A DNA stretch of 64,000 bases from an uncultured Candidatus Saccharibacteria bacterium (GTDB lineage: Bacteria > Patescibacteriota > Saccharimonadia > Saccharimonadales > AWTP1-31), in NCBI GenBank assembly GCA_937903325.1, contig CALCZR010000058.1:129034-193033 (forward strand), given 5' to 3'. Below, piece by piece: positions 1-64,000 of this stretch. The notes beneath the pieces were generated by a model. It was given only the letters and a program-made list of their open reading frames with translations. It was not told where the DNA came from and did not search any database. Made by a program: the position numbers and the translations under genes. Every line of letters starts with the position of its first letter. Within the stretch, counting starts at the first letter, position 1.

Positions 1-593
1 TCATCAAAGACGCCCCGTACAATAAAGTCCTGACCTCGAATAGTTAGGGACTGGCCGATCGGAACATTTTCCTTAAACAGTTGTTCGGCAACGCGCTTGC
101 CAATAACAGCTACCTGCCGATTTTCTTCACCTGTACTGAAGTAACTGCCGAACTCTACTTTCTGTTGGACCATTTGGGGGAACAGGTAGTCCGTACCAAG
201 TATAAAGCTGTCGTCATAGCGGTCAGACCCGGACGAAACACCACTGTTCAACAAACTCAAGGGGCTAACGTCTTTAACGCCACCCGTTTTGTGTACCACC
301 TTAATATCATCTTCACTGAGGCTACCGTTACCAAAGCCGTAGGCGAGGGCAGGGTTAACCTTGGTAATACTGCCGTTCTTATCCCGCTGCACGATCTTGC
401 CCGGTCGAATAGTAAGCAAGTTGCTGCCAATGTGACCAGATTGCTTAAGGACCTGTCGCTTAATGCCTTCGCCAAGACTGACGGTCGTAATGACCGAAAC
501 GATACCTACTACAATACCGAACATAGTAAGGGTACTCAGCCACTTAGAACTACGTAGCCGTCGTAGTGCCGTACGGTAGTTGCCACTAAACAT
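1..593 (-). CDS. ABC transporter permease, MacB/FtsX family (5' part; gene runs off window start)
   Basis: Minus-strand frame is open from the ATG at 593-591 (overlaps the upstream ATPase stop as TAATG) to position 1. Translation MFSGNYRTALRRLRSSKWLSTLTMFGIVVGIVSVITTVSLGEGIK... shows an N-terminal TM helix plus extracytoplasmic domain typical of MacB-type permeases. It is absent from the ORF track because no stop lies inside the window. Confidence 0.75.
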   Translation of the reverse strand, partial: MFSGNYRTALRRLRSSKWLSTLTMFGIVVGIVSVITTVSLGEGIKRQVLKQSGHIGSNLLTIRPGKIVQRDKNGSITKVNPALAYGFGNGSLSEDDIKVVHKTGGVKDVSPLSLLNSGVSSGSDRYDDSFILGTDYLFPQMVQQKVEFGSYFSTGEENRQVAVIGKRVAEQLFKENVPIGQSLTIRGQDFIVRGVFD

Positions 594-1468
594 TACTTAG
601 TCCTCCGCTTGGTGGTTCGGGTAGTCGTGCGCTTGGTCTTGCGGACAGCGCGTCGCTTCTTTGGTTTACCAATAGTCTTATCAGGCAAGGTTTCCATCAT
701 GGCAGAAACACCAGCAAGGTCATCTTCTTCAGTTCGGCGGGGGAATAAGTACATAGCCCGGCTAGCCATATCTGGCACCTCACCAAGTGGTGTCCGTTGG
801 TCGTGCACAATACCGCCGTCGTGCATGTAAACAACACGATCGGCATAGCGGGTAAGTTCAGGGTTATGGGTCACCATTAATATGGTGTTGCCGGTGCGGT
901 GTAATTCACTCAGCAATTCCATGACTACCAGACTAGCGCTACTGTCCAGGTTGCCAGTAGGTTCGTCAGCAATAATAATCTGCGGGTCATTAACCAGAGC
1001 CCGAGCAATGGCCGCCCGTTGGATCTGTCCACCAGACAGAGCTCGAGGCATAAAGTATTGTCGGTCACTCATACCCACCCGTTCCAGCACTGCTGCCGCA
1101 CGCTTCAGTCGTTTAACCGGCGTAATACCTTTGTACACTAGGGGCAGGGCAACATTATCAAGCACATTGAGCTTGGGGAGTAGGTTAAAAGCCTGGAACA
1201 CAAAGCCAATGCGATCTCTACGGACTTTAGCGCGTTGGTTCGGACGCAGCTTGGCAACAGATCGCTTACTGAGCGTGTATTCACCGTGAGTAGGGCGGTC
1301 AAGCAAGCCAATGATGTTCATAAGGGTGGACTTACCAGAACCGCTTGGGCCCATGATGGCCACGAACTCACCAGCCTCAACGTCTAAGCTGACCTCGTCT
1401 AGTGCAACGGTAGTTGCATCGCCGAAGCCGTACAGTTTACTGACGTCTTTAAGTGAGATTAGGGGCAT
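593..1468 (-). CDS. ABC transporter ATP-binding protein (MacB/LolD-like) with basic C-terminal tail
   Basis: Walker A GPSGSGKST, ABC signature LSGGQIQR, Walker B IIIADEPTGNLD, H-loop VTHN. The tail is Lys/Arg/Thr-rich. Confidence 0.9.
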   Translation of the reverse strand: MPLISLKDVSKLYGFGDATTVALDEVSLDVEAGEFVAIMGPSGSGKSTLMNIIGLLDRPTHGEYTLSKRSVAKLRPNQRAKVRRDRIGFVFQAFNLLPKLNVLDNVALPLVYKGITPVKRLKRAAAVLERVGMSDRQYFMPRALSGGQIQRAAIARALVNDPQIIIADEPTGNLDSSASLVVMELLSELHRTGNTILMVTHNPELTRYADRVVYMHDGGIVHDQRTPLGEVPDMASRAMYLFPRRTEEDDLAGVSAMMETLPDKTIGKPKKRRAVRKTKRTTTRTTKRRTK

Positions 1469-1598
1469 AGTGTGAGGACTTATTAGAAATAATTCGTCTA
1501 ACTAATTCTACGCCGACCGTTGCACGAGCGGCAAGTAAGTAATGTAGTAATTTTCTCTGTACTCAGAAACAGGTATAATGGTCAGGTTCGTTAAACGC

Positions 1599-1688
1599 GG
1601 AGGGGTCGCATAGTGGCCTAGTGCGCCATCTTGGAAAGGTGGTAAGGGGGCAACTCCTTCGAGGGTTCAAATCCCTCTCCCTCCGCCA
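1599..1688 (+). tRNA. tRNA-Ser(GGA), CCA encoded
   Basis: GGAGGGG acceptor pairs with CCCTCCG; anticodon loop is TTGGAAA; long variable arm; T arm GGGTTCAAATCCC; 90 nt. Confidence 0.9.
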
Positions 1689-1705
1689 CAACTACAAAAT
1701 ATTGA

Positions 1706-1736
1706 CACTATACAGAAAGGTTGTATAGTGTTTTTT
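1706..1736 (+). terminator. Rho-independent terminator after tRNA-Ser
   Basis: Perfect 9-bp stem CACTATACA/TGTATAGTG with a 7-nt loop, followed by TTTTTT. Confidence 0.6.
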
Positions 1737-2345
1737 ATGTCTCAGACTTCTGTTATTGGGCTCGGTGCATTGGCAGGTGCAGGCAAGGGCGAACTATCTG
1801 AACAACTAATCCAGTTCGGTGTGGATTATATGCACATTGGTACTGTGGTTCGCTCCACTGCACAAGCGAATGGTTTTATCCCAGAGAACGACGGACGAGA
1901 AGCATATCTGCCTTTCTGGGGAGAGTACGCCCAAGAGCATGGTCAAGATTGGCTATCTAAACTGGCGTTTGAACGCGCAAAAGAGATAGGACGACCCGTT
2001 CTTCTAGACGGTGTACGTATTCCTGCTGATGCTGAAGTTATTACTGCTAGTCCTAATGGTCTGATGTGTTGGCTAGAAGCAGACATAGAGACTATAGCCG
2101 ACAGGGCCATACGACGTGCGCGTGCTGATGACTTAGGTCTGTCGAGAGAAGATTTTATTGAGAAAATGCAGAAGGACCTAAGCGGTGAAGGTAGCTTCTC
2201 AATGGGTGCAGTACGAGATGCTTCGGAATTATTCTTACTGCGCACGCCAGAGATTGATGATCTACTTGAGCGAGCGACCTATTACCATAGCCTAGCTCAG
2301 CACGTGCTAGCCGCAAGCGGAATGACGTCTGGTTTAACGAGTTAA
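1737..2345 (+). CDS. Hypothetical P-loop kinase-like protein
   Basis: ORF 1728..2345. The ATG at 1737 lies just after the terminator T-run and is preferred. The motif GLGALAGAGKG resembles a nucleotide-binding P-loop. Function not established. Confidence 0.5.
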   Translation: MSQTSVIGLGALAGAGKGELSEQLIQFGVDYMHIGTVVRSTAQANGFIPENDGREAYLPFWGEYAQEHGQDWLSKLAFERAKEIGRPVLLDGVRIPADAEVITASPNGLMCWLEADIETIADRAIRRARADDLGLSREDFIEKMQKDLSGEGSFSMGAVRDASELFLLRTPEIDDLLERATYYHSLAQHVLAASGMTSGLTS

Positions 2346-2370
2346 TTATCTACGGCCCGCCAGTAGACAA

Positions 2371-2399
2371 AATACCATTTTTATGGTATTTTTTGTTTT
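2371..2399 (+). terminator. Rho-independent terminator
   Basis: Stem AATACCAT/ATGGTATT with loop TTTT, followed by TTTTGTTTT. Confidence 0.65.
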
Positions 2400-2678
2400 A
2401 TGAGCGAAGTTTCTTTAAACGATTTTGTCACAGGGCCCATCGGCGAACCAATAACTCGACCCGATGGTAACCTCGTTGAGCTTTCTAAGTCACATGATCG
2501 GCTTTGTGTATCGATCGGCTGTCTCTCTTCTGTCTATAGTGAGGTTGAGGTAGCGCATTTGGGTGATGGCAGCTTCTCAGAGGGTATGATTGTTTTAGCA
2601 CAAAATGGCTATAAACAGGAACGCATTGTAACCGACACTGGTCTAAGACCATTCCATGAAGAGCTAAAAGCAAAATAG
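2400..2678 (+). CDS. Hypothetical protein (92 aa)
   Basis: Supported by the ORF only; no recognisable motif. Confidence 0.4.
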   Translation: MSEVSLNDFVTGPIGEPITRPDGNLVELSKSHDRLCVSIGCLSSVYSEVEVAHLGDGSFSEGMIVLAQNGYKQERIVTDTGLRPFHEELKAK

Positions 2679-2720
2679 TTCCACACCTGCTCCGCTATGG
2701 TCCGCCAAAAGCTACAAGCT

Positions 2721-3440
2721 CTAGCTAATCAGAGTTCCGACCGTCTGACCTTGCACAACCTTCAGTAGACTATCTGGCTGCATAGCGTCAAAAACAATCA
2801 CTGGCATCTTGTGCTCCATAGCCAGTCCTAATGCAGCTTTGTCCATAACACTAATCTCTCTGTTCTCAACTGCTTCTTGGAAAGACATAGTTTCAAGTCG
2901 TTTGGCATCTTTGTGTTTAGCAGGATCCTTGGTATACACACCGTCAACCTTAGTGGCCTTAAGAACTACATTGCAGTCTAGTTCGAGAGCAAGACTTACA
3001 GCCGCAGTGTCGGTTGTAAGATATGGTCGGCCAATACCACCAGCAACGATAACCACTCGGTTACTCTGCAAGTGTTTGTTTGCTAGACGGAATACAAAGG
3101 GTTCGGCCACTTGTTCAGCGTAGATACTACTGAGGCAACGGGTCTGGACGTCGTGAGCTTCGAAGATGTCAGTAAGGGCCAAAGCGTTGATCATAGTACC
3201 GAGCATACCCATGTGATCTCCGGTGACTCGCTTAATGCCATGTCCGGCTATTTGGGCACCGCGTACAAAGTTACCGCCGCCCACCATGATTACTACCTGG
3301 GCACCAGAACTAGATACTTTCTTAACTTCTTCAGCAATCCAAGAGGCTAGTTCAGCGTCGATACCACTTTCGAACTTTCCGGAGAGCTGCTCACCTGACA
3401 GCTTCAGAAGAATTCGTTGGTATCCTTTACTCATTACCAT
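2721..3440 (-). CDS. pyrH: UMP kinase
   Basis: ILLKLSGE, VVIMVGGGNFVRG and the amino-acid kinase fold pattern across the full length. Confidence 0.9.
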   Translation of the reverse strand: MVMSKGYQRILLKLSGEQLSGKFESGIDAELASWIAEEVKKVSSSGAQVVIMVGGGNFVRGAQIAGHGIKRVTGDHMGMLGTMINALALTDIFEAHDVQTRCLSSIYAEQVAEPFVFRLANKHLQSNRVVIVAGGIGRPYLTTDTAAVSLALELDCNVVLKATKVDGVYTKDPAKHKDAKRLETMSFQEAVENREISVMDKAALGLAMEHKMPVIVFDAMQPDSLLKVVQGQTVGTLIS

Positions 3441-3503
3441 TCAGTCTAGCACAGTACGAGTAATCTCCACTGCAGGTACTGCCCCTTGGGGTATACTAGT
3501 GGT

Positions 3504-4304
3504 ATGAAACTATACTCATGGAACGTCAACGGCATACGGGCAGTACTAAACAAAGGAACGTTCCAGAAGTTCCTGGAAGAACACAGCCCAGATGTTTTGT
3601 GCCTACAAGAAACCAAGGCCCAGCGTGACCAGTTCGAGATTGACCTGCCGGGCTACCACGAGTTCTGGTACTCAGCCAAGAAGAAAGGCTACTCCGGTAC
3701 AGCCATATTCAGTAAGGTAAAGCCTATGCAAGTTATTAACGGCTTTCCAGAAGATATCATCAAGGAGCACGGCGTCAGCGGTGATACCTACGGTGACCCT
3801 AACGACGAAGGTCGTGTCATGGCCGCTGAGTTTGACAAGTTCTGGGTACTCACCAGCTACACTCCGAATAGTAAAGGGGATCTCTCTCGACTAGAACTCC
3901 GGCACAAGCACTGGGACCCAGCATTCCTGGCATATGCCAAGCGATTAGAAGAAACTAAACCGGTGGTGTTCTGTGGCGACTTGAACGTCGCCCACGAAGA
4001 GATTGACTTGGCTAATCCTAAGCCAAATGTTGGCAAGCATGGTTTCACCAACGAAGAGCGAGAAGGCTTTGGCAAATTCCTGAGTGCTGGTTTTATCGAC
4101 ACCTTCCGTTCGCTTCATCCAGAGCAGAAAGATGCCTACAGCTGGTGGACTCACTGGGCCAACGCACGCGCCCGGAACATTGGCTGGCGTATTGATTACT
4201 GGCTGGCTTCCAGAGACTTGAAAGATAATATTAAAGCAGCTGCTATTCACCCGGACGTTATGGGATCAGATCACTGTCCAGTAAGTATTGAATTAGATAT
4301 ATAG
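3504..4304 (+). CDS. xth: Exodeoxyribonuclease III
   Basis: MKLYSWNVNGIRA, LCLQETK and a C-terminal SDHCPV; ExoIII/APE1 family. The ORF opens at 3486, but the MKL start at 3504 matches the family N-terminus. Confidence 0.9.
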   Translation: MKLYSWNVNGIRAVLNKGTFQKFLEEHSPDVLCLQETKAQRDQFEIDLPGYHEFWYSAKKKGYSGTAIFSKVKPMQVINGFPEDIIKEHGVSGDTYGDPNDEGRVMAAEFDKFWVLTSYTPNSKGDLSRLELRHKHWDPAFLAYAKRLEETKPVVFCGDLNVAHEEIDLANPKPNVGKHGFTNEEREGFGKFLSAGFIDTFRSLHPEQKDAYSWWTHWANARARNIGWRIDYWLASRDLKDNIKAAAIHPDVMGSDHCPVSIELDI

Positions 4305-4324
4305 CAGGAAGGTAGGAGTTACAT

Positions 4325-5257
4325 ATGAACCCAGATGCACATACTATTAGCGAACAGTTCCTGGACGTCGGAGACGGACACAGTCTGTATATACAGGAGT
4401 GGGGCAACAAAGAAGCAGAGCTACCAATACTGTTTCTACACGGAGGCCCTGGGGCCGGGTGTAGTGATGGGCACAAGCAGATCTTTGACCCCAAATCCCA
4501 ACGAGTAATCTTGTTTGACCAACGCGGTTCCGGAAAGAGCCTGCCAAAAGGACTGCTGGAACACAATACTACAGACGACATGGTTGAAGATATTGAAAAG
4601 ATCGCAGACCACTTCAAACTAAAGAAGTTTATTATCACGGGCGGCTCATGGGGAGCATGCCTGGCATTCGCCTATGCGCTCAAACACCCAGAGCGACTTC
4701 ACGCCATGGTACTCCGCGGTATCTTCACAGGATCAAAAGAAGAAACAGATTACTTAGATAATGGTCTATTTAAACAGTTCTATCCAGATGTCTGGGACGC
4801 ATACCTAGAACGGACACCAAAAGGGCACCACGATGACCCAAGCGCTTACCACTACAAGCAAATGAAAAGTAGTGACCCTGCAGTCGTGAAGGCTTCTTCA
4901 TATGCTTACAGCGAGCTAGAAGGGTCACTACTGCGACTAGACGACCGACACACGGCAGAGAACTTCGATACATACCAGCCAGAGGGCATGAACATTGAGC
5001 TGCATTATCTTGCACAGCTTTGCTTCATGCCAGACCGCTACATACTAGACAATGCCCACAAGATTAAGACCCCAACTTGGTTGGTGCAGGGCCGTTACGA
5101 CATGGTCTGTCCGGCTAAAACTGCGTATGAAATGCACAAAGCGATGCCTAACAGTAAGCTCATCTTCACAACTGCCGGACACTCAGGTAGTGATCGCGGA
5201 ATATATGAAATAACATCTGCACTTCTTAAAGAGATCACCGACCCGTCTGCCAGCTAG
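4325..5257 (+). CDS. pip: Proline iminopeptidase (alpha/beta hydrolase)
   Basis: FLHGGPGAG oxyanion motif, GGSWGA nucleophile elbow, C-terminal GHS. Confidence 0.85.
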   Translation: MNPDAHTISEQFLDVGDGHSLYIQEWGNKEAELPILFLHGGPGAGCSDGHKQIFDPKSQRVILFDQRGSGKSLPKGLLEHNTTDDMVEDIEKIADHFKLKKFIITGGSWGACLAFAYALKHPERLHAMVLRGIFTGSKEETDYLDNGLFKQFYPDVWDAYLERTPKGHHDDPSAYHYKQMKSSDPAVVKASSYAYSELEGSLLRLDDRHTAENFDTYQPEGMNIELHYLAQLCFMPDRYILDNAHKIKTPTWLVQGRYDMVCPAKTAYEMHKAMPNSKLIFTTAGHSGSDRGIYEITSALLKEITDPSAS

Positions 5258-6081
5258 TGGGCAATAAAAGAGAAGTAGGTACTATGCAGGCATATTGGCA
5301 AAAACAAGGGACCGAACCACTATTCCCAGACCTTCTATGGAGCCGCCCAGAAAACCGTCAGCATGCCGGCAAGTTGTTGATTATCGGCGGGCATGCCCAC
5401 GGTTTCGCAGCACCCGCCGAGGCATTCAGCGCAGCAGAGAAAGCAGGTATTGGAACTGCTCGAGTATTGCTTCCGGACCACATCAGGCCGCAACTTGCTA
5501 AGTTCCAAGGCGCAGGACTTGAAACTGAGTTCGCACCCAGTACGCCCAGCGGAAGTTTTGCATCTAAAGCACTCGCTGAACTACTGGACGCCAGTAACTG
5601 GGCAGACGGAGTACTACTCGCAGGGGATCTGGGGCGCAACAGTGAAACAGCCATTGTGCTTGAGAAGTTTGCCGCCAAAACTAAGCTGCCACTTATTATC
5701 TCGAAGGACGCAGTCGATTACTTCACGTCCAGCCCCGACGTACTACTACCACGCGGCAACGCATGCATTGTACTCAGTATTGCCCAACTCCAGAAGCTAG
5801 CCGTGCAAGCCAAGTTCATCACAGCCATTACCTTCGGCATGGACCTTATGCGCCTGGTAGAAGCACTACATGACTTCACGAGTCAGTACGATATACACCT
5901 TATTACCAAGCACCAAGACTCGTTAATAGTTGCAAGTAGTGGGCAGGTTAGTAGTACCAAGACATCTCTGGATGTTGAGGATTCATGGCGAGTAGCTACC
6001 GCAGCAGCCGCAAGTGTGTGGTGGATACAGAACCAGAGCAAAACGTTTGAAGCACTAACAACTGCGCTTCACAAAAACTAG
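5257..6081 (+). CDS. YjeF C-terminal / carbohydrate-kinase-like protein (possible NAD(P)HX dehydratase relative)
   Basis: GKLLIIGGHAHGFAAPAEAFSAAEKAGIG resembles the YjeF_C GG..GA..LA motif. The match is divergent and the assignment tentative. Confidence 0.45.
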   Translation: MGNKREVGTMQAYWQKQGTEPLFPDLLWSRPENRQHAGKLLIIGGHAHGFAAPAEAFSAAEKAGIGTARVLLPDHIRPQLAKFQGAGLETEFAPSTPSGSFASKALAELLDASNWADGVLLAGDLGRNSETAIVLEKFAAKTKLPLIISKDAVDYFTSSPDVLLPRGNACIVLSIAQLQKLAVQAKFITAITFGMDLMRLVEALHDFTSQYDIHLITKHQDSLIVASSGQVSSTKTSLDVEDSWRVATAAAASVWWIQNQSKTFEALTTALHKN

Positions 6082-6134
6082 CAGAGAAGAGTTAGTGCAA
6101 AATAAAAAGCCGGCCAGAAGGTCGACAGATTTAA

Positions 6135-6219
6135 TGGTGGGCGAGGAGGGAATCGAACCCTCAATCCGTAAGGAACACGATTTTGAGTCGTGCGCGTATA
6201 CCAGTTCCGCCACTCGCCC
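6135..6219 (-). tRNA. tRNA-Leu(CAA), CCA encoded
   Basis: The reverse complement GGGCGAG...CTCGCCCACCA folds as a cloverleaf. Anticodon loop CTCAAAA; long variable arm; T arm GAGGGTTCGATTCCCTC. Confidence 0.9.
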
Positions 6220-6294
6220 AAGGCTTTAACAGAGGCCATTATAGCATATCTGTCGTCGCAGATACCCATCTCTACTGTATACTAGTAAGTAACC

Positions 6295-7548
6295 ATGACC
6301 GATTCATCTGATTCACCAGCAAAGTCTAGCCAGGGAAGTAGTGCCAATGACCCAGCGGTTAATTTGATTCGGCAAAAAATTGATGCTCTGTACGACGGCG
6401 AGCCCAATGCCAAAGAAGAAGCTAAGGAAGTCGCCAGCCTCGACCACCGGCCTAGCAAACACCAGGCCTACATGAAGGAACTAACCGAGTCCGGCAGATC
6501 ACTGGCCGAGATCCAGACTGCTTGGCACAACTACTACGTTGGTCTGCCTGACGCCGAGAAGCACCAAGTCTGGAAAGAGTTTTATGCTGTCCATGACGCT
6601 CAGAAAGCCAAGAAGGACGAAGAGAAGAAAACCGAAGATAAACCCCAAGAACTAAAGCTACCAGCCACTAAAGAGTCCCCAGCAGCTACTAGTCATACGG
6701 CAACTGCACCAACACCCATCTACAGCCACAACACGTCGCAGCAAAGACAAAAGGGGCGCCATACCGGCACCCGAACCGTCGCCCAAGTGAGGCACCAGTT
6801 AACTTCTAAGGCATCTAGTAGTGCGGCTGGCAAGCTACAAGCAAAGCAGCACTTCCAATCACTCCTGTTCGGAGTGGGCATGGGGGCAGTCGTCGTTCTC
6901 GTACTGCTGTTCGGATTCTTTAACGACCGTTTTATTGCACCGTTTATCACTCCTAGCAAAGCCGTTAGCTCCACACCAATTATCATAGACAGTAGTAGCA
7001 GTGTTGACCCAGTTTCCAAGGTTGTCATTCCTAAGATTAACGTCGAGATACCAGTTGTCTACGACGAACCGTCCGTAGAAGAACATGCCATCCAGAACGC
7101 CCTCGAGCGCGGTGTCGTACACTACGCCACCACTCCTAACCCGGGCGAAAAAGGGAACTCTGTTATCTTTGGTCACTCCAGTAACAACATCCTAAATAAA
7201 GGCCAGTATAAGTTTGCCTTTGTGCTACTTAGTAAGCTAGAGATTGGTGACACCTTCTATCTCAACAAGGACGGTGTACGCTACGGCTACCGTATCTACG
7301 AAAAGCGTATCGTCAAGCCAACCGAAGTTGACGTCCTGAATGCCACCACCAAAGCTGCCACTGCCACCCTTATTACTTGTGATCCTCCTGGAACGTCTCT
7401 GAATCGCCTCATTGTTATTGGTGAGCAGGTCAGCCCAGACCCAGCCAATAACAAGGCTAGCACCGCGACCAAGTCAGAGGGTCAAACCAAGATCATTCCA
7501 AGCAATGCGCCAAGCCTATGGGAGCGCATTAAGGATTGGTTCTCGTAG
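6295..7548 (+). CDS. Sortase-domain membrane protein (chromosomal sortase) with long disordered N-terminus
   Basis: TM segment LLFGVGMGAVVVLVLLFGFF followed by a sortase core: GNSVIFGHSSN (His), ATLITCDPPG (Cys), NRLIV (Arg). Confidence 0.8.
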   Translation: MTDSSDSPAKSSQGSSANDPAVNLIRQKIDALYDGEPNAKEEAKEVASLDHRPSKHQAYMKELTESGRSLAEIQTAWHNYYVGLPDAEKHQVWKEFYAVHDAQKAKKDEEKKTEDKPQELKLPATKESPAATSHTATAPTPIYSHNTSQQRQKGRHTGTRTVAQVRHQLTSKASSSAAGKLQAKQHFQSLLFGVGMGAVVVLVLLFGFFNDRFIAPFITPSKAVSSTPIIIDSSSSVDPVSKVVIPKINVEIPVVYDEPSVEEHAIQNALERGVVHYATTPNPGEKGNSVIFGHSSNNILNKGQYKFAFVLLSKLEIGDTFYLNKDGVRYGYRIYEKRIVKPTEVDVLNATTKAATATLITCDPPGTSLNRLIVIGEQVSPDPANNKASTATKSEGQTKIIPSNAPSLWERIKDWFS

Positions 7549-7565
7549 GGTAGTAGTACGAGAAA

Positions 7566-9041
7566 CTATGGCTTAAGGTTAACTTTGAGGCTAGAGCGAG
7601 TCAGTGTAACTTTTGTTGGATCGTTTTCTACAGGTGACAAAGTATATAGTCGTTGGTAGTCACGAGTGAAGTAGGGCAAGACACCACCAATTGTAGTAGA
7701 TAGTTCTTGTCGGTTAATACCGTCAAAGTCAAAGACGACTACTTTACCACCTTGATCCAACATATAACGATGGCCATCCATCCAGGTTGCTTTCTGTGTA
7801 ATCGGCACGTCACCCGGGACTTCGTAGGCAGAACGACGGTTGGTTTCAAGGTCGTAGACGGCAAACTTCTTTCCAGATTGTACGCCCACAAAGCGAGTGT
7901 TAGCCGAGAAGGACAGGAAGGCAGCATCAGTCATCTTCATAACTGCAAAGGCAGTAGCCTCGGTTGCTGGCTTAGCCTTAATCTTGTCGAACGGATCTTT
8001 GTAGATGTATACACGACCTTCCTTGACTGGCACAACAACGACATACCAAGCTCCGTCAAACTGGGCAAGATCTAGTAGAGTGTCTGTCTCGTTAAAGGTA
8101 TGCAGGGTATAGGGTTTGTTGTCATCCCAGACCTTCACAATGGTCTTACCAGGCTTAGCAGCATCGGTCGTAGAGTACAGCACCATGTCAGCACCATATG
8201 ACTTGTAGGCATTCACGTCCTTAATAAGTGGGGTGATCTGCTTGGTTTTAGTCTCCGCAGTGCTGAGTTGTTTGGTCGCAGCGTCGTAGAGATACAGCTG
8301 GTCGAACTTCTTATCCCGCAGTGTGACCTTACTTGGCGTTACGGCAAGTAAGGTATTGATATTAACGGCGTTCGCTGCGTCTTCTCGGTCGAGCATTATG
8401 AATTCAGACTTGTCGTCGTAGTTGTGCTGCAGCAATACGTGGCGATTGTCTGACGCCCATTCGGTGAGTTCTAGAGATTGGTTACCGGTCGCTGCAGTCA
8501 GTATGTTTGGTGGCAGCTTGAGTTCAACGGGGTCCTTAGCTGGGTCGTTGGTATCAAATATCTGGTAGTCGGTCAGCGATCCAGGCTGGGCTACAACTAG
8601 CCAGCGTCGGTCGAGACTCTGGGTAGAGAAGGTTGGCGTACCCGAGTAGGTTGCGCTGGTAGCTTGAGAAAGTTTAGTAGGGAACAGTCGGGCGTAAACT
8701 AGGCGTTCAATGGTACTGCCTTCTAGCTGCAGAGTCTTCTTCCAGGTACGGTAGCCGTCTCGTTTAAACTCAATGTCGTACTTACCAGCTGGCACCGTTA
8801 GCCGTTTATCGGTTTGGCCATTGTCTTTACCATTCAGATATATGGTTGCCGATTCCGGAGCGGTGTCGGCGAAAATCAGGCCGTTCTGGATAACTTCACC
8901 TGTTTTGCGGTCTACATCGTAGCCATTGGTCAGGAAAATCAGGATGATGGAAGTCAGCAGAATTGATACGCCTACTAAGATATACCCGATAACGAGTCGA
9001 CGATTGTGTGAGCGCTTCTTTGCTGGGTCTAGAAAATCCAT
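7566..9041 (-). CDS. PEGA domain-containing membrane protein
   Basis: N-terminal TM, then ATIYLNGKDNGQTDKRLTVPAGKYDIEFKRDGYRTWKK (PEGA-type), then a long beta-rich region. Confidence 0.7.
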   Translation of the reverse strand: MDFLDPAKKRSHNRRLVIGYILVGVSILLTSIILIFLTNGYDVDRKTGEVIQNGLIFADTAPESATIYLNGKDNGQTDKRLTVPAGKYDIEFKRDGYRTWKKTLQLEGSTIERLVYARLFPTKLSQATSATYSGTPTFSTQSLDRRWLVVAQPGSLTDYQIFDTNDPAKDPVELKLPPNILTAATGNQSLELTEWASDNRHVLLQHNYDDKSEFIMLDREDAANAVNINTLLAVTPSKVTLRDKKFDQLYLYDAATKQLSTAETKTKQITPLIKDVNAYKSYGADMVLYSTTDAAKPGKTIVKVWDDNKPYTLHTFNETDTLLDLAQFDGAWYVVVVPVKEGRVYIYKDPFDKIKAKPATEATAFAVMKMTDAAFLSFSANTRFVGVQSGKKFAVYDLETNRRSAYEVPGDVPITQKATWMDGHRYMLDQGGKVVVFDFDGINRQELSTTIGGVLPYFTRDYQRLYTLSPVENDPTKVTLTRSSLKVNLKP

Positions 9042-9126
9042 AGTTTTTGTTAGGCAACAGTTGGTCCTAGTATATCACGCCGGTGTGAGGACTGCTTGTA
9101 AGTTACAAGCATTACCGGTACTATTG

Positions 9127-10266
9127 ATGTATAAGAGCACGCGAAGGAACAAACACTTGGGTGTCAAAAAAAACACAATAACAATTAACGGCAAAACCTA
9201 CGATTCTACTACTGGTCGTCCTATTAATGACCTCTCTACTTCACAGGTTATTAGTCCCTCACACACCACTATCCCAGTCACTCGGAAGCACGCTCTAGCA
9301 GAACCGATATCCAAAGCCCACAAGATTACGGTCAAAGACCCAAGTGTCGAAAGAAGTTCGGGGAGGCAGGCAACTACTATACACGTCCGGAGAGAACGCC
9401 CTAAGACGCTGATTCGTAGTACCGTCAGGAAGCCCGTTATTGAACAGGCCCCACGTCCTGCTAAAGCCGTAGCTGGCCTCGTTAACCAGCCAAAGCACAC
9501 CGTTTTTCATGGTCATGATCGATCTCAGGAAGTACCACACAGTCAGGTTATTCGGAGCAAACACATTTCTAAGTTTAACCATCACGGCACGGTAGTAGTT
9601 AAAACAGCCAGTCTCCCTGTCCAAGTAGCACCACAGGCTCAGAAACACCGATCAACCGACAGATACGACATACACGACACGCCGCCGACACTGGATCACT
9701 TTGCACCCAAGGCACACGCTCGCTCAGGCCATGCCAGCCAGCCCAATATCTTTGAAGAAGCACTCAAGTCCGCCAACTCGCACAAGTCTACCCACAAAAC
9801 CCACAAGAAGCACCAACGTCTTGGCCGACTAGGTCTCGCTGGCTTAAGCGTCCTAATCCTCGGTGTGTTCTTTGCATACCAGAACGCTCCTCGTATCGCA
9901 CTGCGTAACGCTCAATCTACTATTGGGTTTAGCGCTTCAGTACCAAGCTATAGCCCAGCAGGGTTTAGTCGAGAAGGCGCAGTCCAGTACCAGAAGGGTA
10001 TGGTGGTTATTAACTTCCGTTCCAATAGCGACGACCGACAGTACGCCATTACCCAGACGGCAACAGGCAAGAGCAACACCAGCCTTGGAGAAGATTACCT
10101 GGCCACACAGAACAAGCAGTACGAAACAACGTCTATTAAAGGCCAGCCTGTCTATATATACGACGACTCACGGGCAACCTGGATTAGCCATGGTGTCTGG
10201 TATACCATTGATGGCAATGCCGATCTCACTCGTGACCAGCTAACAAATATCGTTGCTTCTATATAG
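9127..10266 (+). CDS. Hypothetical membrane-anchored protein
   Basis: ORF 8926..10266 overlaps the convergent PEGA gene. The ATG at 9127 (MYKSTRRNKH...) avoids the overlap. Basic/Ser-Thr-rich N-terminal half, then TM LGLAGLSVLILGVFFAY. Confidence 0.5.
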   Translation: MYKSTRRNKHLGVKKNTITINGKTYDSTTGRPINDLSTSQVISPSHTTIPVTRKHALAEPISKAHKITVKDPSVERSSGRQATTIHVRRERPKTLIRSTVRKPVIEQAPRPAKAVAGLVNQPKHTVFHGHDRSQEVPHSQVIRSKHISKFNHHGTVVVKTASLPVQVAPQAQKHRSTDRYDIHDTPPTLDHFAPKAHARSGHASQPNIFEEALKSANSHKSTHKTHKKHQRLGRLGLAGLSVLILGVFFAYQNAPRIALRNAQSTIGFSASVPSYSPAGFSREGAVQYQKGMVVINFRSNSDDRQYAITQTATGKSNTSLGEDYLATQNKQYETTSIKGQPVYIYDDSRATWISHGVWYTIDGNADLTRDQLTNIVASI

Positions 10267-10308
10267 TCCCATTGTGCTATCCGCCCCTGTTAGCGTATAC
10301 TACCTCAG

Positions 10309-11748
10309 ATGAAAACTGTACGAACTCGTTTTGCACCTAGTCCAACTGGCTACCTACACGTAGGTGGTATTCGTACGGCATTGTTTGCATGGCTTATAGC
10401 GAGGCAGGCTAAGGGAACTTTTATACTTCGCCTCGAAGACACCGACAAGGTAAGGGAAGTAGAAGGCAGTGGTGAACATATTCAAGAATCTCTGCGTTGG
10501 CTAGGACTCGAGTGGGATGAAGGCATATCAGTTGGGGGCAATCATGGTCCCTATAAGCAAAGCGAACGACTCGATACCTACAAGCCATGGGCTCAGAAGC
10601 TCCTCGACGCCGGCCGCGCCTATGTAGACCCATACACGCCAGAAGAAGTGCAAGCCTTCCGTGAACAAGCGCAAGCCGCCAAGAAACCATTCCTGTACCG
10701 CAATCACCGTCCTGAGAACTTATCTACCGACTGGGATGGCACGAAGCCACTGCGCTTTAAGTCAGACCCTAAAGCTTACCAGTGGAACGATGCCGTTATG
10801 GGAGATCTCCACGCTGGACCCGAGGCTATTGATGATTTCATTCTTATAAAATCAGACGGATACCCAACGTACAACTTCTGCCATATTATTGATGACTACC
10901 TCATGGAGTGCACTCATGTTACACGTAGCCAAGAATTCCTATCTAGTGTTCCGAAGTTTCTCAACCTCTACGAAGCGCTCGATATCGCACGGCCGATATT
11001 AGCTACAATGCCATACGTCTTAGGACCTGATGGTAAAAAGAAACTGAGTAAGAGGGATGGTGCCAAAGATGTCCTCGACTATGCTCGAGAAGGCTATCTG
11101 CCGGAAGCAATGGTCAATTTTATGGCGACGCTTGGCTGGAACGACGGCACCGAGCAAGAAGTCTTTAGCGAAGACGAACTCATCCAGAAGTTTAGTCTCG
11201 ATCGCGTCCAGAAAAGTGGTGCCCGCTTTGATGAACAGCGTTTACTGTGGCTCAACGGCGCGCACATCCGCGGCCTAACTCTAGACGACCTGTATGCCCG
11301 TACAGAAGGCTTCTGGCCAGAGAATAGCGGAGGATTCAGCGAAGACTACCGCAAGGCCGTCCTAGCCATTACCCAGGAACGCCTCAAGATTTTTAGTGAA
11401 CTACCAGAACTAACTGAATTCTTCTTTAGCGAACCGTCAGCGGATGCCGTCCGAACCCTCCTGAACGATCCCAAGAATAAACAACTCAAGAAGTTATCCG
11501 AGGAAGAGAAGAAAGACCTGTTACGAGCAGTTGTGCAAGAACTACAAAACTCCGATTTTAGCGTGGGCGATCTAGAGAATCGCTTGAATAGCCTGCTCGA
11601 AAAACTAGATACCAAGCCAGGTATTCTGTTTAGCCTCGTGCGTATTGCAACAACCGGTGCGCCGTTCTCACCGGGTTTGTTTGACACACTCCATGTACTA
11701 GGTAAAGACAAAAGCCTGAGCCGACTCAATACTGCTATTAGTTCATAG
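10309..11748 (+). CDS. gltX: Glutamate--tRNA ligase
   Basis: RFAPSPTGYLHVGG (HIGH) and KLSKRDG (KMSKS). Confidence 0.95.
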   Translation: MKTVRTRFAPSPTGYLHVGGIRTALFAWLIARQAKGTFILRLEDTDKVREVEGSGEHIQESLRWLGLEWDEGISVGGNHGPYKQSERLDTYKPWAQKLLDAGRAYVDPYTPEEVQAFREQAQAAKKPFLYRNHRPENLSTDWDGTKPLRFKSDPKAYQWNDAVMGDLHAGPEAIDDFILIKSDGYPTYNFCHIIDDYLMECTHVTRSQEFLSSVPKFLNLYEALDIARPILATMPYVLGPDGKKKLSKRDGAKDVLDYAREGYLPEAMVNFMATLGWNDGTEQEVFSEDELIQKFSLDRVQKSGARFDEQRLLWLNGAHIRGLTLDDLYARTEGFWPENSGGFSEDYRKAVLAITQERLKIFSELPELTEFFFSEPSADAVRTLLNDPKNKQLKKLSEEEKKDLLRAVVQELQNSDFSVGDLENRLNSLLEKLDTKPGILFSLVRIATTGAPFSPGLFDTLHVLGKDKSLSRLNTAISS

Positions 11749-11800
11749 ATCACGGGAAGACTGAGCAAAAGTAAGCATAAGCTCTGATACAATAGATGGC

Positions 11801-13063
11801 ATGAATAACGACTTTGTCTTTAAGCCAAAACAAACACCCCGGCCACCAAAACCAGAAGAACCAGAGCTAGAAGACAGCGAAGCTCCGTCCGAAGATGGGC
11901 ATGAAAGCGTAGATACGTCTTCTGAAGACGACAGTAACATTCCAACAGAAGATTCACCGGCACCAGAAAAAGAGCCAAAGTCCAAGGAAAAGAAAACACG
12001 TCGCAGCCCTAAGCAATGGTTCTTGGATCTTACTAAGAAGCAGAAGATCCTTCTGGGTATAAGTACCGGGCTGTTCCTAGCCGGCCTAATCGTGCTAGGT
12101 CTTGTAGTATTTGGTGGGAGTAAGAAAGCAGACGCTCCAGCCAAGAAGCAGGCAGCCGTGAAGAAGGTAGAGAAGCCCAAGACCGAAGCCAGTAAGCTGA
12201 CTGGTGTACAAATCTCACCAGAACTCAACAAGCGGAGCATTACGGGGATCATGATCGAGAACAGCCTGGACGCCCGTCCACAAGCTGGCCTCAAGGATGC
12301 TGGCGTCGTATACGAAGCCATTGCCGAAGGTGGTATTACCCGCTTCTTGACCCTATTCCAAGAAGGACAGCCAGACTACATTGGTCCCGTGCGTAGCGTA
12401 CGACCATACTACCTGGACTGGGTACAGGGCTTTGACGCCCCCATAGCTCATGCTGGAGGCAGCACCGACGCCCTCGCTAAACTCCGCGCAGACGGAGTCA
12501 AGGACCTCGACCAGTTTGCCAACGGTAATTCCTACACACGTGTAAACAACCGAGAGGCACCACACAATTTGTATACCGGCACCGCACAAATGGATGCCCT
12601 AAAGACTGCAAAAGGCTTTACCACCAGTACCTTTACCAGTCTTGCTCGTAAGAAAGAACAGCCAAACAAGACCCCAACGGCAAAAACAGTTGACCTGGTT
12701 ATTTCCAGTACCGACTTCAACCCACACTACGACTATGACGCCAAGACAAACAGCTACAAGCGAAGCGAGGGTGGTGCACCACACACCGACGAACGATCCG
12801 GTGCACAACTCAGCCCTAAGGTCGTAATAGCCCTTGTTATGTCACAAGGCCGACAAGGAGTGTATACAACATATAACGCTATTGGCTCTGGCGCGTGCTT
12901 TATCTTCCAGGACGGTATCGTTACCGAAGGGACTTGGATCAAGGCTAATGCCAAAGACCAGACCACCTTCAAGGACGCTCGAGGGGAAGAAATAAAGCTC
13001 AACCCAGGCCAAACCTGGATTAGCACTGTTGGCTCAAGTGGTGCGGTCACCTACGCTCCGTAA
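11801..13063 (+). CDS. DUF3048-like secreted/membrane-anchored protein
   Basis: Acidic N-terminus, a TM segment, then GIMIENSLDARPQAGLKDAGVVYEAIAEGGITRFLTLFQ, characteristic of the DUF3048 (YerB-like) family. Confidence 0.65.
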   Translation: MNNDFVFKPKQTPRPPKPEEPELEDSEAPSEDGHESVDTSSEDDSNIPTEDSPAPEKEPKSKEKKTRRSPKQWFLDLTKKQKILLGISTGLFLAGLIVLGLVVFGGSKKADAPAKKQAAVKKVEKPKTEASKLTGVQISPELNKRSITGIMIENSLDARPQAGLKDAGVVYEAIAEGGITRFLTLFQEGQPDYIGPVRSVRPYYLDWVQGFDAPIAHAGGSTDALAKLRADGVKDLDQFANGNSYTRVNNREAPHNLYTGTAQMDALKTAKGFTTSTFTSLARKKEQPNKTPTAKTVDLVISSTDFNPHYDYDAKTNSYKRSEGGAPHTDERSGAQLSPKVVIALVMSQGRQGVYTTYNAIGSGACFIFQDGIVTEGTWIKANAKDQTTFKDARGEEIKLNPGQTWISTVGSSGAVTYAP

Positions 13064-13112
13064 GTCAGCTTACTTTTACGACAATCCCTACCAGGCCCTG
13101 TAAAATAGGTAT

Positions 13113-13454
13113 ATGGACCATGAGGAGTTAGTTGAAAGCGGCGTATCCGAACATACCGGGTTTCCTAATGCTGCCACCGACCAGCGACTGTCACCGTTAG
13201 ATCTTTCTAAGTTACTCGTACGGCATCCCTCTAGTACGTTCTACATGCGCATTGCTGGAGACAGCGGAGTGGAGGAAGGTATTTATTCTGGGGACATTGC
13301 TGTTATTGACCGAGCCCTGGCTCCTAAGAAAAGTGACCTTGTTATATGGTGGGATGACGCTTTTATGATCAGCCGAGCAGGTAAACTACCTCCTAAAGTC
13401 ATCCCGTGGGGTGTTATCACCTACATTATTCATGAGTATCGAGGCAAGACATAA
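13113..13454 (+). CDS. umuD: UmuD-like S24 peptidase (LexA-type C-terminal domain only)
   Basis: GFPNAA motif, Ser in IAGDSG and Lys in APKKSDLV. Its stop overlaps the start of the polymerase gene (ATAATG). Confidence 0.7.
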   Translation: MDHEELVESGVSEHTGFPNAATDQRLSPLDLSKLLVRHPSSTFYMRIAGDSGVEEGIYSGDIAVIDRALAPKKSDLVIWWDDAFMISRAGKLPPKVIPWGVITYIIHEYRGKT

Positions 13455-14740
13455 TGAGTCAAGCGGTCTTTGCATTAGTAGATTGCAACAACTTCTTCGC
13501 AAGTTGTGAACGTATCTTTCGTCCTGACTTAGAAGGCAAGCCCGTCGTAGTCCTGAGCAGTAACGACGGCTGCGCCGTAGCCCGCAGCAACGAAGCCAAG
13601 GCTCTTGGTATCCCCATGGGCGCTCCGGCGTTTAAGTACCGGGAGCTCTTTAAGCGGGAAGGGGTAACCCAGTTTTCCGCTAACTTTGAATTGTACGGAG
13701 ACGTCTCTAAACGTATCATCCGAATCCTCACTGAACTTACTCCACGAGCCGAAATCTACAGCATCGACGAAGCCTTCCTGGAGCTTTCGCAGCTAGCCAA
13801 CACCGATTACCAAGCAGTGGCTCAGATCCTCAAGCAACGTATCTGGAATGAAGTTGGCATTCCGGTCTCTATTGGTATTGCGAGCAGCAAGACTCTAGCC
13901 AAATTAGCAAGTGACTATGCTAAATCCCATCCTGAGGCGGACGGGGTCGTAGACCTGACGAGCACTGAAAGTGATTTGTACCACAAAGTACTAGATGAAG
14001 CTAAGATTGAGCACGTCTGGGGAGTGGGCTGGCGGCTTGGCCCCAAGCTCCGCAGTGAAGGCATGGCAACGGCAGCCGACTTAAGTAACTTACGCCTGCA
14101 ACGAGCACGACAACTCATGGGTGTCCGCGGAGAGCAAATGGTCCGCGAACTCAAAGGAGAAACTTGTTTTGGGTTGCAGCTACTGGACGCTAAACCTAAA
14201 AGCATTGCTCGCACCCGCACCTTTGGCGAAGATACCAGTGAATTCCATGTTATCGAATCAGCGCTCGCCAGCTTTGCTACCCAGGCAGCGTACAGACTAC
14301 GAGCCTCTGACCAGGTAACTCGTCGGGCGGGGTTGTTCGCTATGACAAACAAACACAAGCCCGGCTTTAAGACCTGGAGTCGGGAAGTGGTATTTAATAC
14401 ACCGACAGCCGATACCGGCACCCTTATCCAAACCCTTGTAACCCTCATGGCCGATATTTTCGAACCGTCTCAGAAATATCACCGTGCCGGAGTATGGCTG
14501 CATGACTTTAAACCAGCTGGCTACCTACAAACAGATATCCTCGGTTTGGCAGACGCGGAACAGCACGACCGTTCTGCGCAGCGCATGGAGTCCTTTGACG
14601 CCGTTAACAAACGCTTCGGGCGCGGTACCATTCGATATGCCGCAGAGGATCTAGCCGAGAAGTGGCAACCCATTCGTAAACTGCGTAGCCCTCGCTATAC
14701 CACCGAGTGGGATGAACTGCCTATAGCCCAGTTCCGCTAA
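13454..14740 (+). CDS. umuC: Y-family translesion DNA polymerase (UmuC-like)
   Basis: FALVDCNNFFASCE, SIDEAFL and the VWGVG motif. Confidence 0.85.
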   Translation: MSQAVFALVDCNNFFASCERIFRPDLEGKPVVVLSSNDGCAVARSNEAKALGIPMGAPAFKYRELFKREGVTQFSANFELYGDVSKRIIRILTELTPRAEIYSIDEAFLELSQLANTDYQAVAQILKQRIWNEVGIPVSIGIASSKTLAKLASDYAKSHPEADGVVDLTSTESDLYHKVLDEAKIEHVWGVGWRLGPKLRSEGMATAADLSNLRLQRARQLMGVRGEQMVRELKGETCFGLQLLDAKPKSIARTRTFGEDTSEFHVIESALASFATQAAYRLRASDQVTRRAGLFAMTNKHKPGFKTWSREVVFNTPTADTGTLIQTLVTLMADIFEPSQKYHRAGVWLHDFKPAGYLQTDILGLADAEQHDRSAQRMESFDAVNKRFGRGTIRYAAEDLAEKWQPIRKLRSPRYTTEWDELPIAQFR

Positions 14741-14760
14741 AGCCAGTTATACTAACTGTA

Positions 14761-16206
14761 ATGAAAGTTAAGTTACAGAAGTTAAACCCATTACAGATGC
14801 CACGCGTGCGCAAGCTGACTGGAAGGCTACGACGCCTTAACCGCAAGAAGGTGCTAGTAGTTACCGGGCTTGTAACTGGACTCTTCTTAGTCGCTAACTT
14901 CATTATATTTGCCTACTACCAGAACCGAGTTCTGCCCAACAGTACCCTTGCCGGACAGAGCATAGGCAACAAATCCTTCACGCAGGTTCGTGACATGCAA
15001 CTGCTGCCGTCCACCATAACGTTTACCACGAACTATCTTAGTACAGACAAGCAAGTCAGCCAGAAAGTTACAACCAAAGAGCTTGGCATGCAGATTAATT
15101 GGGATTGGGTGAGTGGATATCTCAAAGAAGATCGGTCGTGGCTGCCACTGGCCAATCTATTCGGCAAACACACCTACTACACATCCGTTGACTACGACCA
15201 GAAGCAGTTCGACGGAGCACTCAATAAACTGAGCAAAACCTTTAACCGTGCGAGTGTCGACTGGACCATTGACGTTTCCGGTGACAGTGCTAAGCTGGTC
15301 GCTGGCAAGAACGGATATTCCATTAGTAAGAGCGGGGTAGTACAAGCCATCCAACTCTATATTGGCGAGGACCCAATCTGGATGCCCCTCGATACCATTA
15401 CCCCTAAGGTCACCAGCAAAGATCTGGAGCCAGTAGCTAAGCAGCTAACCAGTAAGCAAGCAGTGGAACTCCAGTATAGCTACAATGGCACAACCAAGAA
15501 GGTAAGTTCCAAAGACATCCTGTCATGGTACGACATATCCGGAACAAAGGCGTCCGTTAACTCAGGTAAGGTTTCTGCATATATTAGTAGCTTGGGGACT
15601 GGGCTTGGTATACGAGTGCAGAATCTGAGCCAGCTAACCGTAGACACGGTGAGTGCATTAGACAAGCAGACAAAACTCAGCGTCACACTGGTAGCTGCAC
15701 CAAAGCTGGTTAAGAACTATACCTTCTGTGTGCGAGCGCGTAATGTTAGCGAAGGGGAGTTGCCAGCCTTTGCAGCTAAGCTGACGAGCACCCTCAATGA
15801 TCCACGTGGTTGGTCACTGGATGGACAGGTCAGCTTTACACAGGTAGAAAGTGGCTGCAATATGGTGGCTTGGCTGTCGAGCGCGACTGACATGCCGAGC
15901 TTTGGAGCTATTTGCGATAGCGACTGGAGTTGCACGGTGTCACCCAACGTCATTATTAACTACGACCGCTGGCGCTATGCCAGTGACGCCTGGAACGGCG
16001 CTAACGGAAGCCTCGACGACTACCGTTCCATGGTCATCAACCATGAGTCTGGTCATTGGCTTGGTTTTGACCACCGCTACTGCGGTGGCGCAGGGCAACC
16101 AGCACCCGTAATGCAGCAGCAATCTATTAGCTTGCAGGGCTGTACCTTTAACCCATGGCCAAATGAGGCTGAGAAGAATACCTTAAAGGCGCAGTTGGGT
16201 ATTTAG
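14761..16206 (+). CDS. Membrane-anchored putative zinc metallopeptidase (DUF3152-like C-terminus)
   Basis: N-terminal TM; C-terminal YRSMVINHESGHWLGFDHRYC (HExxH) and PVMQQQ. Confidence 0.5.
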   Translation: MKVKLQKLNPLQMPRVRKLTGRLRRLNRKKVLVVTGLVTGLFLVANFIIFAYYQNRVLPNSTLAGQSIGNKSFTQVRDMQLLPSTITFTTNYLSTDKQVSQKVTTKELGMQINWDWVSGYLKEDRSWLPLANLFGKHTYYTSVDYDQKQFDGALNKLSKTFNRASVDWTIDVSGDSAKLVAGKNGYSISKSGVVQAIQLYIGEDPIWMPLDTITPKVTSKDLEPVAKQLTSKQAVELQYSYNGTTKKVSSKDILSWYDISGTKASVNSGKVSAYISSLGTGLGIRVQNLSQLTVDTVSALDKQTKLSVTLVAAPKLVKNYTFCVRARNVSEGELPAFAAKLTSTLNDPRGWSLDGQVSFTQVESGCNMVAWLSSATDMPSFGAICDSDWSCTVSPNVIINYDRWRYASDAWNGANGSLDDYRSMVINHESGHWLGFDHRYCGGAGQPAPVMQQQSISLQGCTFNPWPNEAEKNTLKAQLGI

Positions 16207-16215
16207 GTATATGTT

Positions 16216-16644
16216 ATGAAGATACATCTTATTACCATTGGTGAACCAAAACTCGCGTATGCCCAGTCTGGTTGGGCTGAATATACTAAACGGTTGGCAC
16301 ACTACCACCAACTTCGGGTGACGCATCTAGCAGATAAACAAAATACCGCAGAGAACATTCTAGCAGCCGCTGGCAAAGCATACATTGTGGCGCTCGTCAT
16401 AGAAGGTGAGCAGCTATCTAGTCACCAGCTGGCTGAGCTCCTGGAAAGGCGAGCTCAGACCGGGCAGGAACTGTGCTTTATAATCGGGGGCCCAGATGGA
16501 CTACAAAAAGAAGTGAGAACAGCAGCTCAGATGCAGCTGAGTTTCTCTAAGCTAACGTTCCCCCATGATCTGGCCATGGTAGTCCTAGCTGAAACACTGT
16601 ACCGAGCCAGCACTATTAATGCTGGATTACCGTACCACCACTAA
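16216..16644 (+). CDS. rlmH: 23S rRNA (pseudouridine1915-N3)-methyltransferase
   Basis: SPOUT RlmH pattern: MKIHLITIGEPK, FIIGGPDGL, LSFSKLTFPH. Confidence 0.9.
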   Translation: MKIHLITIGEPKLAYAQSGWAEYTKRLAHYHQLRVTHLADKQNTAENILAAAGKAYIVALVIEGEQLSSHQLAELLERRAQTGQELCFIIGGPDGLQKEVRTAAQMQLSFSKLTFPHDLAMVVLAETLYRASTINAGLPYHH

Positions 16645-16704
16645 GTCTGCTCTAGTGAAAATGTTTTCACTGCTTTTGTAGTCGACTCCCAGGATACTGA
16701 GGAC

Positions 16705-17511
16705 ATGACCAATCCAGACATACCTCAGACACTAAATCTACCAATCTACAGCTTCCCAGATGGACCTGTTCTCAGTAAAGAAACGGATCCATCTGTGATT
16801 AAGATACTTGAAGGACCAAATTACGTGGCAGGTACCAGGGTGTTCGAGCAGCAACGAGCTGGCGCGGAGATTATCGATCATGTCATGGATGCCGTCGTTC
16901 GTGAAGAAATTGAGCTTACTGATGACTTTGCACGGGTTATGTCCTGTTTTGTTTTGGGCTCTGGGATAGTTCACCTCAAACAGCAGCTCTGGCGTGGAGC
17001 AGAGCCTGTTCTGGATCGCAAAATTGATATTCCTCGACTGTACAACCCTCGACGTGGTGCAATAAAGCAACCAGAAGAAGTTATCGGCATGGCCACTATA
17101 GCACTTGCACCGCTTGGGCTTTATGCATCCCGAGCTGTAAGAGAACACGGGGAAGGTGGTATACGACGAGAAACCCACCACGACCTTGGTTATAGCGCCG
17201 CACACGCTGCACTTACACTATGGAGCGTTGGCCTGGCTCGCCACCGCAAAGCAGAGCATTCACAACTGACTACCGAATTAGAAGCCCAAATGGCCGTCAA
17301 GTTTGATAGTCACGCTGCCATTAACGCCAGTCGAGCCCTCGGTTGGTCAATGGGCGGACTCCTTACGCTAGCTACACTGGGAGACCCTGACAGTAAAATC
17401 GCCGGAATAATGCGTACCGAAACGGTTGGTTCCACACAGGAAACGCAACTTCTCAAAGATCTGTGGGCTTCTACACCCACCATCCGACAGGCAATGCGTC
17501 AGTCAGCCTGA
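16705..17511 (+). CDS. Hypothetical protein (268 aa)
   Basis: Supported by the ORF only. Confidence 0.5.
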   Translation: MTNPDIPQTLNLPIYSFPDGPVLSKETDPSVIKILEGPNYVAGTRVFEQQRAGAEIIDHVMDAVVREEIELTDDFARVMSCFVLGSGIVHLKQQLWRGAEPVLDRKIDIPRLYNPRRGAIKQPEEVIGMATIALAPLGLYASRAVREHGEGGIRRETHHDLGYSAAHAALTLWSVGLARHRKAEHSQLTTELEAQMAVKFDSHAAINASRALGWSMGGLLTLATLGDPDSKIAGIMRTETVGSTQETQLLKDLWASTPTIRQAMRQSA

Positions 17512-18170
17512 AGTGTCTGTTCGATATAAAAGGGTTCGTTGCGTTGGCAATAGTCAGCCAGAATGGTCATGTTAGGTAGCATTTCCTTAGCAGCAAAGTC
17601 AGGACTAGTTTGCCAGATATAGTCAGCAAACTCGTCGTTTACGTTGAGGTCTCCGCTCGCGTCGTCACAGACAAGTAGGGTGAAGTGAGTAAAGCTTTCT
17701 AAGTCATCTTGGTCGAAGACTCTGAAGTATCCACCACCAAGAGCCCTAAATTTACCAGTTAATCCGGTCTTTTCCTTGAGCACGCGCCGTGCCGTTTCAG
17801 TGGTTTGCTCATTAGCCACCGGCGTAGCGTGCATAAAACCCGTTCGCCCTATGAGCGGATGAGTGTTGCGAGTATACAGCAGCCAGGTGTCATCTGCCGC
17901 TTTTCGTACGGCCATGAATAACACTGAGTAGGCTTGGTCTACGATTGCCTGTCCGTTATTGAGGGCATGGATACCCAGCTTGCGACCTTGGGGTGTCAAA
18001 GCATATTGGCCACCTTCGTTCTTGACTACAAAGCCAGCTTTTATGACTTTCTTTAGATGGTAGTCGAATAGCTTGTTCTCGATGTCTGCCGGCTTGAGTT
18101 CACTAAAACGCAGACTAGGGGAGAAGGCCAGGCGGTAGACGATGTTTCGTTGTATGTGATGGTCGAGCAT
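17499..18170 (-). CDS. Winged-HTH plus degenerate Nudix-like domain protein
   Basis: N-terminal wHTH-like RFSELKPADIENKLFDYHLKKVIKAGFV. The central ARRVLKEKTGL resembles a degenerate Nudix box. Confidence 0.45.
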   Translation of the reverse strand: MLDHHIQRNIVYRLAFSPSLRFSELKPADIENKLFDYHLKKVIKAGFVVKNEGGQYALTPQGRKLGIHALNNGQAIVDQAYSVLFMAVRKAADDTWLLYTRNTHPLIGRTGFMHATPVANEQTTETARRVLKEKTGLTGKFRALGGGYFRVFDQDDLESFTHFTLLVCDDASGDLNVNDEFADYIWQTSPDFAAKEMLPNMTILADYCQRNEPFYIEQTLQAD

Positions 18171-18199
18171 AGGCCTAGTATAACTCCCTGAGCTTATGA

Positions 18200-19333
18200 T
18201 TACTTGCGGCGTGGACCTCGCCCAGTAAAAATATCTGCGTACCGCTGGCGACTCGGCACATCCTGAGCATCTTCAACAGCCCACAGTATCGCAAGACTAG
18301 ACTCCGCGGTCATAGGGTAGGGCAGTTCTTCTAGCTGGGCGAGTGTCAGTCGACCTCGTGTACCTTTATAAATAGTCTCAGCCATTTCCTGTCTGGCTGC
18401 AATGTCTTGAATACCAACATTTGCATAGTCAACCCACATACGAAAGTAGTGTTCAGGAGGAATACCTAGCTCCCGTGCTATTAGTTCAAGGGCTATTGCT
18501 GCCGGGCTAGACGCAGACCAGGTGTTCTTATTAGGAGTGTCAGTCGACCTCGCGTACGAGGCGACCATATCAGGCATATCTGTACCACCTTCGCTATACC
18601 GCGTCGGCACCAACCTGAGCCTTCGGTTTACAAAAGATGCGACACCCTCTGCTACCGCCTCTTCTAGAATAGTACCTCTCTCCAAACCATCCGATCCGGT
18701 ATAGGTTAGCCCTCCGATCACTGGAATCCAATCATGTCTGATACTGTGCCCCATGCCACCATCTAGTTTAGTCGTTGCGCGTAATGCGAACCCAACCTTA
18801 GACATCCCGCAGTGACCAAACTCATGGAGTAACGCCCAAGCCGTTGGATTTTCGGCCGGAAGACTGACCCTTGCCGCTAACTTATTTGAACTACCGCCCC
18901 AAGAAACATCCTTATCTTCCACTTCATCATAAAGCTCATGGGGCTGCAATCCCGTTAGAGTATAGAATCGCCCAAGCTGTACTGCATTTTCCTCGTAAGA
19001 TAGGTCTGCAGCCTCCGCGATGTCAGTGACAGGATCAATCTGCCGGTATATTACTGACGGTAGTCCGGGGTTAATGCCATCGGAGGCATCCACAAAACGA
19101 TCTAATAGAAATTGCAGACTGGGCCGGTGTCTCTCCGGCAGGTCTACAAAAGGGCGTAACTCATCACTCGGCTGCAACTCACCTTCTACGAAGTCATTAA
19201 AACTATCAAGTGTTTCCTGATCCGTCGCGTACTCACCCTGGGCAGTTCCTATCCCTCTGTCTAAAAGTGGAGCTACGATAAAGCAGGGTTCTTCAAACTC
19301 TGTAGCAAAACTACCAATACCTGCGTGTCTCAT
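18200..19333 (-). CDS. Hypothetical protein with HExxH motif
   Basis: WALLHEFGHCG is a possible zinc metalloprotease motif; otherwise unrecognised. Confidence 0.5.
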   Translation of the reverse strand: MRHAGIGSFATEFEEPCFIVAPLLDRGIGTAQGEYATDQETLDSFNDFVEGELQPSDELRPFVDLPERHRPSLQFLLDRFVDASDGINPGLPSVIYRQIDPVTDIAEAADLSYEENAVQLGRFYTLTGLQPHELYDEVEDKDVSWGGSSNKLAARVSLPAENPTAWALLHEFGHCGMSKVGFALRATTKLDGGMGHSIRHDWIPVIGGLTYTGSDGLERGTILEEAVAEGVASFVNRRLRLVPTRYSEGGTDMPDMVASYARSTDTPNKNTWSASSPAAIALELIARELGIPPEHYFRMWVDYANVGIQDIAARQEMAETIYKGTRGRLTLAQLEELPYPMTAESSLAILWAVEDAQDVPSRQRYADIFTGRGPRRK

Positions 19334-19408
19334 GCTAAAAACAACTTTAACATGATTCTAAATATTTACAATGGCACCACAGTATCAATTATCTTAGAAG
19401 GCACCACG

Positions 19409-19440
19409 AAAAAAGCCCAAACCTTTGGCTTGAGCTTTTT
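19409..19440 (-). terminator. Weak hairpin with flanking T-runs; candidate original terminator of tRNA-Glu, displaced by the insertion
   Basis: AGCC(C)AA/TTGGCT stem with ACCT loop. On the minus strand it is followed by TTTTTT and lies immediately 3' of the 16-bp tRNA-end repeat. Confidence 0.4.
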
Positions 19441-19443
19441 GCG

Positions 19444-19459
19444 TGGTGACCTCACCGGG
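19444..19459. repeat. att core, left copy (TGGTGACCTCACCGGG)
   Basis: Exact 16-bp match to 48316-48331, which is the 3' end (including CCA) of tRNA-Glu on the minus strand. Confidence 0.6.
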
Positions 19460-19569
19460 GTTGGAGCGGAACACCCTAAGCTTACAGGAACTGGATGAGA
19501 AGCTTGAAGAGCTAGGTCTCGTTGAAATAAATGGTAAGATCGTCCTTATAGACAGCGAGGAGACTCGCA

Positions 19570-20052
19570 ATGTTTAATTTACTGCGCCGCAACCAATCAC
19601 CCCTCGACCTGCTAACGTCAAAACTACTCAATGAAGAGACGTTTTATCCTATGTTTACCAAAGATTTAAACAAATGCTCACAGGAGGTAATCATTGAGTC
19701 ACCATTTGTGACGAACAGACGTCTTTCGCAATTGCTACCAACTTTACAGAAACTCAAAGACCGCAAAGTACGAGTAATAATTAATACTCGTGATCCGATT
19801 GAGCACGATGATGAGTACCAAAGAGGAGATGCTCATAGTGCCATTGCAGCGTTGCAGCGAATTGGCGTTCAGGTTCTATATACAGCCGGGCATCATAGAA
19901 AGATAGTAATCCTCGATCGACAAATACTTTACGAAGGTTCACTCAATGTTCTATCCCAAAACGATAGCTGTGAAGTAATGCGACGAGTCGAATCTTCTCA
20001 GCTAGCATGGCAAATGGCCAGATTTGTCGGAATTGATAAGTTCTTAGGCTGA
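19570..20052 (+). CDS. PLD-family (single HKD motif) nuclease, Nuc-like
   Basis: HRKIVILDRQILYEGSLN matches HxK(x)4D(x)6GSxN exactly. Confidence 0.8.
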   Translation: MFNLLRRNQSPLDLLTSKLLNEETFYPMFTKDLNKCSQEVIIESPFVTNRRLSQLLPTLQKLKDRKVRVIINTRDPIEHDDEYQRGDAHSAIAALQRIGVQVLYTAGHHRKIVILDRQILYEGSLNVLSQNDSCEVMRRVESSQLAWQMARFVGIDKFLG

Positions 20053-20058
20053 TATACT

Positions 20059-20289
20059 ATGCGTATGCAAGGCTACAGACTAAATGACGAAGATACTGAC
20101 GCCATGGTGCGCTGGCTGAAGCTGAATCACCCAGAAAATGCTAATCGTGAGTACGCAGAATCTATGTTGATAGCAATGAAGCTCGCCTACAGGGAAATAG
20201 GCTGGAGTGATCCGGATGCGTTAGAAGGTTTTTACCAAGAATATATTAAGAAGCTGGCCGATCAAAACGGTAAAACATCTGAAGAGTGA
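20059..20289 (+). CDS. Hypothetical protein (76 aa)
   Basis: Supported by the ORF only; its 3' end overlaps the convergent XRE gene. Confidence 0.4.
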   Translation: MRMQGYRLNDEDTDAMVRWLKLNHPENANREYAESMLIAMKLAYREIGWSDPDALEGFYQEYIKKLADQNGKTSEE

Positions 20290-20474
20290 ACACCGAGAGC
20301 AGATACTACTTTTTTCAGCATTTTGAGTGACGGGGTAGACACAGCTTGCTCAAGTTTGGCGTAATACTTTTCATGAATACCAGCCTTCTTAGCAACCTGC
20401 TGTTGTGTCATGCGTTTATCAAAGCGTGCGTTCTTTAATGCCTGAGCAATATCGAGGGTCATTTTATCTGCCAT
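20262..20474 (-). CDS. XRE-family helix-turn-helix transcriptional regulator
   Basis: MTQQQVAKKAGIHEKYYAKLEQ is an HTH_3 pattern; 70 aa. Confidence 0.8.
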   Translation of the reverse strand: MADKMTLDIAQALKNARFDKRMTQQQVAKKAGIHEKYYAKLEQAVSTPSLKMLKKVVSALGVHSSDVLPF

Positions 20475-20590
20475 ATGGCTGTAATTATAGCACCAGAGGT
20501 CACTATTCTGTAAAACAATATTGCTTTACCCGCAATATTAAGCTACTCTTGCACTAGGAATACCTAACAGTGGTGGGTACGGGAGAAACG

Positions 20591-22078
20591 ATGTTCTTGC
20601 TTGCGTCCACTCAACCTAGCTTTATCGAACGATATCTTATCGGCACGTCGCCCACTGCACATCTCCTCAATATCCCAATTATAGTCATTGGCGGATGCCT
20701 CTTTATATGGTTCATCATCCTACCTATCGTTCGGATAATCCTCGACATTCTAGACTACCGGCGGCTACGTAAGCGTAAGTTAGTATTTCTAGAGTTAACA
20801 CCGCCTCATATCAGTACTAAGTCTCCACTGGCAACAACTGAGTTATATGACACTATCCACGGGTTGCTTAGTAGCGTTACGCACAAGGAGCGTCTATTCA
20901 ACCGTAAACATATATTGCCACTTGAGGTCTATGCTACTCGGGAAGAGGGCATCCGCTTTCGAGCAGCCCTTGATCCAGACGATGTTGAGCTTTTTCAACA
21001 ACTAGTTATTGCATACCTTCCTCAGATACAGTTTCGGGAAGTTAAAGATTACATGACGGCTGCACTCAATGGTCAAGATTTTCGTATTTTAGAGTTTGCT
21101 CAGACCAACCACTTTGCTTACCGACTAGCTGCCCATGATAACCTGAAGCAACACGATCCCATGGCCTACATAACCACCGCTATGACAAAACTTGGTGAAC
21201 ACGAGCTACTGGCTATGCAGTTGGTGCTATCTCCAGCTTCACCCAGAGCGGCAAATAAAATACGAAGTCAGTTACTGCACGGTGAAGATAAGGGATTAAA
21301 CCGCGAATGGTGGCACTATCCATTTATCTTTGTTGGCAAAGTTATCAAGCTCATTTTTAGTATGCTCGCTGGCTTATTGGAGATTCTTGGCGATGAAATG
21401 GCAGGCGTTCGAACGCCTCGCCAACAACAAGGATCTGGGTACTACGGCTCGCAGCAAAATATCGGTCCGATCAATAAGCCTGCAATTGATACCATCCATG
21501 CCAAGCTGGCTGAACAGCTATTCAATGTAGATATCCGTGCGTTAGTTGTCGGACCAAACAGTGGACAGCGGGCACAAGGGTTGGCCAACGCCCTCTATAT
21601 GTTCCGTGTACCTGGCTACCAAGGGCTGTACTCCCGAAAAGTGCGGTTGTTTAAAACTAAGCGAGTGGAGCATCGCTTGGACGCCTTTCATAAACGTTTG
21701 CCAGCTACGTTAACCCGTAACTCTTCGGTGCTCGGGACTTCCGAGTTAGCCGCCTTGTACCACTTCCCGTACGGGGAGCATATGCAGTCAGAAGATATGG
21801 TTAAGTCAGTGGCGAAAACACTGCCAGCCCCGCTATCTATGAAGAACCACGCTAATGCTGCCGATTACGATATTGTTCTCGGAACCAATAATCACCATGG
21901 TAGTCGCACCGCTATTGGCTTAACGGCTAAAGAACGAGAAAAGCATGTTTACCTCATTGGTGGTACCGGCAACGGCAAGACCACTATGCTGGAGTACGCC
22001 CTACTGCAAGACATCAAGGCCGGTAAAGGCGTAGCTTTTATTGATCCGCATGGTGACGCTGCTCAGAAACTCCTTTAG
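20591..22078 (+). CDS. TraD/VirD4-like type IV coupling-protein ATPase, N-terminal fragment (ends at in-frame TAG)
   Basis: TM segment IPIIVIGGCLFIWFIILPIV; Walker A GGTGNGKTT; FIDPHGD. The ATG at 20591 is preceded by GGGAG. The ORF ends at TAG 22076-22078 and the same frame continues. Confidence 0.7.
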   Translation: MFLLASTQPSFIERYLIGTSPTAHLLNIPIIVIGGCLFIWFIILPIVRIILDILDYRRLRKRKLVFLELTPPHISTKSPLATTELYDTIHGLLSSVTHKERLFNRKHILPLEVYATREEGIRFRAALDPDDVELFQQLVIAYLPQIQFREVKDYMTAALNGQDFRILEFAQTNHFAYRLAAHDNLKQHDPMAYITTAMTKLGEHELLAMQLVLSPASPRAANKIRSQLLHGEDKGLNREWWHYPFIFVGKVIKLIFSMLAGLLEILGDEMAGVRTPRQQQGSGYYGSQQNIGPINKPAIDTIHAKLAEQLFNVDIRALVVGPNSGQRAQGLANALYMFRVPGYQGLYSRKVRLFKTKRVEHRLDAFHKRLPATLTRNSSVLGTSELAALYHFPYGEHMQSEDMVKSVAKTLPAPLSMKNHANAADYDIVLGTNNHHGSRTAIGLTAKEREKHVYLIGGTGNGKTTMLEYALLQDIKAGKGVAFIDPHGDAAQKLL

Positions 22079-22108
22079 TACATCCCCAAGGAACGTATTA
22101 AAGACGTA

Positions 22109-23239
22109 GTGTATCTAAATCCTCGAGATATTAAGCACCCGATCGGTCTCAACCTCCTGGAGTTGCCTGAGGGACTCGACGAAGATGAGCTACTGGTCGA
22201 ACAAGAGCGAGTTACTGAAGCAGTGGTGTCGGTGCTTAGAAAAGTCTTCGCCGATGACGATGCTAACGCCCACCGGATCGAAGGAATGCTACGCAATACC
22301 ATTAGGACAGCCTTTAGCACTGAAAACCCAACATTGTTTACATGCTTGGAGTTACTGCGAAACAGCGAGTTTCGTAATAAAGTTGTTGCTAAACTCACGG
22401 AAGCCCACTTAAAAGATTTCTGGCGAGAAGAGTTTGGTAAAGCTGGAGGCATGCAACGAGTAAGTATGACCAAGGGTTTGACACATCGGTTAGACCGCTT
22501 CGATGGGTCACAGTTTGTAAACCGTATGATGAGTCAAAAGAAATCTACCATTAGCTTCGAGGATATTATTGACACTGGGAAGATCCTTATCTGTAACTTT
22601 AGTACTGACATGGGTGAAGATACCGCAACGTTGTTTGGTACAACTGTATTGGCTAAACTCAAGATTGCCGCCGAACGACGCCACAACCAGCCCGAAGCTC
22701 AGCGTAAGCCCTTTTACGTTTACGTAGATGAGTTCCAGAACTTTGCGACTACGCCGTTTGTGAAGATGCTGTCTGCTTCACGCAAATACAAGCTATTCTT
22801 AACCATTGCCGAACAATCTGCCGCTCAACAGGAAGAACAACGCTTAACGGAAGCGATCCTGGCCAACGTCAGTACAATTGTGTGCTTTGGATTGGGCAGC
22901 CCATTCGATGAGCGACTGTTATTAGGGCGGTATGAACCTTGGCTTGAGAAAGGCAACCTACTCAACCAGCCAGCCTACAACTTTTACCTGAGAGTTAAGG
23001 CCGAGGAACCGATGGAGCCGGTATCTGGGGAGACGATTGTTTTGCCGACGGAAGACGGCAGCGAGCAACGCGCCGACGAGGTGATTACAGCTTCCAGAGA
23101 AAACTATGCGGTTGAATGGAAAAGTTATATGCCCAGCAGGGCAAAGGACGCCTCCAAACAACCCGACGTCAAAGTAGCTAACAGTAGGGAGGGTGCTGAG
23201 AAGAGTGTAGATTTTCAAGCTAGAGCGCTGGATGCTTAA
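22109..23239 (+). CDS. TraD/VirD4-like ATPase, C-terminal fragment (same frame as 20591..22078)
   Basis: Continues directly after the TAG as YIPKERIKDVVYLNPRDIKHPIGLNLLE. Walker B FYVYVDEFQNF. The track's start at 22109 is only the first start-like codon. Confidence 0.7.
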   Translation: MYLNPRDIKHPIGLNLLELPEGLDEDELLVEQERVTEAVVSVLRKVFADDDANAHRIEGMLRNTIRTAFSTENPTLFTCLELLRNSEFRNKVVAKLTEAHLKDFWREEFGKAGGMQRVSMTKGLTHRLDRFDGSQFVNRMMSQKKSTISFEDIIDTGKILICNFSTDMGEDTATLFGTTVLAKLKIAAERRHNQPEAQRKPFYVYVDEFQNFATTPFVKMLSASRKYKLFLTIAEQSAAQQEEQRLTEAILANVSTIVCFGLGSPFDERLLLGRYEPWLEKGNLLNQPAYNFYLRVKAEEPMEPVSGETIVLPTEDGSEQRADEVITASRENYAVEWKSYMPSRAKDASKQPDVKVANSREGAEKSVDFQARALDA

Positions 23240-23309
23240 CAGTTTAGTAGAGAATTGATAGCAACTAGATTATTTTGGAAGTTACTAGTAACAGCTCGGC
23301 CAAATTGTG

Positions 23310-24785
23310 CTAGTTCCGTTTAGCGGCGATAGAGTAGCCGATGGCAGACAAACCAAGTAGTGTGGCGATAACCACGCCAAGTAGAGATACTGAATTGATG
23401 CCGGTGTTTGGTGCGGCAGCATTAGTGCCAGCATTTGCATTGGTGGTTGTAGCTGAGCAGACAGCACCTTCGAATTGGTAGGCACCAACAGATGGACAAG
23501 AATTACGGGCTACACCACGAGCATCGGTAGATATGCCTAAGACCTGACCACCGGCGTTAATTGCCGGACTACCTGCCAATAAGGCCATGGTTGGTACAAC
23601 ACCACCATTGTCCTGCAGCGGGCCGAGAGTGCTGAAAAGATTGGCAAGATTTTGTTGGTCGCCGGGTTGGGTAAAGGTGGTACACGTACTATCGTCGGAT
23701 AAATTATGGCCGTCGGAAATAATCCCGGTAGTAACCGTGCCTGTCAGGCCACCAAATGCCGCATTACCATTTAATTCAGCACAGTTGGACGATACATTAT
23801 CGCTGATATTATTGGTGAGCAGGCTATTTTCGACGTTCATAGTAACGGACGAGGTGTGCGGTGTCGCCGCTGCTCCACCGGTGAAGAAGGCCACTGAATT
23901 TTCACCAATCGAACCAGTACTTCCGTCAAGTCCGACAACTGTTACGTTTTTTACAATCACACTGATGGTGGTATCACCGCTCAACGCCGCACCAATGCTT
24001 CCAAATCCTAGCGCTGCTGCAGAAGCAGTTATGTTATTAATAGTTGTATTGTAGACATTTGCATTTACCGTGCCGGTTCCGGCTATTAGGACAAAGAAGG
24101 CTCCGGCATCGCCAGCAGAGTTATGTATATTTGCTACCGTAGTATTCTGTATATTGGCCGTAGGTGTAGAGGTATTGAAGGCATATACCCCACTAGTTGC
24201 CGCGGCGTCTAGATCATGAATATAGACGTTATTAGCTGTCGTGGTAACATTGGCCGCTGCGGAGTTGCCCAGTTCCACACCCTTTAATTGGTTCCCCGTT
24301 GGCAGGGCGTTAGTGCCATCTATTTCAATGTTTGATAGTGTCACACTGCCATTGGTGCTGATAATTCCTTGCCCAAGATAGCTGGCTATTTTCAAGTCCT
24401 GGACAGTAACGACAGCCGTAGAACTGTTGATGCGAATTGTGCGATATTGCCCAGCATTTCCATCAATTGTCGTCTGGCTCATCCCAGCTCCCTGGATCTT
24501 GACCGACACCGATATTGTCGGTGAATCTGCTGTTAACATCTGCGTGCCGGCAGGTATGGTAATAGTGTCATTAGTTCCGTAACCTTCTGGTGACACAATA
24601 GCCGTACAGCCAGATTGGTCAGAGCCAGCATTTACTGAGTTAATAGCAATAGGGAGCGTACAACCACCAGATACATTTAGGGTTGCGGCGTGTGCTCGTC
24701 CAGAACCGGAAGCCATGACTGCCAAAAAGGCGAAAGTTGCCAGGATTAGTTTGTTTGTTTTTGTTAGATTTAAAATACTGAGCAT
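23310..24785 (-). CDS. Secreted beta-helix surface protein, family member 1 (choice-of-anchor-Q-like C-terminal domain, APNTG sorting signal)
   Basis: Signal peptide MLSILNLTKTNKLILATFAFLAVMASGSGRAHA; conserved C-terminal block GHNLSDD..C..F.QPGDQQN..LGPLQDNGG.VPT.ALLAGSPAI.AG...TDARGVAR; then APNTG, a hydrophobic helix and KRN. Confidence 0.85.
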   Translation of the reverse strand: MLSILNLTKTNKLILATFAFLAVMASGSGRAHAATLNVSGGCTLPIAINSVNAGSDQSGCTAIVSPEGYGTNDTITIPAGTQMLTADSPTISVSVKIQGAGMSQTTIDGNAGQYRTIRINSSTAVVTVQDLKIASYLGQGIISTNGSVTLSNIEIDGTNALPTGNQLKGVELGNSAAANVTTTANNVYIHDLDAAATSGVYAFNTSTPTANIQNTTVANIHNSAGDAGAFFVLIAGTGTVNANVYNTTINNITASAAALGFGSIGAALSGDTTISVIVKNVTVVGLDGSTGSIGENSVAFFTGGAAATPHTSSVTMNVENSLLTNNISDNVSSNCAELNGNAAFGGLTGTVTTGIISDGHNLSDDSTCTTFTQPGDQQNLANLFSTLGPLQDNGGVVPTMALLAGSPAINAGGQVLGISTDARGVARNSCPSVGAYQFEGAVCSATTTNANAGTNAAAPNTGINSVSLLGVVIATLLGLSAIGYSIAAKRN

Positions 24786-24824
24786 GGAGTAATTCCTTTA
24801 TGCATGTTTTTTAGCGTTACCGGT

Positions 24825-24853
24825 ATTCTACCCCCCCCTGAGATACAATGCAA
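24825..24853 (-). promoter_or_regulatory. Candidate promoter with G8 tract in spacer (member 1)
   Basis: Coding strand reads TTGCAT-TGTATCTCA-G8-TAGAAT, spacer 17 nt. The C run on the plus strand is 24831-24838. Confidence 0.5.
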
Positions 24854-24863
24854 GGAACTAGCC

Positions 24864-25097
24864 TTATAGTTCACCACTGAGTATTCGCGAGACATCGATG
24901 TAGCGTTGGCAGTCATCAATACTACGATCAGCTAGGGGAATGGCGAGGATACGCTCAAAGTCAGTCTGTGCGGCGGTCAAGTCTTCGTCGTAAGTTACAG
25001 CTAATTCCGAGGCCAATACTTTAGACCCGAGTGAAGACGGAAAATATAATCCATGTTCGGCGGCTATCAGCTCATAGTCTGGTATTCTGTCTGTCAT
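24864..25097 (-). CDS. Small acidic protein, paralog of 36511..36747
   Basis: 77 aa. Shares TY(D/E)..L..AQ..FER..AIP...R...D......DVS..L with the other copy. Both lie just downstream of a family member. Confidence 0.55.
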   Translation of the reverse strand: MTDRIPDYELIAAEHGLYFPSSLGSKVLASELAVTYDEDLTAAQTDFERILAIPLADRSIDDCQRYIDVSRILSGEL

Positions 25098-25128
25098 CTG
25101 TTAACCATACCATGAGGAACAATATTTA

Positions 25129-25186
25129 CTAACGTCTTTCTGTTGTGACAATCACCAGAGAGTCATAAGTTTTACTGGTTTTATGT
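25129..25186 (-). pseudogene. Relic of a sortase gene 3' end
   Basis: gacaatcaccagagagtcataagtttt matches the 3' ends of both island sortase genes with 1-2 mismatches. It translates as KTYDSLVIVTTERR*, against KTYDSRVIVVAEA(F/Y)* in the intact genes. No upstream sortase ORF remains. Confidence 0.5.
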
Positions 25187-25214
25187 ATTGGTTTTCCTCA
25201 AACGAGCCATAAAC

Positions 25215-26717
25215 CTACTTTAATGCAGTCCTCTTGCGTAGTGCGTAGGCAGTAATGCCAAGACCCAGAGAAGTGGCAATAATCGTCATAGCTGGAGATA
25301 CAGCGCCAATACCTGTGTTCGGAGCTCCTGCATTACCGCTACCAGGCGTAGAAGGAGTAGAGGCGCCACAGACAGCGCCTTCAAATTGGAAGGCTCCAAC
25401 GGATGGACAGTCGTCTGGGCGTGCCACACCACGAGCATCGGTAGTAATACCAAGCACCGAGCTACCAGCTGCGATGGCTGGAGATCCAGCTAGAAGCGCG
25501 CGAGTCGGAACATTGCCGCCGTTGTCCTGAAGTGGACCAAGGGTTGGAATAATATTATCGAAGTTTTGCTGGTCACCAGGTTGGTTGAAGCCAGCGCAGC
25601 TATCGTCATCGGAGATGTTATGGCCGAGAGAGGTAATACTCGTTTCGACATCATCTTCAGTGCCATTTCCACTAAATATATCCGTTAGATTAGCGATGGA
25701 GCAATTTGAGGACACGCCGTCATTAGTATTGTCCGCCATAAGACTATTGGTAACGTTAACTGCTACGTTAGCGTGATACCCAACTTGGAAAGAAGCTGCT
25801 GCGGCGTAGAAGGCGGCCGACTTAACACCCGCAGCACTGTTCGTGCCGGTAAAACCTCGAGTCCCAGTAATGGTTATATTCTGCACACTCGTATTGACAG
25901 ATACGTTGCCCGAAGCCGCCACCCCAAAACTACCAAACGGCGCAACAAGATCATCGCCCGTAACGTCATCGACTGTTGTATTGGCTATGCTCGAAGTAAC
26001 ACTTGCGCTACCCGTAGCCAGCATAATGACACCAAAGGTAGGACCCGCCCCACTTCCGTGAATATCGGCCAGCGTCACCCTATTGAGGTCGGCAGTTATT
26101 GCCGTCTCGTTGGCCGCATTTATATAGAAAGTATATAAGCTATTGTTGCCTTGTATATTGTGGATATATACATCGTCCGCATCGACGGTTAGCTGAGCAC
26201 TCTGGTCGCCAAACACGCCCACAGGAGTATCCGACGATAGTTCCGCGTCCTGCCCATCCACTTCTAAATTACGAAGAGTGGTATTAACGTCGACCATTTG
26301 AATCGCACTTCCAGAGTAGGCTGTAATTTTCATATCCCTGAGTGTCACATCAAAGGTCGCCCCCAAACTATCTGCAATGAAAACATTGTACAGTCCGGCA
26401 TCACCGTTAACGGTTGTCTGCCCCATGCCCGCACCAGCAATGGTGACTGGCTCGGTAATTGGTGGCAAGTCTGCAGTAAGGGTTTGAGTTCCGGATGGAA
26501 TGTTAATGGTGTCGTTCGTTCCATAGCCAGACCCACCGCAACTTGCCTGTGCGGAACCAGCGTTGACCGAGTCAACCGCATCGTTAAGAGTACAGCCAGA
26601 CCCAACAGTAATGGTTGCAGCATGAGCTCGTCCAGAACCGAAAGCTATTACTGCCAAAAAAGCGAAAGTGGCCAGGATAAGCTTATTTGTTTTTGTTAGA
26701 TTTAAAATGCTTTCCAT
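25215..26717 (-). CDS. Secreted beta-helix surface protein, family member 2
   Basis: Same signal peptide (MESILNLTKTNKLILATFAFLAVIAFGSGRAHA), same conserved C-terminal block, then GAPNTG, a TM and RKRTALK. Confidence 0.85.
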   Translation of the reverse strand: MESILNLTKTNKLILATFAFLAVIAFGSGRAHAATITVGSGCTLNDAVDSVNAGSAQASCGGSGYGTNDTINIPSGTQTLTADLPPITEPVTIAGAGMGQTTVNGDAGLYNVFIADSLGATFDVTLRDMKITAYSGSAIQMVDVNTTLRNLEVDGQDAELSSDTPVGVFGDQSAQLTVDADDVYIHNIQGNNSLYTFYINAANETAITADLNRVTLADIHGSGAGPTFGVIMLATGSASVTSSIANTTVDDVTGDDLVAPFGSFGVAASGNVSVNTSVQNITITGTRGFTGTNSAAGVKSAAFYAAAASFQVGYHANVAVNVTNSLMADNTNDGVSSNCSIANLTDIFSGNGTEDDVETSITSLGHNISDDDSCAGFNQPGDQQNFDNIIPTLGPLQDNGGNVPTRALLAGSPAIAAGSSVLGITTDARGVARPDDCPSVGAFQFEGAVCGASTPSTPGSGNAGAPNTGIGAVSPAMTIIATSLGLGITAYALRKRTALK

Positions 26718-26752
26718 TTATAATTCCTACTTTACGCTAGTGTTTAAATGGT

Positions 26753-26780
26753 AGTCTACCCCCCCGTAAGTTATTTGCAA
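26753..26780 (-). promoter_or_regulatory. Candidate promoter with G7 tract in spacer (member 2)
   Basis: TTGCAA-ATAACTTAC-G7-TAGACT, spacer 16 nt. C run 26759-26765. Confidence 0.5.
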
Positions 26781-26930
26781 GAACACCTGTTTGAACCACT
26801 CGTATGTATTACCCTTACGGTTGACGATTGTGGCACATTTGAGGTAAAATGTAGCTACAATTGATTCGCTTTCCGAACTGTCACCGTATGGTGCGCGTGC
26901 CTGGGACAACCAGGATAGGAAGCGAATTTT

Positions 26931-27551
26931 TTATTTGAAGTACCAAATATCTTCAGTGCGCTTGTTGATAACTTTTAGGTAGATATCGCTGTCAGTTTTA
27001 CGCTTTTGAGTTGTTCGTAAAAGACTACCCGCAACCATATCTGCCAGCTGAATCAAGTTATCATTCTTAGAGTTAACAAACTTCATATCTTTTATTATGC
27101 TACCGTCTGGATTAGCCTGCTGGCGAAAATACGTTGTTGCCGCTTTCTTGTAGGACCGGTCTTCGTGACCATCAAGACGAATCCGTCCATCGGTAATCTT
27201 GCCAGCACTTTTAGAGAGCACCTCTTTGATCATGTAGTTATAGAATTTATCCTTGTTTCTCCTAAGTTCAACGCTTCTGATGATAGACTTATCGGCGACT
27301 ATTGCCCGAACCCGGAACTTACAACTTTTTATCTCGTTTAAAAAAGCGAGACGTATATCTTTACTAGCTTTGTTGAACTTAAACTCATGATCGTCTCGCC
27401 ATCCAAGCGAACGACGCAATCGCTTGATCTTAAGTGCCGTTTCTTCGGCATCAAGGTTGTCATCAAAGACAATGCAGGCAATAACAAAGTGTGTGCTCGA
27501 ACCCTTATCAAATTTAAAGCCCGGATCTCCTGAATCATCTATGAATACCAG
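26931..27551 (-). CDS. DUF3800 domain protein, copy 1 (likely non-canonical start)
   Basis: C-terminal LIQLADMVAG motif. The frame stays open upstream of the track start (27419) to 27557 and encodes LVFIDDSGDPGF, the DUF3800 N-terminal motif. No ATG/GTG/TTG is available there (CTG at 27551, ATA at 27554). Confidence 0.65.
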   Translation of the reverse strand: MVFIDDSGDPGFKFDKGSSTHFVIACIVFDDNLDAEETALKIKRLRRSLGWRDDHEFKFNKASKDIRLAFLNEIKSCKFRVRAIVADKSIIRSVELRRNKDKFYNYMIKEVLSKSAGKITDGRIRLDGHEDRSYKKAATTYFRQQANPDGSIIKDMKFVNSKNDNLIQLADMVAGSLLRTTQKRKTDSDIYLKVINKRTEDIWYFK

Positions 27552-27600
27552 TATGTATTATATGATCATATTTAGATCAAAGCCACCGGGTAGGTCTATA

Positions 27601-29118
27601 CTAGGCTCGCTTGCGAGCGAAGACATATCCGAGAGTTAGTAACCCGGCAAAAGAAGCAAACAACGAACCAACGAGAGAGACAGAATTAGCGCCGGTGTTT
27701 GGTGCTCCTGCATTACCGCTACCAGACGTAGAAGGAGTGGAGGCGCCACAGACAGCACCTTCGAACTGGAAGGCACCGACAGATGGGCAAGCGTTTGGAC
27801 GAGCGATTCCACGGGCGTCGGTGGTCACACCGAGTACTGAACCGCCAGCAGAAATAGCTGGAGAGCCAGGCAGAAGTGCACGGGTTGGAACGGCGCCGCC
27901 GTTGTCTTGGAGAGGACCAAGGGTAGAGTATACATTGGACACATTATGCTGATCGGTTGGAGAAGTAAACGAACCGGCACAACTGTTATCATCAAAAATA
28001 TTGTGACCTAGCGAGTTAACAGAAACTACTCCTGTCCCAAGTCCACTAGCTAATGCTGTGAAATCTCCTACAGCACAGTTATTTGATACTCCATTACTTT
28101 TGTTGTTTGCCAGAAGACTATTGCCAACCGAGATTGTACTTGTGGCGGTTGTACCTGCCCCAACGCCTAACGATGCTGCATAGAAAGCTGCCGAGGCTGC
28201 TAATCCGGTTGGGTCTAGTGTACCGTCTGTCCCAGTGACAGTGACGTTATTAATGATTGTATTCACAAGTGCATCACCATTATTGGAATAAGCGTTATTG
28301 GAGAACGGCGCAGCAATTGTAGTAGTCGAATAGACATTATCAATTGTAATATTAGCAGCGTTAGCGTTGAGCGTACCAAAACCACCAAAGACGTTATCCC
28401 ACAAGCCGACTGAAAGCATTACGCCAATAGTACCGCCCCCAGAAGTAGTATTTGAGATGTTTGCAATGGTAATATTTTGCAAGGATACATTTGATACCCC
28501 ACCTTGCCCCTGGTTAATTAACAACGCTCCAACAACATTCGCCGAACCTACAATGTCATGTACATAAATGTCACTAAGGTTAACCGTTCTTGTACCCGAA
28601 GAAAGGGATTGCAAGAATATAGCTTCAAATTCGCCACTTGCTGGCTGGGCATCGCTACCGTCTACTTCAATATTATTTATATTTAGAGTCTCATCTGTGT
28701 TAGATAAGATTGCGTAGCCGCTATACGCGATAACCTTTAAATTGCTGATGGTTGCAGATATCCCAGTACCGATTTCTATACCATTATACTGTCCATTGTC
28801 TCCATCAATTATGGTTTGGCTCATACCGGCACCGTTAATAACTATATCTTCGGTGATTACAGGTATGTCTGCAGTCAGCGTCTGAGTTCCCGACGGGATA
28901 TTGATGGTGTCATTGGTGCCGTAACTGCCTACAGCAGTACACCCAGACTGGTTGTTACCAGCGTTCACTGAGTCAATAGCAATAGCAAGCGTGCAACCAC
29001 CAGTTATATTGAGTGTTGCGGCATGAGCTCGGCCAGAACCAAAAGCCAGAACAGCCAAAAAGGCAAAAGCTGCCAGGACTAGTTTGTTTGTTTTACAGAG
29101 ATTAAGGATGTTTTGCAT
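27601..29118 (-). CDS. Secreted beta-helix surface protein, family member 3
   Basis: The family N-terminus starts at MQNILNLCKTNKLVLAAFAFLAVLAFGSGRAHA (ATG 29118, AGGAA RBS). Conserved C-terminal block, then GAPNTG, a TM and RKRA. Confidence 0.85.
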   Translation of the reverse strand: MQNILNLCKTNKLVLAAFAFLAVLAFGSGRAHAATLNITGGCTLAIAIDSVNAGNNQSGCTAVGSYGTNDTINIPSGTQTLTADIPVITEDIVINGAGMSQTIIDGDNGQYNGIEIGTGISATISNLKVIAYSGYAILSNTDETLNINNIEVDGSDAQPASGEFEAIFLQSLSSGTRTVNLSDIYVHDIVGSANVVGALLINQGQGGVSNVSLQNITIANISNTTSGGGTIGVMLSVGLWDNVFGGFGTLNANAANITIDNVYSTTTIAAPFSNNAYSNNGDALVNTIINNVTVTGTDGTLDPTGLAASAAFYAASLGVGAGTTATSTISVGNSLLANNKSNGVSNNCAVGDFTALASGLGTGVVSVNSLGHNIFDDNSCAGSFTSPTDQHNVSNVYSTLGPLQDNGGAVPTRALLPGSPAISAGGSVLGVTTDARGIARPNACPSVGAFQFEGAVCGASTPSTSGSGNAGAPNTGANSVSLVGSLFASFAGLLTLGYVFARKRA

Positions 29119-29189
29119 GCAGAGTATTCCTATCAATTTGTTTACGCTTATGCTTATTGTATCATTTGAGCCTTGCTCATATGTAATTG

Positions 29190-32100
29190 TTAACTTATGG
29201 GTGTGATTACAGTTGGAGCAAACCCTGTTGGGCTTGAATGACTTTGTGGAATTGTCATAGAAACGGTAGTGCCTTTTCCAGGAGTACTTTGGACAGTTAT
29301 GCCTCCGCCAAGTTTCTGCAGAATCATGCGGGTGATATACAAGTTAAGTCCAAGTCCGGGGTGATCAAAGGTTGTCGAATCTGTACCGCGAGTTAATGGC
29401 TCGAAAAGATGTGCCATCACCTCCGGTGACATACCAACCCCTTTGTCATGTACTGTTATGAGCGTTTTGCCGCCAACAGATTTACTGCTGATAGTTACGG
29501 CACTATTGGCATTGCTAAATTGAACAGCATTTTCGACCGTTGATCGAATAATCTGAGTTAGTTCTTCTGGCTGCATTTGCACAACAGAGGTGGAGCTGAG
29601 TAAATTGCTCACGGTCACCCCTTTTTCGGCAGTCAGTTTAGATAGTAACGGTGCAATATTTTGCTCGTAAGCGTGTTGGACAGAAATATTTGGAGCAGGA
29701 CCGCCAACAACACTAAAACGGCTTACCTTTCCAAGTGACTCAGATAATTGGACCAACTGCCCAATACCATTAGTAAGCAGCTTAGTGTCGGGGAACTGCT
29801 CCAGACCTACCGTGCCAGACTGTAATGCACTGGCATGGGAAGCTAAACTGGTAGCCGCATCAGCTACAAAGGATTTCTTTTGATCTAGTAATTGTTGCTC
29901 GGTTGCTAGTCGCTGTTTTATTTGGGTGTGAAGTTGTCGCTGTTTTTTCCAGGCCAGAAACGTTACTACTGCAGCGATCGCACCAAAGAATGCCCACATT
30001 AATTGATTCAGGTATCGCCCCCAGCTATGATCGTAGGATTTACTAAAGTACAATGCCAAATCTGTCACCGTCACGAGCCCTGCAATGCCAGCCAACGGCA
30101 CCCACAACTGTTTGTTTGATGTGGCCAGGACTTCGCCAGAAACTACCGGACGATCTCCAGGTGCTAATGCTTGCTCTGCCTGATACGTGAGGTTATTTGA
30201 TGTTGTCTGCAGGGCGACAAGCTTAGCCTTGAATTGGGCAATAAATTCCGGCTGCAATGCATGCTTTGATGCAATCAACTCTAAAGCGCCGTTCATGATA
30301 CTAAGCGGCGTATTAAGATAATGTGTAATTATCGCCAAGAAATCCGAGACTGATTGCCTAGTAGTACTAACTTTTGTTAGTAGGTCGGCCATAGCTTTCT
30401 GGTACCGATACTCACGCCATGCACGGTAAGCATAGTACAACGCCAGGAGCAGTAACCAGGACAAGAAGAAATATGGTGCGAGGCTTACTTTTGGTTGCTT
30501 CGTTATCAGGGGGAATGGCGCAGGAAGTTCAGTCTCTGGAACTTTTGAGATATCTAATAGTACTGGCTCTTCTTCACCAGCGGGCGTCTCGATAGTAGTC
30601 ACCGGACCTCCACCCGAACTCGTTGGTCGATTTGGGCGTGTAGGGGTAACTGGGGTAGTTGGTGTTGTTGGATTAGTAGGAGTTGGCGGAGTCCCGGGCA
30701 CCAGCACATCGTATATGCCAAGTACCCAGCTACTCTGCCCGACAGCATTAACGGCGGATACCTGGAAATCATATCGGGCACCGGATGTTAGGCCCGTAAT
30801 GGTAGCCGAAGTATTTGTGCTCGGCGGATGGCTAAACTCAAGCCACTCATTGGTACCCTTTAGTCGATATTGTATGCGGTAGTTAATAATCGGTGTACCG
30901 CCATCGTTAGCCGGCGGATCCCACGACAATGCCATGCTCGATGAGGTGGGAGTACCGCCAAGGTTACGCGGGGGCCCAGGCAGGCTCTCGCCTGGAGTAA
31001 ACGTTGGATAGATGGCAACATGGCTGTACCAAACGGGTAAGCTAAAATCCCACGTATCAAGCGGCGGGTTGCTTGTATTATTTTTGAAATAGTTCGGCGA
31101 TTGATTGCCTGCATTTACCGTATGACACACTACCGTATTGTTGTAAATACTCTGAGTTAGTATAGGATCTGCGTCGGGATCGACTGGGCCCTCGACCTCT
31201 AGCCAGTTGGCACAGGGCACATCACCGCTGAGTGAAGCATCAAAGTAGTTATTGACAAGCATAGTATCGGCTTCGCTGGAAGTGATTGTCCCTTGACCTT
31301 CACTAAAAACGTGGGTAAAACGACCGACGAGTGCACCTTCGTTCGGATTGCTGGTGTTTGGTATCGTCGCGGCGCTGAATGAATTAGTAATAGTGCTGCG
31401 GGGGTTAGGGTTTCCGCTTACATCTGTCACACTGACTCCTCCGACAAGACCTCCGGTATTTGAGTCGTAGGCATTTTTTGCAACCTCGGGTGTTTCTGTT
31501 GCAAACTCAGGCTGTTCATTACCTAAAACCCCAGTCGCATATGATGAGGTTATATCGGTATGATCGGCAGTTCCAATCAGGCCACCAACAGAGGCTCCAA
31601 GTTCGATATATCCGTTTTGATCATCATACTCTAAAGTTGTGACAGCGCCTGATACAACACCGGCTGCGTAGGTATCGGTCAGTGTCACCCTCGCGGTGCC
31701 AGAGCCAATCGTTCCACTCACGCCGATCAGGCCGCCCAGTGCGTATCCGGCCTGCACCGAACCGGTAGCATAGGCCTGCCGTATAGCGACTTGGCCTTGG
31801 GCAATACCAATCAATCCGCCCGCGCCAGCTCCACCATTCTGGTTAGCAAAGTAACCTTGGCCCGCTACCGAACCGGTAGCATGTACTCGAGTAATCGTTG
31901 CGGTTCCGAGCGCGCTAATACTACCAATTAGACCACCCGCTCGAACCAGTGTGCCTGTACCCGCTACATAATCTTGTGCGAGGCCAACCGACCCGGTAGC
32001 ATACACGTCCTGAAGCGCATGATTATATCCCTGCAAAGACCCAGCAAGTCCGCCGAGTCCACCAACAACCTGTTTGCCACCTATACTCACCAGTCCTGTA

Positions 32101-35100
32101 GCGTAGCTATCACGCAAAATACTTGGCGTGGCTGTTTGCGATACCGCAATAGTCGTACCAAGCAGTCCACCTGCCAAAGCCGCTAAGTCATCACATTGAT
32201 CCACCTGACACGCTTGGTTGAGCGTCACGCTCACCTCGCCCGAAGCATGTACACCTTCAATTCTCGACCACCCAACAACCATACCAACTGCGCCACCAAC
32301 TATAGGGCCGCCTAATGTATCGATAACAGGACTTACTGCCGAAAAATCAATCGAACCAGTCGCGTACGAATTCCGAATACGCATCGCACTTGTTAAATTA
32401 TTTCCCCCAGTAGCCCCGCCAACCAATCCTCCCGCCGCACCAGAAACTCCGCGCACCACTTGGTTGCCGTCTTCAACAGTAATATCGCCCGATGCAAAAG
32501 AATCAGCAATATCGAGCAAAGTGGCCGAGCCTACTAGCCCCCCGGCGTAAGATACCGTACCATTCGAAATAGTTATGTCCATCGACGAGCTAGAGTCTTG
32601 GATCTTAACGCCCCTCACCAAGGAAGCTTCTGGATCGGCGGGGCTTACAGTTCCTTGATTGGCGCTAAAGCCAACAAGTCCACCGCCAGACCCTTCGCCT
32701 AATTGAATCTGCCCTGTAGAGTTACTGTTCGTTATGGTTAGCGACGAGTCATAGGAGCCACCTACTAAGCCACCGGCAAATGCAGGATCGGGATTACCAC
32801 CAGAGATTGGACAGGCAATTGTGCCGCTATATGCTGAGTCTTCTATGGCGACCGTGCCGACCGCTGTTATTCCTATTAGCCCTCCAGCTCCTTCGCTGCA
32901 TGTACCAGTACTACCCATATCGGAGATAGCATTTCGAAGTGAAATATTAGCGTCTGACATTGCTCCACCAATTATTCCTCCGGAAAGACTACTATCTAAA
33001 ATTGTGCCATGTGATTGGATATCCTGCATGGTAAGTTCGGATTGCTCAACATTTACGTATATCATGCCCAATATGCCCCCACTGGTGCCAGGAGACTGCA
33101 CCACCCCTGTATAGGAAACATCCTGCCATAATACCGACCCGTCAAAGCCGGTACTATCAAAATCAGATAATGTGCCTACAATGCCGCCGGTAAAATCTTC
33201 CCCAATAACATCCCCGGCAACTGTAATGTCGTCTAAAATTGTGTCCGGAGAGGCAGAGGCAATCAGTGTCGCCGCAGGAACATCGTTAGACAACATACTT
33301 GCAACAGAGGAATTTGTTACAGCAAGGTTCCGAATTTCGGCGCTTTGGGCAAACGAAAACATGCCAACCCCTTGATAGCTGGCATTTGCAGGAATATTCA
33401 TTTGCAGATCACTAATACTGAACCCTTGACCGTCAAGAGTTCCTTGGAATGGCGTACTGGGATCACCCACAGGTATCCACCCCTCGCCACCATTCCAGGT
33501 AAGTGTATCGCTACAGTCAATATTGTTCATCAGATGAAATACGCTGCCTCTATACTGATCAAGCACGCTGTGCATCTGTTGACACTCGGTAATGCCGATG
33601 AATACCTGAAAATTCTGCACACTACTCCAACTACCCTGGCCAAATGAATTTACCGCAGCAATACGAAAGTCGATGCTATCAATAACCCGTGCTTCGGCCT
33701 GAATAGCAAGAACAATGGCCTGTGCTAAATCGGTATCGGTTGTATTAGTACTGTCGAAACTCAAGTCTGTTCCGGTGCCATCTACAACAGTAGTCCACGT
33801 GCCGTTTGAAGCCGCCCACCCATAGTTTTGGAGCTCAGCTTGGGAAGCCGCCCAATCACTACCCGGACGGGGCTTGAACTGAATAACGTAATCGGTAATT
33901 GGGGCGCCAAGATCTGGTGCTTGCCAATCGAGCTTAGGGAAAGAAAACGGTGCGAACTGATTGGTTTGTTCCACCCCGGTTACTATCATATTTTGTGGCG
34001 CAGACGGTAACCGACTAGTACTAACGTTTTCGAGAACTTCCCAATCCCCTTGACCGATAGCATTAACTGCGGCAACTCTAACATCGTACAGTTGACCAGC
34101 AACCAGCCCTGATATGAGCTGAGACCGGTCAGTCGATGGTGATCGGCTAACACTATTCCAGGAACTGTTGCCGTGGAGTTTATACTGCACAGCGTAATCG
34201 GTGAGTGGGGTATTGCCATCCAATATTGGTGCCAGCCACTGCGTCGTTAAACTCGAGGGATTTACACTGTTAGTCGTTATAGTTCGCACTTTGCCAGGTA
34301 ACGTAGGTGCCCCCAGTGCCTGGGAAAGAAAGATAGGGGTAGACGAAGTAACCGTCTTCCAGACGTTTGTGAAATCCCACTCTTGGTTTCCCCCGACCCT
34401 AAACGGTGCATAGGTAGAGTTATTATAAAAATAGTTAGGCTGCGAATTACCTGAGTTCACCGCCGAGCAAAAGCCAACGGGCGACTGTTCTGGTAAAATT
34501 ACCGAGAAGTCACTATCTACATAGCCACCTATACAGTTATCAAGCCCGGTTCGAGATGCGTCAATGAAGTTTCCGCTGCCTGAGATATTTACACCAAATG
34601 GTGGATCGGCATTTTCTTCGTATAACCCCACGCCAATAAATCCACCAAATGCCTCACGCTCCATTGGACCAGTCGATATCGTCTGTGATCCAACGGCAAA
34701 TGAATTGTTGATCTCAATTGCCGCTGCCATTGCCGCAAAACCACCTGCCAAAACGACGGAAGGGTCTAGCTCAGGACTACGAGTAATAGAAATAGCCATT
34801 GAACTATAGCTATTGTCTACTGTGCCTCCTAATGCTTGGCCGAATAATCCGCCGGCAAACATGGTAGTTGCCCCTTGGGTGTAAGCACCGGTTATCGTAC
34901 CAGTAGAATACGAGTCCGAGATGTTTGAAGAGTAGCTTACCAGCATCAAACCACTAGCGAAAGCCGCCTTACCACTGTCTCCATTACTATAACTATTGTT
35001 CGTAATATCCATATCGACCGATATCCTAGTCGCCGTGCTAAACATAAACATGCCAACAAATCCGCTGGCATTAACACTTCCACCTGTACCCTCGCAGAAA

Positions 35101-36005
35101 ACCGTTCCAGAAACCGAAACATCACTGAATGAAGAATTACTAGCCTGTGAAGCAATGGGCGCCAAAAGAACATCAGCATTGTCTGTTGCAAGATCTACAT
35201 TGGTAAGTTTTACATTTGTAACAGAAGCACCGATAGCGAGTCCGAACAACCCAGCCTCGGTGTCGTCCGTGAGTATCCGCTGATACAAACCATCTATGGC
35301 ATGACCGTTACCCTCCAATGTGCCTGTGAATTCTTGACCGTTGCTGCCATTTCCAACCGCCACAAATCCAGCACCACTATTCCAAGTGTTTGTTGCCGTG
35401 CAATCTATTGGTCCGGTTAATTCGTAATGGCCCGCTCTATCGTCTTGCATTTCTTGTAATTGTTCACACGTCGATATTTGGTATGGTTGTTCCGGACTGC
35501 CTAGACCAATCCCCGAAAAAGCCTGTGCTGCAGGAAAACCTACAATGGCAATAACTGCAATAAATACCGCTACACACACCTCCGCAACAGCCAACCAGTA
35601 GAATGCAGGTCTCCAGCGGTAATGAAAACGTGGAAACACAACCACACGCAAGTGGTGCAAAAAACCGTACTTAGTTTTTGGAGTAATTTTTATAAGCGGC
35701 TTCTTATGGTGCTGATAATCCATCCACATATATAAAAGAGAGCACACCGATAGAAGTCCAAGACTAGAAAGAGGTGACCACAAGAACGAAAAATTTGTTA
35801 TCTGGCTTGCGCTGGACTCAATTAACCGACTGACAAATTTACTAGATTCTGGTTTGACACGTAAGTAGATCAAAGCGGCAATTGAGGCCAGCATAACAAA
35901 AATAGGCAGCATCTTAACACGTTGCCGATACATCCTATCACTAAAAGCGCCAGCCCTATCTGCTAGGCGTTTACGCTGAACAATTTTTACAGTCGCCTTC
36001 GTCAT
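29190..36005 (-). CDS. Giant (2271 aa) membrane sensor histidine kinase with GLUG-repeat/FN3 ectodomain
   Basis: Three N-terminal TM segments. A roughly 1600-aa ectodomain has two modules opening with an IgA-protease-like motif (ISTCEQLQEM...FTGTLEGNGHAIDGL; ITECQQMHSV...FQGTLDGQGFSISDL), followed by many GGL(V/I)G GLUG-type repeats. Three FN3-like domains and a PT-rich linker follow, then a TM. H-box FLAIITHYLNTPLS, two more TM segments, then HATPase_c (ENAVQFS, DKGVGM, GLGLNL, GKGTTV). Confidence 0.85.
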   Translation of the reverse strand: MTKATVKIVQRKRLADRAGAFSDRMYRQRVKMLPIFVMLASIAALIYLRVKPESSKFVSRLIESSASQITNFSFLWSPLSSLGLLSVCSLLYMWMDYQHHKKPLIKITPKTKYGFLHHLRVVVFPRFHYRWRPAFYWLAVAEVCVAVFIAVIAIVGFPAAQAFSGIGLGSPEQPYQISTCEQLQEMQDDRAGHYELTGPIDCTATNTWNSGAGFVAVGNGSNGQEFTGTLEGNGHAIDGLYQRILTDDTEAGLFGLAIGASVTNVKLTNVDLATDNADVLLAPIASQASNSSFSDVSVSGTVFCEGTGGSVNASGFVGMFMFSTATRISVDMDITNNSYSNGDSGKAAFASGLMLVSYSSNISDSYSTGTITGAYTQGATTMFAGGLFGQALGGTVDNSYSSMAISITRSPELDPSVVLAGGFAAMAAAIEINNSFAVGSQTISTGPMEREAFGGFIGVGLYEENADPPFGVNISGSGNFIDASRTGLDNCIGGYVDSDFSVILPEQSPVGFCSAVNSGNSQPNYFYNNSTYAPFRVGGNQEWDFTNVWKTVTSSTPIFLSQALGAPTLPGKVRTITTNSVNPSSLTTQWLAPILDGNTPLTDYAVQYKLHGNSSWNSVSRSPSTDRSQLISGLVAGQLYDVRVAAVNAIGQGDWEVLENVSTSRLPSAPQNMIVTGVEQTNQFAPFSFPKLDWQAPDLGAPITDYVIQFKPRPGSDWAASQAELQNYGWAASNGTWTTVVDGTGTDLSFDSTNTTDTDLAQAIVLAIQAEARVIDSIDFRIAAVNSFGQGSWSSVQNFQVFIGITECQQMHSVLDQYRGSVFHLMNNIDCSDTLTWNGGEGWIPVGDPSTPFQGTLDGQGFSISDLQMNIPANASYQGVGMFSFAQSAEIRNLAVTNSSVASMLSNDVPAATLIASASPDTILDDITVAGDVIGEDFTGGIVGTLSDFDSTGFDGSVLWQDVSYTGVVQSPGTSGGILGMIYVNVEQSELTMQDIQSHGTILDSSLSGGIIGGAMSDANISLRNAISDMGSTGTCSEGAGGLIGITAVGTVAIEDSAYSGTIACPISGGNPDPAFAGGLVGGSYDSSLTITNSNSTGQIQLGEGSGGGLVGFSANQGTVSPADPEASLVRGVKIQDSSSSMDITISNGTVSYAGGLVGSATLLDIADSFASGDITVEDGNQVVRGVSGAAGGLVGGATGGNNLTSAMRIRNSYATGSIDFSAVSPVIDTLGGPIVGGAVGMVVGWSRIEGVHASGEVSVTLNQACQVDQCDDLAALAGGLLGTTIAVSQTATPSILRDSYATGLVSIGGKQVVGGLGGLAGSLQGYNHALQDVYATGSVGLAQDYVAGTGTLVRAGGLIGSISALGTATITRVHATGSVAGQGYFANQNGGAGAGGLIGIAQGQVAIRQAYATGSVQAGYALGGLIGVSGTIGSGTARVTLTDTYAAGVVSGAVTTLEYDDQNGYIELGASVGGLIGTADHTDITSSYATGVLGNEQPEFATETPEVAKNAYDSNTGGLVGGVSVTDVSGNPNPRSTITNSFSAATIPNTSNPNEGALVGRFTHVFSEGQGTITSSEADTMLVNNYFDASLSGDVPCANWLEVEGPVDPDADPILTQSIYNNTVVCHTVNAGNQSPNYFKNNTSNPPLDTWDFSLPVWYSHVAIYPTFTPGESLPGPPRNLGGTPTSSSMALSWDPPANDGGTPIINYRIQYRLKGTNEWLEFSHPPSTNTSATITGLTSGARYDFQVSAVNAVGQSSWVLGIYDVLVPGTPPTPTNPTTPTTPVTPTRPNRPTSSGGGPVTTIETPAGEEEPVLLDISKVPETELPAPFPLITKQPKVSLAPYFFLSWLLLLALYYAYRAWREYRYQKAMADLLTKVSTTRQSVSDFLAIITHYLNTPLSIMNGALELIASKHALQPEFIAQFKAKLVALQTTSNNLTYQAEQALAPGDRPVVSGEVLATSNKQLWVPLAGIAGLVTVTDLALYFSKSYDHSWGRYLNQLMWAFFGAIAAVVTFLAWKKQRQLHTQIKQRLATEQQLLDQKKSFVADAATSLASHASALQSGTVGLEQFPDTKLLTNGIGQLVQLSESLGKVSRFSVVGGPAPNISVQHAYEQNIAPLLSKLTAEKGVTVSNLLSSTSVVQMQPEELTQIIRSTVENAVQFSNANSAVTISSKSVGGKTLITVHDKGVGMSPEVMAHLFEPLTRGTDSTTFDHPGLGLNLYITRMILQKLGGGITVQSTPGKGTTVSMTIPQSHSSPTGFAPTVITPIS

Positions 36006-36107
36006 ATATACTCTTATGGTTACCTCTATTGTACTAGAGTTGCCGACTACTTACTGACATTTTGTTAATTTGCACACTGTAAGTACAATTAAGCACAAGG
36101 ACATACC

Positions 36108-36509
36108 ATGAAAGTTTCATCAAAATTTCACCCCATAACGCCGTATCTCTGTCTTATATTAGTTGCAATCGGGATAACTGCCTATGTCGCATATCACAAG
36201 GGTAATACCAACAGACAGGACCAATCAACCAGGCAAGCCAAAGCACAAACTCTAGACAGCGCCTTCGAGAGCTCAGCAAGCTTCTTTAAACGTAATATTA
36301 CTGGCACTGTCAGTAAAGTCAGCGCAAAACAGATTACCATTGTATCGCCTAACTCTACCGAACAAACCTTTAACCTTACCCCAAAAACCATATTCCAACG
36401 TGCAGGCCAGAAAATATCCGTAACCGATCTAAAGAAAGATCAGCAAGTAACTATCTTAAGAAGTATATCTGACTATTCACAAGCAGCTGGAATTACAATC
36501 AATAGGTAG
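36108..36509 (+). CDS. Hypothetical membrane-anchored protein (133 aa)
   Basis: N-terminal TM YLCLILVAIGITAYVAY. Divergent from the giant kinase gene; the only plus-strand gene in the cargo. Confidence 0.5.
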   Translation: MKVSSKFHPITPYLCLILVAIGITAYVAYHKGNTNRQDQSTRQAKAQTLDSAFESSASFFKRNITGTVSKVSAKQITIVSPNSTEQTFNLTPKTIFQRAGQKISVTDLKKDQQVTILRSISDYSQAAGITINR

Positions 36510-36510
36510 T

Positions 36511-36747
36511 CTAGTCAGCTAGTAGTAGCATCGAAACATCTTCGAAAAGAGCATGGTCTTGTGCTGTACGTAAATCGATGGGAATAGCACCTAGTCTTTC
36601 GAATTCACTCTGGGCCCAATCCAAACTCTGCTCGTACGTCATGCCTATATGAATATCGAGCATTTCAGGGGTCATACTAATTCTTTCAGGAGCAGCAAAC
36701 CCATTGGCCGCCGCCGCAAGATCCGCTTCCCCAATCTGTTCTAACAT
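36511..36747 (-). CDS. Small acidic protein, paralog of 24864..25097
   Basis: 78 aa; shared motifs as listed for the other copy. Lies directly downstream of member 4. Confidence 0.55.
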   Translation of the reverse strand: MLEQIGEADLAAAANGFAAPERISMTPEMLDIHIGMTYEQSLDWAQSEFERLGAIPIDLRTAQDHALFEDVSMLLLAD

Positions 36748-36781
36748 GTTACTAGTTTACTATTCTTTTCGATACGTGCAA

Positions 36782-38467
36782 CTATTCTTTAGCGTATTGC
36801 TTGGCTATAAAAATAAGCATGCTAAATCCAGAAGTAAGTGCAAATACGCCACTTAAGACAGACTCATGACCCGAGCCAGTGTTAGGGGCGGACGCACCGC
36901 CGGTAGATGAAGGATTCTGGGTTTGGTCTCCAAGAACACCCTGGTAGGCACCTACACTGTAATAACCAGTCCGAGCTACACCGCGAGCATCGGTTGTAAT
37001 ACCCAGCACTTGTCCGCCCGCGTTTATTGCAGGGGAACCAGGAAGGAGCTTAATTGTTGGTACGGGGCCGCCATTATCTGCAACTTCGTGCTCTATGGTG
37101 TCATATAAGTTAGGAACGATCGTATAGTCGGTGCACTTTGGATCATCGGCCATATTATTTCCGAGGTTCTCGGGTGTTAGGTCATAGCTGCCGCTCAGAC
37201 CAAGAGCAGAACCATCAAAATCAGAACGACAGCTATAGCTATTGCCGTTAAAGGTATTGTGAGCTATTAGGCTGTTCTGAGCCGAACCACCCGATTCAGC
37301 ATCGATTGGCTGGCTATTGCCATCCAAAGTCGCACCAACTATGAAGAATGCTGGTATTGATCCAAAAGGACTAGGCGTAATTTGTGTCACACTGTTGCCT
37401 ACAACAGTAGAGTTAGTGAAGTTTATTTTTTCAGGCGCGTTAATGAGTAATCCGAAAAACCCACTGACGGAAGCGTGGTTATCAAACTCGTTAATAGCTT
37501 GATTATTCACGACCGTCACATTTGTTAAGTTCAAGCCAGGGTTGATATTGGCGACGCCAAGATTAAAACCGGTGACATAGGCAGGCTGAAAGGGGTTGCC
37601 ACTGCTTGATGCCTGTGTCGGCTGCGAGATATTTCCAGCGACCGTAACCGCATCTATTCTAATGTCTGCGAAAGCACTGTTCTCCTTATAATCAACGTTA
37701 ACACCTGCGTCACCCACGGATTGATTATCCATAACGGTTGTTCGTTCCAATGTTAGTGCTAGTGAAGCCGCAGTAGCTGAATTAGCTGCAACAGACAGAC
37801 CAGCAACTTCATCAACATCAGCACCCGAGTTATTATTGACTTGAGAATCTGCAACGGTTATTGAGATGTCATCAGTACTATTGACTGCATTAGCAATTAG
37901 GTACAACCCAACGGAATTACCTGTTGCAACATTGTCATGTATATTCGTATTGGTCACAGTGATATGTACTGCTCCAATTCTGACACCAAAACTGGAATTC
38001 TCTACCTCTACATCATCAATAGTTATGTCGTGAGCACCGTTTATATCAATTGCGTAGGGCGAGGCATCAATTATTTTAAATCCATTGAGCGTTTTATCGA
38101 TGGTGTTTGCAGCGTTTGCTGTAAAGCCTCGATAACCATTCGCGTCAATAGTTGTAACTGCCTTGCCAGCACCCTGGACAACGATGTCTGCACCAGAAGT
38201 AAACGAATTCAAATTTTCAGAAAGTGTAATCGTTCCTGCTGGCAGATTAATAGTATCGTTGGTTCCATATGCTGTACCAGTTTTTACGCAACCATTTCCA
38301 TCTACTGCATTATTAGTTGCATCAATTGCTTCGTTGAGTGTGCAGTTGCTATCTACTGCTAGCGTGGCTGCATGCACCCGACCCGAACCAAAGGCAAGCA
38401 CTGCCAAGAAGGCGAAGATTGCCAGAATGAGTTTATTTGTTTTTGATAGATTCAGAATGCTTTGCAT
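36782..38467 (-). CDS. Secreted beta-helix surface protein, family member 4 (most divergent, 561 aa)
   Basis: Signal peptide MQSILNLSKTNKLILAIFAFLAVLAFGSGRVHA. C-terminal DNGGPVPTIKLLPGSPAINAGGQVLGITTDARGVAR, then SAPNTG, a TM and KQYAKE. Confidence 0.85.
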   Translation of the reverse strand: MQSILNLSKTNKLILAIFAFLAVLAFGSGRVHAATLAVDSNCTLNEAIDATNNAVDGNGCVKTGTAYGTNDTINLPAGTITLSENLNSFTSGADIVVQGAGKAVTTIDANGYRGFTANAANTIDKTLNGFKIIDASPYAIDINGAHDITIDDVEVENSSFGVRIGAVHITVTNTNIHDNVATGNSVGLYLIANAVNSTDDISITVADSQVNNNSGADVDEVAGLSVAANSATAASLALTLERTTVMDNQSVGDAGVNVDYKENSAFADIRIDAVTVAGNISQPTQASSSGNPFQPAYVTGFNLGVANINPGLNLTNVTVVNNQAINEFDNHASVSGFFGLLINAPEKINFTNSTVVGNSVTQITPSPFGSIPAFFIVGATLDGNSQPIDAESGGSAQNSLIAHNTFNGNSYSCRSDFDGSALGLSGSYDLTPENLGNNMADDPKCTDYTIVPNLYDTIEHEVADNGGPVPTIKLLPGSPAINAGGQVLGITTDARGVARTGYYSVGAYQGVLGDQTQNPSSTGGASAPNTGSGHESVLSGVFALTSGFSMLIFIAKQYAKE

Positions 38468-38504
38468 GTGTTAGTTCCTATGTTAACGCTTGTGTTTAAT
38501 AGGT

Positions 38505-38533
38505 AGTCTACCCCCCCCGGAAATTTTGAGCAA
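38505..38533 (-). promoter_or_regulatory. Candidate promoter with G8 tract in spacer (member 4)
   Basis: TTGCTC-AAAATTTCC-G8-TAGACT, spacer 17 nt. C run 38511-38518. Confidence 0.5.
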
Positions 38534-38544
38534 GTCTAAGCTAC

Positions 38545-39243
38545 CTAGAAGGCTTCTGCGACAACAATCACCCGAGAGTCATAGGTTTTACTATCTTTGT
38601 CGAACTTACCAGTGCAGGTAATTAGGTTAAGCTGCTTAGAAATGGTCTTGTCACGCACAAAGAGAGCCGTATCGGCCTCTTTGGTGGAAACTGTTTGGAC
38701 TTGTTTGACTTTGAACCTTCTAACGCTTTTATCGCCAAATGTAACGCTAAACTTGTCGTCTGTTTTAAGTTTGCCAATGTTATAAAAGATACCTTTGGCA
38801 TACAGCCCATGTACATGGCCATCCAGAATGCTCAGACCATCTGCACCAGGCAAAACACTGCCCGTGTACCAGCCAGCCATATGCACATTATTAGGCACTA
38901 CCATCCGGTTTTCTTTATCTACGCCTACCTGCTGAATGAAGCCCCCTGCCTTAACAGTTGGAAGCTGGATTGATAGCGGTTTATCTGCGGTAACACTATA
39001 GTTTTTTGGGGGGAGTTGCTCACTGGGCTCATCAGTAGAAACGGTAGCCACGGTGTGCCCAGCCGGTACGCCAGCATGCTGGATTTTGTACCATTTGCGC
39101 ACAGCATTTACGCCGATACCTATCAACACTACGCCAACAATAAGAGCCACGAGCCGTGTTTTTTGCCGAGTTGAAAGCGACCGCCACTTACCCTTTGCGA
39201 TGTTCTTGGTGGTTTTCTTTGATCTTTTCTTATTGAGAGCCAT
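38545..39243 (-). CDS. Sortase (island copy 1)
   Basis: N-terminal TM; LDGHVHG (His), LITCTGKFD (Cys), SRVIVV (Arg). Starts 4 nt after the member 5 stop. Confidence 0.85.
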   Translation of the reverse strand: MALNKKRSKKTTKNIAKGKWRSLSTRQKTRLVALIVGVVLIGIGVNAVRKWYKIQHAGVPAGHTVATVSTDEPSEQLPPKNYSVTADKPLSIQLPTVKAGGFIQQVGVDKENRMVVPNNVHMAGWYTGSVLPGADGLSILDGHVHGLYAKGIFYNIGKLKTDDKFSVTFGDKSVRRFKVKQVQTVSTKEADTALFVRDKTISKQLNLITCTGKFDKDSKTYDSRVIVVAEAF

Positions 39244-39247
39244 GTAC

Positions 39248-40720
39248 CTATTTTACCGCAACTCGCTTGCGGAATGCATAGGTAATCATACTTATGCCAA
39301 GTGCACTTGCAATAATAGTCATCAGGGTTGAAGCAGTTTTTGCTCCGGTGTTTGGGGCGGCAGCACCGCCAGCATTTGCATTGGTTGTAGTTACTGCGCA
39401 GACTGCCCCTTCGAATTGGAAGGCTCCAACAGATGGACAAGTGTTTGGGCGAGCAATACCGCGGGCGTCGGTGGTAACTCCCAGAACTGAACTACCAGAT
39501 GAAATCGCGGGGCTTCCAGCCAACAGTGCGCGAGTAGGGACTACTCCACCATTGTTTTGGAGCGGGCCAAGGGTTGAGATGATATTGATGACATTTTGTT
39601 GGTCGCCTGTTTGATTAAAGTTCGCACAACTAGCGTCATCTGATATGTTGTAGCCAGCTGAAGTTATGGAGGTTGTAACCGTACCTTGGCCACCAATATT
39701 GCCGGTCATATCACCGAACGAACAGTTGGACGGCGACCCGTTGCTAAGGTTGTCTGCCATAAGGCTATTGCTCACCGTAACTGCTACATCAACACTGTCG
39801 CCAGCTTGATATGCGTTACCTGCCGCATAGAATGCCGCGGTGTTAAGCCCGGCCGTAAAGCCAGTCCCAGCAATTCCGCGTGTACCCGTGATAGTAATGT
39901 TATTGACCGTGGTGTTGATGGTTGCATTACCACCGTTCATACTGCCATAGCTTGCAAATGGCGCAGTCAAACCAGTGCTTGTAATGTCATCGACTGTCGT
40001 GTTGGTAATCGTCGATGTCAAGGCAGCATTATCACCACTAGCAACCATGATAATGCCATTCACACCGTTACCACCATTGTTATGCACGTCGGCAAGCGTA
40101 ACATTACGCAAACTAGCATTTACGACAGCGTCCGTCCTGGCCTCTACCCAGAATCCCTGTACATAACCACTTGAACTGTTAATCCCATGTATATAGATGT
40201 TTTCCGCTTCAACGGTATACGTTCCTGCAGTATTAGTCGAATACTGAATTCCAATGGTTCCAGTAGCATCTTGCCCATCTATCTCTATATTAGACAGCTG
40301 AACATTACGACTTAGCCTAACTGCGGTATCGGAAAACGCTGTAATCTTTAAGTCCCTAATAGTAACGTCAGTGGTTGCTGTAAGAACTCTATATTGACCC
40401 ATGTCGCCACTAATCGTTGTCTGGTTCATACCTACGCCAGCAATCGTTACAGGTACTGAAATATTGTTAACGTCACTGGTTAGCGTTTGTGTTCCTGCAG
40501 GAATATTAATGGTGTCGCTCGTTCCATAGCTTGTGCCAGTACAACCGCCCGTGTTCGTAGCATCATTTATGGAGGTGATGGCGTTGAATAACGAACAGCC
40601 GCCAGACACTGTTAGTGTTGCAGCATGTGCCTGACCGGAGCCAAGACCAACCACAGCCAGGAAGGCAATGGCTGCCAAAATGAGTTTGTTTGTTTTTGTT
40701 AGATTTAAAATACTTTCCAT
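39248..40720 (-). CDS. Secreted beta-helix surface protein, family member 5
   Basis: MESILNLTKTNKLILAAIAFLAVVGLGSGQAHA; conserved C-terminal block; AAPNTG, a TM and RKRVAVK. Confidence 0.85.
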   Translation of the reverse strand: MESILNLTKTNKLILAAIAFLAVVGLGSGQAHAATLTVSGGCSLFNAITSINDATNTGGCTGTSYGTSDTINIPAGTQTLTSDVNNISVPVTIAGVGMNQTTISGDMGQYRVLTATTDVTIRDLKITAFSDTAVRLSRNVQLSNIEIDGQDATGTIGIQYSTNTAGTYTVEAENIYIHGINSSSGYVQGFWVEARTDAVVNASLRNVTLADVHNNGGNGVNGIIMVASGDNAALTSTITNTTVDDITSTGLTAPFASYGSMNGGNATINTTVNNITITGTRGIAGTGFTAGLNTAAFYAAGNAYQAGDSVDVAVTVSNSLMADNLSNGSPSNCSFGDMTGNIGGQGTVTTSITSAGYNISDDASCANFNQTGDQQNVINIISTLGPLQNNGGVVPTRALLAGSPAISSGSSVLGVTTDARGIARPNTCPSVGAFQFEGAVCAVTTTNANAGGAAAPNTGAKTASTLMTIIASALGISMITYAFRKRVAVK

Positions 40721-40755
40721 TTATAATTCCTACTTTACGCTAGTGTTTAAATGGT

Positions 40756-40783
40756 AGTCTACCCCCCCGTAAGTTATTTGCAA
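40756..40783 (-). promoter_or_regulatory. Candidate promoter with G7 tract in spacer (member 5)
   Basis: Identical to the member 2 promoter and lies inside the exact repeat. C run 40762-40768. Confidence 0.5.
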
Positions 40784-40933
40784 GAACACCTGTTTGAACC
40801 ACTCGTATGTATTACCCTTACGGTTGACGATTGTGGCACATTTGAGGTAAAATGTAGCTACAATTGATTCGCTTTCCGAACTGTCACCGTATGGTGCGCG
40901 TGCCTGGGACAACCAGGATAGGAAGCGAATTTT

Positions 40934-41554
40934 TTATTTGAAGTACCAAATATCTTCAGTGCGCTTGTTGATAACTTTTAGGTAGATATCGCTGTCAGTT
41001 TTACGCTTTTGAGTTGTTCGTAAAAGACTACCCGCAACCATATCTGCCAGCTGAATCAAGTTATCATTCTTAGAGTTAACAAACTTCATATCTTTTATTA
41101 TGCTACCGTCTGGATTAGCCTGCTGGCGAAAATACGTTGTTGCCGCTTTCTTGTAGGACCGGTCTTCGTGACCATCAAGACGAATCCGTCCATCGGTAAT
41201 CTTGCCAGCACTTTTAGAGAGCACCTCTTTGATCATGTAGTTATAGAATTTATCCTTGTTTCTCCTAAGTTCAACGCTTCTGATGATAGACTTATCGGCG
41301 ACTATTGCCCGAACCCGGAACTTACAACTTTTTATCTCGTTTAAAAAAGCGAGACGTATATCTTTACTAGCTTTGTTGAACTTAAACTCATGATCGTCTC
41401 GCCATCCAAGCGAACGACGCAATCGCTTGATCTTAAGTGCCGTTTCTTCGGCATCAAGGTTGTCATCAAAGACAATGCAGGCAATAACAAAGTGTGTGCT
41501 CGAACCCTTATCAAATTTAAAGCCCGGATCTCCTGAATCATCTATGAATACCAG
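40934..41554 (-). CDS. DUF3800 domain protein, copy 2 (identical to copy 1)
   Basis: Identical sequence to 26931..27551. Confidence 0.65.
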   Translation of the reverse strand: MVFIDDSGDPGFKFDKGSSTHFVIACIVFDDNLDAEETALKIKRLRRSLGWRDDHEFKFNKASKDIRLAFLNEIKSCKFRVRAIVADKSIIRSVELRRNKDKFYNYMIKEVLSKSAGKITDGRIRLDGHEDRSYKKAATTYFRQQANPDGSIIKDMKFVNSKNDNLIQLADMVAGSLLRTTQKRKTDSDIYLKVINKRTEDIWYFK

Positions 41555-41603
41555 TATGTATTATATGATCATATTTAGCTCAAAGCTACTGGACAGGTCT
41601 AAA

Positions 41604-43100
41604 CTAGGCTCGCTTGTGAGCGAAGACATAACCGAGAGTTAATAGCCCGGTAAAAGAAGCAAGCAACGAACTTACGAGAGAGACAGGGTTAGCGCCGGTG
41701 TTTGGAGCTCCGGCATTAGTTCCTGCGTTAGTCGTAGAGGCCGCACAGACAGCTCCTTCAAATTGGAAGGCTCCAACGGAAGGACAATCGCTTGGGCGGG
41801 CAATACCACGAGCATCTGTAGTTACACCGAGTACTGAACCGCCCGAAGCTATGGCTGGTGAGCCAGGAAGGAGAGCACGAGTCGGAACAGCACCACCATT
41901 GTTCTGGAGAGGGCCGAGAGTGGAGATGATGTTATTGACGTTTTGTTGGTCGCCTTCTTCAGTAAAGGAGGTACAAGTAGCATCGTCGGAGATGTTGTGA
42001 CCGAGGGAGGCAGTAGTCGCAATTCCAGTTCCCGTCCCGCCAAAGCTACTAGTAAAGTTGGCGGACTCACAGTTGGAAGAGTTAGTATCAGTTAGGTTAT
42101 CAGCGAACAGACTATTACCCACACGAAGCGTAGAGGTTGCTACATCGCTACTACCCAACCCTGCTGCGGCTGAATAGAAAGCTGCTGATTTAATACCAGC
42201 AATCGGGAAGATAGCACCAGTCGAACCTCGGTTCCCAGTAATAGTGCTATTATAAACATCTACTGTTACATTTGCCGTGCCCCCACTAGCGAAAGCAAAG
42301 GTTGCATACGGCGCGCTAATTTCGCTGGCGCTTAGGTTGCTAAGAGTTGCATTACTGATAGTGCCATTGATATTGCCTACTGCACCAAAAGTGGGTACCG
42401 CCCCAATACCTAAGACAAACCCATCGAACGAGCCGCCGGAGTTGCTGGAATCGGCTAGAGTTATATTACTAAGATCGGCGGTTGTTGTTCCACCCCCGCT
42501 TTGGTGAACCGAGAATCCATACATAATATCATGATCATCATTAATGTCATGTAGGTAGATATTATTGCTTGTGATTGTCTTACTAGATGAAGTACTGTTG
42601 ACGATAATTATGCTATAGAAAGCGTCTGTGGCCCCCGTACCATCAACTTCAATATTCTCTAGTGTTACGTCACAGTCCTCGGTGCTGACCGCAGACTCTC
42701 TATATGCCGTCACTGTTAGATCAGATATAGCGATAGTTACATCTTGAGCTTCAAAGGCAACAGCATCACTGTCACCATCAACAATAGTATCGCCAATACC
42801 AGCCCCCTGTATCGTTACATCTTCAGTAATAGCGGGTAGACTTGCGGTAAGCGTAATGGTTCCTGCAGGAATAGTGATCGTGTCATTTGTGCCATATGAA
42901 TCAGGAGATACCACTGCAGTACAGCCAGATTGATTTGCGCCAGCGTTTACTGAGTTGATGGCAATTGGTAGCGTACAGCCTCCGGTCACGTTGAGCGTTG
43001 CAGCGTTAGCTCGTCCAGAACCAAATGTAAAAACAGCAAGAAAGGCAAAGGCGGCAAGAATTAATTTTGTTGTATTTGTTAGATTCAGAATGCTTTGCAT
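41604..43100 (-). CDS. Secreted beta-helix surface protein, family member 6
   Basis: MQSILNLTNTTKLILAAFAFLAVFTFGSGRANA; conserved C-terminal block; GAPNTG, a TM and HKRA. The C-terminus is closest to member 3. Confidence 0.85.
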   Translation of the reverse strand: MQSILNLTNTTKLILAAFAFLAVFTFGSGRANAATLNVTGGCTLPIAINSVNAGANQSGCTAVVSPDSYGTNDTITIPAGTITLTASLPAITEDVTIQGAGIGDTIVDGDSDAVAFEAQDVTIAISDLTVTAYRESAVSTEDCDVTLENIEVDGTGATDAFYSIIIVNSTSSSKTITSNNIYLHDINDDHDIMYGFSVHQSGGGTTTADLSNITLADSSNSGGSFDGFVLGIGAVPTFGAVGNINGTISNATLSNLSASEISAPYATFAFASGGTANVTVDVYNSTITGNRGSTGAIFPIAGIKSAAFYSAAAGLGSSDVATSTLRVGNSLFADNLTDTNSSNCESANFTSSFGGTGTGIATTASLGHNISDDATCTSFTEEGDQQNVNNIISTLGPLQNNGGAVPTRALLPGSPAIASGGSVLGVTTDARGIARPSDCPSVGAFQFEGAVCAASTTNAGTNAGAPNTGANPVSLVSSLLASFTGLLTLGYVFAHKRA

Positions 43101-43137
43101 GATTTAGTTCCTATGTTAACGCTTGTGTTTAATAGGT

Positions 43138-43166
43138 AGTCTACCCCCCCCCGATATTTTGAGCAA
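43138..43166 (-). promoter_or_regulatory. Candidate promoter with G9 tract in spacer (member 6)
   Basis: TTGCTC-AAAATATC-G9-TAGACT, spacer 17 nt. C run 43144-43152. Confidence 0.5.
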
Positions 43167-43177
43167 GTCTAAGCTAC

Positions 43178-43861
43178 CTAGTAGGCTTCAGCCACGACAA
43201 TCACCCGAGAGTCATAAGTTTTGCTATCTTTATCAAATCGACCAGTGCAGGTTATGAGGTTGAGCTGCTTGGGAATGGTCTTGTCGCGTACAAAGAGAGC
43301 GGTATCAGCTTCTTTGGTAGAAACTGTTTGGACTTGTTTGACCTTGAACTTTCTAACGCTTTTATCGCCGTAAGTTACCGTGAATGTATCACTAGTCTTG
43401 AGCTTACCCAGGTTGTAGAAGATTCCTTTAGCATATAGCCCATGCACATGCCCGTCGATAATACTGAGGCCAGCATCACCAGGCAAGGAGCCCTTGGTGT
43501 ACCAGCCAGCCATATGGACGTTGCTTGGTACTACCATCTGATTATCTTTGTCTACGCCTACCTGCTGGATAAAACCTTCTGTCTTAATTGTTGGCAACTG
43601 AATAGACAATGGCTTATCTTCTGGAACGCTGTAACTGTCCGGTACTGGCTGTTCGCTGGGAGCATCGGTGGATTCTGTTGCTACGGTGTGTCCAGTCGGT
43701 ACACCGGCATGTTGAATGAAGTACCAGTTTCGTATTGCATTCAGGCCAACGCCAACAAGTAATATGCCTACTATGAATAACGCAAAGCGAATATTTCGTT
43801 GATTCTTAGAGACTGCTCCACGCTTTGATGAATTACTTCTACGCTCCTTGAATCGAACCAT
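43178..43861 (-). CDS. Sortase (island copy 2)
   Basis: Paralog of 38545..39243 with a near-identical C-terminal half (VRKFKVKQVQTVSTKEADTALFVRDKTI.KQLNLITCTG.FDKDSKTYDSRVIVVAEA). Starts 15 nt after the member 7 stop. Confidence 0.85.
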   Translation of the reverse strand: MVRFKERRSNSSKRGAVSKNQRNIRFALFIVGILLVGVGLNAIRNWYFIQHAGVPTGHTVATESTDAPSEQPVPDSYSVPEDKPLSIQLPTIKTEGFIQQVGVDKDNQMVVPSNVHMAGWYTKGSLPGDAGLSIIDGHVHGLYAKGIFYNLGKLKTSDTFTVTYGDKSVRKFKVKQVQTVSTKEADTALFVRDKTIPKQLNLITCTGRFDKDSKTYDSRVIVVAEAY

Positions 43862-43876
43862 AGGTACTAATATAGA

Positions 43877-45376
43877 CTAGCTCGAGCGTTGTTGCTTGTG
43901 GAATACGTATGTTAGTAGTCCAATGCCGAGCATGCTGGCAAGCACATTGAGTATTTGTGCTACAGATCCAACGCCCGTGTTTGGAGCTCCTGCGTTACTA
44001 CCGCCAGATGCAGATGGAGTAGAAGCACCGCAGACTGCACCTTCATATTGGTAGGCACCTACAGATGGGCATTCATCTGGGCGTGCTACACCACGGGCAT
44101 CTGTAGTAATACCGAGGACAGAACCGCCAGCAGAAATTGCCGGAGAACCAGGAAGAAGTGCACGAGTTGGGACTGCGCCTCCGTTGTTTTGAAGAGGGCC
44201 AAGGGTGGAAATGATGTTATTAACATTTTGTTGATCGCCTGGTTGGTTGAAACCAGCGCAACTGGCATCGTCTGAGATATTGTAGCCAGCAGAAGTAATG
44301 ATGCTATTTACCGTGCCGACTCCGCCAACGTTACCTGACATATCTCCATAGGAACAGTTCGACGATACACCGTTATTTAGGTTGTCGGCCATAAGACTAT
44401 TGCTAACTGTAATGCTAACGTTGGCCTCATCACTAGGACCTCCGGCAAGTCCGGCGGCATAAAAAGCGGCCGTGTTTAACCCTGCAGTGATACCGCTACC
44501 CGCAAAGCCACGCACACCAGTAACGGTGATGTTATTGATATTAGTCGTTGCGGTGGAATCGCCATTTGTCGCTGCAGCAAATGTTGCAAACGGCGCTACG
44601 ATAAGTGAACTCGTGATGTCGTGAATAGTTGCGTTACTAATAACAGACGTGATAGTGCCGCCCCCATTACCTGGATAACCAGCGGATAGAATAATCCCGT
44701 TCACGCCAGCCAAAGTATTGTGGACATTAGCAAGTGTAATGTTGTTGATGTTTACATCATAATGCCCACCAGCTCGTGAGCCGACGCTGAACCCCTCTGC
44801 ATATTGCCCGTTTGTGCCAGTAAGACTATGGATATAAATATTCTCGGCACTGACATCTAACGAAGCACTGTTACTCGAAAAAATTATAATGCCATTTGCA
44901 TTACCTGTCTGGCCGGTGCCGTCTACTTCGATATTCTCGAGGACTACATCGCAGTTGACCAGCTGAATTGCTGTCGCCTTACTTGCAGTAACTTTTAGAT
45001 CGGTAACGGTAACAGATCCTGATGCCATACCGGTTTCAAACACCTTCCATGCATTACCGTTAATTGTGGTTTGGCTCATGCCAGCACCATGTATTTCCAC
45101 TGACTCTGTAAGCAGCGGCAGGTCGGCCGCCAACGTAACGGTACCGGCAGGAATGGTAATGGTGTCACTCGTCCCGTAGCTAGCACCCGTTGCTGTGCAA
45201 CCAGACTGGTTTGCTGCAGCATTAACAGAGTTGATAGCAATTGGCAGCGTGCAGCCACCCGTTACATTAAGAGTTGCAGCATGTGCCCTACCCGAACCAA
45301 AAGCCAAGACTGCCACAAAGGCAAAAGCCGCTAGGACTAATTTGTTTGTTTTAGTTAGATTCAGAATACTGAGCAT
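43877..45376 (-). CDS. Secreted beta-helix surface protein, family member 7
   Basis: The family N-terminus begins at MLSILNLTKTNKLVLAAFAFVAVLAFGSGRAHA (ATG 45376). The track ORF's 44-aa upstream extension runs through the promoter and G tract. GAPNTG, a TM and HKQQRSS. Confidence 0.85.
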   Translation of the reverse strand: MLSILNLTKTNKLVLAAFAFVAVLAFGSGRAHAATLNVTGGCTLPIAINSVNAAANQSGCTATGASYGTSDTITIPAGTVTLAADLPLLTESVEIHGAGMSQTTINGNAWKVFETGMASGSVTVTDLKVTASKATAIQLVNCDVVLENIEVDGTGQTGNANGIIIFSSNSASLDVSAENIYIHSLTGTNGQYAEGFSVGSRAGGHYDVNINNITLANVHNTLAGVNGIILSAGYPGNGGGTITSVISNATIHDITSSLIVAPFATFAAATNGDSTATTNINNITVTGVRGFAGSGITAGLNTAAFYAAGLAGGPSDEANVSITVSNSLMADNLNNGVSSNCSYGDMSGNVGGVGTVNSIITSAGYNISDDASCAGFNQPGDQQNVNNIISTLGPLQNNGGAVPTRALLPGSPAISAGGSVLGITTDARGVARPDECPSVGAYQYEGAVCGASTPSASGGSNAGAPNTGVGSVAQILNVLASMLGIGLLTYVFHKQQRSS

Positions 45377-45412
45377 GGTGAGTTTCCTTATATAATTTAT
45401 AGCGTTACCGGT

Positions 45413-45442
45413 ATTGTACCCCCCCCCGAATATAGTGCGCAA
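45413..45442 (-). promoter_or_regulatory. Candidate promoter with G9 tract in spacer (member 7)
   Basis: TTGCGC-ACTATATTC-G9-TACAAT, spacer 18 nt. C run 45419-45427. Confidence 0.5.
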
Positions 45443-45534
45443 ATTATTCTGGAAGATCATGTCTCTTTCCTTTGGAAACAGACCAACCATTATTTGCTTT
45501 GCAAACACTGGTTACAAAATAAGGACTTCACATA

Positions 45535-46314
45535 CTAACGTTCTATGAATAGAAACTCAAATTTAACACTAACCCAGTTATTGTCTAGCTCTCGTTTAGT
45601 CAAATTCTGTAGTCTTCGCTCAAGAGCCTTTGCGTCACAAGCTATGAGCACTACGGGAAAGTCTTTTTCGGTGGCTTTCTGCCACTTTTCTGATTCGGCA
45701 TAGGTAATGTAGCGTCTTATGCTGTTTCTAATCCTCCAGTAGGGCGCACTGGCCTCATAGAAGCTTAGGAAATAGTCTGGAGCGGTTAGTTGAAGCTTGC
45801 GTACAACGGCGCTGTCTTTAATATCTTCGTTCTTTTTTAGGTACGCATCGGTTAGGTCTCTTGGGAGCTTATATTTCAAGCTAGGCAATTCGCTCTTGCT
45901 GAAGAACTGAAATTGCTTGGGGTAATTTTGTTTGATGAATACGTAGGCTTTAAAGACGTTTAGCCTGTGTTGGATATGAACGTCGTCTTTGTTCTTGTCA
46001 TAATAGGCTTGCTTGAGTACGTTTGGATCTACAAATGGCTGCTGTCTGAGTATTTGTATTCCTTTTGGTAGTAAGTGATATGTAGCCGGTTTACCAATGA
46101 TCTTATAGCTTTTGTCATAGTTCTGCCCGATGTATCCTTGATCTACTAATATCTTTAGTCTTGTTAGTATTACTCTAGTATGTTTAGCTCCTTGACTTGA
46201 GGCAATGAGTTGAGCTGTGGTATAGCGAAATTTATAGAGTGTTGTGAGTAGTTGAAGTTGATGTGAGTTTATAGGTCGGTGTTTGGTGTTGGTAGGTTGT
46301 GGTGGTGTATTCAT
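45535..46314 (-). CDS. Replication-relaxation-family-like wHTH protein
   Basis: The N-terminal INSHQLQLLTTLYKFRYTTAQLIASSQGAKHTRVILTRLKILVDQGYIG fits the replication-relaxation pattern seen on Gram-positive plasmids and ICEs. Motif-level call only. Confidence 0.5.
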   Translation of the reverse strand: MNTPPQPTNTKHRPINSHQLQLLTTLYKFRYTTAQLIASSQGAKHTRVILTRLKILVDQGYIGQNYDKSYKIIGKPATYHLLPKGIQILRQQPFVDPNVLKQAYYDKNKDDVHIQHRLNVFKAYVFIKQNYPKQFQFFSKSELPSLKYKLPRDLTDAYLKKNEDIKDSAVVRKLQLTAPDYFLSFYEASAPYWRIRNSIRRYITYAESEKWQKATEKDFPVVLIACDAKALERRLQNLTKRELDNNWVSVKFEFLFIER

Positions 46315-46332
46315 AAGTAGAGTTTATATACG

Positions 46333-46354
46333 CCTATCTATGTTAATAGATAGG
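46333..46354. promoter_or_regulatory. Perfect 9-bp palindrome in divergent intergenic region (operator or oriT-like candidate)
   Basis: CCTATCTAT-GTTA-ATAGATAGG lies 19 bp upstream of the replication-relaxation gene start, in an AT-rich spacer shared with the recombinase gene. Confidence 0.3.
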
Positions 46355-46640
46355 TAAGTAAAGATGCAAGCCCTTAACTCCTTATTATTTAATATTTATA
46401 TATCGTATCGGCAGGATATCCACAGTTGTATTTAATACCTTGGTAATACACTTGTAGGTATACTTATTAGTGGTATATACTAAGCTTATAAGTGGGGGTA
46501 GCCATGATACAGAAAGAACCAATCCAGCCGAGCCCAGAAGACACTTCCGAAGCGCCGTTGTCAGATAATGAGCGTATCGATCTCATCGCTAATTTACTTT
46601 TGGATTACTTAGATGAAGAGCAATCGGGAGAAGAAGGGTC

Positions 46641-48356
46641 ATGCAAGACGACGCAAACAAAAATGCTGTAGCCGCGATTAGAGTCTCGACGACCAAGCAG
46701 GGTACGGAGGGTGACTCTCCCGAAGCTCAGAAAGAGCAAATTGAGCGCTTTGCTTTAACCCGTGGTATCACCATAAAAAAGTTCTTTGTCTTTTTGGAAT
46801 CCGCCAGTAAAGAGCAGCAGCCAATGCAGGAAGCTATTGATTACTGCAAGAATCCTAAGAACGGCATTGAACTGTTTATCATAAAATCGATTGACCGTTT
46901 TACTCGAGGCGGATCACTATCGTACGACCTGCTCAAAAACCAGCTGGAAGCAAATAATGTGTCATTGGTAGACATTTACGGCGTGATTAGCTCGCGGCAG
47001 GTGAATACCCTAGAACACCTCGGCTTTGAATATAAGTGGAGTAAATACTCTCCAAGCAAGAAATCCGAGATACTAGAGGCCGAGCGTTCCAAGGATGAAC
47101 TGCGGGATATTATGAGTCGTATGATTGGGGCTGAAATCCGCTATACCCAACTCGGTTTTTGGATGCGACAACCGCCGTTCGGTTTTGTCAGTGAGAAAGT
47201 CGAAACGAACAATGGAAAACGTTGCATATTACAACCCCATCCGACTGAAGCCCAGTACATTACAAAGATTTTCGATCTGCGTGCTCGTGGCACGATGCGT
47301 GATATGGAGATTGTTGAGGAAGTTAATAAGCTAGGCTACCGAGGACGGGTGCACTATGTTCGTGATAAGAGCGATCGATCTAAAGTTTTAAAGAAGCGCG
47401 GAGGCGATCCCTTAACCCTCAAGGCCTTAGATCGTATCGTCACTAATCCAATCTACGCTGGGATTAATGCCGAGAAGTGGACAGACGGCAAGCCGGTACA
47501 GTGCGCTTTTAAAGGCCTAGTATCTATTGACCAGTTCAACCGAGCTAACAAAGGCAAAAAGGTCATCACCAAAGACGAGCAAGGTGACATTGTCATCATA
47601 AAAAGAGAGCTAGAGCCACGGTATGCGACCATCAAAGGTTCTCGTAACCCTGATTTTCCGTACCGCAAGTTTGTGCTGTGCCCAGAATGCCACAGACCGC
47701 TTATCGGCAGTGCTTCACGCGGCAAGTCCGGTAAACATTATCCGGCCTATCACTGTGACAAACGAGGCCACTATTTCCGTGTGCCTAAAAAGGAATTGGA
47801 GGACAGAGTGAACGAGTTTATTAACGGTATTCGTGTCTCGCCGGAGCAGGTCGATAGGGTTCTGAACGTTATTGAAGCTGAGTGGAAGAAACGGGAACAA
47901 GCACTCAAACAAGAGCTTGAGACGCTTGATAGCCACATTCAGGGCTTACGTACTGAAATCGAAATGACTGGAAGCAAGATTAAGCTCGTAAGCAACGAGA
48001 CAGCAATTAAATATATAGAGGAGGACATTGTGCGTATAGAACAACAAATTAAAGAGTTGGAGGCTACTAAGATGAAGAAGATAAACCGTAAACCTATTAA
48101 TTGGCAACGCTTGAAGGCTAGGGTTCGTTACCTGGCGGAACACTTTGATGAGCTACTGTTACAACAGATTGATCCGGTCAAAAAAGCACAGTTTTTTGCC
48201 GCATTATTCAATAATTTTCCAACATTTGAAGATTTAGCCAGCGGAACACCCGGCAAGCCAAACTTTACAGGGGTGAATCCAATATTTTCTCTCGCTAAAT
48301 TACCTACTACCCATTTGGTGACCTCACCGGGAATCGAACCCGGATTGCCGGGATGA
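46641..48356 (+). CDS. Large serine recombinase (integrase)
   Basis: Resolvase catalytic motif AAIRVSTTKQ, recombinase domain, zinc ribbon CPECHRPL...YHCDKRGH, coiled-coil region. The last 14 codons (48315-48356) are antisense to tRNA-Glu. Confidence 0.9.
   Translation: MQDDANKNAVAAIRVSTTKQGTEGDSPEAQKEQIERFALTRGITIKKFFVFLESASKEQQPMQEAIDYCKNPKNGIELFIIKSIDRFTRGGSLSYDLLKNQLEANNVSLVDIYGVISSRQVNTLEHLGFEYKWSKYSPSKKSEILEAERSKDELRDIMSRMIGAEIRYTQLGFWMRQPPFGFVSEKVETNNGKRCILQPHPTEAQYITKIFDLRARGTMRDMEIVEEVNKLGYRGRVHYVRDKSDRSKVLKKRGGDPLTLKALDRIVTNPIYAGINAEKWTDGKPVQCAFKGLVSIDQFNRANKGKKVITKDEQGDIVIIKRELEPRYATIKGSRNPDFPYRKFVLCPECHRPLIGSASRGKSGKHYPAYHCDKRGHYFRVPKKELEDRVNEFINGIRVSPEQVDRVLNVIEAEWKKREQALKQELETLDSHIQGLRTEIEMTGSKIKLVSNETAIKYIEEDIVRIEQQIKELEATKMKKINRKPINWQRLKARVRYLAEHFDELLLQQIDPVKKAQFFAALFNNFPTFEDLASGTPGKPNFTGVNPIFSLAKLPTTHLVTSPGIEPGLPG
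48316..48331. repeat. att core, right copy (TGGTGACCTCACCGGG)
   Basis: Exact match to 19444-19459. It forms the 3' acceptor/CCA end of tRNA-Glu. Confidence 0.6.
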
Positions 48357-48390
48357 GAACCCGATTTCCTAACCGTTAGAAGATGAGGCC
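48316..48390 (-). tRNA. tRNA-Glu(CUC), CCA encoded
   Basis: The reverse complement GGCCTCATCTTCTAACGGTTAGGAAATCGGGTTCTCATCCCGGCAATCCGGGTTCGATTCCCGGTGAGGTCACCA folds as a 75-nt cloverleaf. Anticodon loop TTCTCAT. Confidence 0.85.
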
Positions 48391-48604
48391 AGACTTGCAG
48401 ATATTACCACATTAACAGGGAAGAGTCTAGATATCTTTCGGTGTCGTTGTGTGCCATAATTCTTATGGTAATTATGCCAAACCTGATACACCGTATACCT
48501 GTATCAGCAGTCCCGGCACAAACAGGGTGGGATTTGCTGTCGTACTCACGCTCAGAACATGGAGTGGTGTTTGTTGCATCTGTTTATCCTGGAAGGTATG
48601 TGTC

Positions 48605-49900
48605 GTGAATACCACGACCTTACTAGTCGTCATGCCCATTTTATTATTGGCATGTCTGGTGCTCTGGAGACTTGGCGGCAAGAAAGCCTCCGTTAGTGCC
48701 TTACATTCTCCCGGTGGTGGCCCGGAAGGTTCTAACATCCTGGAAGCTGTTTCTGATGGTGTCGTTATCTTAGACACTAAGGGGACCATTAGTATGATAA
48801 ACCCGGCAGCCGGACGCCTCGTTGGGTGGGAGCCTAAGGATGCCATTGGCATTGACCACGCACTCGTCTTCAAGCTCTGCGACCAAAAAGGCAATCCGTA
48901 TCCACCGGCCGATGATCCGTTTAGTCAACTCCTCAAGGATGGGAAGCCGCACCGAGATAACAACGCTAGTGTTATCGCAAAGGGTAGCGAGAAACGCGTC
49001 ATGCTCAGCATGACAGTTTCACCATTATTCCGACACGGTGAACTGAGCGGAGCAGTAGGCATTCTCCGAGATGTCAGTGAAGAGCGAGCCGCGGAACGAC
49101 AGCGAGCTGAATTTATTAGCACCGCCAGTCACGAAATGCGCACACCAGTAGCCGCCATTGAAGGCTATCTAGCTTTGGCTCTTAATGAAAAGGTTAGCAA
49201 GATCGATGCCAAAGCTCGAGGGTATCTGGATAAGGCGCACGAATCTACGCAGCACTTAGGTAGCCTCTTCCAAGACTTGCTTAACAGTGCCAAGGCCGAA
49301 GACGGTCGGCTTATTAACCACCCCGAGGTTGTCGAGATGGGACAGTTCCTCGGTAAGCTCAGTGAAGACTTGCGGTTCGTAGCCCAAAAGAAGAATCTTA
49401 TCGTAGAGTTTGTGGTCGGCACTTCCGGCGCTAACATAAATGCCTCGCTGGAAAAGGGAAGCATCCGGGTCGTACAGCCGTTGTACAACGTCTATGCCGA
49501 TCCAGAACGCTTGCGTGAAGTTATTACCAACCTCTTCGATAACGCCGTGAAGTATACTGAACACGGCAAGATATCTATTGGCCTCACCGGAGACAATAAC
49601 GTCGTGCAGATATATGTCCGGGACACAGGCAAGGGTATTCCGGCCGTAGATATTCCACACTTGTTCCAGAAATTCTACCGGGTAGACAACAGTGACACTC
49701 GTACGATTGGCGGCACCGGACTGGGGCTATTTATTAGTCGTAAGATAATCGAGCTGTATAACGGTCGCATTTGGGTGGAGAGTAAGCCTGGTGAGGGTAG
49801 CACCTTCTTCATCAACCTCCCGCGGTTGTCCCGTAACCAAACTAGTGAATACTCTGGTGATTCAGGGAACTTAGTCCGTACAAATAACCCTACCACCTAG
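48605..49900 (+). CDS. PAS-domain sensor histidine kinase (PhoR/WalK-like)
   Basis: The GTG at 48605 is preceded by GGAAGG. TM segment, PAS (GVVILDTKGTISMINPAA), H-box STASHEMRTPV, HATPase GGTGLGLFISRKI...GEGSTF. The track ORF start at 48449 is probably too far upstream. Confidence 0.85.
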   Translation: MNTTTLLVVMPILLLACLVLWRLGGKKASVSALHSPGGGPEGSNILEAVSDGVVILDTKGTISMINPAAGRLVGWEPKDAIGIDHALVFKLCDQKGNPYPPADDPFSQLLKDGKPHRDNNASVIAKGSEKRVMLSMTVSPLFRHGELSGAVGILRDVSEERAAERQRAEFISTASHEMRTPVAAIEGYLALALNEKVSKIDAKARGYLDKAHESTQHLGSLFQDLLNSAKAEDGRLINHPEVVEMGQFLGKLSEDLRFVAQKKNLIVEFVVGTSGANINASLEKGSIRVVQPLYNVYADPERLREVITNLFDNAVKYTEHGKISIGLTGDNNVVQIYVRDTGKGIPAVDIPHLFQKFYRVDNSDTRTIGGTGLGLFISRKIIELYNGRIWVESKPGEGSTFFINLPRLSRNQTSEYSGDSGNLVRTNNPTT

Positions 49901-49956
49901 GGGTAACGCGTGATACAATACGATAAACATAAGCAGTAATAGGAACACACAACACA

Positions 49957-50901
49957 ATGGCAAAAGTGATGCTCGTCGAAGACGACAACAACCTGAGGGA
50001 AATTTACGGCGCACGACTGCTCGCCGAAGGATATGAGATTGTTTCCGCTAAAGACGGTGAAGAAGCTTTGGCGCTGGCCGTTAAGGAGAAACCCGACCTG
50101 ATTATTAGTGACATTATGATGCCCAAGATCAGCGGCTTTGACATGCTCGACATCCTCCGTAGTACTGCTGAGACCAAGAACACTAAGGTGATCATGATGA
50201 CCGCTCTCAGCCAAGCAGAAGACAAAGAACGAGCCGACAAGCTCGGAGCCGATCGTTACCTCGTAAAGTCCCAAGTCACCTTAGAGGACGTTGCTAAGGC
50301 TGCGGCCGAAGTACTTGGTAGTGATGCCGCTCCCGCAGCTGCAGCAACTGCAGCAGAACCGACCGCTGCACCAGAACCAGTAGCAGAAGCTGCTCCAGTG
50401 GCCGTTGCTGAACCAGCCGCTCCTGCAGAACCTGCGGTAGAAACACCAGCCGTTGTACCAACTCCGACTCCTGCACCTGTGCCTACACCAACGCCAGTGG
50501 CTGCCGCTCCAACTCTAGCCGCAGATCCAGCCCCAGCTGCTGCTACTCCGGCCACCACACCAGCTGCAGAGCCTACTTCAGCGCCCGAAGAACGTACCAG
50601 CACCATAACTCCAGGAGAAGGTGATCATCCGCAAACTTCGGTACACACCAAAGTCATCTCGCCCATTAACGACCTCAGTGCTAAGCCGCCAGATCTCCAG
50701 GCCTTACTCGCTAAGGAAGAAGCCAAAGAAACTGTTGCAGCCCCAACTCCAGAACCTAGCACAACTCCCGTCTCAACCGCTCCCGTAGATGAGCCAACTC
50801 CTGCACCCGCACCGCCTGCTAATCAAGCAGTCGTTAACGATGTAACACCACCGCCTCCACCGCCAGTTAGCATTGCACCTGACGGCACCATACAGTCATA
50901 G
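49957..50901 (+). CDS. Response-regulator receiver protein with long Ala/Pro/Thr-rich tail, no recognisable output domain
   Basis: REC domain: MLVEDDNNLREIY...DLIISDIMMPKISGFD...TALSQ...KLGADRYLVK. About 190 aa of low-complexity AP/TP repeats follow. Confidence 0.85.
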   Translation: MAKVMLVEDDNNLREIYGARLLAEGYEIVSAKDGEEALALAVKEKPDLIISDIMMPKISGFDMLDILRSTAETKNTKVIMMTALSQAEDKERADKLGADRYLVKSQVTLEDVAKAAAEVLGSDAAPAAAATAAEPTAAPEPVAEAAPVAVAEPAAPAEPAVETPAVVPTPTPAPVPTPTPVAAAPTLAADPAPAAATPATTPAAEPTSAPEERTSTITPGEGDHPQTSVHTKVISPINDLSAKPPDLQALLAKEEAKETVAAPTPEPSTTPVSTAPVDEPTPAPAPPANQAVVNDVTPPPPPPVSIAPDGTIQS

Positions 50902-50915
50902 GGTATACTTACCCC

Positions 50916-51563
50916 ATGCGAATTAATAAGTATCTAGCTCTCAGTACTGGCATGTCTCGGCGCACCGCCGACGCTACTATCCAGGAGGGTAGGGTACAGA
51001 TTAATGGTGTCCTGGTAACATCTGGACAACAGGTAGGCCTAGATGACACTGTCATATTAGATGGCAAGGCTGTCAGACCGGCGGAGACCACTCAAACCAT
51101 TATCCTCAACAAACCAGCTGGCTACGTCGTCAGCCGTGACGGACAGGGTAGTAAGACTATTTACGATCTACTGCCAGAAGAACTGCATATCCTCAAACCT
51201 GTTGGGCGGCTGGATAAAGATTCATCTGGCCTACTACTTCTAACCAACGATGGAGAACTAGCCAACAAGCTGACTCACCCTCGCTACCAGAAAGAGAAGG
51301 TCTACGAGGTTAGTTTGTATATCCCGCTAAAAGACAAGGACCGAGAGGCTATTGAGAGCGGCATAGAGTTGGAAGATGGCATCAGTAAGCTGCAGTTGGA
51401 TGGCAAAGGCAAAGATTGGGTCGTAACTATGTCCGAGGGGCGAAATCGACAGATCCGACGAACCTTTGCAGAGCAAGGCTATACCGTGAAGACGTTGCAC
51501 CGAGTACAGTTCGGCGACTACATCCTGAAGGGGACCGCAACCGGCTCGCACCACCTGGCGTAA
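50916..51563 (+). CDS. Pseudouridine synthase, RsuA/RluB family
   Basis: S4 domain MRINKYLALSTGMSRRTADATIQEGRVQINGV; catalytic VGRLDKDSSGLLLLTNDG. Confidence 0.85.
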   Translation: MRINKYLALSTGMSRRTADATIQEGRVQINGVLVTSGQQVGLDDTVILDGKAVRPAETTQTIILNKPAGYVVSRDGQGSKTIYDLLPEELHILKPVGRLDKDSSGLLLLTNDGELANKLTHPRYQKEKVYEVSLYIPLKDKDREAIESGIELEDGISKLQLDGKGKDWVVTMSEGRNRQIRRTFAEQGYTVKTLHRVQFGDYILKGTATGSHHLA

Positions 51564-51592
51564 TATACTATTTTAGGTTATAGTTTATTTTC

Positions 51593-52261
51593 ATGTTCAG
51601 ACGCTTACCAGATATCTCACGCAAGGCGCACCGCAAAGCTAGGCAAGCATTTGCAAACGGCGAGCTTTGGCTACCAGAAGATCCCGACCCACAGCTTGAG
51701 GAAAAAGTTGGGGATTGGCTCGCTGATACGACCCTTAAAACCGAGCGTGCCGTCGCCCAAAGACTTTCCGAACTATCGCACACTGTTATTACCAATGAAG
51801 CCCCTTTGGCACAACCTAACAGAGCTCTCCCAGCAATCTCTAAAAAAATAGGGACTTGTATTGCTCACACCGAGGTTGCACTTGGGTTTGCGACAATACA
51901 CAACCTCCGCCTACTTCCTACATGGAGGCTACATGGGGCTGGTCATGCAACCGGCTTATGGCGTGGGGCGCTCGAGCCCTGGAAAATAAACTCTTATGGC
52001 GCGATAGCAAGCACATTTTTTGAAGATGAAGAAAACTCCACCGCGCTTAACGCAGGCATGTTTGCCCTCGCTGACCTCGTAGAAGCTTCGGGGCAAGGAG
52101 CAATGGCGGTCGTGCATTACGAAATGAGGACCGAACCTCATGTACCAGCCCTGGAAGCAACACTTATACGCTCGCCGCATGAGAATCCATATGAATCAGA
52201 GTCAAATAGACTCCTGATTCTACCCCCTCAAATGGCATTGAAATTACTGAACGCTGCCTAA
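51593..52261 (+). CDS. Hypothetical protein (222 aa)
   Basis: Supported by the ORF only. Confidence 0.45.
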   Translation: MFRRLPDISRKAHRKARQAFANGELWLPEDPDPQLEEKVGDWLADTTLKTERAVAQRLSELSHTVITNEAPLAQPNRALPAISKKIGTCIAHTEVALGFATIHNLRLLPTWRLHGAGHATGLWRGALEPWKINSYGAIASTFFEDEENSTALNAGMFALADLVEASGQGAMAVVHYEMRTEPHVPALEATLIRSPHENPYESESNRLLILPPQMALKLLNAA

Positions 52262-52325
52262 GTCAACATGGTAGCGTAATAGGGGGTTGGCCAACAGGGG
52301 CAATTTGTGGTAAAATAAACGTCAA

Positions 52326-53681
52326 ATGGCAAAGAAGTTACCCATCGTCGCTATTGTTGGCCGCGCCAACGTTGGCAAATCAACTCTGTTCAATAGCATC
52401 CTCGGTCGTCGGGAGGCTATTATTGCTAATGAAGCCGGTACGACGCGTGACAGTATTTGGGCCAAAGCTGACTACCAGGGTAGCCAGTTCTGGTTAATCG
52501 ATACTGCTGGTATGAAGGATGCTGAAGACGACTTTGAGTTCACGATTCAGGAGCAGATCATCCAAGCCGCCGACAGCGCAGACATAATCTGGGTTGTTAT
52601 CGAAGGTACCACCATTCTCACTGAAGAAGACCGCCGGGTGGCTAAGATGGCTCTTAAGAGCAAGAAGCCGGTATTCCTCGTTGTTAACAAGATGGACAAA
52701 GCTCGAAAGAAGACCTACAAGGACTTCGAGCGATTGGGTATTAAGCCAATCCACCTAGTAAGTGTTACTCAGAACATTGGCGTCGACGAACTACTGGATC
52801 GCTTGATAACTCAGATCCCTCAAGTATCTCAAGATGATGCACCAGACCGTCTGCGCCTCGCAATCTTGGGTCGACCAAATGTTGGTAAATCACACCTGTT
52901 TAATACCTTGGCTAAGAAGCAGCAAGCCGTGGTAGCCGACCGGGCAGGGACCACCCGAGATATTAACCGTACCGTTGTAAAGTACCAAGGCCGTGAGATC
53001 GAATTACTTGATACCGCAGGTATTCGCCGTAACGGCAAGATCGAAGTCGGCGTAGAACGCTTTAGTGTTATCCGAAGTCTCAGTGCCATTGAGCAGGCAG
53101 ATGTCTGTCTAATGCTCATGGATGTGAATGAACTCAATGTCCAGCTCGACCAAAAGATTGCCGGCATGATCAAGGAAGCCGGTAAGGGGCTCATCCTGGT
53201 CATTAGTAAGTGGGATAGCATCAAGGACGAGAAGACTGCCTTTACCCGTGACAAGCTAGCTGCTGAAATCCGTCAGAACTTTGCCTTCATGCCGTGGGCA
53301 CCCCTCGTTATCACGAGCTCTGTCACCGGGCAGAACGTTGCGAAGCTATTTGAACTGGTTCTAGAAATAGATAAGCGTCGTCAGCAGAAGTACACCACCA
53401 GCGACCTCAACCGTTGGCTCCGTAAGGTAGTCAGCATGCACCCACCAGCAGGACTCAAGAACCGTGCACCTAAGCTCAATTACATCGTCCACGAAGACGA
53501 CAACCCCATCCCAAGCTTTAAGGTCTTTGGGGCCCACACTAAATTCCTCCATTGGAGTTACAAGCGATTCATGGAACGCGACTTCCGTGAAAGCCACGAC
53601 CTAGTCGGCACACCAGTACAGTTTTGGTTTATAGAGAAGCACGAGACCCACAAGCACGGTACTCGACCCGACAAAGACTAG
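52326..53681 (+). CDS. der: Ribosome-associated GTPase Der (EngA)
   Basis: Two tandem GTPase domains (GRANVGKSTLFN and GRPNVGKSHLFN, each with DTAG) plus a KH-like C-terminus. Confidence 0.95.
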   Translation: MAKKLPIVAIVGRANVGKSTLFNSILGRREAIIANEAGTTRDSIWAKADYQGSQFWLIDTAGMKDAEDDFEFTIQEQIIQAADSADIIWVVIEGTTILTEEDRRVAKMALKSKKPVFLVVNKMDKARKKTYKDFERLGIKPIHLVSVTQNIGVDELLDRLITQIPQVSQDDAPDRLRLAILGRPNVGKSHLFNTLAKKQQAVVADRAGTTRDINRTVVKYQGREIELLDTAGIRRNGKIEVGVERFSVIRSLSAIEQADVCLMLMDVNELNVQLDQKIAGMIKEAGKGLILVISKWDSIKDEKTAFTRDKLAAEIRQNFAFMPWAPLVITSSVTGQNVAKLFELVLEIDKRRQQKYTTSDLNRWLRKVVSMHPPAGLKNRAPKLNYIVHEDDNPIPSFKVFGAHTKFLHWSYKRFMERDFRESHDLVGTPVQFWFIEKHETHKHGTRPDKD

Positions 53682-53719
53682 CTAGGCCATTATGGTATAC
53701 TGCTCGTAAAGGACCCCTT

Positions 53720-53956
53720 ATGAGCGAGACTACAAGCGACCAGACCGTACCTGAAGGTATCACCTATGACGATGCGGGTGGCTTTACTGCAAAAATTGGA
53801 TATGGAGTCATCCGGTGTGTCAGGTCTACTGAACCAGGAATAGTTACCAGCGTTCCCGGTGATGGTACCGTACGCCACATATTGCCTCCTCAAGAGTTTG
53901 CCGAAATATCGGCCAGAGTAGTAGAAGCTGCTCGAGGTGACGGGGTTAGTATGTAA
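53720..53956 (+). CDS. Hypothetical small protein (78 aa)
   Basis: The ATG at 53720 (MSETTSDQ...) avoids overlap with der; the track ORF starts at 53624. Confidence 0.4.
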   Translation: MSETTSDQTVPEGITYDDAGGFTAKIGYGVIRCVRSTEPGIVTSVPGDGTVRHILPPQEFAEISARVVEAARGDGVSM

Positions 53957-54600
53957 TGGGACTATTCACTAAAGAACCAATTAGCACTAATACTTCTGCA
54001 CCGTTATACACACTGGGCAACCAGCGAACCATTCTGCTAGTAGGTCTTGGGAATCCAGGCAAGGAGTATGACGGCACCCGCCATAACATTGGCTTTGACG
54101 CTCTAGACGCCTTCGTAGGCAGCCAGAGTGAGTTCAGTGGCTGGATTACCAAGAAAGATCTACAGTGTCAGCTCACCACAGCAACACTCGGCGGTAATCG
54201 GATTATCGCTATTAAGCCCACGACATTCATGAACGAAAGCGGACGAGCTATTCGAGCAGTACAGGATTTCTACAAGATCACCACCGCAGATACATTAGTT
54301 ATTCATGACGAGCTAGATATTCCATTTGGCCAGATCCGTTCTCGTATTGGCGGCGGCAGTGCAGGACACAACGGCATTAAGTCAGCTACGAGTCACATTG
54401 GGGATGAATATGGGCGCATACGGATTGGTATTAACAGTGAGCACCGCGTAAAGAACGACGAAAAAGACTTTGTACTTAAGAAGTTTAGTAAAGAAGAACA
54501 GGGGCAACTGGGTAATCTACAAAAAGAAGTTACGGCGCTTCTGACTGAATATCTGTATGGCGGTTCTTTGGCTGCCGAAACCCGAAGTTTCCTTATTTAG
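53956..54600 (+). CDS. pth: Peptidyl-tRNA hydrolase
   Basis: LLVGLGNPGKEYDGTRHNIGF, HDELDIPFG, GHNGIKS. Confidence 0.9.
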   Translation: MGLFTKEPISTNTSAPLYTLGNQRTILLVGLGNPGKEYDGTRHNIGFDALDAFVGSQSEFSGWITKKDLQCQLTTATLGGNRIIAIKPTTFMNESGRAIRAVQDFYKITTADTLVIHDELDIPFGQIRSRIGGGSAGHNGIKSATSHIGDEYGRIRIGINSEHRVKNDEKDFVLKKFSKEEQGQLGNLQKEVTALLTEYLYGGSLAAETRSFLI

Positions 54601-54929
54601 TTTCCTTTTTTAGCCTTCTCTTTGAGGTACTGCTCACACTCAGCCACCATGATTGGGCCGGCTACTGGTGCGATAACGGCAACCATACCTTGCCGCACCT
54701 CTTCTAGCTGAGCCTGAGCGGCCAAGACCTCAGTGTAGGATAATCCGGTCGGATCCACAGTAGTACTTGCCAGACTATCAACTCTCCTAAGAAGAACGTC
54801 GAGATTTAAAAAGGTCCACGATTCTTTACCCAGCAGGTTAGCCTCCTGCACCGTATCACAGATAAACTCAAGACTGTCTTCGCGGTATTGCATATGTTGT
54901 TTATAGCAGTAGTACTGACTAGGACACAA
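54597..54929 (-). CDS. Hypothetical protein (110 aa or shorter)
   Basis: Supported by the ORF only; start uncertain. Confidence 0.4.
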   Translation of the reverse strand: MCPSQYYCYKQHMQYREDSLEFICDTVQEANLLGKESWTFLNLDVLLRRVDSLASTTVDPTGLSYTEVLAAQAQLEEVRQGMVAVIAPVAGPIMVAECEQYLKEKAKKGN

Positions 54930-54947
54930 GCGGCGTATACTAGGTTT

Positions 54948-56741
54948 ATGATTAAAAAACTCTTTGCCACTCTTACGTTACTGCTATTTCCGCTCCTTAT
55001 AACAAGCCCGGTATTCGCAAGTACCCAGGACTTTACCGTCCAGAGTTTCACAGCAGATTACTACCTTACGAGGACCAGCGAGAAATACAGTCGTCTGTCC
55101 GTAGAGGAGACTATTGTGGCTCAGTTCCCAACCTACGACCAGAATCATGGCATTCTGCGAGCTATTCCTAAGAAATACCAGGGGCATGGTGTAAATTTAG
55201 AAGTCCAGAAAGTTACCGATGAAACAGGCAAATCATATAGCTACACGACTTTGAGCGAGAACGATAACAAAGTACTGAAGATTGGAGATGCCAATACGTA
55301 TGTACATGGCCTGACCACCTACAAGATTAGCTATGAGCTACGTAATGTTATTAACTTCCAGAATCTGGATGAATTCTACTGGGACATAAACGGGGATCAG
55401 TGGCAACAACCCATGACTAATGTCACTGGACGAGTACATCTATCTAAAGAGCTTTTTGAGCAGCTGTCAGGTGACCAAGTCTGCTATACCGGAGCATCCG
55501 GGTCTACGGAGCAAAACTGTATTATCTCCAAGTCAGAAGACGCAGCCGATGATCTGATGATAACGACAACTGCCGAGAACCTTGGTTCAGGTCAGAATGT
55601 CACCTTCGATATTGGCTTTACTAAGGGAACTTTTATCCAAGGCCCTGAGGTGGCAGCCGAGAAACGTAACTTTCTGATTGGCCTGATCGTTATCATTGCA
55701 GGCACGTTGATACTACCGTTCATTACCTTTGTCATCTTGTACCGCAAATGGAAAGCTGAAGGTAAAGATCCAAAGGGCAGGGGCGTTATTATCCCCGAAT
55801 ACGTATCGCCAAAGGACCTGAACGTTATAAGCAGTGCCTACGTATTGGAGCAGAAGACGGCCGCCAAAGCCTTGTCGGCGGGCATTATCGAGGCAGCAGT
55901 GCAGGGGTATCTGCGTCTGAGTGAGATAAAGAAAGATAAGCTCATTGGCTCTTCTACTGAATACGAGCTAGAGATTACTAAGCCCATCTCCGACCTGAGC
56001 ATTGAACAGCAAGATCTAATCAGCAAACTCTTCGATGGTAACGTCAGCGTCGGACACACCGTTTCGGTCAATGCCCAAAAGAATAAGCTGTACAGTGTTC
56101 TTTCTAAGATAGATAGTCATCTAGCGCAGAGCCTTACGACTGCTGGTTACTTTACCAGTAATCCGGCAAAGGCTCGTAGCAGGTTCGTCGGGCGAGCTAC
56201 TGTTATGCTGTTTGCCGGCATTGGACTACTGTTCTTTATCCCGATTCTATTCCCAATTGAGATTAGCCTAATACTATCCGGTGTTATAGCCTTCGTGTTT
56301 AGTAGTATCATGCCAGCACGCAGCGAGCAGGGCGTTGCCACCCGCGATTACCTACTAGGCCTTAAGGAATATATAAAGCTGGCAGAAAAAGACCGTTTGT
56401 CCTATCTACAGAGCCCGCAGGGCGCTGAAAAGAAGCATATTGATCCCAATAGCCCTAAACAGCAAATCAAGCTCTTTGAAGACCTCCTGCCATATGCCAT
56501 GTTATTTGGCCTAGAAAAAGATTGGGCTAAACAGTTCAAAGATCTCTACAGTCAACCACCAAGCTGGTATTCAGGAAATATGAACACTTTTAACGCAGTG
56601 TACCTGGCTAATTCACTGGGTAGCTTCAATAGCGCAACGACAACTGCTTTCACCGCACCAAGCAGCTCAGGATCGAGCGGTTTTGGTGGGGGTGGCTTCT
56701 CTGGTGGTGGAGGAGGGGGTGGGGGCGGAGGAGGCTGGTAG
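54948..56741 (+). CDS. DUF2207-like membrane protein with Gly-rich C-terminus
   Basis: Signal peptide MIKKLFATLTLLLFPLLITSPVFA (ATG 54948), internal TM segments, C-terminal SSSGSSGFGGGGFSGGGGGGGGGGGW typical of DUF2207. Confidence 0.7.
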   Translation: MIKKLFATLTLLLFPLLITSPVFASTQDFTVQSFTADYYLTRTSEKYSRLSVEETIVAQFPTYDQNHGILRAIPKKYQGHGVNLEVQKVTDETGKSYSYTTLSENDNKVLKIGDANTYVHGLTTYKISYELRNVINFQNLDEFYWDINGDQWQQPMTNVTGRVHLSKELFEQLSGDQVCYTGASGSTEQNCIISKSEDAADDLMITTTAENLGSGQNVTFDIGFTKGTFIQGPEVAAEKRNFLIGLIVIIAGTLILPFITFVILYRKWKAEGKDPKGRGVIIPEYVSPKDLNVISSAYVLEQKTAAKALSAGIIEAAVQGYLRLSEIKKDKLIGSSTEYELEITKPISDLSIEQQDLISKLFDGNVSVGHTVSVNAQKNKLYSVLSKIDSHLAQSLTTAGYFTSNPAKARSRFVGRATVMLFAGIGLLFFIPILFPIEISLILSGVIAFVFSSIMPARSEQGVATRDYLLGLKEYIKLAEKDRLSYLQSPQGAEKKHIDPNSPKQQIKLFEDLLPYAMLFGLEKDWAKQFKDLYSQPPSWYSGNMNTFNAVYLANSLGSFNSATTTAFTAPSSSGSSGFGGGGFSGGGGGGGGGGGW

Positions 56742-56766
56742 CTCTCCCTGGATCAGTAAATTTTTC

Positions 56767-57120
56767 TTATTGAATCTGGTCAGCAGTTGGGTTTGCGTGC
56801 GGGTTAATACGGCCTGCAGCTTCTGCTTCTGGTGAAAGCTCGAGCAGATCAACAGGTGTTATTACAACATCAGCTAACGTGATCACCGTATCAGGAAAAC
56901 GATGTTCTGTCGTTTTACCAACATTGTTTCCGTCTTCTCCATCACCGATAGGTTCATAGCCACCGTCAACATCTGGCATCGCAAGTAGCACTGGCGCTAC
57001 TAGATCATCAGCGTGTCGTGCTCCGATTCCTGGCGTAACATCTGCAACCCAACGCTTTTGTGTATCACTATAACCGCTCCATACTGGTACTTGAACATCT
57101 GATCCTTCGTACATTGGCAT
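56767..57120 (-). CDS. Hypothetical acidic protein (117 aa)
   Basis: Supported by the ORF only. Confidence 0.45.
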   Translation of the reverse strand: MPMYEGSDVQVPVWSGYSDTQKRWVADVTPGIGARHADDLVAPVLLAMPDVDGGYEPIGDGEDGNNVGKTTEHRFPDTVITLADVVITPVDLLELSPEAEAAGRINPHANPTADQIQ

Positions 57121-57199
57121 ATCTTTATCTCCTTACGTAAATTTGTACTTATTTTAACACATTTTGTGCTGTATTACAATCATAATAATAGTCTAGAAA

Positions 57200-57560
57200 T
57201 GTAAAGAGCCTACAGAGGGGGTGGGCACCGCTGTAGGCTCATTACACCCTTCAACCCACCCGAGCGAAGCATCAGCGCCTAATAATATGTAATGGCCTGT
57301 GCCGTCCCAAGAAATCTTGGGAACATCTGTAAGACTCGCTTTGAATTCGGGGCTCCTTTATCGTCGAAACGATAGGGGGACTAGTTAAAGGGGTTAGTCT
57401 GTTTTAGAGCGCTGCAGACAGTAAACTGCTGCAACGAAAGAAAAGTGGAGGGTAACAACTTTTGGCTCGAACGCTCTAAAACAATCTAACAATTGTTAGA
57501 ATTTGGGGTAGAAGGTACGTAATCCCAACAATGTGGAATTACAAGTTGCCATATTAGCAA
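57200..57560 (-). ncRNA. Candidate structured RNA or leader of unknown class
   Basis: A 450-bp ORF-free gap dense in hairpins. They include a UUCG-loop hairpin on the minus strand (57359-57374), CCCAAG/CTTGGG, and an 11-bp long-range inverted repeat (57401-57411 / 57472-57482). GAGCCTACAG/CTGTAGGCTC (57207-57240) is followed on the minus strand by TTTACATTT. Confidence 0.25.
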
Positions 57561-57572
57561 ATTAGTTACATA

Positions 57573-58298
57573 ATGTCAATACTATTTATTCTTTTTGAGG
57601 GGAAAGCAAATATATTGCTTATGGAAATTCAGAGGGTATATCCACAAGATCAGACAGCAACAAAGGTGTTATCACAGCTAGCGCAGCCGGTACGAGAACT
57701 GTTTTACACTGGTAATCTTTTAGAGCTATTGGAACGGCCATGTGTAGCTATTGTGGGCAGTCGCAAGGTGACCGATTACGGCATAGCTGTCACGACCCAG
57801 TTAGCTAAGGAGTTAACTCAAGCTGGCGTAGTAATTATTAGCGGCCTAGCTCTTGGTGTTGACTCTATCGCGCACCAGGCAGCCTTAGATGCTGGCGGCA
57901 AGACTATTGCTATCCTGCCAGCAGGGCTGGACCAGATATATCCCAGTCGCCACCAGAGACTAGCAGAAGATATCGTGAGGCAGGGTGGGGCACTGGCGAG
58001 CGAATTCCCAACCGGGCAGGGGCGACCGCAGAAGTACCAATTTATTGCCCGTAACCGGATTATCGCGGCACTATCCCAAGGGCTACTCATAACCGAAGCG
58101 GCTCGCAAAAGCGGGAGTCTGCATACAGCTAACTTTGCCCTGGAGCAGGGCATTGAGGTGTTTGCAGTGCCTGGCAGTATACTGAATCAGACATCCGACG
58201 GCACTAACGAACTTATTAAGAACGGTGCTGCACCGGTAACAAACGTACGAGATATCTTAGAGGTTTTGAATATGCATGCCAACAAGGAACTGTTTTGA
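57573..58298 (+). CDS. dprA: DNA-processing protein DprA (short form)
   Basis: VAIVGSRKVTDYG, VIISGLALGVDSIAHQAAL, GGKTIAILPAGLD. An alternative start is the ATG at 57621. Confidence 0.85.
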   Translation: MSILFILFEGKANILLMEIQRVYPQDQTATKVLSQLAQPVRELFYTGNLLELLERPCVAIVGSRKVTDYGIAVTTQLAKELTQAGVVIISGLALGVDSIAHQAALDAGGKTIAILPAGLDQIYPSRHQRLAEDIVRQGGALASEFPTGQGRPQKYQFIARNRIIAALSQGLLITEAARKSGSLHTANFALEQGIEVFAVPGSILNQTSDGTNELIKNGAAPVTNVRDILEVLNMHANKELF

Positions 58299-59065
58299 GT
58301 GAATCTAATAGCGAACTGCCGCGTCCTGAATCTATCCCCTTACAGACTGTTACCCAGACTGAGATAGCCAGGGTAATCATGGGAACTTTGTTCGATCTTG
58401 AACGCCTAGCAGTAGATTACGGCGCCGATCCAAGCTTGGGAGGAAAAATCGATGAAGTTCCTAGTTACGACTTTACAGAACTTTACCAAAAGACAGACTG
58501 GGTATGCAGCCTGAGGGACCCTCTTTTCGAGAGGCCGTTCGTATCAACTGACAAACGTTTTCCCATTGAACATGCTCCAGCTACAAATGAGTTAACTCGA
58601 TCATTAGATATTCACTTTACGCACGGTTTAGCCGAACTTGATGGAAAGCCTTGGGAAGGACCTCGTATAGGTATGCATGACTGTGGCTGGGGCCAAAACC
58701 CGGATGATATTGATGAAGAGATTAGCCTGGAACTATTCTACGACTCCCTTGCAGACCTAATCGGTAACACACTCCTACCAGACAACCCTAACTTTTATCC
58801 GAGCTTCGTGCGACGATTCGTATATGTCCAAAAAGAGGAAGAACCACAACGTGAAACTACTAAGCAGGATGACCTAGGCAGCTTATCCACTTGGGAGCTA
58901 ATAGCCAAATACCTTAAACAGTCTGAAGAGAGAGAATTAGCATATCAGGCCACAAAAGCACAGGAACGAGAAGACATGGCCACCCAGGAAGCCATGGGGC
59001 TCACTATCGTATCCGAGACGGAGGCCCAATCATTTCTTGCATTGGCCAGAAGAGTGATGTCATAG
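58295..59065 (+). CDS. Hypothetical protein (256 aa)
   Basis: Supported by the ORF only; overlaps the dprA stop by 4 nt. Confidence 0.5.
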   Translation: MSESNSELPRPESIPLQTVTQTEIARVIMGTLFDLERLAVDYGADPSLGGKIDEVPSYDFTELYQKTDWVCSLRDPLFERPFVSTDKRFPIEHAPATNELTRSLDIHFTHGLAELDGKPWEGPRIGMHDCGWGQNPDDIDEEISLELFYDSLADLIGNTLLPDNPNFYPSFVRRFVYVQKEEEPQRETTKQDDLGSLSTWELIAKYLKQSEERELAYQATKAQEREDMATQEAMGLTIVSETEAQSFLALARRVMS

Positions 59066-59198
59066 CGGTCTAAGATATAAAGTTGCATTCCCTCAGGTTT
59101 TGCCGTAACCTTACGCTTTGTGTGCCCGAACCTGGACCAGTACATATAAGTAAACGTTCAGGTTGCGGGTGGTATACTTAAGCGGTATTTACATATAT

Positions 59199-61523
59199 AT
59201 GGCAAAAAATCTTGTAATCGTAGAGTCTCCAGCAAAAGCTAAAACCATCGAGAAATATCTCGGTAAGGATTTCCATGTCCTGAGTTCTATTGGGCATATT
59301 CGTGGCATAGCTAAGAAGACGAAAGATGGTAAAGAGGCAATTGATGTTAAGAACGGCTTTGAAGCAGTCTATGAAGTAGACCCTGAAAAGAAAAAGACCG
59401 TCGCTGAACTAAAGAAAGCTGTTAAAGCTACTGACAGCGTTTGGCTGGCAACTGATGAAGACCGCGAAGGAGAGGCTATTGCCTGGCACTTATGTGAGGT
59501 ATTAAAGCTCGATCCTAAGACAACGAAGCGTATTGTGTTCCACGAAATCACCAAGGATGCCATTGAGGCAGCTGTAAAGTCACCACGCACGGTAGATATG
59601 AATCTCGTTAAGGCACAGCAAGCTCGACAGATCCTGGACCGCCTGGTGGGCTTTGAGTTGTCTCCAGTAGTCTGGCAGAAGGTGCCTGGCGGTAAGTCTG
59701 CCGGTCGTGTGCAATCTCCAGCCGTGCGTCTTCTTGTAGAGCGAGAACGTGAGATCAATGCCTTTGAAGGTTCCGCGACCTTCAAGGTTACGGTGGAGCT
59801 CAAAGCCAAAGGTACAACCTTTAAGGCAGAGCTGCCAAAGAAGTTCGACAAAGAAGCAGATGCCCACAAGTTCTTAGAGAGCCTTATCGGAGCTAAGTTC
59901 ACTGTAACAGATGTTACTACCAGCCCCGGCACTCGTAATCCCGGCGCTCCATTTACAACCAGCACACTGCAGCAAGAAGCCAACAGCCGGCTCGGCTTTG
60001 GGGCTAAGGCCACCATGGGCAGTGCTCAGAAGCTCTACCAAGAAGGTAAGATCACCTATATGCGTACCGACTCTGTTAACCTCAGTGGTCAAGCCCTTGG
60101 GCAAATGACCGACTTTATTAAATCCACGTACGGCGAAGAATACCACCAGTTCAGGACCTTCAAGACTAAATCTAGTGGTGCCCAGGAAGCTCACGAAGCT
60201 ATTCGCCCAACAGATGTACGCGTCGAAAAGGCTAGTAGTGACAGCTATAACCAGAAACTATATGATCTCATTCGGCGCCGAACACTCGCCAGCCAGATGG
60301 CCCCAGCAAAACTAGAGAAAACTACTGTTACCATTGCTATCTCTACTGGTAAGCAAGTATTGGAAGCTAAGGGCGAAGTCATTATCTTCGATGGTTTCCT
60401 CAAGGTGTACGGCACCAACAAGAAAGAAGACGATATTCTTCCAGCCGTTGCCGCAGAAGATGAGCTTTCTCTGGTAAATGCCAACGCCAAGCAGGTCTTT
60501 GCTCGGCCTCCCGCTCGCTACTCAGAAGGTAGCCTGGTCAAGAAGCTCGAAGACCTCGGTATTGGCCGACCAAGTACCTACGCCACCATTATTAACACCG
60601 TGCAGGTGAGAGGTTACGCCGAAAAGGGTGACTCAGAAGGCACTCCACGTGATGTGATCGTTCTCAACCTCAAGGGTGGCAAGAGGGTAGAACGAGAAGT
60701 GATACAGGAAAACACCGGTAGTAACAGAGGTAAATTAATCCCAACACCCGGTGGAGAAGTGCTTACTGACTTCTTGAATGACCATTTTGACCAGGTTGTA
60801 GACTACGATTTCACCAAAGATGTAGAGCAAGAGTTCGACGATATCGCCGACGGCAAACTAGAGCGTAACAAGATGCTCCAGGAGTTCTACGATCCATTCC
60901 ACAAGCTCATCGAGAAGAGTGGTGGCATTAAGCGAAGCGACGTAGCCCAAGCCCGAGAAATAGGTAAAGACCCTAAGACCGGTAAAACAGTTCTCGCTCG
61001 TTTTGGGCGTTTTGGGCCGATGCTGCAGATGGGTGACACCGAGGCTAAAAATGCCGAGGGTAAGGAAGAAAAGCCACGCTTTGCACCACTGCCAGCTGGC
61101 GCCCGACTGGAAACCGTTACCCTAGAAGAAGCCCTGGAAATGTTTAAGCTCCCTCGGACTGTTGGTCAAACCGACGATGGCAAGGATATAAAGGCCAATA
61201 TTGGCCGCTTTGGGCCATATATCCAGGTAGATAAGCTGTTCGTAAGTATCAAACCATTAGATCCATTCACCATTACTCATAAAGAAGCTCTGGAGCTCTA
61301 CAAAGCGAAACTGAAGGCCGAGGCCGAGAAGTACATAAATACCTTTGATGACGGCGTACAGGTTCTCAACGGCCGCTACGGACCATATGTTACTGACGGT
61401 AAGAAAAACGCCAAGATCCCTAAAGATACCGATCCTAAGAAGATTACTCACGAACAAGCATTGAAGATTCTCAAAGAGACCCCTGAAAAGAAGGGTCGTT
61501 TCGGTCGTCGCGCCAAGAAATAA
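59199..61523 (+). CDS. topA: DNA topoisomerase I
   Basis: MAKNLVIVESPAKAKTIEKYLG (Toprim), ATDEDREGEAIAWH, active-site region ITYMRTDS, Lys-rich C-terminal repeats. The ATG at 59199 is preferred over the track start at 59163. Confidence 0.95.
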   Translation: MAKNLVIVESPAKAKTIEKYLGKDFHVLSSIGHIRGIAKKTKDGKEAIDVKNGFEAVYEVDPEKKKTVAELKKAVKATDSVWLATDEDREGEAIAWHLCEVLKLDPKTTKRIVFHEITKDAIEAAVKSPRTVDMNLVKAQQARQILDRLVGFELSPVVWQKVPGGKSAGRVQSPAVRLLVEREREINAFEGSATFKVTVELKAKGTTFKAELPKKFDKEADAHKFLESLIGAKFTVTDVTTSPGTRNPGAPFTTSTLQQEANSRLGFGAKATMGSAQKLYQEGKITYMRTDSVNLSGQALGQMTDFIKSTYGEEYHQFRTFKTKSSGAQEAHEAIRPTDVRVEKASSDSYNQKLYDLIRRRTLASQMAPAKLEKTTVTIAISTGKQVLEAKGEVIIFDGFLKVYGTNKKEDDILPAVAAEDELSLVNANAKQVFARPPARYSEGSLVKKLEDLGIGRPSTYATIINTVQVRGYAEKGDSEGTPRDVIVLNLKGGKRVEREVIQENTGSNRGKLIPTPGGEVLTDFLNDHFDQVVDYDFTKDVEQEFDDIADGKLERNKMLQEFYDPFHKLIEKSGGIKRSDVAQAREIGKDPKTGKTVLARFGRFGPMLQMGDTEAKNAEGKEEKPRFAPLPAGARLETVTLEEALEMFKLPRTVGQTDDGKDIKANIGRFGPYIQVDKLFVSIKPLDPFTITHKEALELYKAKLKAEAEKYINTFDDGVQVLNGRYGPYVTDGKKNAKIPKDTDPKKITHEQALKILKETPEKKGRFGRRAKK

Positions 61524-61552
61524 CATTGACCTCTCTGTTACTATAGATAGTA

Positions 61553-62500
61553 ATGAGAAATCTAGAAGTTGCAGGCGTCATGGGTATCTCGGCCGCTCTA
61601 GGGCTTGGGCTTGGCATAGCGGCTGAAGCACGCGAGGATCAGCTTGCCGCTTCCAACCTTGCAACCGCACAGGCATGCCTTGATGCCTATACCAATCCTG
61701 CACAACCGGACGCAGTTACAAAGGAGACAGAAGACTGCCTCCGCAGAGAGTGGACCCCAGACTCGCGGTTCAGGACCGTTCGCCTAGAAGATCTGAATGT
61801 CGTGGAGGGATCTCCAGTAGCCTTTGTTCGAGCCTTTATCGAACACGAGCGAGATGAAGCAAATGGCCTCAATCTTACGTTTCCGGCGTGCGGAGCCGTG
61901 GTTGGGGCACTGGTGGGCCTGTTGCTCAGTGGCTACATTGTAGGAAATGAGTCCTCCCCATATAAGCCACTAGACACGCGACTATACCAGCCCCAAGATG
62001 AGAAAGATTTGAATAGGTTACTCCGTGCTGCAGAGCCAGTAACAAGCCTTGTATCACAACGTGCCAGCCAGGCACCCCCAGTGGCCCGAAAATTCCATGC
62101 AGACCCTGGAGCAACAACATACGTAGGTCTGCGTGAAGGCTCTCCGGTAGCATTTGCAAGCTACAACCTCAAAGAGATTGTTGCCGATGCCCCTGTGCAA
62201 GCAGACGAAGCTCAAGCTCAAGAACCAGATTCGTACGCAGTGATCACTAGCCTTGTCATAGATTCTCTACCAGACAAGAGGGGGCAAAACAAGCTCCTAG
62301 CTGGACTTGAGGCAACGGCTATAAAGAATGGCATACAAACTCTTTCGGCCACCGTTACAGCAGATCAAGAACTGCTTCGAGCTCTCCTTGAACGCAGTCA
62401 ATATGCCTTAGTAGACAGGCAGTCAATGGCAGGTCCTGAGGGAAAACTTGTAGATGCAATCCTGTATACAAAGGATTTATCGGCTCCTGAAGTTGCGTAA
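61553..62500 (+). CDS. Hypothetical protein, possible GNAT-like C-terminal half
   Basis: N-terminal hydrophobic segments. The C-terminal VITSLVIDSLPDKRGQNKLL loosely resembles acetyltransferase motif A. Weak evidence. Confidence 0.4.
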   Translation: MRNLEVAGVMGISAALGLGLGIAAEAREDQLAASNLATAQACLDAYTNPAQPDAVTKETEDCLRREWTPDSRFRTVRLEDLNVVEGSPVAFVRAFIEHERDEANGLNLTFPACGAVVGALVGLLLSGYIVGNESSPYKPLDTRLYQPQDEKDLNRLLRAAEPVTSLVSQRASQAPPVARKFHADPGATTYVGLREGSPVAFASYNLKEIVADAPVQADEAQAQEPDSYAVITSLVIDSLPDKRGQNKLLAGLEATAIKNGIQTLSATVTADQELLRALLERSQYALVDRQSMAGPEGKLVDAILYTKDLSAPEVA

Positions 62501-62688
62501 TCAGATTGTCCACATATTTGTATCTATTACCAGTAAATACTGCAGTAATATTGACATACACTTTTTGTGCTAATACGGCCATAAACTGCTACAATAAGTT
62601 CATTAGTATATATGTTTGACTTTAATGAGTATTAGTTATATAATTAACGTAAATAAAGTCATATAACACTTAAAAAGGGAAGAACTTT

Positions 62689-63723
62689 ATGTCAGACACC
62701 GCAGACCGCAAGACCGATATCGAAGCTATCGTAAAGGATATTCTAGATACCATTGAGCGTGAGCGAGAACGCGAGATTGTCTCTCGTCGCTTCGGCCTCT
62801 TCGACCGCAAAGAAACTCTTGAGCAGATCGGTGAGCTGCTTGGCATTACTCGTGAACGCGTTCGACAGCTTGAAAAGGCTGTTATTGCTCGCCTTAAGAC
62901 TGCAGCAGAGCAGGACCTTCCTCACGTTAGTGATATTGAGAAGCAGTTTGTACAAGAGCTCGTTGCCGTCGGGAATGTTGCCCGTATCGCTGACATTACT
63001 CCTAGATTTACTGAAGAGAATGACCGGATCAACCAAGCTCGCGTTTCTTTCCTCGCAAGCCTCTGCCCTAAGCTCGTCGTTGTCGATGACAATGACCACT
63101 TCTACCACACTGTTGGTATCAAGTCTGTACATGACGAGAAAGCCCTTAAGGAGCAGGTTACTGCTATTGTAGCCGCTATCAAGAAGATTGGTGAACCAAC
63201 TGCTATCAAGGCTGTTGCTGAAGCAGTTAAAGACACTGACGTACGGCACGCTGAAGCACTTGCAAGTGCCAGCAAGCAACTTGCTACCCTTAACGGCCTC
63301 TGGGGCCTTGTAAAGTGGCCTACCGTTAATCCTAAGAACATTCGTGACAAGATCTACGTAATTCTGCACGTTGGTGGCAAGCCACTTCACTTTAATGAAA
63401 TCGCTAAGGCTATCAAGGATTCTGAGTTCAAGCGCAAAGATGTTACTACTCAGGCAATTCACAACGAACTTATCAAAGACGGCCGCTTCGTTCTGATAGG
63501 GCGCGGGATTTACGCTCTTAAGGAATGGGGCTACAGCAAGGGTACTGTTGCTGACATTATCATTGATGTCCTCAAGAAGGCAGGGGAGCCACTGCACCGT
63601 GACGAGATCGTCAAGCGTGTTCTCAAGAGCAGGCAAGTGAAGGAAACCACTATCCTTCTCAATCTCCAGGGCAAAGCTCAGTTCAAGCGTGTAGCTAAAG
63701 CTACATATACGCTTGCTGAATAG
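62689..63723 (+). CDS. Sigma-70 region-4-like HTH protein with two C-terminal HARE-HTH-like domains
   Basis: LEQIGELLGITRERVRQLEKAVIARLK is the sigma70_r4 signature. Two repeats resemble the HARE-HTH (RNAP delta N-terminal type): IYVILHVGGKPLHFNEIAKAI... and VADIIIDVLKKAGEPLHRDEIVKRV.... Confidence 0.6.
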   Translation: MSDTADRKTDIEAIVKDILDTIEREREREIVSRRFGLFDRKETLEQIGELLGITRERVRQLEKAVIARLKTAAEQDLPHVSDIEKQFVQELVAVGNVARIADITPRFTEENDRINQARVSFLASLCPKLVVVDDNDHFYHTVGIKSVHDEKALKEQVTAIVAAIKKIGEPTAIKAVAEAVKDTDVRHAEALASASKQLATLNGLWGLVKWPTVNPKNIRDKIYVILHVGGKPLHFNEIAKAIKDSEFKRKDVTTQAIHNELIKDGRFVLIGRGIYALKEWGYSKGTVADIIIDVLKKAGEPLHRDEIVKRVLKSRQVKETTILLNLQGKAQFKRVAKATYTLAE

Positions 63724-63737
63724 GGAGGAGGCTTCCT

Positions 63738-64000
63738 GTGGTTGAAGCTATCATTGATATTCACGATCAAACAGGGCTCCCAATCTTTAGTCCTGACTTC
63801 CCGTACTTGAGTAAGCATGACCTCCGTGACATAAACGCATCGACGGAACCTGAGTTTTTACGCGAGTTAAGTATGAATGTCCCACCTCAGGGATACGACA
63901 TAAACGACGTTACTGCTCGCACTGACCGTGAGATAGCGCGTCTATTAAACTATCGTGGCATGCCACCCTCAGCCGTAGTTGAGCATCAGTGGGGTCTACG
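63738..64000 (+). CDS. Hypothetical protein (5' part; runs off window end)
   Basis: The GTG at 63738 is preceded by GGGAGGAGG. The frame is open to the end of the window. Confidence 0.5.
   Translation, partial: MVEAIIDIHDQTGLPIFSPDFPYLSKHDLRDINASTEPEFLRELSMNVPPQGYDINDVTARTDREIARLLNYRGMPPSAVVEHQWGL

Follow-up and report, generated by a model that had tools for sequence, protein, structure and literature searches.

The window analysed here is a 64-kb stretch of a Candidatus Saccharibacteria genome that carries an array of surface-protein genes, located on a 29-kb island integrated at tRNA-Glu. Two intergenic regions of this array, one between m3 and m2 and the other between m6 and m5, contain the same 866-bp segment in direct orientation (Table 1). 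As a sequence-only reading of the locus had described, each copy includes the promoter of the following gene (m2 or m5) with its G7 tract, the 5' UTR, the beginning of the coding sequence (the first 8 nt) and a whole DUF3800 reading frame; the C-terminal peptides quoted there for the members are also correct. The unique block between the copies carries m3, a gene encoding a 2271-aa histidine kinase, p133, m4, a class-F-like sortase gene and m5, and is the unit that crossing-over between the repeats would remove or duplicate. A larger unit composed of a member, DUF3800, a second member and then a sortase had also been proposed. This order is found at copy B but not at copy A, where only 15 residues of a sortase (KTYDSLVIVTTE, compare KTYDSRVIVVAEA) remain downstream of m2.

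Table 1. Coordinates of the features of the repeat and of its surroundings in the window
Feature	Position	Strand	Evidence or remark
Sortase 3'-end remnant downstream of m2	25140..25180	-	tblastn and blastn
m2, choice-of-anchor Q / beta-helix surface protein, PNTG sorting signal	25215..26717	-	NCBIfam NF041518, alignment
Repeat copy A	26710..27575		between m3 stop and m2 start; exact match to copy B
m2 promoter-like region	26753..26780; m5 copy 40756-40783	-	read from sequence
Promoter-like site TTGACG-18-TAAAAT, 10/12	26821..26850; copy B 40824-40853	+	consensus scan
DUF3800-IX RNA motif (Rfam RF02968), copy A	26863..26932	+	covariance-model match
DUF3800 reading frame, copy A	26931..27551	-	full domain, no ATG
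4-nt (CATG) deletion site removing the DUF3800 ATG	27551..27552; copy B 41554-41555	-	comparison with relatives
Unique block between the repeats, 13.1 kb	27576..40712		ORFs
Shoulder at m3 3' end	27576..27700	-	~87% identity (109/125); partner 41579-41703 in m6
m3, surface-protein paralog upstream of copy A	27601..29118	-	alignment, NCBIfam search
m5, surface-protein paralog downstream of copy B	39248..40720	-	alignment
Repeat copy B	40713..41578		between m6 stop and m5 start; exact match to copy A
DUF3800-IX RNA motif (Rfam RF02968), copy B	40866..40935	+	covariance-model match
DUF3800 reading frame, copy B	40934..41554	-	identical to copy A
17-SNP tract of copy B	40943..41219	-	ERZ650269 assembly of the same clone, 32x
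m6, surface-protein paralog upstream of copy B	41604..43100	-	alignment

The DUF3800 frame and its antisense RNA

DUF3800 proteins form a family with an RNase H-like fold and with links to retrons, Cas12a2/a3 and defence candidates (PMC10910872, PMC7736814, PMC13594972), and their hallmarks are a conserved N-terminal acidic motif and a C-terminal QxxD motif (PMC7736814). The frame at 26931-27551 matches Pfam PF12686 with 63 bits (cutoff 21) over profile positions 1-148 of 149. The residues of its FIDDSGD and QLAD motifs are intact, and it has all the positions that are invariant in an alignment of 21 DUF3800 sequences (D5, D6, G8, D9 and Q168-L-A-D171). No meaningful match was obtained when solved structures were searched by sequence with DUF3800.

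In neither copy is the frame an intact, translatable gene, the ATG having been deleted. Comparison with relatives locates a 4-nt deletion at this position, where all relatives read ...ACATGCTGGTATTC and the window reads ...ACATACTGGTATTC. Translation of the frame gives a stop codon followed by YILVFIDDSGD, this stop lying 3 codons upstream, and the first canonical start left is an internal TTG at 27419 from which a protein of 162 aa devoid of the acidic motif would be made. Both copies of this clone carry the CATG deletion and a T at 27565, neither of which is seen in any relative; they are derived mutations common to the two copies, as gene conversion predicts.

On the opposite strand, each copy contains a DUF3800-IX RNA, a known DUF3800-associated structured RNA (Rfam RF02968; Weinberg et al. 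2017, PMC5737381). Both matches score 71.4 bits against a gathering threshold of 36.8 (E=4e-14) and cover model positions 1-67 of 67. The RNA is antisense to DUF3800, abuts its stop codon and ends in a U-run, and an antisense RNA abutting the DUF3800 stop was also found in 12 related loci. The acidic N-terminal motif and QxxD, the RNA on the opposite strand, its terminator-like U-run and conservation across relatives are shared with known DUF3800/RNA pairs; unlike them, the pair described here is a repeated spacer within a surface-protein array, and neither copy of its gene has kept the start codon. The promoter-like site at 26821-26850 is positioned such that it could start the putative RNA, the number of sites returned by the consensus scan not being above the shuffle expectation. 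It should be noted that the missing ATG of both frames and the RNA in each copy are features beyond those of the sequence-only reading.

Extent of the repeat

Comparison of the two copies confirmed that 26710-27575 and 40713-41578 form a maximal exact run of 866 bp at an offset of 14003, precisely as first reported. Its origin by chance is negligible, since even with 2% divergence its probability would be 2.5e-8 (0.98^866). No inverted repeat of at least 40 nt was found in the 64-kb window.

The identity had been thought to decay gradually on both sides, within a segmental duplication of about 4.5 kb. This description has to be revised, as identity above background is confined to approximately 26671-27700. 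On the m2/m5 side it falls at once, with 33 of the adjoining 39 nt identical before the paralog background is reached; on the m3/m6 side the shoulder listed in Table 1 is followed, past 27700, by background only. Codon-aligned m2 and m5 show excess identity nowhere, and codon-aligned m3 and m6 show it only in the final 120 columns (87.7%, compared to 57% at most for the other pairs). At the amino acid level, m2 and m5 are 58% identical, as are m5 and m7, and m3 and m6 are 56% identical compared to 55% for m6 and m7. The identity tract therefore lies between flanks at paralog background, a pattern expected of gene conversion, and the raised identity through the flanking genes that is expected from a recent segmental duplication is absent from the m2-m5 codon alignment and, outside the final 120 columns, from that of m3 and m6.

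Polymorphism among assemblies of the same clone

Over more than 35 kb of flanking sequence, the other same-clone assemblies match the window without a difference. In ERZ650269, copy A equals the window over 12,057 bp, and copy B carries 17 SNPs that all fall within 277 bp, the remaining 11.7 kb having none; if mutations were spread uniformly, SNPs would cluster so tightly with a probability of about 6e-27. Fourteen of these 17 SNPs are synonymous, and subsets of them were found in three further assemblies. Among the fetched loci, no tract identical to this one was found that could be its donor, the nearest being 96.9% identical. In two Logan contigs (L040 and L041), the arrangement is m6-module-m5 and the ATG is intact. 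Both contigs match the window at each of the 17 SNP sites, and their only differences from copy B of the window are 5 sites in a stretch of 85 bp; this linkage indicates that the 3' 640 bp of the window's copy-B haplotype are real. As for the 5' 359 bp, which include the ATG deletion, all assemblies agree that they are common to the copies.

The repeat is a place where assemblies break. Independent assemblies end k-1 nt inside copy A, at 27521 and 27546, and in copy B contigs end at 41524 (L020, L021) and 41549 (L022) or start at 40767 (L018). The caveat of an assembly artefact, already raised in the sequence-only reading, is thus justified: same-clone assemblies show either the 17 copy-B SNPs or collapsed mosaic repeats. 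At least two low-coverage assemblies have collapsed the repeat. In ERZ650304, NODE_268 passes through both copies and gives each the same mosaic sequence, with the same 5 differences from the window, and in ERZ650287 the repeat forms a separate 866-bp contig (L030, spanning 40713-41578) in which A-type and B-type alleles alternate, at a coverage of 6.9 compared to 4.9 for the flanks (1.4x). A similar event could have produced the window itself, if copies differing by 17-18 SNPs were merged by a short-read assembler that walked one edge twice. We consider this explanation possible but rather doubtful. It agrees with the retention of 17 SNPs between the copies in the 32x assembly and with the source of the window, a 298-kb MAG contig and so probably a short-read assembly. 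However, the window haplotype is pure at 17/17 sites, with no mosaic, two independent Logan contigs link it physically to both m6 and m5, and all assemblies agree on the sharing of the 5' 359 bp with the ATG deletion. The perfect identity may stem partly from assembler collapse, and the presence of two identical copies within one physical molecule is what the assembled sequence suggests. Collapse, if true, would alter only the word perfect, as the clustered SNP tracts would still point to recombination.

A same-clone contig, L001, carries an m6-module-m2 junction that is identical at 3407 of 3409 positions to the junction predicted for a deletion of the 14-kb block. Its coverage is about 2.9x and adapter sequence is present; L029 has a coverage of about 3x, and both contigs may be chimeras instead of real recombinants. 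In ERZ650269, the block forms a contig of its own (13,754 bp) at chromosome coverage, with no deficit (31.7 compared to 31.6 and 32.6), indicating that there is no deletion in that sample. In the low-coverage assembly ERZ650243, a gene from outside the block is present (L051, 2.6x) and no intact contig of the in-block p133 was found, a result that weakly supports a deletion variant. The proposal that the repeats mediate deletion or inversion of the block can be retained for deletion, which the L001 junction makes plausible; because the repeats are direct, deletion or duplication is expected and inversion is not.

The module in related genomes

The module, as we call the repeated spacer, is present in at least two copies in each of two related MAGs (L002, L012 and L014 in one; L004 and L015 in the other), where the copies lie between homologous surface-protein genes. 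They are 95-97% identical to the window at the nucleotide level and differ by 1-3% within each MAG. The two copies are therefore present and non-identical in both MAGs, as expected if the copies are older than their identity in the window. In addition, both MAGs carry both left-junction haplotypes, A-type and B-type. Since these junction haplotypes are common to several genomes, the duplication is old.

Other arrangements were also recovered. An m3-module-m5 junction is found in three contigs from a relative (L033, L035 and L036), and the module between m3-like and m2-like genes is found in a more distant relative (L042). There the module is better conserved than its flanks, DUF3800 being 98.5% identical compared to 87-89% for the flanking proteins. 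The module sits at every recombinant junction seen (m6-m2, m3-m5, m3-m2 and m6-m5).

Probable recombination at an old spacer module

These results are best explained by ongoing homologous recombination, or gene conversion, at an old conserved spacer module, a reading to which we assign a probability of about 0.6. The module would consist of the DUF3800 gene, the antisense DUF3800-IX RNA and the poly-G promoter and 5' UTR of the next gene, set between fast-diverging sortase-anchored surface-protein genes. As the sole long stretch of good homology in the array, it would be the site at which general homologous recombination, probably RecA-type, acts. Non-reciprocal exchange would make the copies alike, and the conversion tracts would end where the flanking genes diverge too far; tracts halting in this way would leave the sharp edge at the start of m2/m5 and the short 87% shoulder in the 3' ends of m3/m6. 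The 4-nt deletion of the DUF3800 start would have arisen in one copy and then been converted into the other. Both the recombination pathway and the direction of conversion are those that we infer from sequence comparison. Reciprocal exchange at the module would reassort the flanking genes, and exchange between the direct repeats would delete or duplicate the 14-kb block with the giant kinase.

The mechanism is not of a new kind and is fairly ordinary biology. Concerted evolution by gene conversion is known from the opa and pil genes of Neisseria, the tpr genes of Treponema, tuf and rrn. The array resembles these cases in its identity tract within diverged sequence, its shared derived mutation, the mosaic alleles among close strains and the age of the paralogs; it differs from them in that the homogenised sequence is a spacer (an unrelated gene, an RNA and a promoter) and the surface-protein genes stay diverged. 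Recombination between direct repeats, such as IS copies or rrn operons, gives deletion or duplication. This model fits the two 866-bp direct repeats, spaced by 14 kb, and the contig whose junction is exactly the one predicted for a deletion, although the candidate deletion contig reaches only ~2.9x and the 32x sample has no deficit in block coverage. Such conversion, in duplicated genes and in multigene families of bacterial surface proteins, has been reviewed (PMC4534519), and our literature search on gene conversion and surface arrays in Saccharibacteria found nothing specific.

Alternatively, the DUF3800 gene and its RNA might form a small mobile cassette that was recently and independently inserted into two homologous intergenic sites. 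In Peribacteria and in Saccharibacteria that are more distant, the gene-plus-RNA pair does occur in contexts unrelated to this one, frequently next to tRNA genes, with nucleotide homology running from the ATG to about 50 nt beyond the RNA; DUF3800 has been linked to mobile elements and defence systems (PMC13594972), and the frame matches the PADLOC candidate family PDC-M04A (2.5e-15). This explanation is nevertheless unlikely, because the unit contains no transposase, integrase or inverted repeats and DUF3800 is its only ORF, the exact repeat continues past the unit through 104 nt of the promoter of the surface gene, and in relatives these insertion positions are filled as well. A 10-nt direct repeat flanking the unit, TAATACATAC, is not conserved. 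Considered as a target-site duplication around DUF3800 and the RNA, it was found in the window and in L036 and in 0 of 11 other loci, and was attributed to chance.

It is still less probable that the DUF3800 nuclease-like protein and the RNA act as an RNA-guided or RNA-regulated device that breaks the module and drives shuffling, deletion and amplification of the array, even though the module occupies all the recombinant junctions. Two facts weaken this reading: neither copy in this clone has kept the start codon of the gene, and elsewhere the pair lies in unrelated contexts. If it were true, the enigmatic DUF3800/RNA pairs would gain a function in episymbiotic bacteria. Finally, a very recent origin by duplication, whether of the 866 bp alone or of the ~4.5-kb unit, with flanks that would have diverged since, is hardly credible despite the similar gene order with a sortase remnant after m2 and the nominally best or joint-best pairing of m2 with m5 and m3 with m6, because the flanks are no more alike than the family background, related genomes contain both junction haplotypes as well as both arrangements, and such an event cannot put 42-44% amino acid divergence directly beside 0%. 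Of the two causes offered by the sequence-only reading, ongoing gene conversion or recombination is thus supported, by the two-copy state and junction haplotypes of related genomes, the flanks at paralog background and the shared derived ATG deletion, and very recent duplication is rejected.

Under the recombination reading, the locus would be not a young duplication but an old module of DUF3800, DUF3800-IX RNA and promoter, serving as portable homology in the variable array of surface-protein genes on a Saccharibacteria island. It would provide a natural multi-sample case of recombination tracts, with possible block deletion, in an uncultured CPR bacterium, and it places an unexplained DUF3800-associated RNA in a defined, repeated genomic setting. 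MAG assemblies of the locus are unreliable at exactly this repeat.

Probable poly-G promoters of the surface-protein genes

The promoter-like region carried by the module has a -35-like hexamer TTGCAA (26775-26780 for m2) and a -10-like hexamer TAGACT (26753-26758), separated by a 16-nt spacer that ends in the G7 tract. A homopolymer of at least 7 nt therefore lies between the hexamers at both m2 and m5 (26759-26765 in copy A and 40762-40768 in copy B). All six G/C runs of at least 7 nt that the 64-kb window contains occupy this position in front of surface-protein genes, and G7-G9 tracts lie between -35-like and -10-like hexamers in 6 of the 7 surface-protein genes. Homopolymeric tracts in promoters are known from phase-variable surface genes, such as porA and nspA of Neisseria and hif of Haemophilus (PMC6389960, PMC11868660). 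Unlike in these systems, the contigs of the same clone, which are consensus assemblies and not reads, contain the poly-G tracts without indels or length variation, and the promoter function proposed here is read from the sequence. The location of the tracts in the -35/-10 spacer and their length differences between relatives, in which G7, G9 and G5AG2 were found, are points of resemblance to the phase-variable promoters.

Identity and limits of the repeat

As the sequence-only reading had proposed, positions 26710-27575 (copy A, between the surface-protein genes m3 and m2) and 40713-41578 (copy B, between m6 and m5) are identical, forming a maximal exact run of 866 bp in direct orientation with an offset of 14003. 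Gapped comparison of both regions yielded a single strong alignment (26671-27928 versus 40674-41925, 93.8%), the remaining matches of 72-85% being common to other members of the surface-protein family. Just outside the exact core, 33/39 positions are identical towards m2/m5 and 109/125 towards m3/m6. Amino-acid identity between m2 and m5 (58%) is the same as between m5 and m7 (58%), and that between m3 and m6 is 56% compared to 55% for m6 and m7. In codon-aligned nucleotide windows, m2-m5 is nowhere above family background, and for m3-m6 an excess is confined to the final 120 columns (87.7% versus at most 57%). The repeat is therefore a tract of ~1.03 kb instead of the 4.5-kb decaying duplication first described. 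Its boundaries are reproducible, since contigs in other assemblies of the same clone end exactly k-1 nt within them (41524, 27521 and 40767 for k=55; 41549 and 27546 for k=31).

Features of the repeat, the surface-protein array and the surrounding island
Feature	Coordinates	Strand	Annotation
DUF3800 reading frame	26931-27551 and 40934-41554	-	Pfam PF12686
DUF3800-IX RNA	26863-26932 and 40866-40935	+	Rfam RF02968, full-length match
m1 surface protein	23310-24785	-	ORF
m2 surface protein	25215-26717	-	ORF
m3 surface protein	27601-29118	-	ORF
m4 surface protein	36782-38467	-	ORF
m5 surface protein	39248-40720	-	ORF
m6 surface protein	41604-43100	-	ORF
m7 surface protein	43877-45376	-	ORF
Sortase 1	38545-39243	-	ORF
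Sortase 2	43178-43861	-	ORF
Histidine kinase, 2271 aa	29190-36005	-	ORF
G8 tract, m1	24831-24838
G7 tract, m2	26759-26765
G8 tract, m4	38511-38518
G7 tract, m5	40762-40768
G9 tract, m6	43144-43152
G9 tract, m7	45419-45427
Replic_Relax protein	45535-46314
Large serine recombinase	46641-48356		ORF extends into tRNA-Glu
tRNA-Glu	48316-48390	-

DUF3800 gene and DUF3800-IX RNA

The Pfam model covers the whole domain of the DUF3800 frame (63 bits), which keeps the invariant family residues (FIDDSGD, D127/H129/D131 and QLAD) and matches a PADLOC defence-candidate family. In every relative the gene starts with ATG-CTG-GTA-TTC (MLVFIDDSGD). In both window copies this site reads TAA-TAC-ATA-CTG-GTA-TTC, the start codon being lost through a 4-nt deletion (CATG), and the sole remaining canonical start is an internal TTG, from which a 162-aa protein lacking the acidic motif would be made. 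The DUF3800-IX RNA (71.4 bits versus a gathering score of 36.8) is antisense to DUF3800, adjoins its stop codon and has a U-run at its end. A site that resembles a promoter, by consensus match only, is positioned to start the RNA (TTGACG-18-TAAAAT, 26821-26850). Gene and RNA both belong to families already known: eleven unrelated RNA motifs adjoin DUF3800 genes, with no functional hypothesis offered (Weinberg et al., PMC5737381), and DUF3800, for which an RNase H-like fold is reported, accompanies retrons and Cas12a2/a3 loci (PMC10910872, PMC7736814, PMC13594972).

Repeat copies in other assemblies of the clone

Contigs of the same clone were recovered from several other assemblies by exact-protein look-ups and match the window at 100% identity across long flanks. 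In ERZ650269 (32x), copy A matches the window with 0 mismatches in 12,057 bp and copy B carries 17 SNPs (14 of them synonymous), every one inside 40943-41219, with the other 11.7 kb free of SNPs; the contig linked to copy B in ERZ650252 carries 11/17. ERZ650304 runs through both copies in a single contig with an identical 5-difference mosaic at each, and in ERZ650287 the repeat forms its own 866-bp contig, in which alleles are interleaved and coverage is 1.4x that of the flanks; both are evidently assembly collapses. Since assemblers merge these copies, the perfect identity in the window is not to be taken at face value. The main rival explanation, which bears only on the word 'exact', is that the source contig of the window has lost real differences between the copies, such as the SNPs kept in ERZ650269, through collapse. 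Against it, two independent Logan contigs (L040, L041) join m6 to m5 through a module with intact ATG; this module departs from window copy B only at 5 sites, all lying within 85 bp, and has the window allele at 17/17 SNP sites. This linkage indicates that the window copy-B haplotype is real over its 3' 640 bp. Copy B differs between the window, Logan and ERZ650269 in clustered blocks within otherwise identical DNA, a pattern that is the signature of recombination tracts rather than of point mutation.

Age and reassortment of the module

The source organism belongs to Candidatus Saccharibacteria, and the DUF3800/DUF3800-IX pair was found in all relatives fetched and scanned, Peribacteria included. 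In distant Saccharibacteria (L005, L007, L031, L032) the pair adjoins tRNA gene clusters, not surface-protein genes. In close relatives the entire module is found between homologous surface-protein genes, at 95-97% nucleotide identity. It starts at the stop codon of one family member, takes in DUF3800, the RNA and the poly-G promoter, and finishes at the start of the next member. Two MAGs, SRP286056_co2_68 (contigs L002, L012, L014) and AWTP1-31 (L004, L015), each hold at least two copies, 1-3% different, with contigs breaking within the module. Both left-junction haplotypes of the window, ACCCGGTGGCTTTGATC (copy A) and GTCCAGTAGCTTTGAGC (copy B), are present in each MAG, so the two-copy state is older than the split of these genomes. 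This excludes the very recent duplication considered earlier, which the flanking genes, at family background, also support poorly; independent insertion of a mobile cassette is poorly supported as well.

Flanking arrangements include m3-module-m5-srt-m4-p133-kinase (L033, L035, L036; p133 is a 133-aa gene), m3like-module-m2like (L042) and m6-module-m5 (L040, L041), and in L039 the same DUF3800 allele adjoins an m6-like gene that is just 56% identical. Judged from these gene orders, the genes flanking the module are reassorted among genomes. Together with the clustered tracts among same-clone assemblies, this supports the proposal of ongoing gene conversion or recombination between the loci. 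In the best-supported explanation, the module is an ancient, conserved spacer and its copies trade sequence through homologous recombination, a phenomenon of known kind. In this clone, conversion would recently have spread the start-codon deletion and homogenised both copies; crossing-over at the module would shuffle or remove adjacent genes.

Deletion of the intervening block

The sequence-only reading had suggested that the repeats could mediate deletion or inversion of the 14-kb block between them. Inversion is not expected, the repeats being direct. As for deletion, contig L001 (ERZ650243) is identical to the predicted m6-module-m2 crossover product at 3407/3409 positions, in agreement with the expected junction. 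Its 2.9x coverage and the Illumina adapter at its start make a chimeric graph path a real possibility. Positions 1-31 of this contig (NODE_9729) are the TruSeq adapter ACTGGAGTTCAGACGTGTGCTCTTCCGATCT, a sign of untrimmed reads in the assembly series. An out-of-block island gene was recovered from ERZ650243 and intact in-block p133 was not found there, which weakly suggests a genuine deletion. In ERZ650269, block coverage equals chromosome coverage, showing that the block is not deleted in that assembly.

Surface-protein array and its promoters

The seven paralogs (~500 aa each, all on the minus strand) combine a choice-of-anchor Q domain with beta-helix-like repeats; at the C-terminus, a PNTG sorting signal precedes a transmembrane segment and a basic tail. 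Class F is the best-scoring class for both sortases. The array runs m7-srt-m6-[repeat B]-m5-srt-m4-p133-kinase-m3-[repeat A]-m2-m1. Within the 430-bp m2-m1 intergenic region, a 15-residue remnant of a sortase 3' end (~25140-25180, minus strand) indicates that a sortase, since deleted, formerly lay downstream of m2, as one still does downstream of m5; an old, common gene order for both repeat loci is plausible. The giant kinase, bracketed by the two repeats, is a membrane protein whose huge extracellular part contains FN3 domains, repeats and a region resembling the M26 peptidase N-terminal domain. Divergent from it lies the 133-aa DUF5666-like gene (36108-36509).

Within the repeat, the promoter-like region of m2/m5 comprises a -35 TTGCAA and a -10 TAGACT, separated by a 16-nt spacer whose last bases are the G7 tract, and the 5'UTR has an AGGA ribosome-binding site followed by ATG. 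The 64-kb window holds only six G/C homopolymers of at least 7 nt, all G7-G9, each in the spacer between a -35-like (TTGC..) and a -10-like element (TAGACT, TAGAAT or TACAAT) upstream of a surface-protein gene; m3 has no such tract. Tract length varies across relatives (G7, G9, G5AG2), and the six sites look like a set of phase-variable promoters.

The surrounding island

A 16-bp direct repeat, TGGTGACCTCACCGGG, corresponding to the tRNA-Glu 3' end (19444-19459 and 48316-48331), brackets ~28.9 kb that is probably an integrative mobilisable element. Besides the large serine recombinase and the Replic_Relax protein, this island contains the complete surface-protein array, a PLD-type nuclease, an HTH gene and a coupling-protein-like gene pair. 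This VirD4/TraG-like protein is split into adjoining plus-strand ORFs of 502 aa (20570-22078, DUF8128/TrwB-like) and 376 aa (22109-23239, TraG-D_C); the identical split in independent assemblies (L023, L024) rules out a sequencing error in this contig. At the island edge, a 160-aa PLDc_2 protein (19570-20052, plus strand) gives a PADLOC match (2.4e-15) to the nuclease region at the C-terminus of the Mokosh defence proteins MkoC/MkoB and is possibly encoded by a small defence or nuclease gene.

Follow-up and report, generated by a model that had tools for sequence, protein, structure and literature searches.

Seven paralogous proteins of a Saccharibacteria (TM7) genome are probably Sec-exported β-helix surface proteins, in which an APNTG motif, a transmembrane (TM) helix and a basic tail together form a wall sorting signal that would be read by two class-F-like sortases encoded among them. 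The window, that is, the whole 64,000-nucleotide stretch of DNA that was analysed, holds all nine genes on a 28.9-kb island (19444-48331), with 16 nt of the tRNA-Glu 3' end directly repeated at its two ends. The proposal of a first-pass annotation that this element brings its own sortase-substrate pair with a non-canonical pentapeptide finds support in comparative genomics. The predicted substrates and sortases are:

23310-24785, minus strand: paralog 1, a secreted β-helix protein with a choice-of-anchor Q domain; APNTG at 23400-23414, TM segment, tail ending in KRN
25215-26717, minus strand: paralog 2; APNTG at 25311-25325, TM segment, RKRTALK
27601-29118, minus strand: paralog 3; APNTG at 27691-27705, TM segment, RKRA
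36782-38467, minus strand: paralog 4; APNTG at 36875-36889, TM segment, KQYAKE; start 77 nt downstream of sortase 1
38545-39243, minus strand: sortase 1, class-F-like, with an N-terminal TM anchor and a His/Cys/Arg triad; NF033748, 107.4 bits; PF04203
39248-40720, minus strand: paralog 5; APNTG at 39344-39358, TM segment, RKRVAVK; stop 4 nt before the sortase 1 start
41604-43100, minus strand: paralog 6; APNTG at 41694-41708, TM segment, HKRA; start 77 nt downstream of sortase 2
43178-43861, minus strand: sortase 2, class-F-like, 74% identical to sortase 1; NF033748, 115.7 bits; PF04203
43877-45376, minus strand: paralog 7; APNTG at 43973-43987, TM segment, HKQQRSS; stop 15 nt before the sortase 2 start

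The tripartite tail first described for these proteins is present on all seven, as [AGS]APNTG followed by 29-31 mostly hydrophobic residues ending in a basic tail, and position 1 of the pentapeptide is Ala rather than Leu in each. Translated in all six frames, the 64-kb window contains APNTG exactly seven times, always at a paralog C-terminus. The codons for the motif vary synonymously among the copies (GCA/GCT/GCC, CCA/CCG/CCT, ACC/ACA/ACT/ACG and GGC/GGT/GGA), so that it is the peptide that is conserved rather than recently copied DNA. The paralogs are 33-58% identical in pairwise comparison, and 30-50% identical in the tail after the motif; paralog 4 is the most divergent, at 33-37% identity to the other six. 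Comparison of the paralogs reveals a conserved signal peptide (...GSGRAHA/AT) and a conserved C-terminal module, with a variable β-helix between them. The starts of paralogs 3 and 7 had been set at longer ORF starts and are better placed at conserved Met codons, at 29118 and 45376.

An AlphaFold2 model of paralog 5 is a right-handed β-helix with a C-terminal TM helix at residues 465-489. A fold search with the model returned weak, generic β-helix matches only (E 1.7e-3 or weaker), and therefore no specific enzymatic function can be assigned. In the three paralogs tested, the choice-of-anchor Q domain (NF041518) lies directly before the sorting signal, with scores of 55.6-62 bits against a cutoff of 25 (E values 1e-15 to 1e-17); homologs switch anchor types, as the name of the family says. 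Full-length paralogs do not match LPXTG models at E 0.01 or better. When five isolated tails were searched with TIGR01167 (cutoff 15.9 bits), two exceeded the cutoff (18.2 bits for paralog 2, and 19.3), one scored 15.6 and two went unreported, and the best score with PF00746 was 19.5 bits (cutoff 20). There is no NCBIfam or Pfam model specific to this tail, and generic LPXTG models alone match it, with borderline scores.

Both sortase ORFs that had been noticed among the paralogs match the Pfam Sortase family PF04203 above the gathering score (E 5e-18 and 6e-19). In an alignment of 20 sequences, down to 39% identity, His138, Cys205 (in LNLITC) and Arg219, 14 residues past the catalytic Cys, are invariant. 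The His motif LDGHVHG had been ascribed to both enzymes, but sortase 2 has IIDGHVHG. An AlphaFold2 model of sortase 2 (pLDDT 87.9) has a TM helix at residues 19-50 and a sortase barrel, and matches solved sortases with Foldseek E values down to about 1e-9. The N-terminus is basic, and the predicted helix that follows it would anchor the enzyme in the membrane, with its catalytic domain on the outer side.

Placement in a sortase class holds in part. Class F (NF033748) is the best class model: its E values are 5e-31 to 1e-33, those of the other classes 1e-7 or weaker, and it leads by more than 70 bits. For sortase 1, non-F models score 31 bits or less. The island enzymes score 107-116 bits, however, below the curated cutoff of 166 bits, as do seven of their relatives (100-116 bits). 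By these model scores, the island sortases are class-F-like. Close relatives are named "class F sortase" at NCBI. Assignment of a class from solved structures was rejected as non-discriminating, given that classes A, C, D and E score alike (E 1e-9 to 1e-7), and none of the Foldseek matches could be recognised as a class F structure.

The reported spacing between substrate and sortase genes is exact, with sortase 1 beginning 4 nt past paralog 5 (TAG gtac ATG) and sortase 2 beginning 15 nt past paralog 7. In a scan of 36000-46700, promoter and terminator counts were at or below shuffle expectation, and no terminator was predicted between substrate and sortase genes. Together, the spacing and the lack of a predicted terminator suggest operon coupling.

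The pairing extends well beyond the window. Among 85 sortases of the class-F-like clade in 79 related Patescibacteria loci, 66 have an upstream neighbour on the same strand, and in 49 of the 66 that neighbour ends in an xPxTG motif; the other 17 lack one. The linked motifs include APNTG (25), VPNTG (11), IPNTG (3) and TPNTG (2), and position 1 is Ala in 28 of the 49, Val in 13, Ile in three, Thr in two, and Ser, Asn or Tyr in one each. Of 1180 ORFs, 72 have PNTG within their final 60 residues, against only five internal occurrences in 320,373 residues. The first-pass view that the third position is fixed as Asn is correct for all seven paralogs but too strict for their relatives, in which Asn is strongly preferred yet APSTG, APDTG, APQTG and APGTG occur. 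By these comparisons, the xPNTG-sortase pairing recurs across the phylum. It has no description in the literature searched.

A majority of the linked relatives, 29 of 49, have merely 1-16 residues after xPNTG and no TM helix. These proteins belong to the choice-of-anchor U family and have a signal peptide but no basic tail. Read-through or fusion of these genes to the downstream sortase was rejected because the stop codons are mixed (TAG 20, TAA 11, TGA 8) and the downstream frames are inconsistent; moreover, the resulting topology would put the sortase domain in the cytoplasm. Given that so many of the linked proteins lack a TM helix, the mechanism of the clade may not be classical membrane-retained sorting. 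It is conceivable, if rather unlikely, that class-F-like sortases process APNTG but then join the proteins to a surface polymer or a different protein, link them into polymers or free them from the membrane. Such a fate would accommodate the TM-less proteins, a poor fit to classical wall sorting, and the sortase model comes closest in structure to class C enzymes, which polymerise pili. However, Foldseek scores barely separate classes A, C, D and E, β-helix proteins are not pilin-like, and the seven proteins of the window carry all three parts of the signal that is typical of wall-anchored proteins. For these seven, anchoring to the wall by the island sortases is the preferred reading.

Homologs of the β-helix proteins carry APNTG, VPNTG, LA[DEN]TG, LS[EK]TG or LPDTG at identical alignment columns, with TG invariant. 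This column-for-column alignment with LAxTG, LSxTG and LPDTG signals supports the identification of the paralog C-termini as sorting signals. A sortase adjoins three of four sampled xPNTG homologs, as opposed to none of six LAxTG or LSxTG homologs; no sortase lies within 6 kb of P0196, a VPNTG homolog. The two signal types occur together in one metagenome-assembled genome (L002, L005). From these patterns, the island sortases look dedicated to the xPNTG signal, but the class-F-like enzymes may not be exclusive to xPNTG, because LAxTG proteins lie one or two genes from such sortases in L002 and L005.

A third, different sortase had been placed outside the element, and its presence there is confirmed:

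6295-7548, plus strand: third sortase, of a stand-alone type that fits no class model; PF04203, E 9e-26

This enzyme scores 75 bits with the class C model and 54 bits with class E, all under the cutoffs. No sorting-signal proteins were found near its relatives in 15 metagenome loci, and this absence of clustered substrates is consistent with a stand-alone enzyme. Were it to anchor the APNTG proteins as a housekeeping sortase, the island enzymes would have another or a redundant role. Housekeeping sortases often tolerate motif variation, and the third sortase, which has kept TLITC, His and Arg, is intact. We nevertheless consider this arrangement improbable, since xPNTG genes tightly adjoin class-F-like sortases phylum-wide, often with overlapping genes, whereas LAxTG homologs have no adjoining sortases, and since the island would take its own sortases into new hosts. 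That APNTG is instead uncleaved, a conserved linker from a common ancestor in proteins simply tail-anchored in the membrane, draws on the shared ancestry of the seven paralogs, which alone yields some conservation, but is very improbable, because the motif stays the same where the linker and TM segment around it diverge, and its codons vary synonymously, because the same motif ends unrelated choice-of-anchor U passengers (≤28% identity) beside the same sortase clade, and because it is interchangeable with LAxTG and LPDTG signals.

The reading that we prefer, a dedicated pairing of APNTG with the island sortases, has precedents among known systems. The S. aureus SrtB-IsdC pair uses NPQTN, and C. 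difficile SrtB uses (S/P)PXTG. The B. cereus SrtD-BcpB pair uses IPNTG (PMC9126251), which has the PNTG core in common with APNTG. In each case, as proposed here, a variant pentapeptide sends a few co-encoded substrates to a dedicated, non-housekeeping sortase. Those enzymes are of class B or C and from Firmicutes, whereas here they are class-F-like and from Patescibacteria, with Ala or Val in first position of the motif and β-helix proteins as predicted substrates. The class E sortases of Actinobacteria, with LAXTG, likewise form a second parallel pathway set by an altered motif. In LAXTG it is Pro that is replaced, whereas in APNTG Leu is replaced and Pro is kept; homologs of the window proteins bear LA[DEN]TG at the same position, without sortase linkage.

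To our knowledge, P. acnes SrtF is the only class F sortase to have been characterised. Its motif is LPXTG (PMC8225981), as opposed to the linked [AVI]PNTG found here, and the physiological roles of class F are otherwise unknown (PMC13251363). The island enzymes resemble class F in their small size, N-terminal TM anchor and best-scoring class model, but the whole Patescibacteria clade scores 100-116 bits, under the cutoff of 166. Given that the island sortases fall below that cutoff, their specificity cannot be borrowed from P. acnes SrtF. Actinobacterial class F enzymes have been reported with Asn at the position of the catalytic Arg (PMC8703055), whereas the island enzymes retain Arg219.

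No natural APNTG signal is described in the literature searched, in which APxTG recognition is reported for engineered SrtA alone. The S. aureus SrtA variants F40 and F1-21 accept APxTG or XPKTG (PMC9126251), the same first-position change, but they are laboratory-evolved β6/β7-loop mutants, whereas the APNTG-linked putative sortases described here are natural and of an unrelated class. Literature searches for xPNTG, class F sortases and Saccharibacteria sortases returned adiponectin transgenic mice, engineered SrtA and general reviews. The xPNTG anchor variant paired with class-F-like sortases is in none of the family models searched, and the generic LPXTG model matches it at a borderline score.

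The element is a tRNA-integrated genomic island, with a repeat at both ends, a recombinase beside the tRNA and synteny lost at the boundaries. Its other features are:

19444-19459, plus strand: left end of the island; the 16-nt direct repeat, TGGTGACCTCACCGGG, copies the 3' end of tRNA-Glu and matches 48316-48331 exactly
19570-20052, plus strand: PLD-like cargo protein; PF13091, E 7.5e-11; 96% identical to its counterpart in L001, a close relative
20570-23239, plus strand: type IV coupling protein (TraG/TrwB-like); PF10412 and PF12696
26931-27419, minus strand: DUF3800 ORF, copy 1; PF12686, E 2e-7
29190-36005, minus strand: 2271-aa membrane protein; by Pfam, a large ectodomain with two FN3 domains, then a C-terminal HisKA/HATPase histidine kinase
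40934-41422, minus strand: DUF3800 ORF, copy 2, a copy of the ORF at 26931-27419
45535-46314, minus strand: replication-relaxation family protein (Replic_Relax); PF13814, E 4.5e-6
46641-48356, plus strand: large serine recombinase adjoining the tRNA attachment site; PF00239 and PF07508; 96% identical to the L001 copy
48316-48390, minus strand: tRNA-Glu(CTC), found by ARAGORN, with the right-hand direct repeat as its 3' end (48316-48331)

The first-pass designation of an element is thus borne out by the 16-nt repeats at 19444 and 48316, for which the number of second exact copies expected by chance is zero, and by homology to L001, which ends at 19444 and 48390, coinciding with the island ends. 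Terminal repeats, a tRNA-side recombinase, a relaxase-like gene and a coupling protein are shared with tRNA-integrated islands and integrative mobilisable elements, but here the recombinase belongs to the serine type, not the tyrosine type, and the coupling protein is interrupted by an in-frame TAG (22076-22078); the L001 version is intact, at 896 aa. There is no complete type IV secretion system on the island. The Replic_Relax gene is also found upstream of paralog-sortase pairs in L001, L086 and L088. An identical stretch of 866 nt is common to the two DUF3800 copies. The ectodomain of the 2271-aa kinase is homologous to passenger domains of xPNTG proteins that adjoin class-F-like sortases elsewhere.

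In the mechanism that we propose, the conserved signal peptide would direct export of each paralog, and the TM helix and basic tail would keep the precursor in the membrane. The membrane-anchored sortase, of type II topology and with Cys205, His138 and Arg219, would cut APNTG between Thr and Gly to give a thioacyl intermediate, and resolution by a peptidoglycan-precursor amine would leave the β-helix protein covalently on the wall. With Ala and Asn as its first and third residues, APNTG differs from the LAxTG of other homologous proteins in the same organisms, which is presumably handled by the stand-alone sortase. The layout of the signals and genes, their conservation, the genomic linkage and the ends of the island are observed; that APNTG is cut, and where, that peptidoglycan accepts the proteins and that the route is orthogonal to LAxTG we infer. 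The array of substrate-sortase cassettes is carried whole on the 28.9-kb tRNA-Glu island, and grows and shrinks from strain to strain.

More tentatively, these observations may together reflect an undescribed specificity class in Patescibacteria, in which class-F-like enzymes read [AVI]PNTG orthogonally to LAxTG in the same cell. Such a class would have two modes, one with the full tripartite signal and one with a minimal signal of xPNTG and 1-16 residues on secreted proteins that lack a membrane anchor, and in the lineage of the window a tRNA-integrating island would carry it as a portable kit that combines adhesins with sortases. The minimal mode, if true, would mean either that substrates are captured without being retained in the membrane or that they are ligated to something other than peptidoglycan.

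Class F is the least understood sortase class, and the locus and the 49 related pairs supply a large clade of class-F-like Patescibacteria enzymes with a specific motif prediction, [AVI]PNTG, and with substrates that can be named; therefore, the function of the clade can be tested directly with peptides. A natural enzyme with APxTG specificity, if true, could serve orthogonal protein ligation. Because the full-length proteins escape LPXTG models in standard annotation, sortase substrates are probably under-counted in the phylum. Saccharibacteria are obligate epibionts, and their surface proteins likely mediate attachment to the host. The copy number of the β-helix/sortase array differs between close strains, and a variable, predicted wall-anchored array that lies with its own sortases on a putatively mobile island suggests a transferable surface repertoire. 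If it is indeed a portable kit of adhesins and sortases, it could shift surface or host-attachment specificity between epibiont strains.

Seven beta-helix genes on the minus strand of the window, numbered in coordinate order, form the array:

23310-24785, minus strand, paralog 1, APNTG C-terminus
25215-26717, minus strand, paralog 2, APNTG C-terminus
27601-29118, minus strand, paralog 3, APNTG C-terminus
36782-38467, minus strand, paralog 4, APNTG C-terminus
39248-40720, minus strand, paralog 5, APNTG C-terminus
41604-43100, minus strand, paralog 6, APNTG C-terminus
43877-45376, minus strand, paralog 7, APNTG C-terminus

The layout, conservation and genomic linkage of this APNTG system are direct observations. 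As the first-pass annotation stated, all seven paralogs carry a tripartite APNTG tail, and a six-frame translation of the window contains APNTG seven times, only at these C-termini; the start codons of two paralogs needed adjusting. Each paralog is built from four parts, namely a signal peptide, a variable centre, a conserved C-terminal module and the tail. The signal peptide is near-identical throughout (M[EQL]SILNLTKTNKLILA.FAFLAV..FGSGRAHA|AT), and the tail consists of [AGS]APNTG and 29-31 residues that are hydrophobic and basic at the end. The paralogs share 33-58% identity overall. In pairwise comparison the N-terminus (about 80%) and the C-terminal module (72-77%) are well conserved, the middle (18-34%) and the tails beyond the motif (30-50%) much less so. 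The APNTG codons differ synonymously from one paralog to another, and therefore the peptide itself is maintained. The NCBIfam choice-of-anchor Q domain (NF041518) lies directly ahead of the tail in three of three paralogs tested (E 1e-15 to 1e-17). In an AlphaFold2 model of paralog 5 (mean pLDDT 82), residues 35-355 are predicted to form a right-handed parallel beta-helix and residues 465-489 a C-terminal transmembrane (TM) helix; its matches in the PDB are weak and point only in general terms to glycan-active proteins with a beta-helix.

Two sortases are encoded among the paralogs:

38545-39243, minus strand, sortase 1
43178-43861, minus strand, sortase 2

Sortase 1 starts 4 nt past the stop of paralog 5 (TAG gtac ATG) and sortase 2 starts 15 nt past that of paralog 7, exactly the gaps first annotated for two paralogous sortases, while the His motif of sortase 2, given there as LDGHVHG, reads IIDGHVHG. 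The two are 74% identical, and each is followed after 77 nt by another paralog. A repeat with 4633-nt spacing in the array shows a tandem duplication of the unit paralog-sortase-paralog. Both sortases match Pfam Sortase and fit the NCBIfam class F model best (107-116 bits, versus at most 34 bits for other classes), with scores below its curated cutoff of 166 bits; the scores of seven relatives, four of them annotated by NCBI as "class F sortase", likewise lie at 100-116 bits. The database names of the nearest homologs put the organism in Saccharibacteria. His138, Cys205 and Arg219 are invariant in the sortase alignment. Because Arg is kept, whereas Asn is reported at the catalytic Arg position of actinobacterial class F enzymes (PMC8703055), we call the Patescibacteria clade of the island sortases class-F-like. 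In the model of sortase 2 (pLDDT 87.9), a TM helix at the N-terminus precedes a sortase barrel. Between them, at residues 64-72, lies a motif S-T-D-x-P-S-E, modelled with high confidence and conserved as strongly as the catalytic residues, with Pro68 and Glu70 invariant in an alignment of 20 sequences (A1); it may be a lid or an N-terminal appendage touching the active site.

The motif is linked to class-F-like sortases across relatives. In 79 genomic loci encoding sortase relatives of 34-88% identity, together with the window, 85 sortases of the clade were located. A same-strand upstream neighbour is present for 66 of these, and 49 of those neighbours carry xPx[TS]G in their last 60 residues (APNTG 25, VPNTG 11, IPNTG 3, TPNTG 2, and eight other variants once each), typically at a gap of -119 to +24 nt from the sortase. 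PNTG is found near the C-terminus (last 60 residues) in 72 of 1180 ORFs that are at least 150 residues long, and internally only 5 times in 320,373 residues. Among the 49 neighbours with the motif, 29 are choice-of-anchor U proteins (NF041766) that have a signal peptide but end only 1-16 residues after xPNTG, with neither a TM helix nor a basic tail. Given these proteins, sorting in the class-F-like clade may not always be of the classical, membrane-retained kind. Examples of such TM-less genes, each just upstream of a class-F-like sortase, are the following:

L010:7315-9957, choice-of-anchor U gene
L040:5079-9968, choice-of-anchor U gene
L073:5448-8621, choice-of-anchor U gene
L039:2339-3421, choice-of-anchor U gene
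L072:4156-5790, choice-of-anchor U gene

The C-termini of the 29 proteins follow the pattern TDGGxLDxDGxANGxIVDPVGLxxxVxG[AV]PNTGLGG, then a few residues. Stop readthrough in these genes was rejected, given that the stop codons are mixed and no frame is consistent with it.

Homologs of paralog 5 were searched as well, and C-termini were tabulated for the 120 matches listed. Among these, 67 have APNTG, 6 APSTG and 4 VPNTG, about 30 have LA[DEN]TG, LS[EK]TG or LGDTG, and 2 have LPDTG. In an alignment of 33 sequences, all of these motifs share columns with an invariant TG, and therefore the beta-helix family swaps anchors and APNTG occupies the anchor slot. By context look-up, a sortase lies immediately downstream of the xPNTG homologs P0146, P0157 and P0181, and none immediately downstream of P0196; six LAxTG/LSxTG homologs have none within 6-10 kb. 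Adjacency is therefore three of four versus none of six (Fisher p ~0.03), with the caveat that L002 and L005 have LAxTG genes in the vicinity of class-F-like sortases as well. Both signal types are present in one metagenome-assembled genome (L002, L005), and therefore two pathways coexist in one cell. The motif in upstream neighbours and the difference in adjacency support, at the level of comparative genomics, the earlier proposal that APNTG is a sorting signal read by the dedicated sortases of the island. In 15 metagenome loci, no sorting-signal gene lies near the relatives of the third sortase (6295-7548, plus strand, outside the island), as would be expected of a stand-alone enzyme. Four LAxTG beta-helix homologs (P0148, P0182, P0203, P0173) lie close downstream of an IS1595-family transposase (contexts L080-L084, L089), three of them with a convergent gene of ~261 aa immediately downstream that has weak TrmB/Replic_Relax matches; this is a mobile context different from the tRNA-Glu island.

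The island (19444-48331) is recognized from a tRNA gene at one end, and includes a coupling protein gene:

48316-48390, minus strand, tRNA-Glu(CTC), found by ARAGORN
20570-23239, plus strand, TraG/TrwB-like coupling protein, in-frame TAG at 22076-22078

The 3'-terminal 16 nt of the tRNA, TGGTGACCTCACCGGG, has an exact second copy at 19444-19459, where none is expected by chance, and DNA homology to L001, the closest related locus (88% sortase identity), stops exactly at 19444 and 48390. The repeat, the tRNA and the homology limits therefore define a 28.9-kb island integrated at tRNA-Glu. Mobile-element genes identified by Pfam flank the array on both sides, with a PLD-like gene and the coupling protein on one flank and a Replic_Relax protein and a large serine recombinase on the other; housekeeping genes are found beyond the island ends. 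The last 41 nt of the recombinase ORF (46641-48356, plus strand), at 48316-48356, overlap the opposite-strand tRNA, including the 16-nt attachment repeat. The L001 counterpart of the coupling protein is intact (896 aa), and the interrupted gene may be a pseudogene, with loss of island self-mobilisation, or else a sequencing error. The suggestion of an element equipped with a sortase-substrate pair of its own is supported, its mobility being putative.

Only two paralogs and a single sortase are present in the L001 version of the island. Its counterpart in the window is longer by ~18.2 kb (24998-43185), a stretch that contains five paralogs, the second sortase, two DUF3800 genes and a giant histidine kinase:

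26931-27419, minus strand, DUF3800 ORF
40934-41422, minus strand, DUF3800 ORF
29190-36005, minus strand, 2271-aa membrane protein with a large ectodomain, two FN3 domains and then a C-terminal HisKA/HATPase histidine kinase

At L001:10677-10694 the sortase-2 homolog directly joins the paralog-1 homolog, and array copy number differs between close strains. Recombination among cassettes would be helped by the gene structure, in which conserved ends enclose variable middles (repeat families D1-D4). The DUF3800 copies share 866 identical nt inside a duplication of 1258 nt (93.8% identity overall) and are far more alike than the flanking paralogs (33-58% at the protein level), which suggests recent duplication or gene conversion inside the array. 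Since the DUF3800 homolog in L002 is 207 aa long, the true starts of the two window ORFs may lie further upstream. The ectodomain of the 2271-aa protein (~130-1780) is homologous to passenger domains of xPNTG substrates in other Saccharibacteria (L045, L021, L071, L036, L053 and others), and a 2289-aa homolog in L038 lies directly upstream of a class-F-like sortase; the protein resembles a fusion of a sensor kinase with a surface-protein module.

Known dedicated sortase-substrate pairs include SrtB with NPQTN and class E sortases with LAXTG. The window system would work like these and like SrtD-IPNTG, but its enzyme clade, its motif, its phylum and its genomic packaging set it apart from all three. 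A literature search found no description of APNTG, VPNTG or xPNTG as a natural sorting signal, and the candidate-phyla-radiation sortase literature searched notes only that sortases are enriched there. The sole APxTG case described in the searched literature is that of the engineered SrtA variants F40 and F1-21, and B. cereus BcpB has a natural IPNTG signal read by a dedicated pilus sortase (PMC9126251). Reviews give LPXTG as the motif of the sole characterised class F enzyme (PMC8225981) and call class F roles unknown (PMC13251363). On generic LPXTG models, isolated tails score borderline and full-length paralogs have no match.

The most likely mechanism, to which we give good though not high confidence, has four steps. 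The paralogs would be exported by Sec and their signal peptide cleaved, and the TM helix and basic tail would retain the precursor. The sortase Cys would then attack the Thr-Gly bond of APNTG, and the protein would be transferred onto an amine of a peptidoglycan precursor, chemistry that we infer from established sortase enzymology. What would set these substrates apart from LAxTG proteins is Ala at the first position and Asn at the third.
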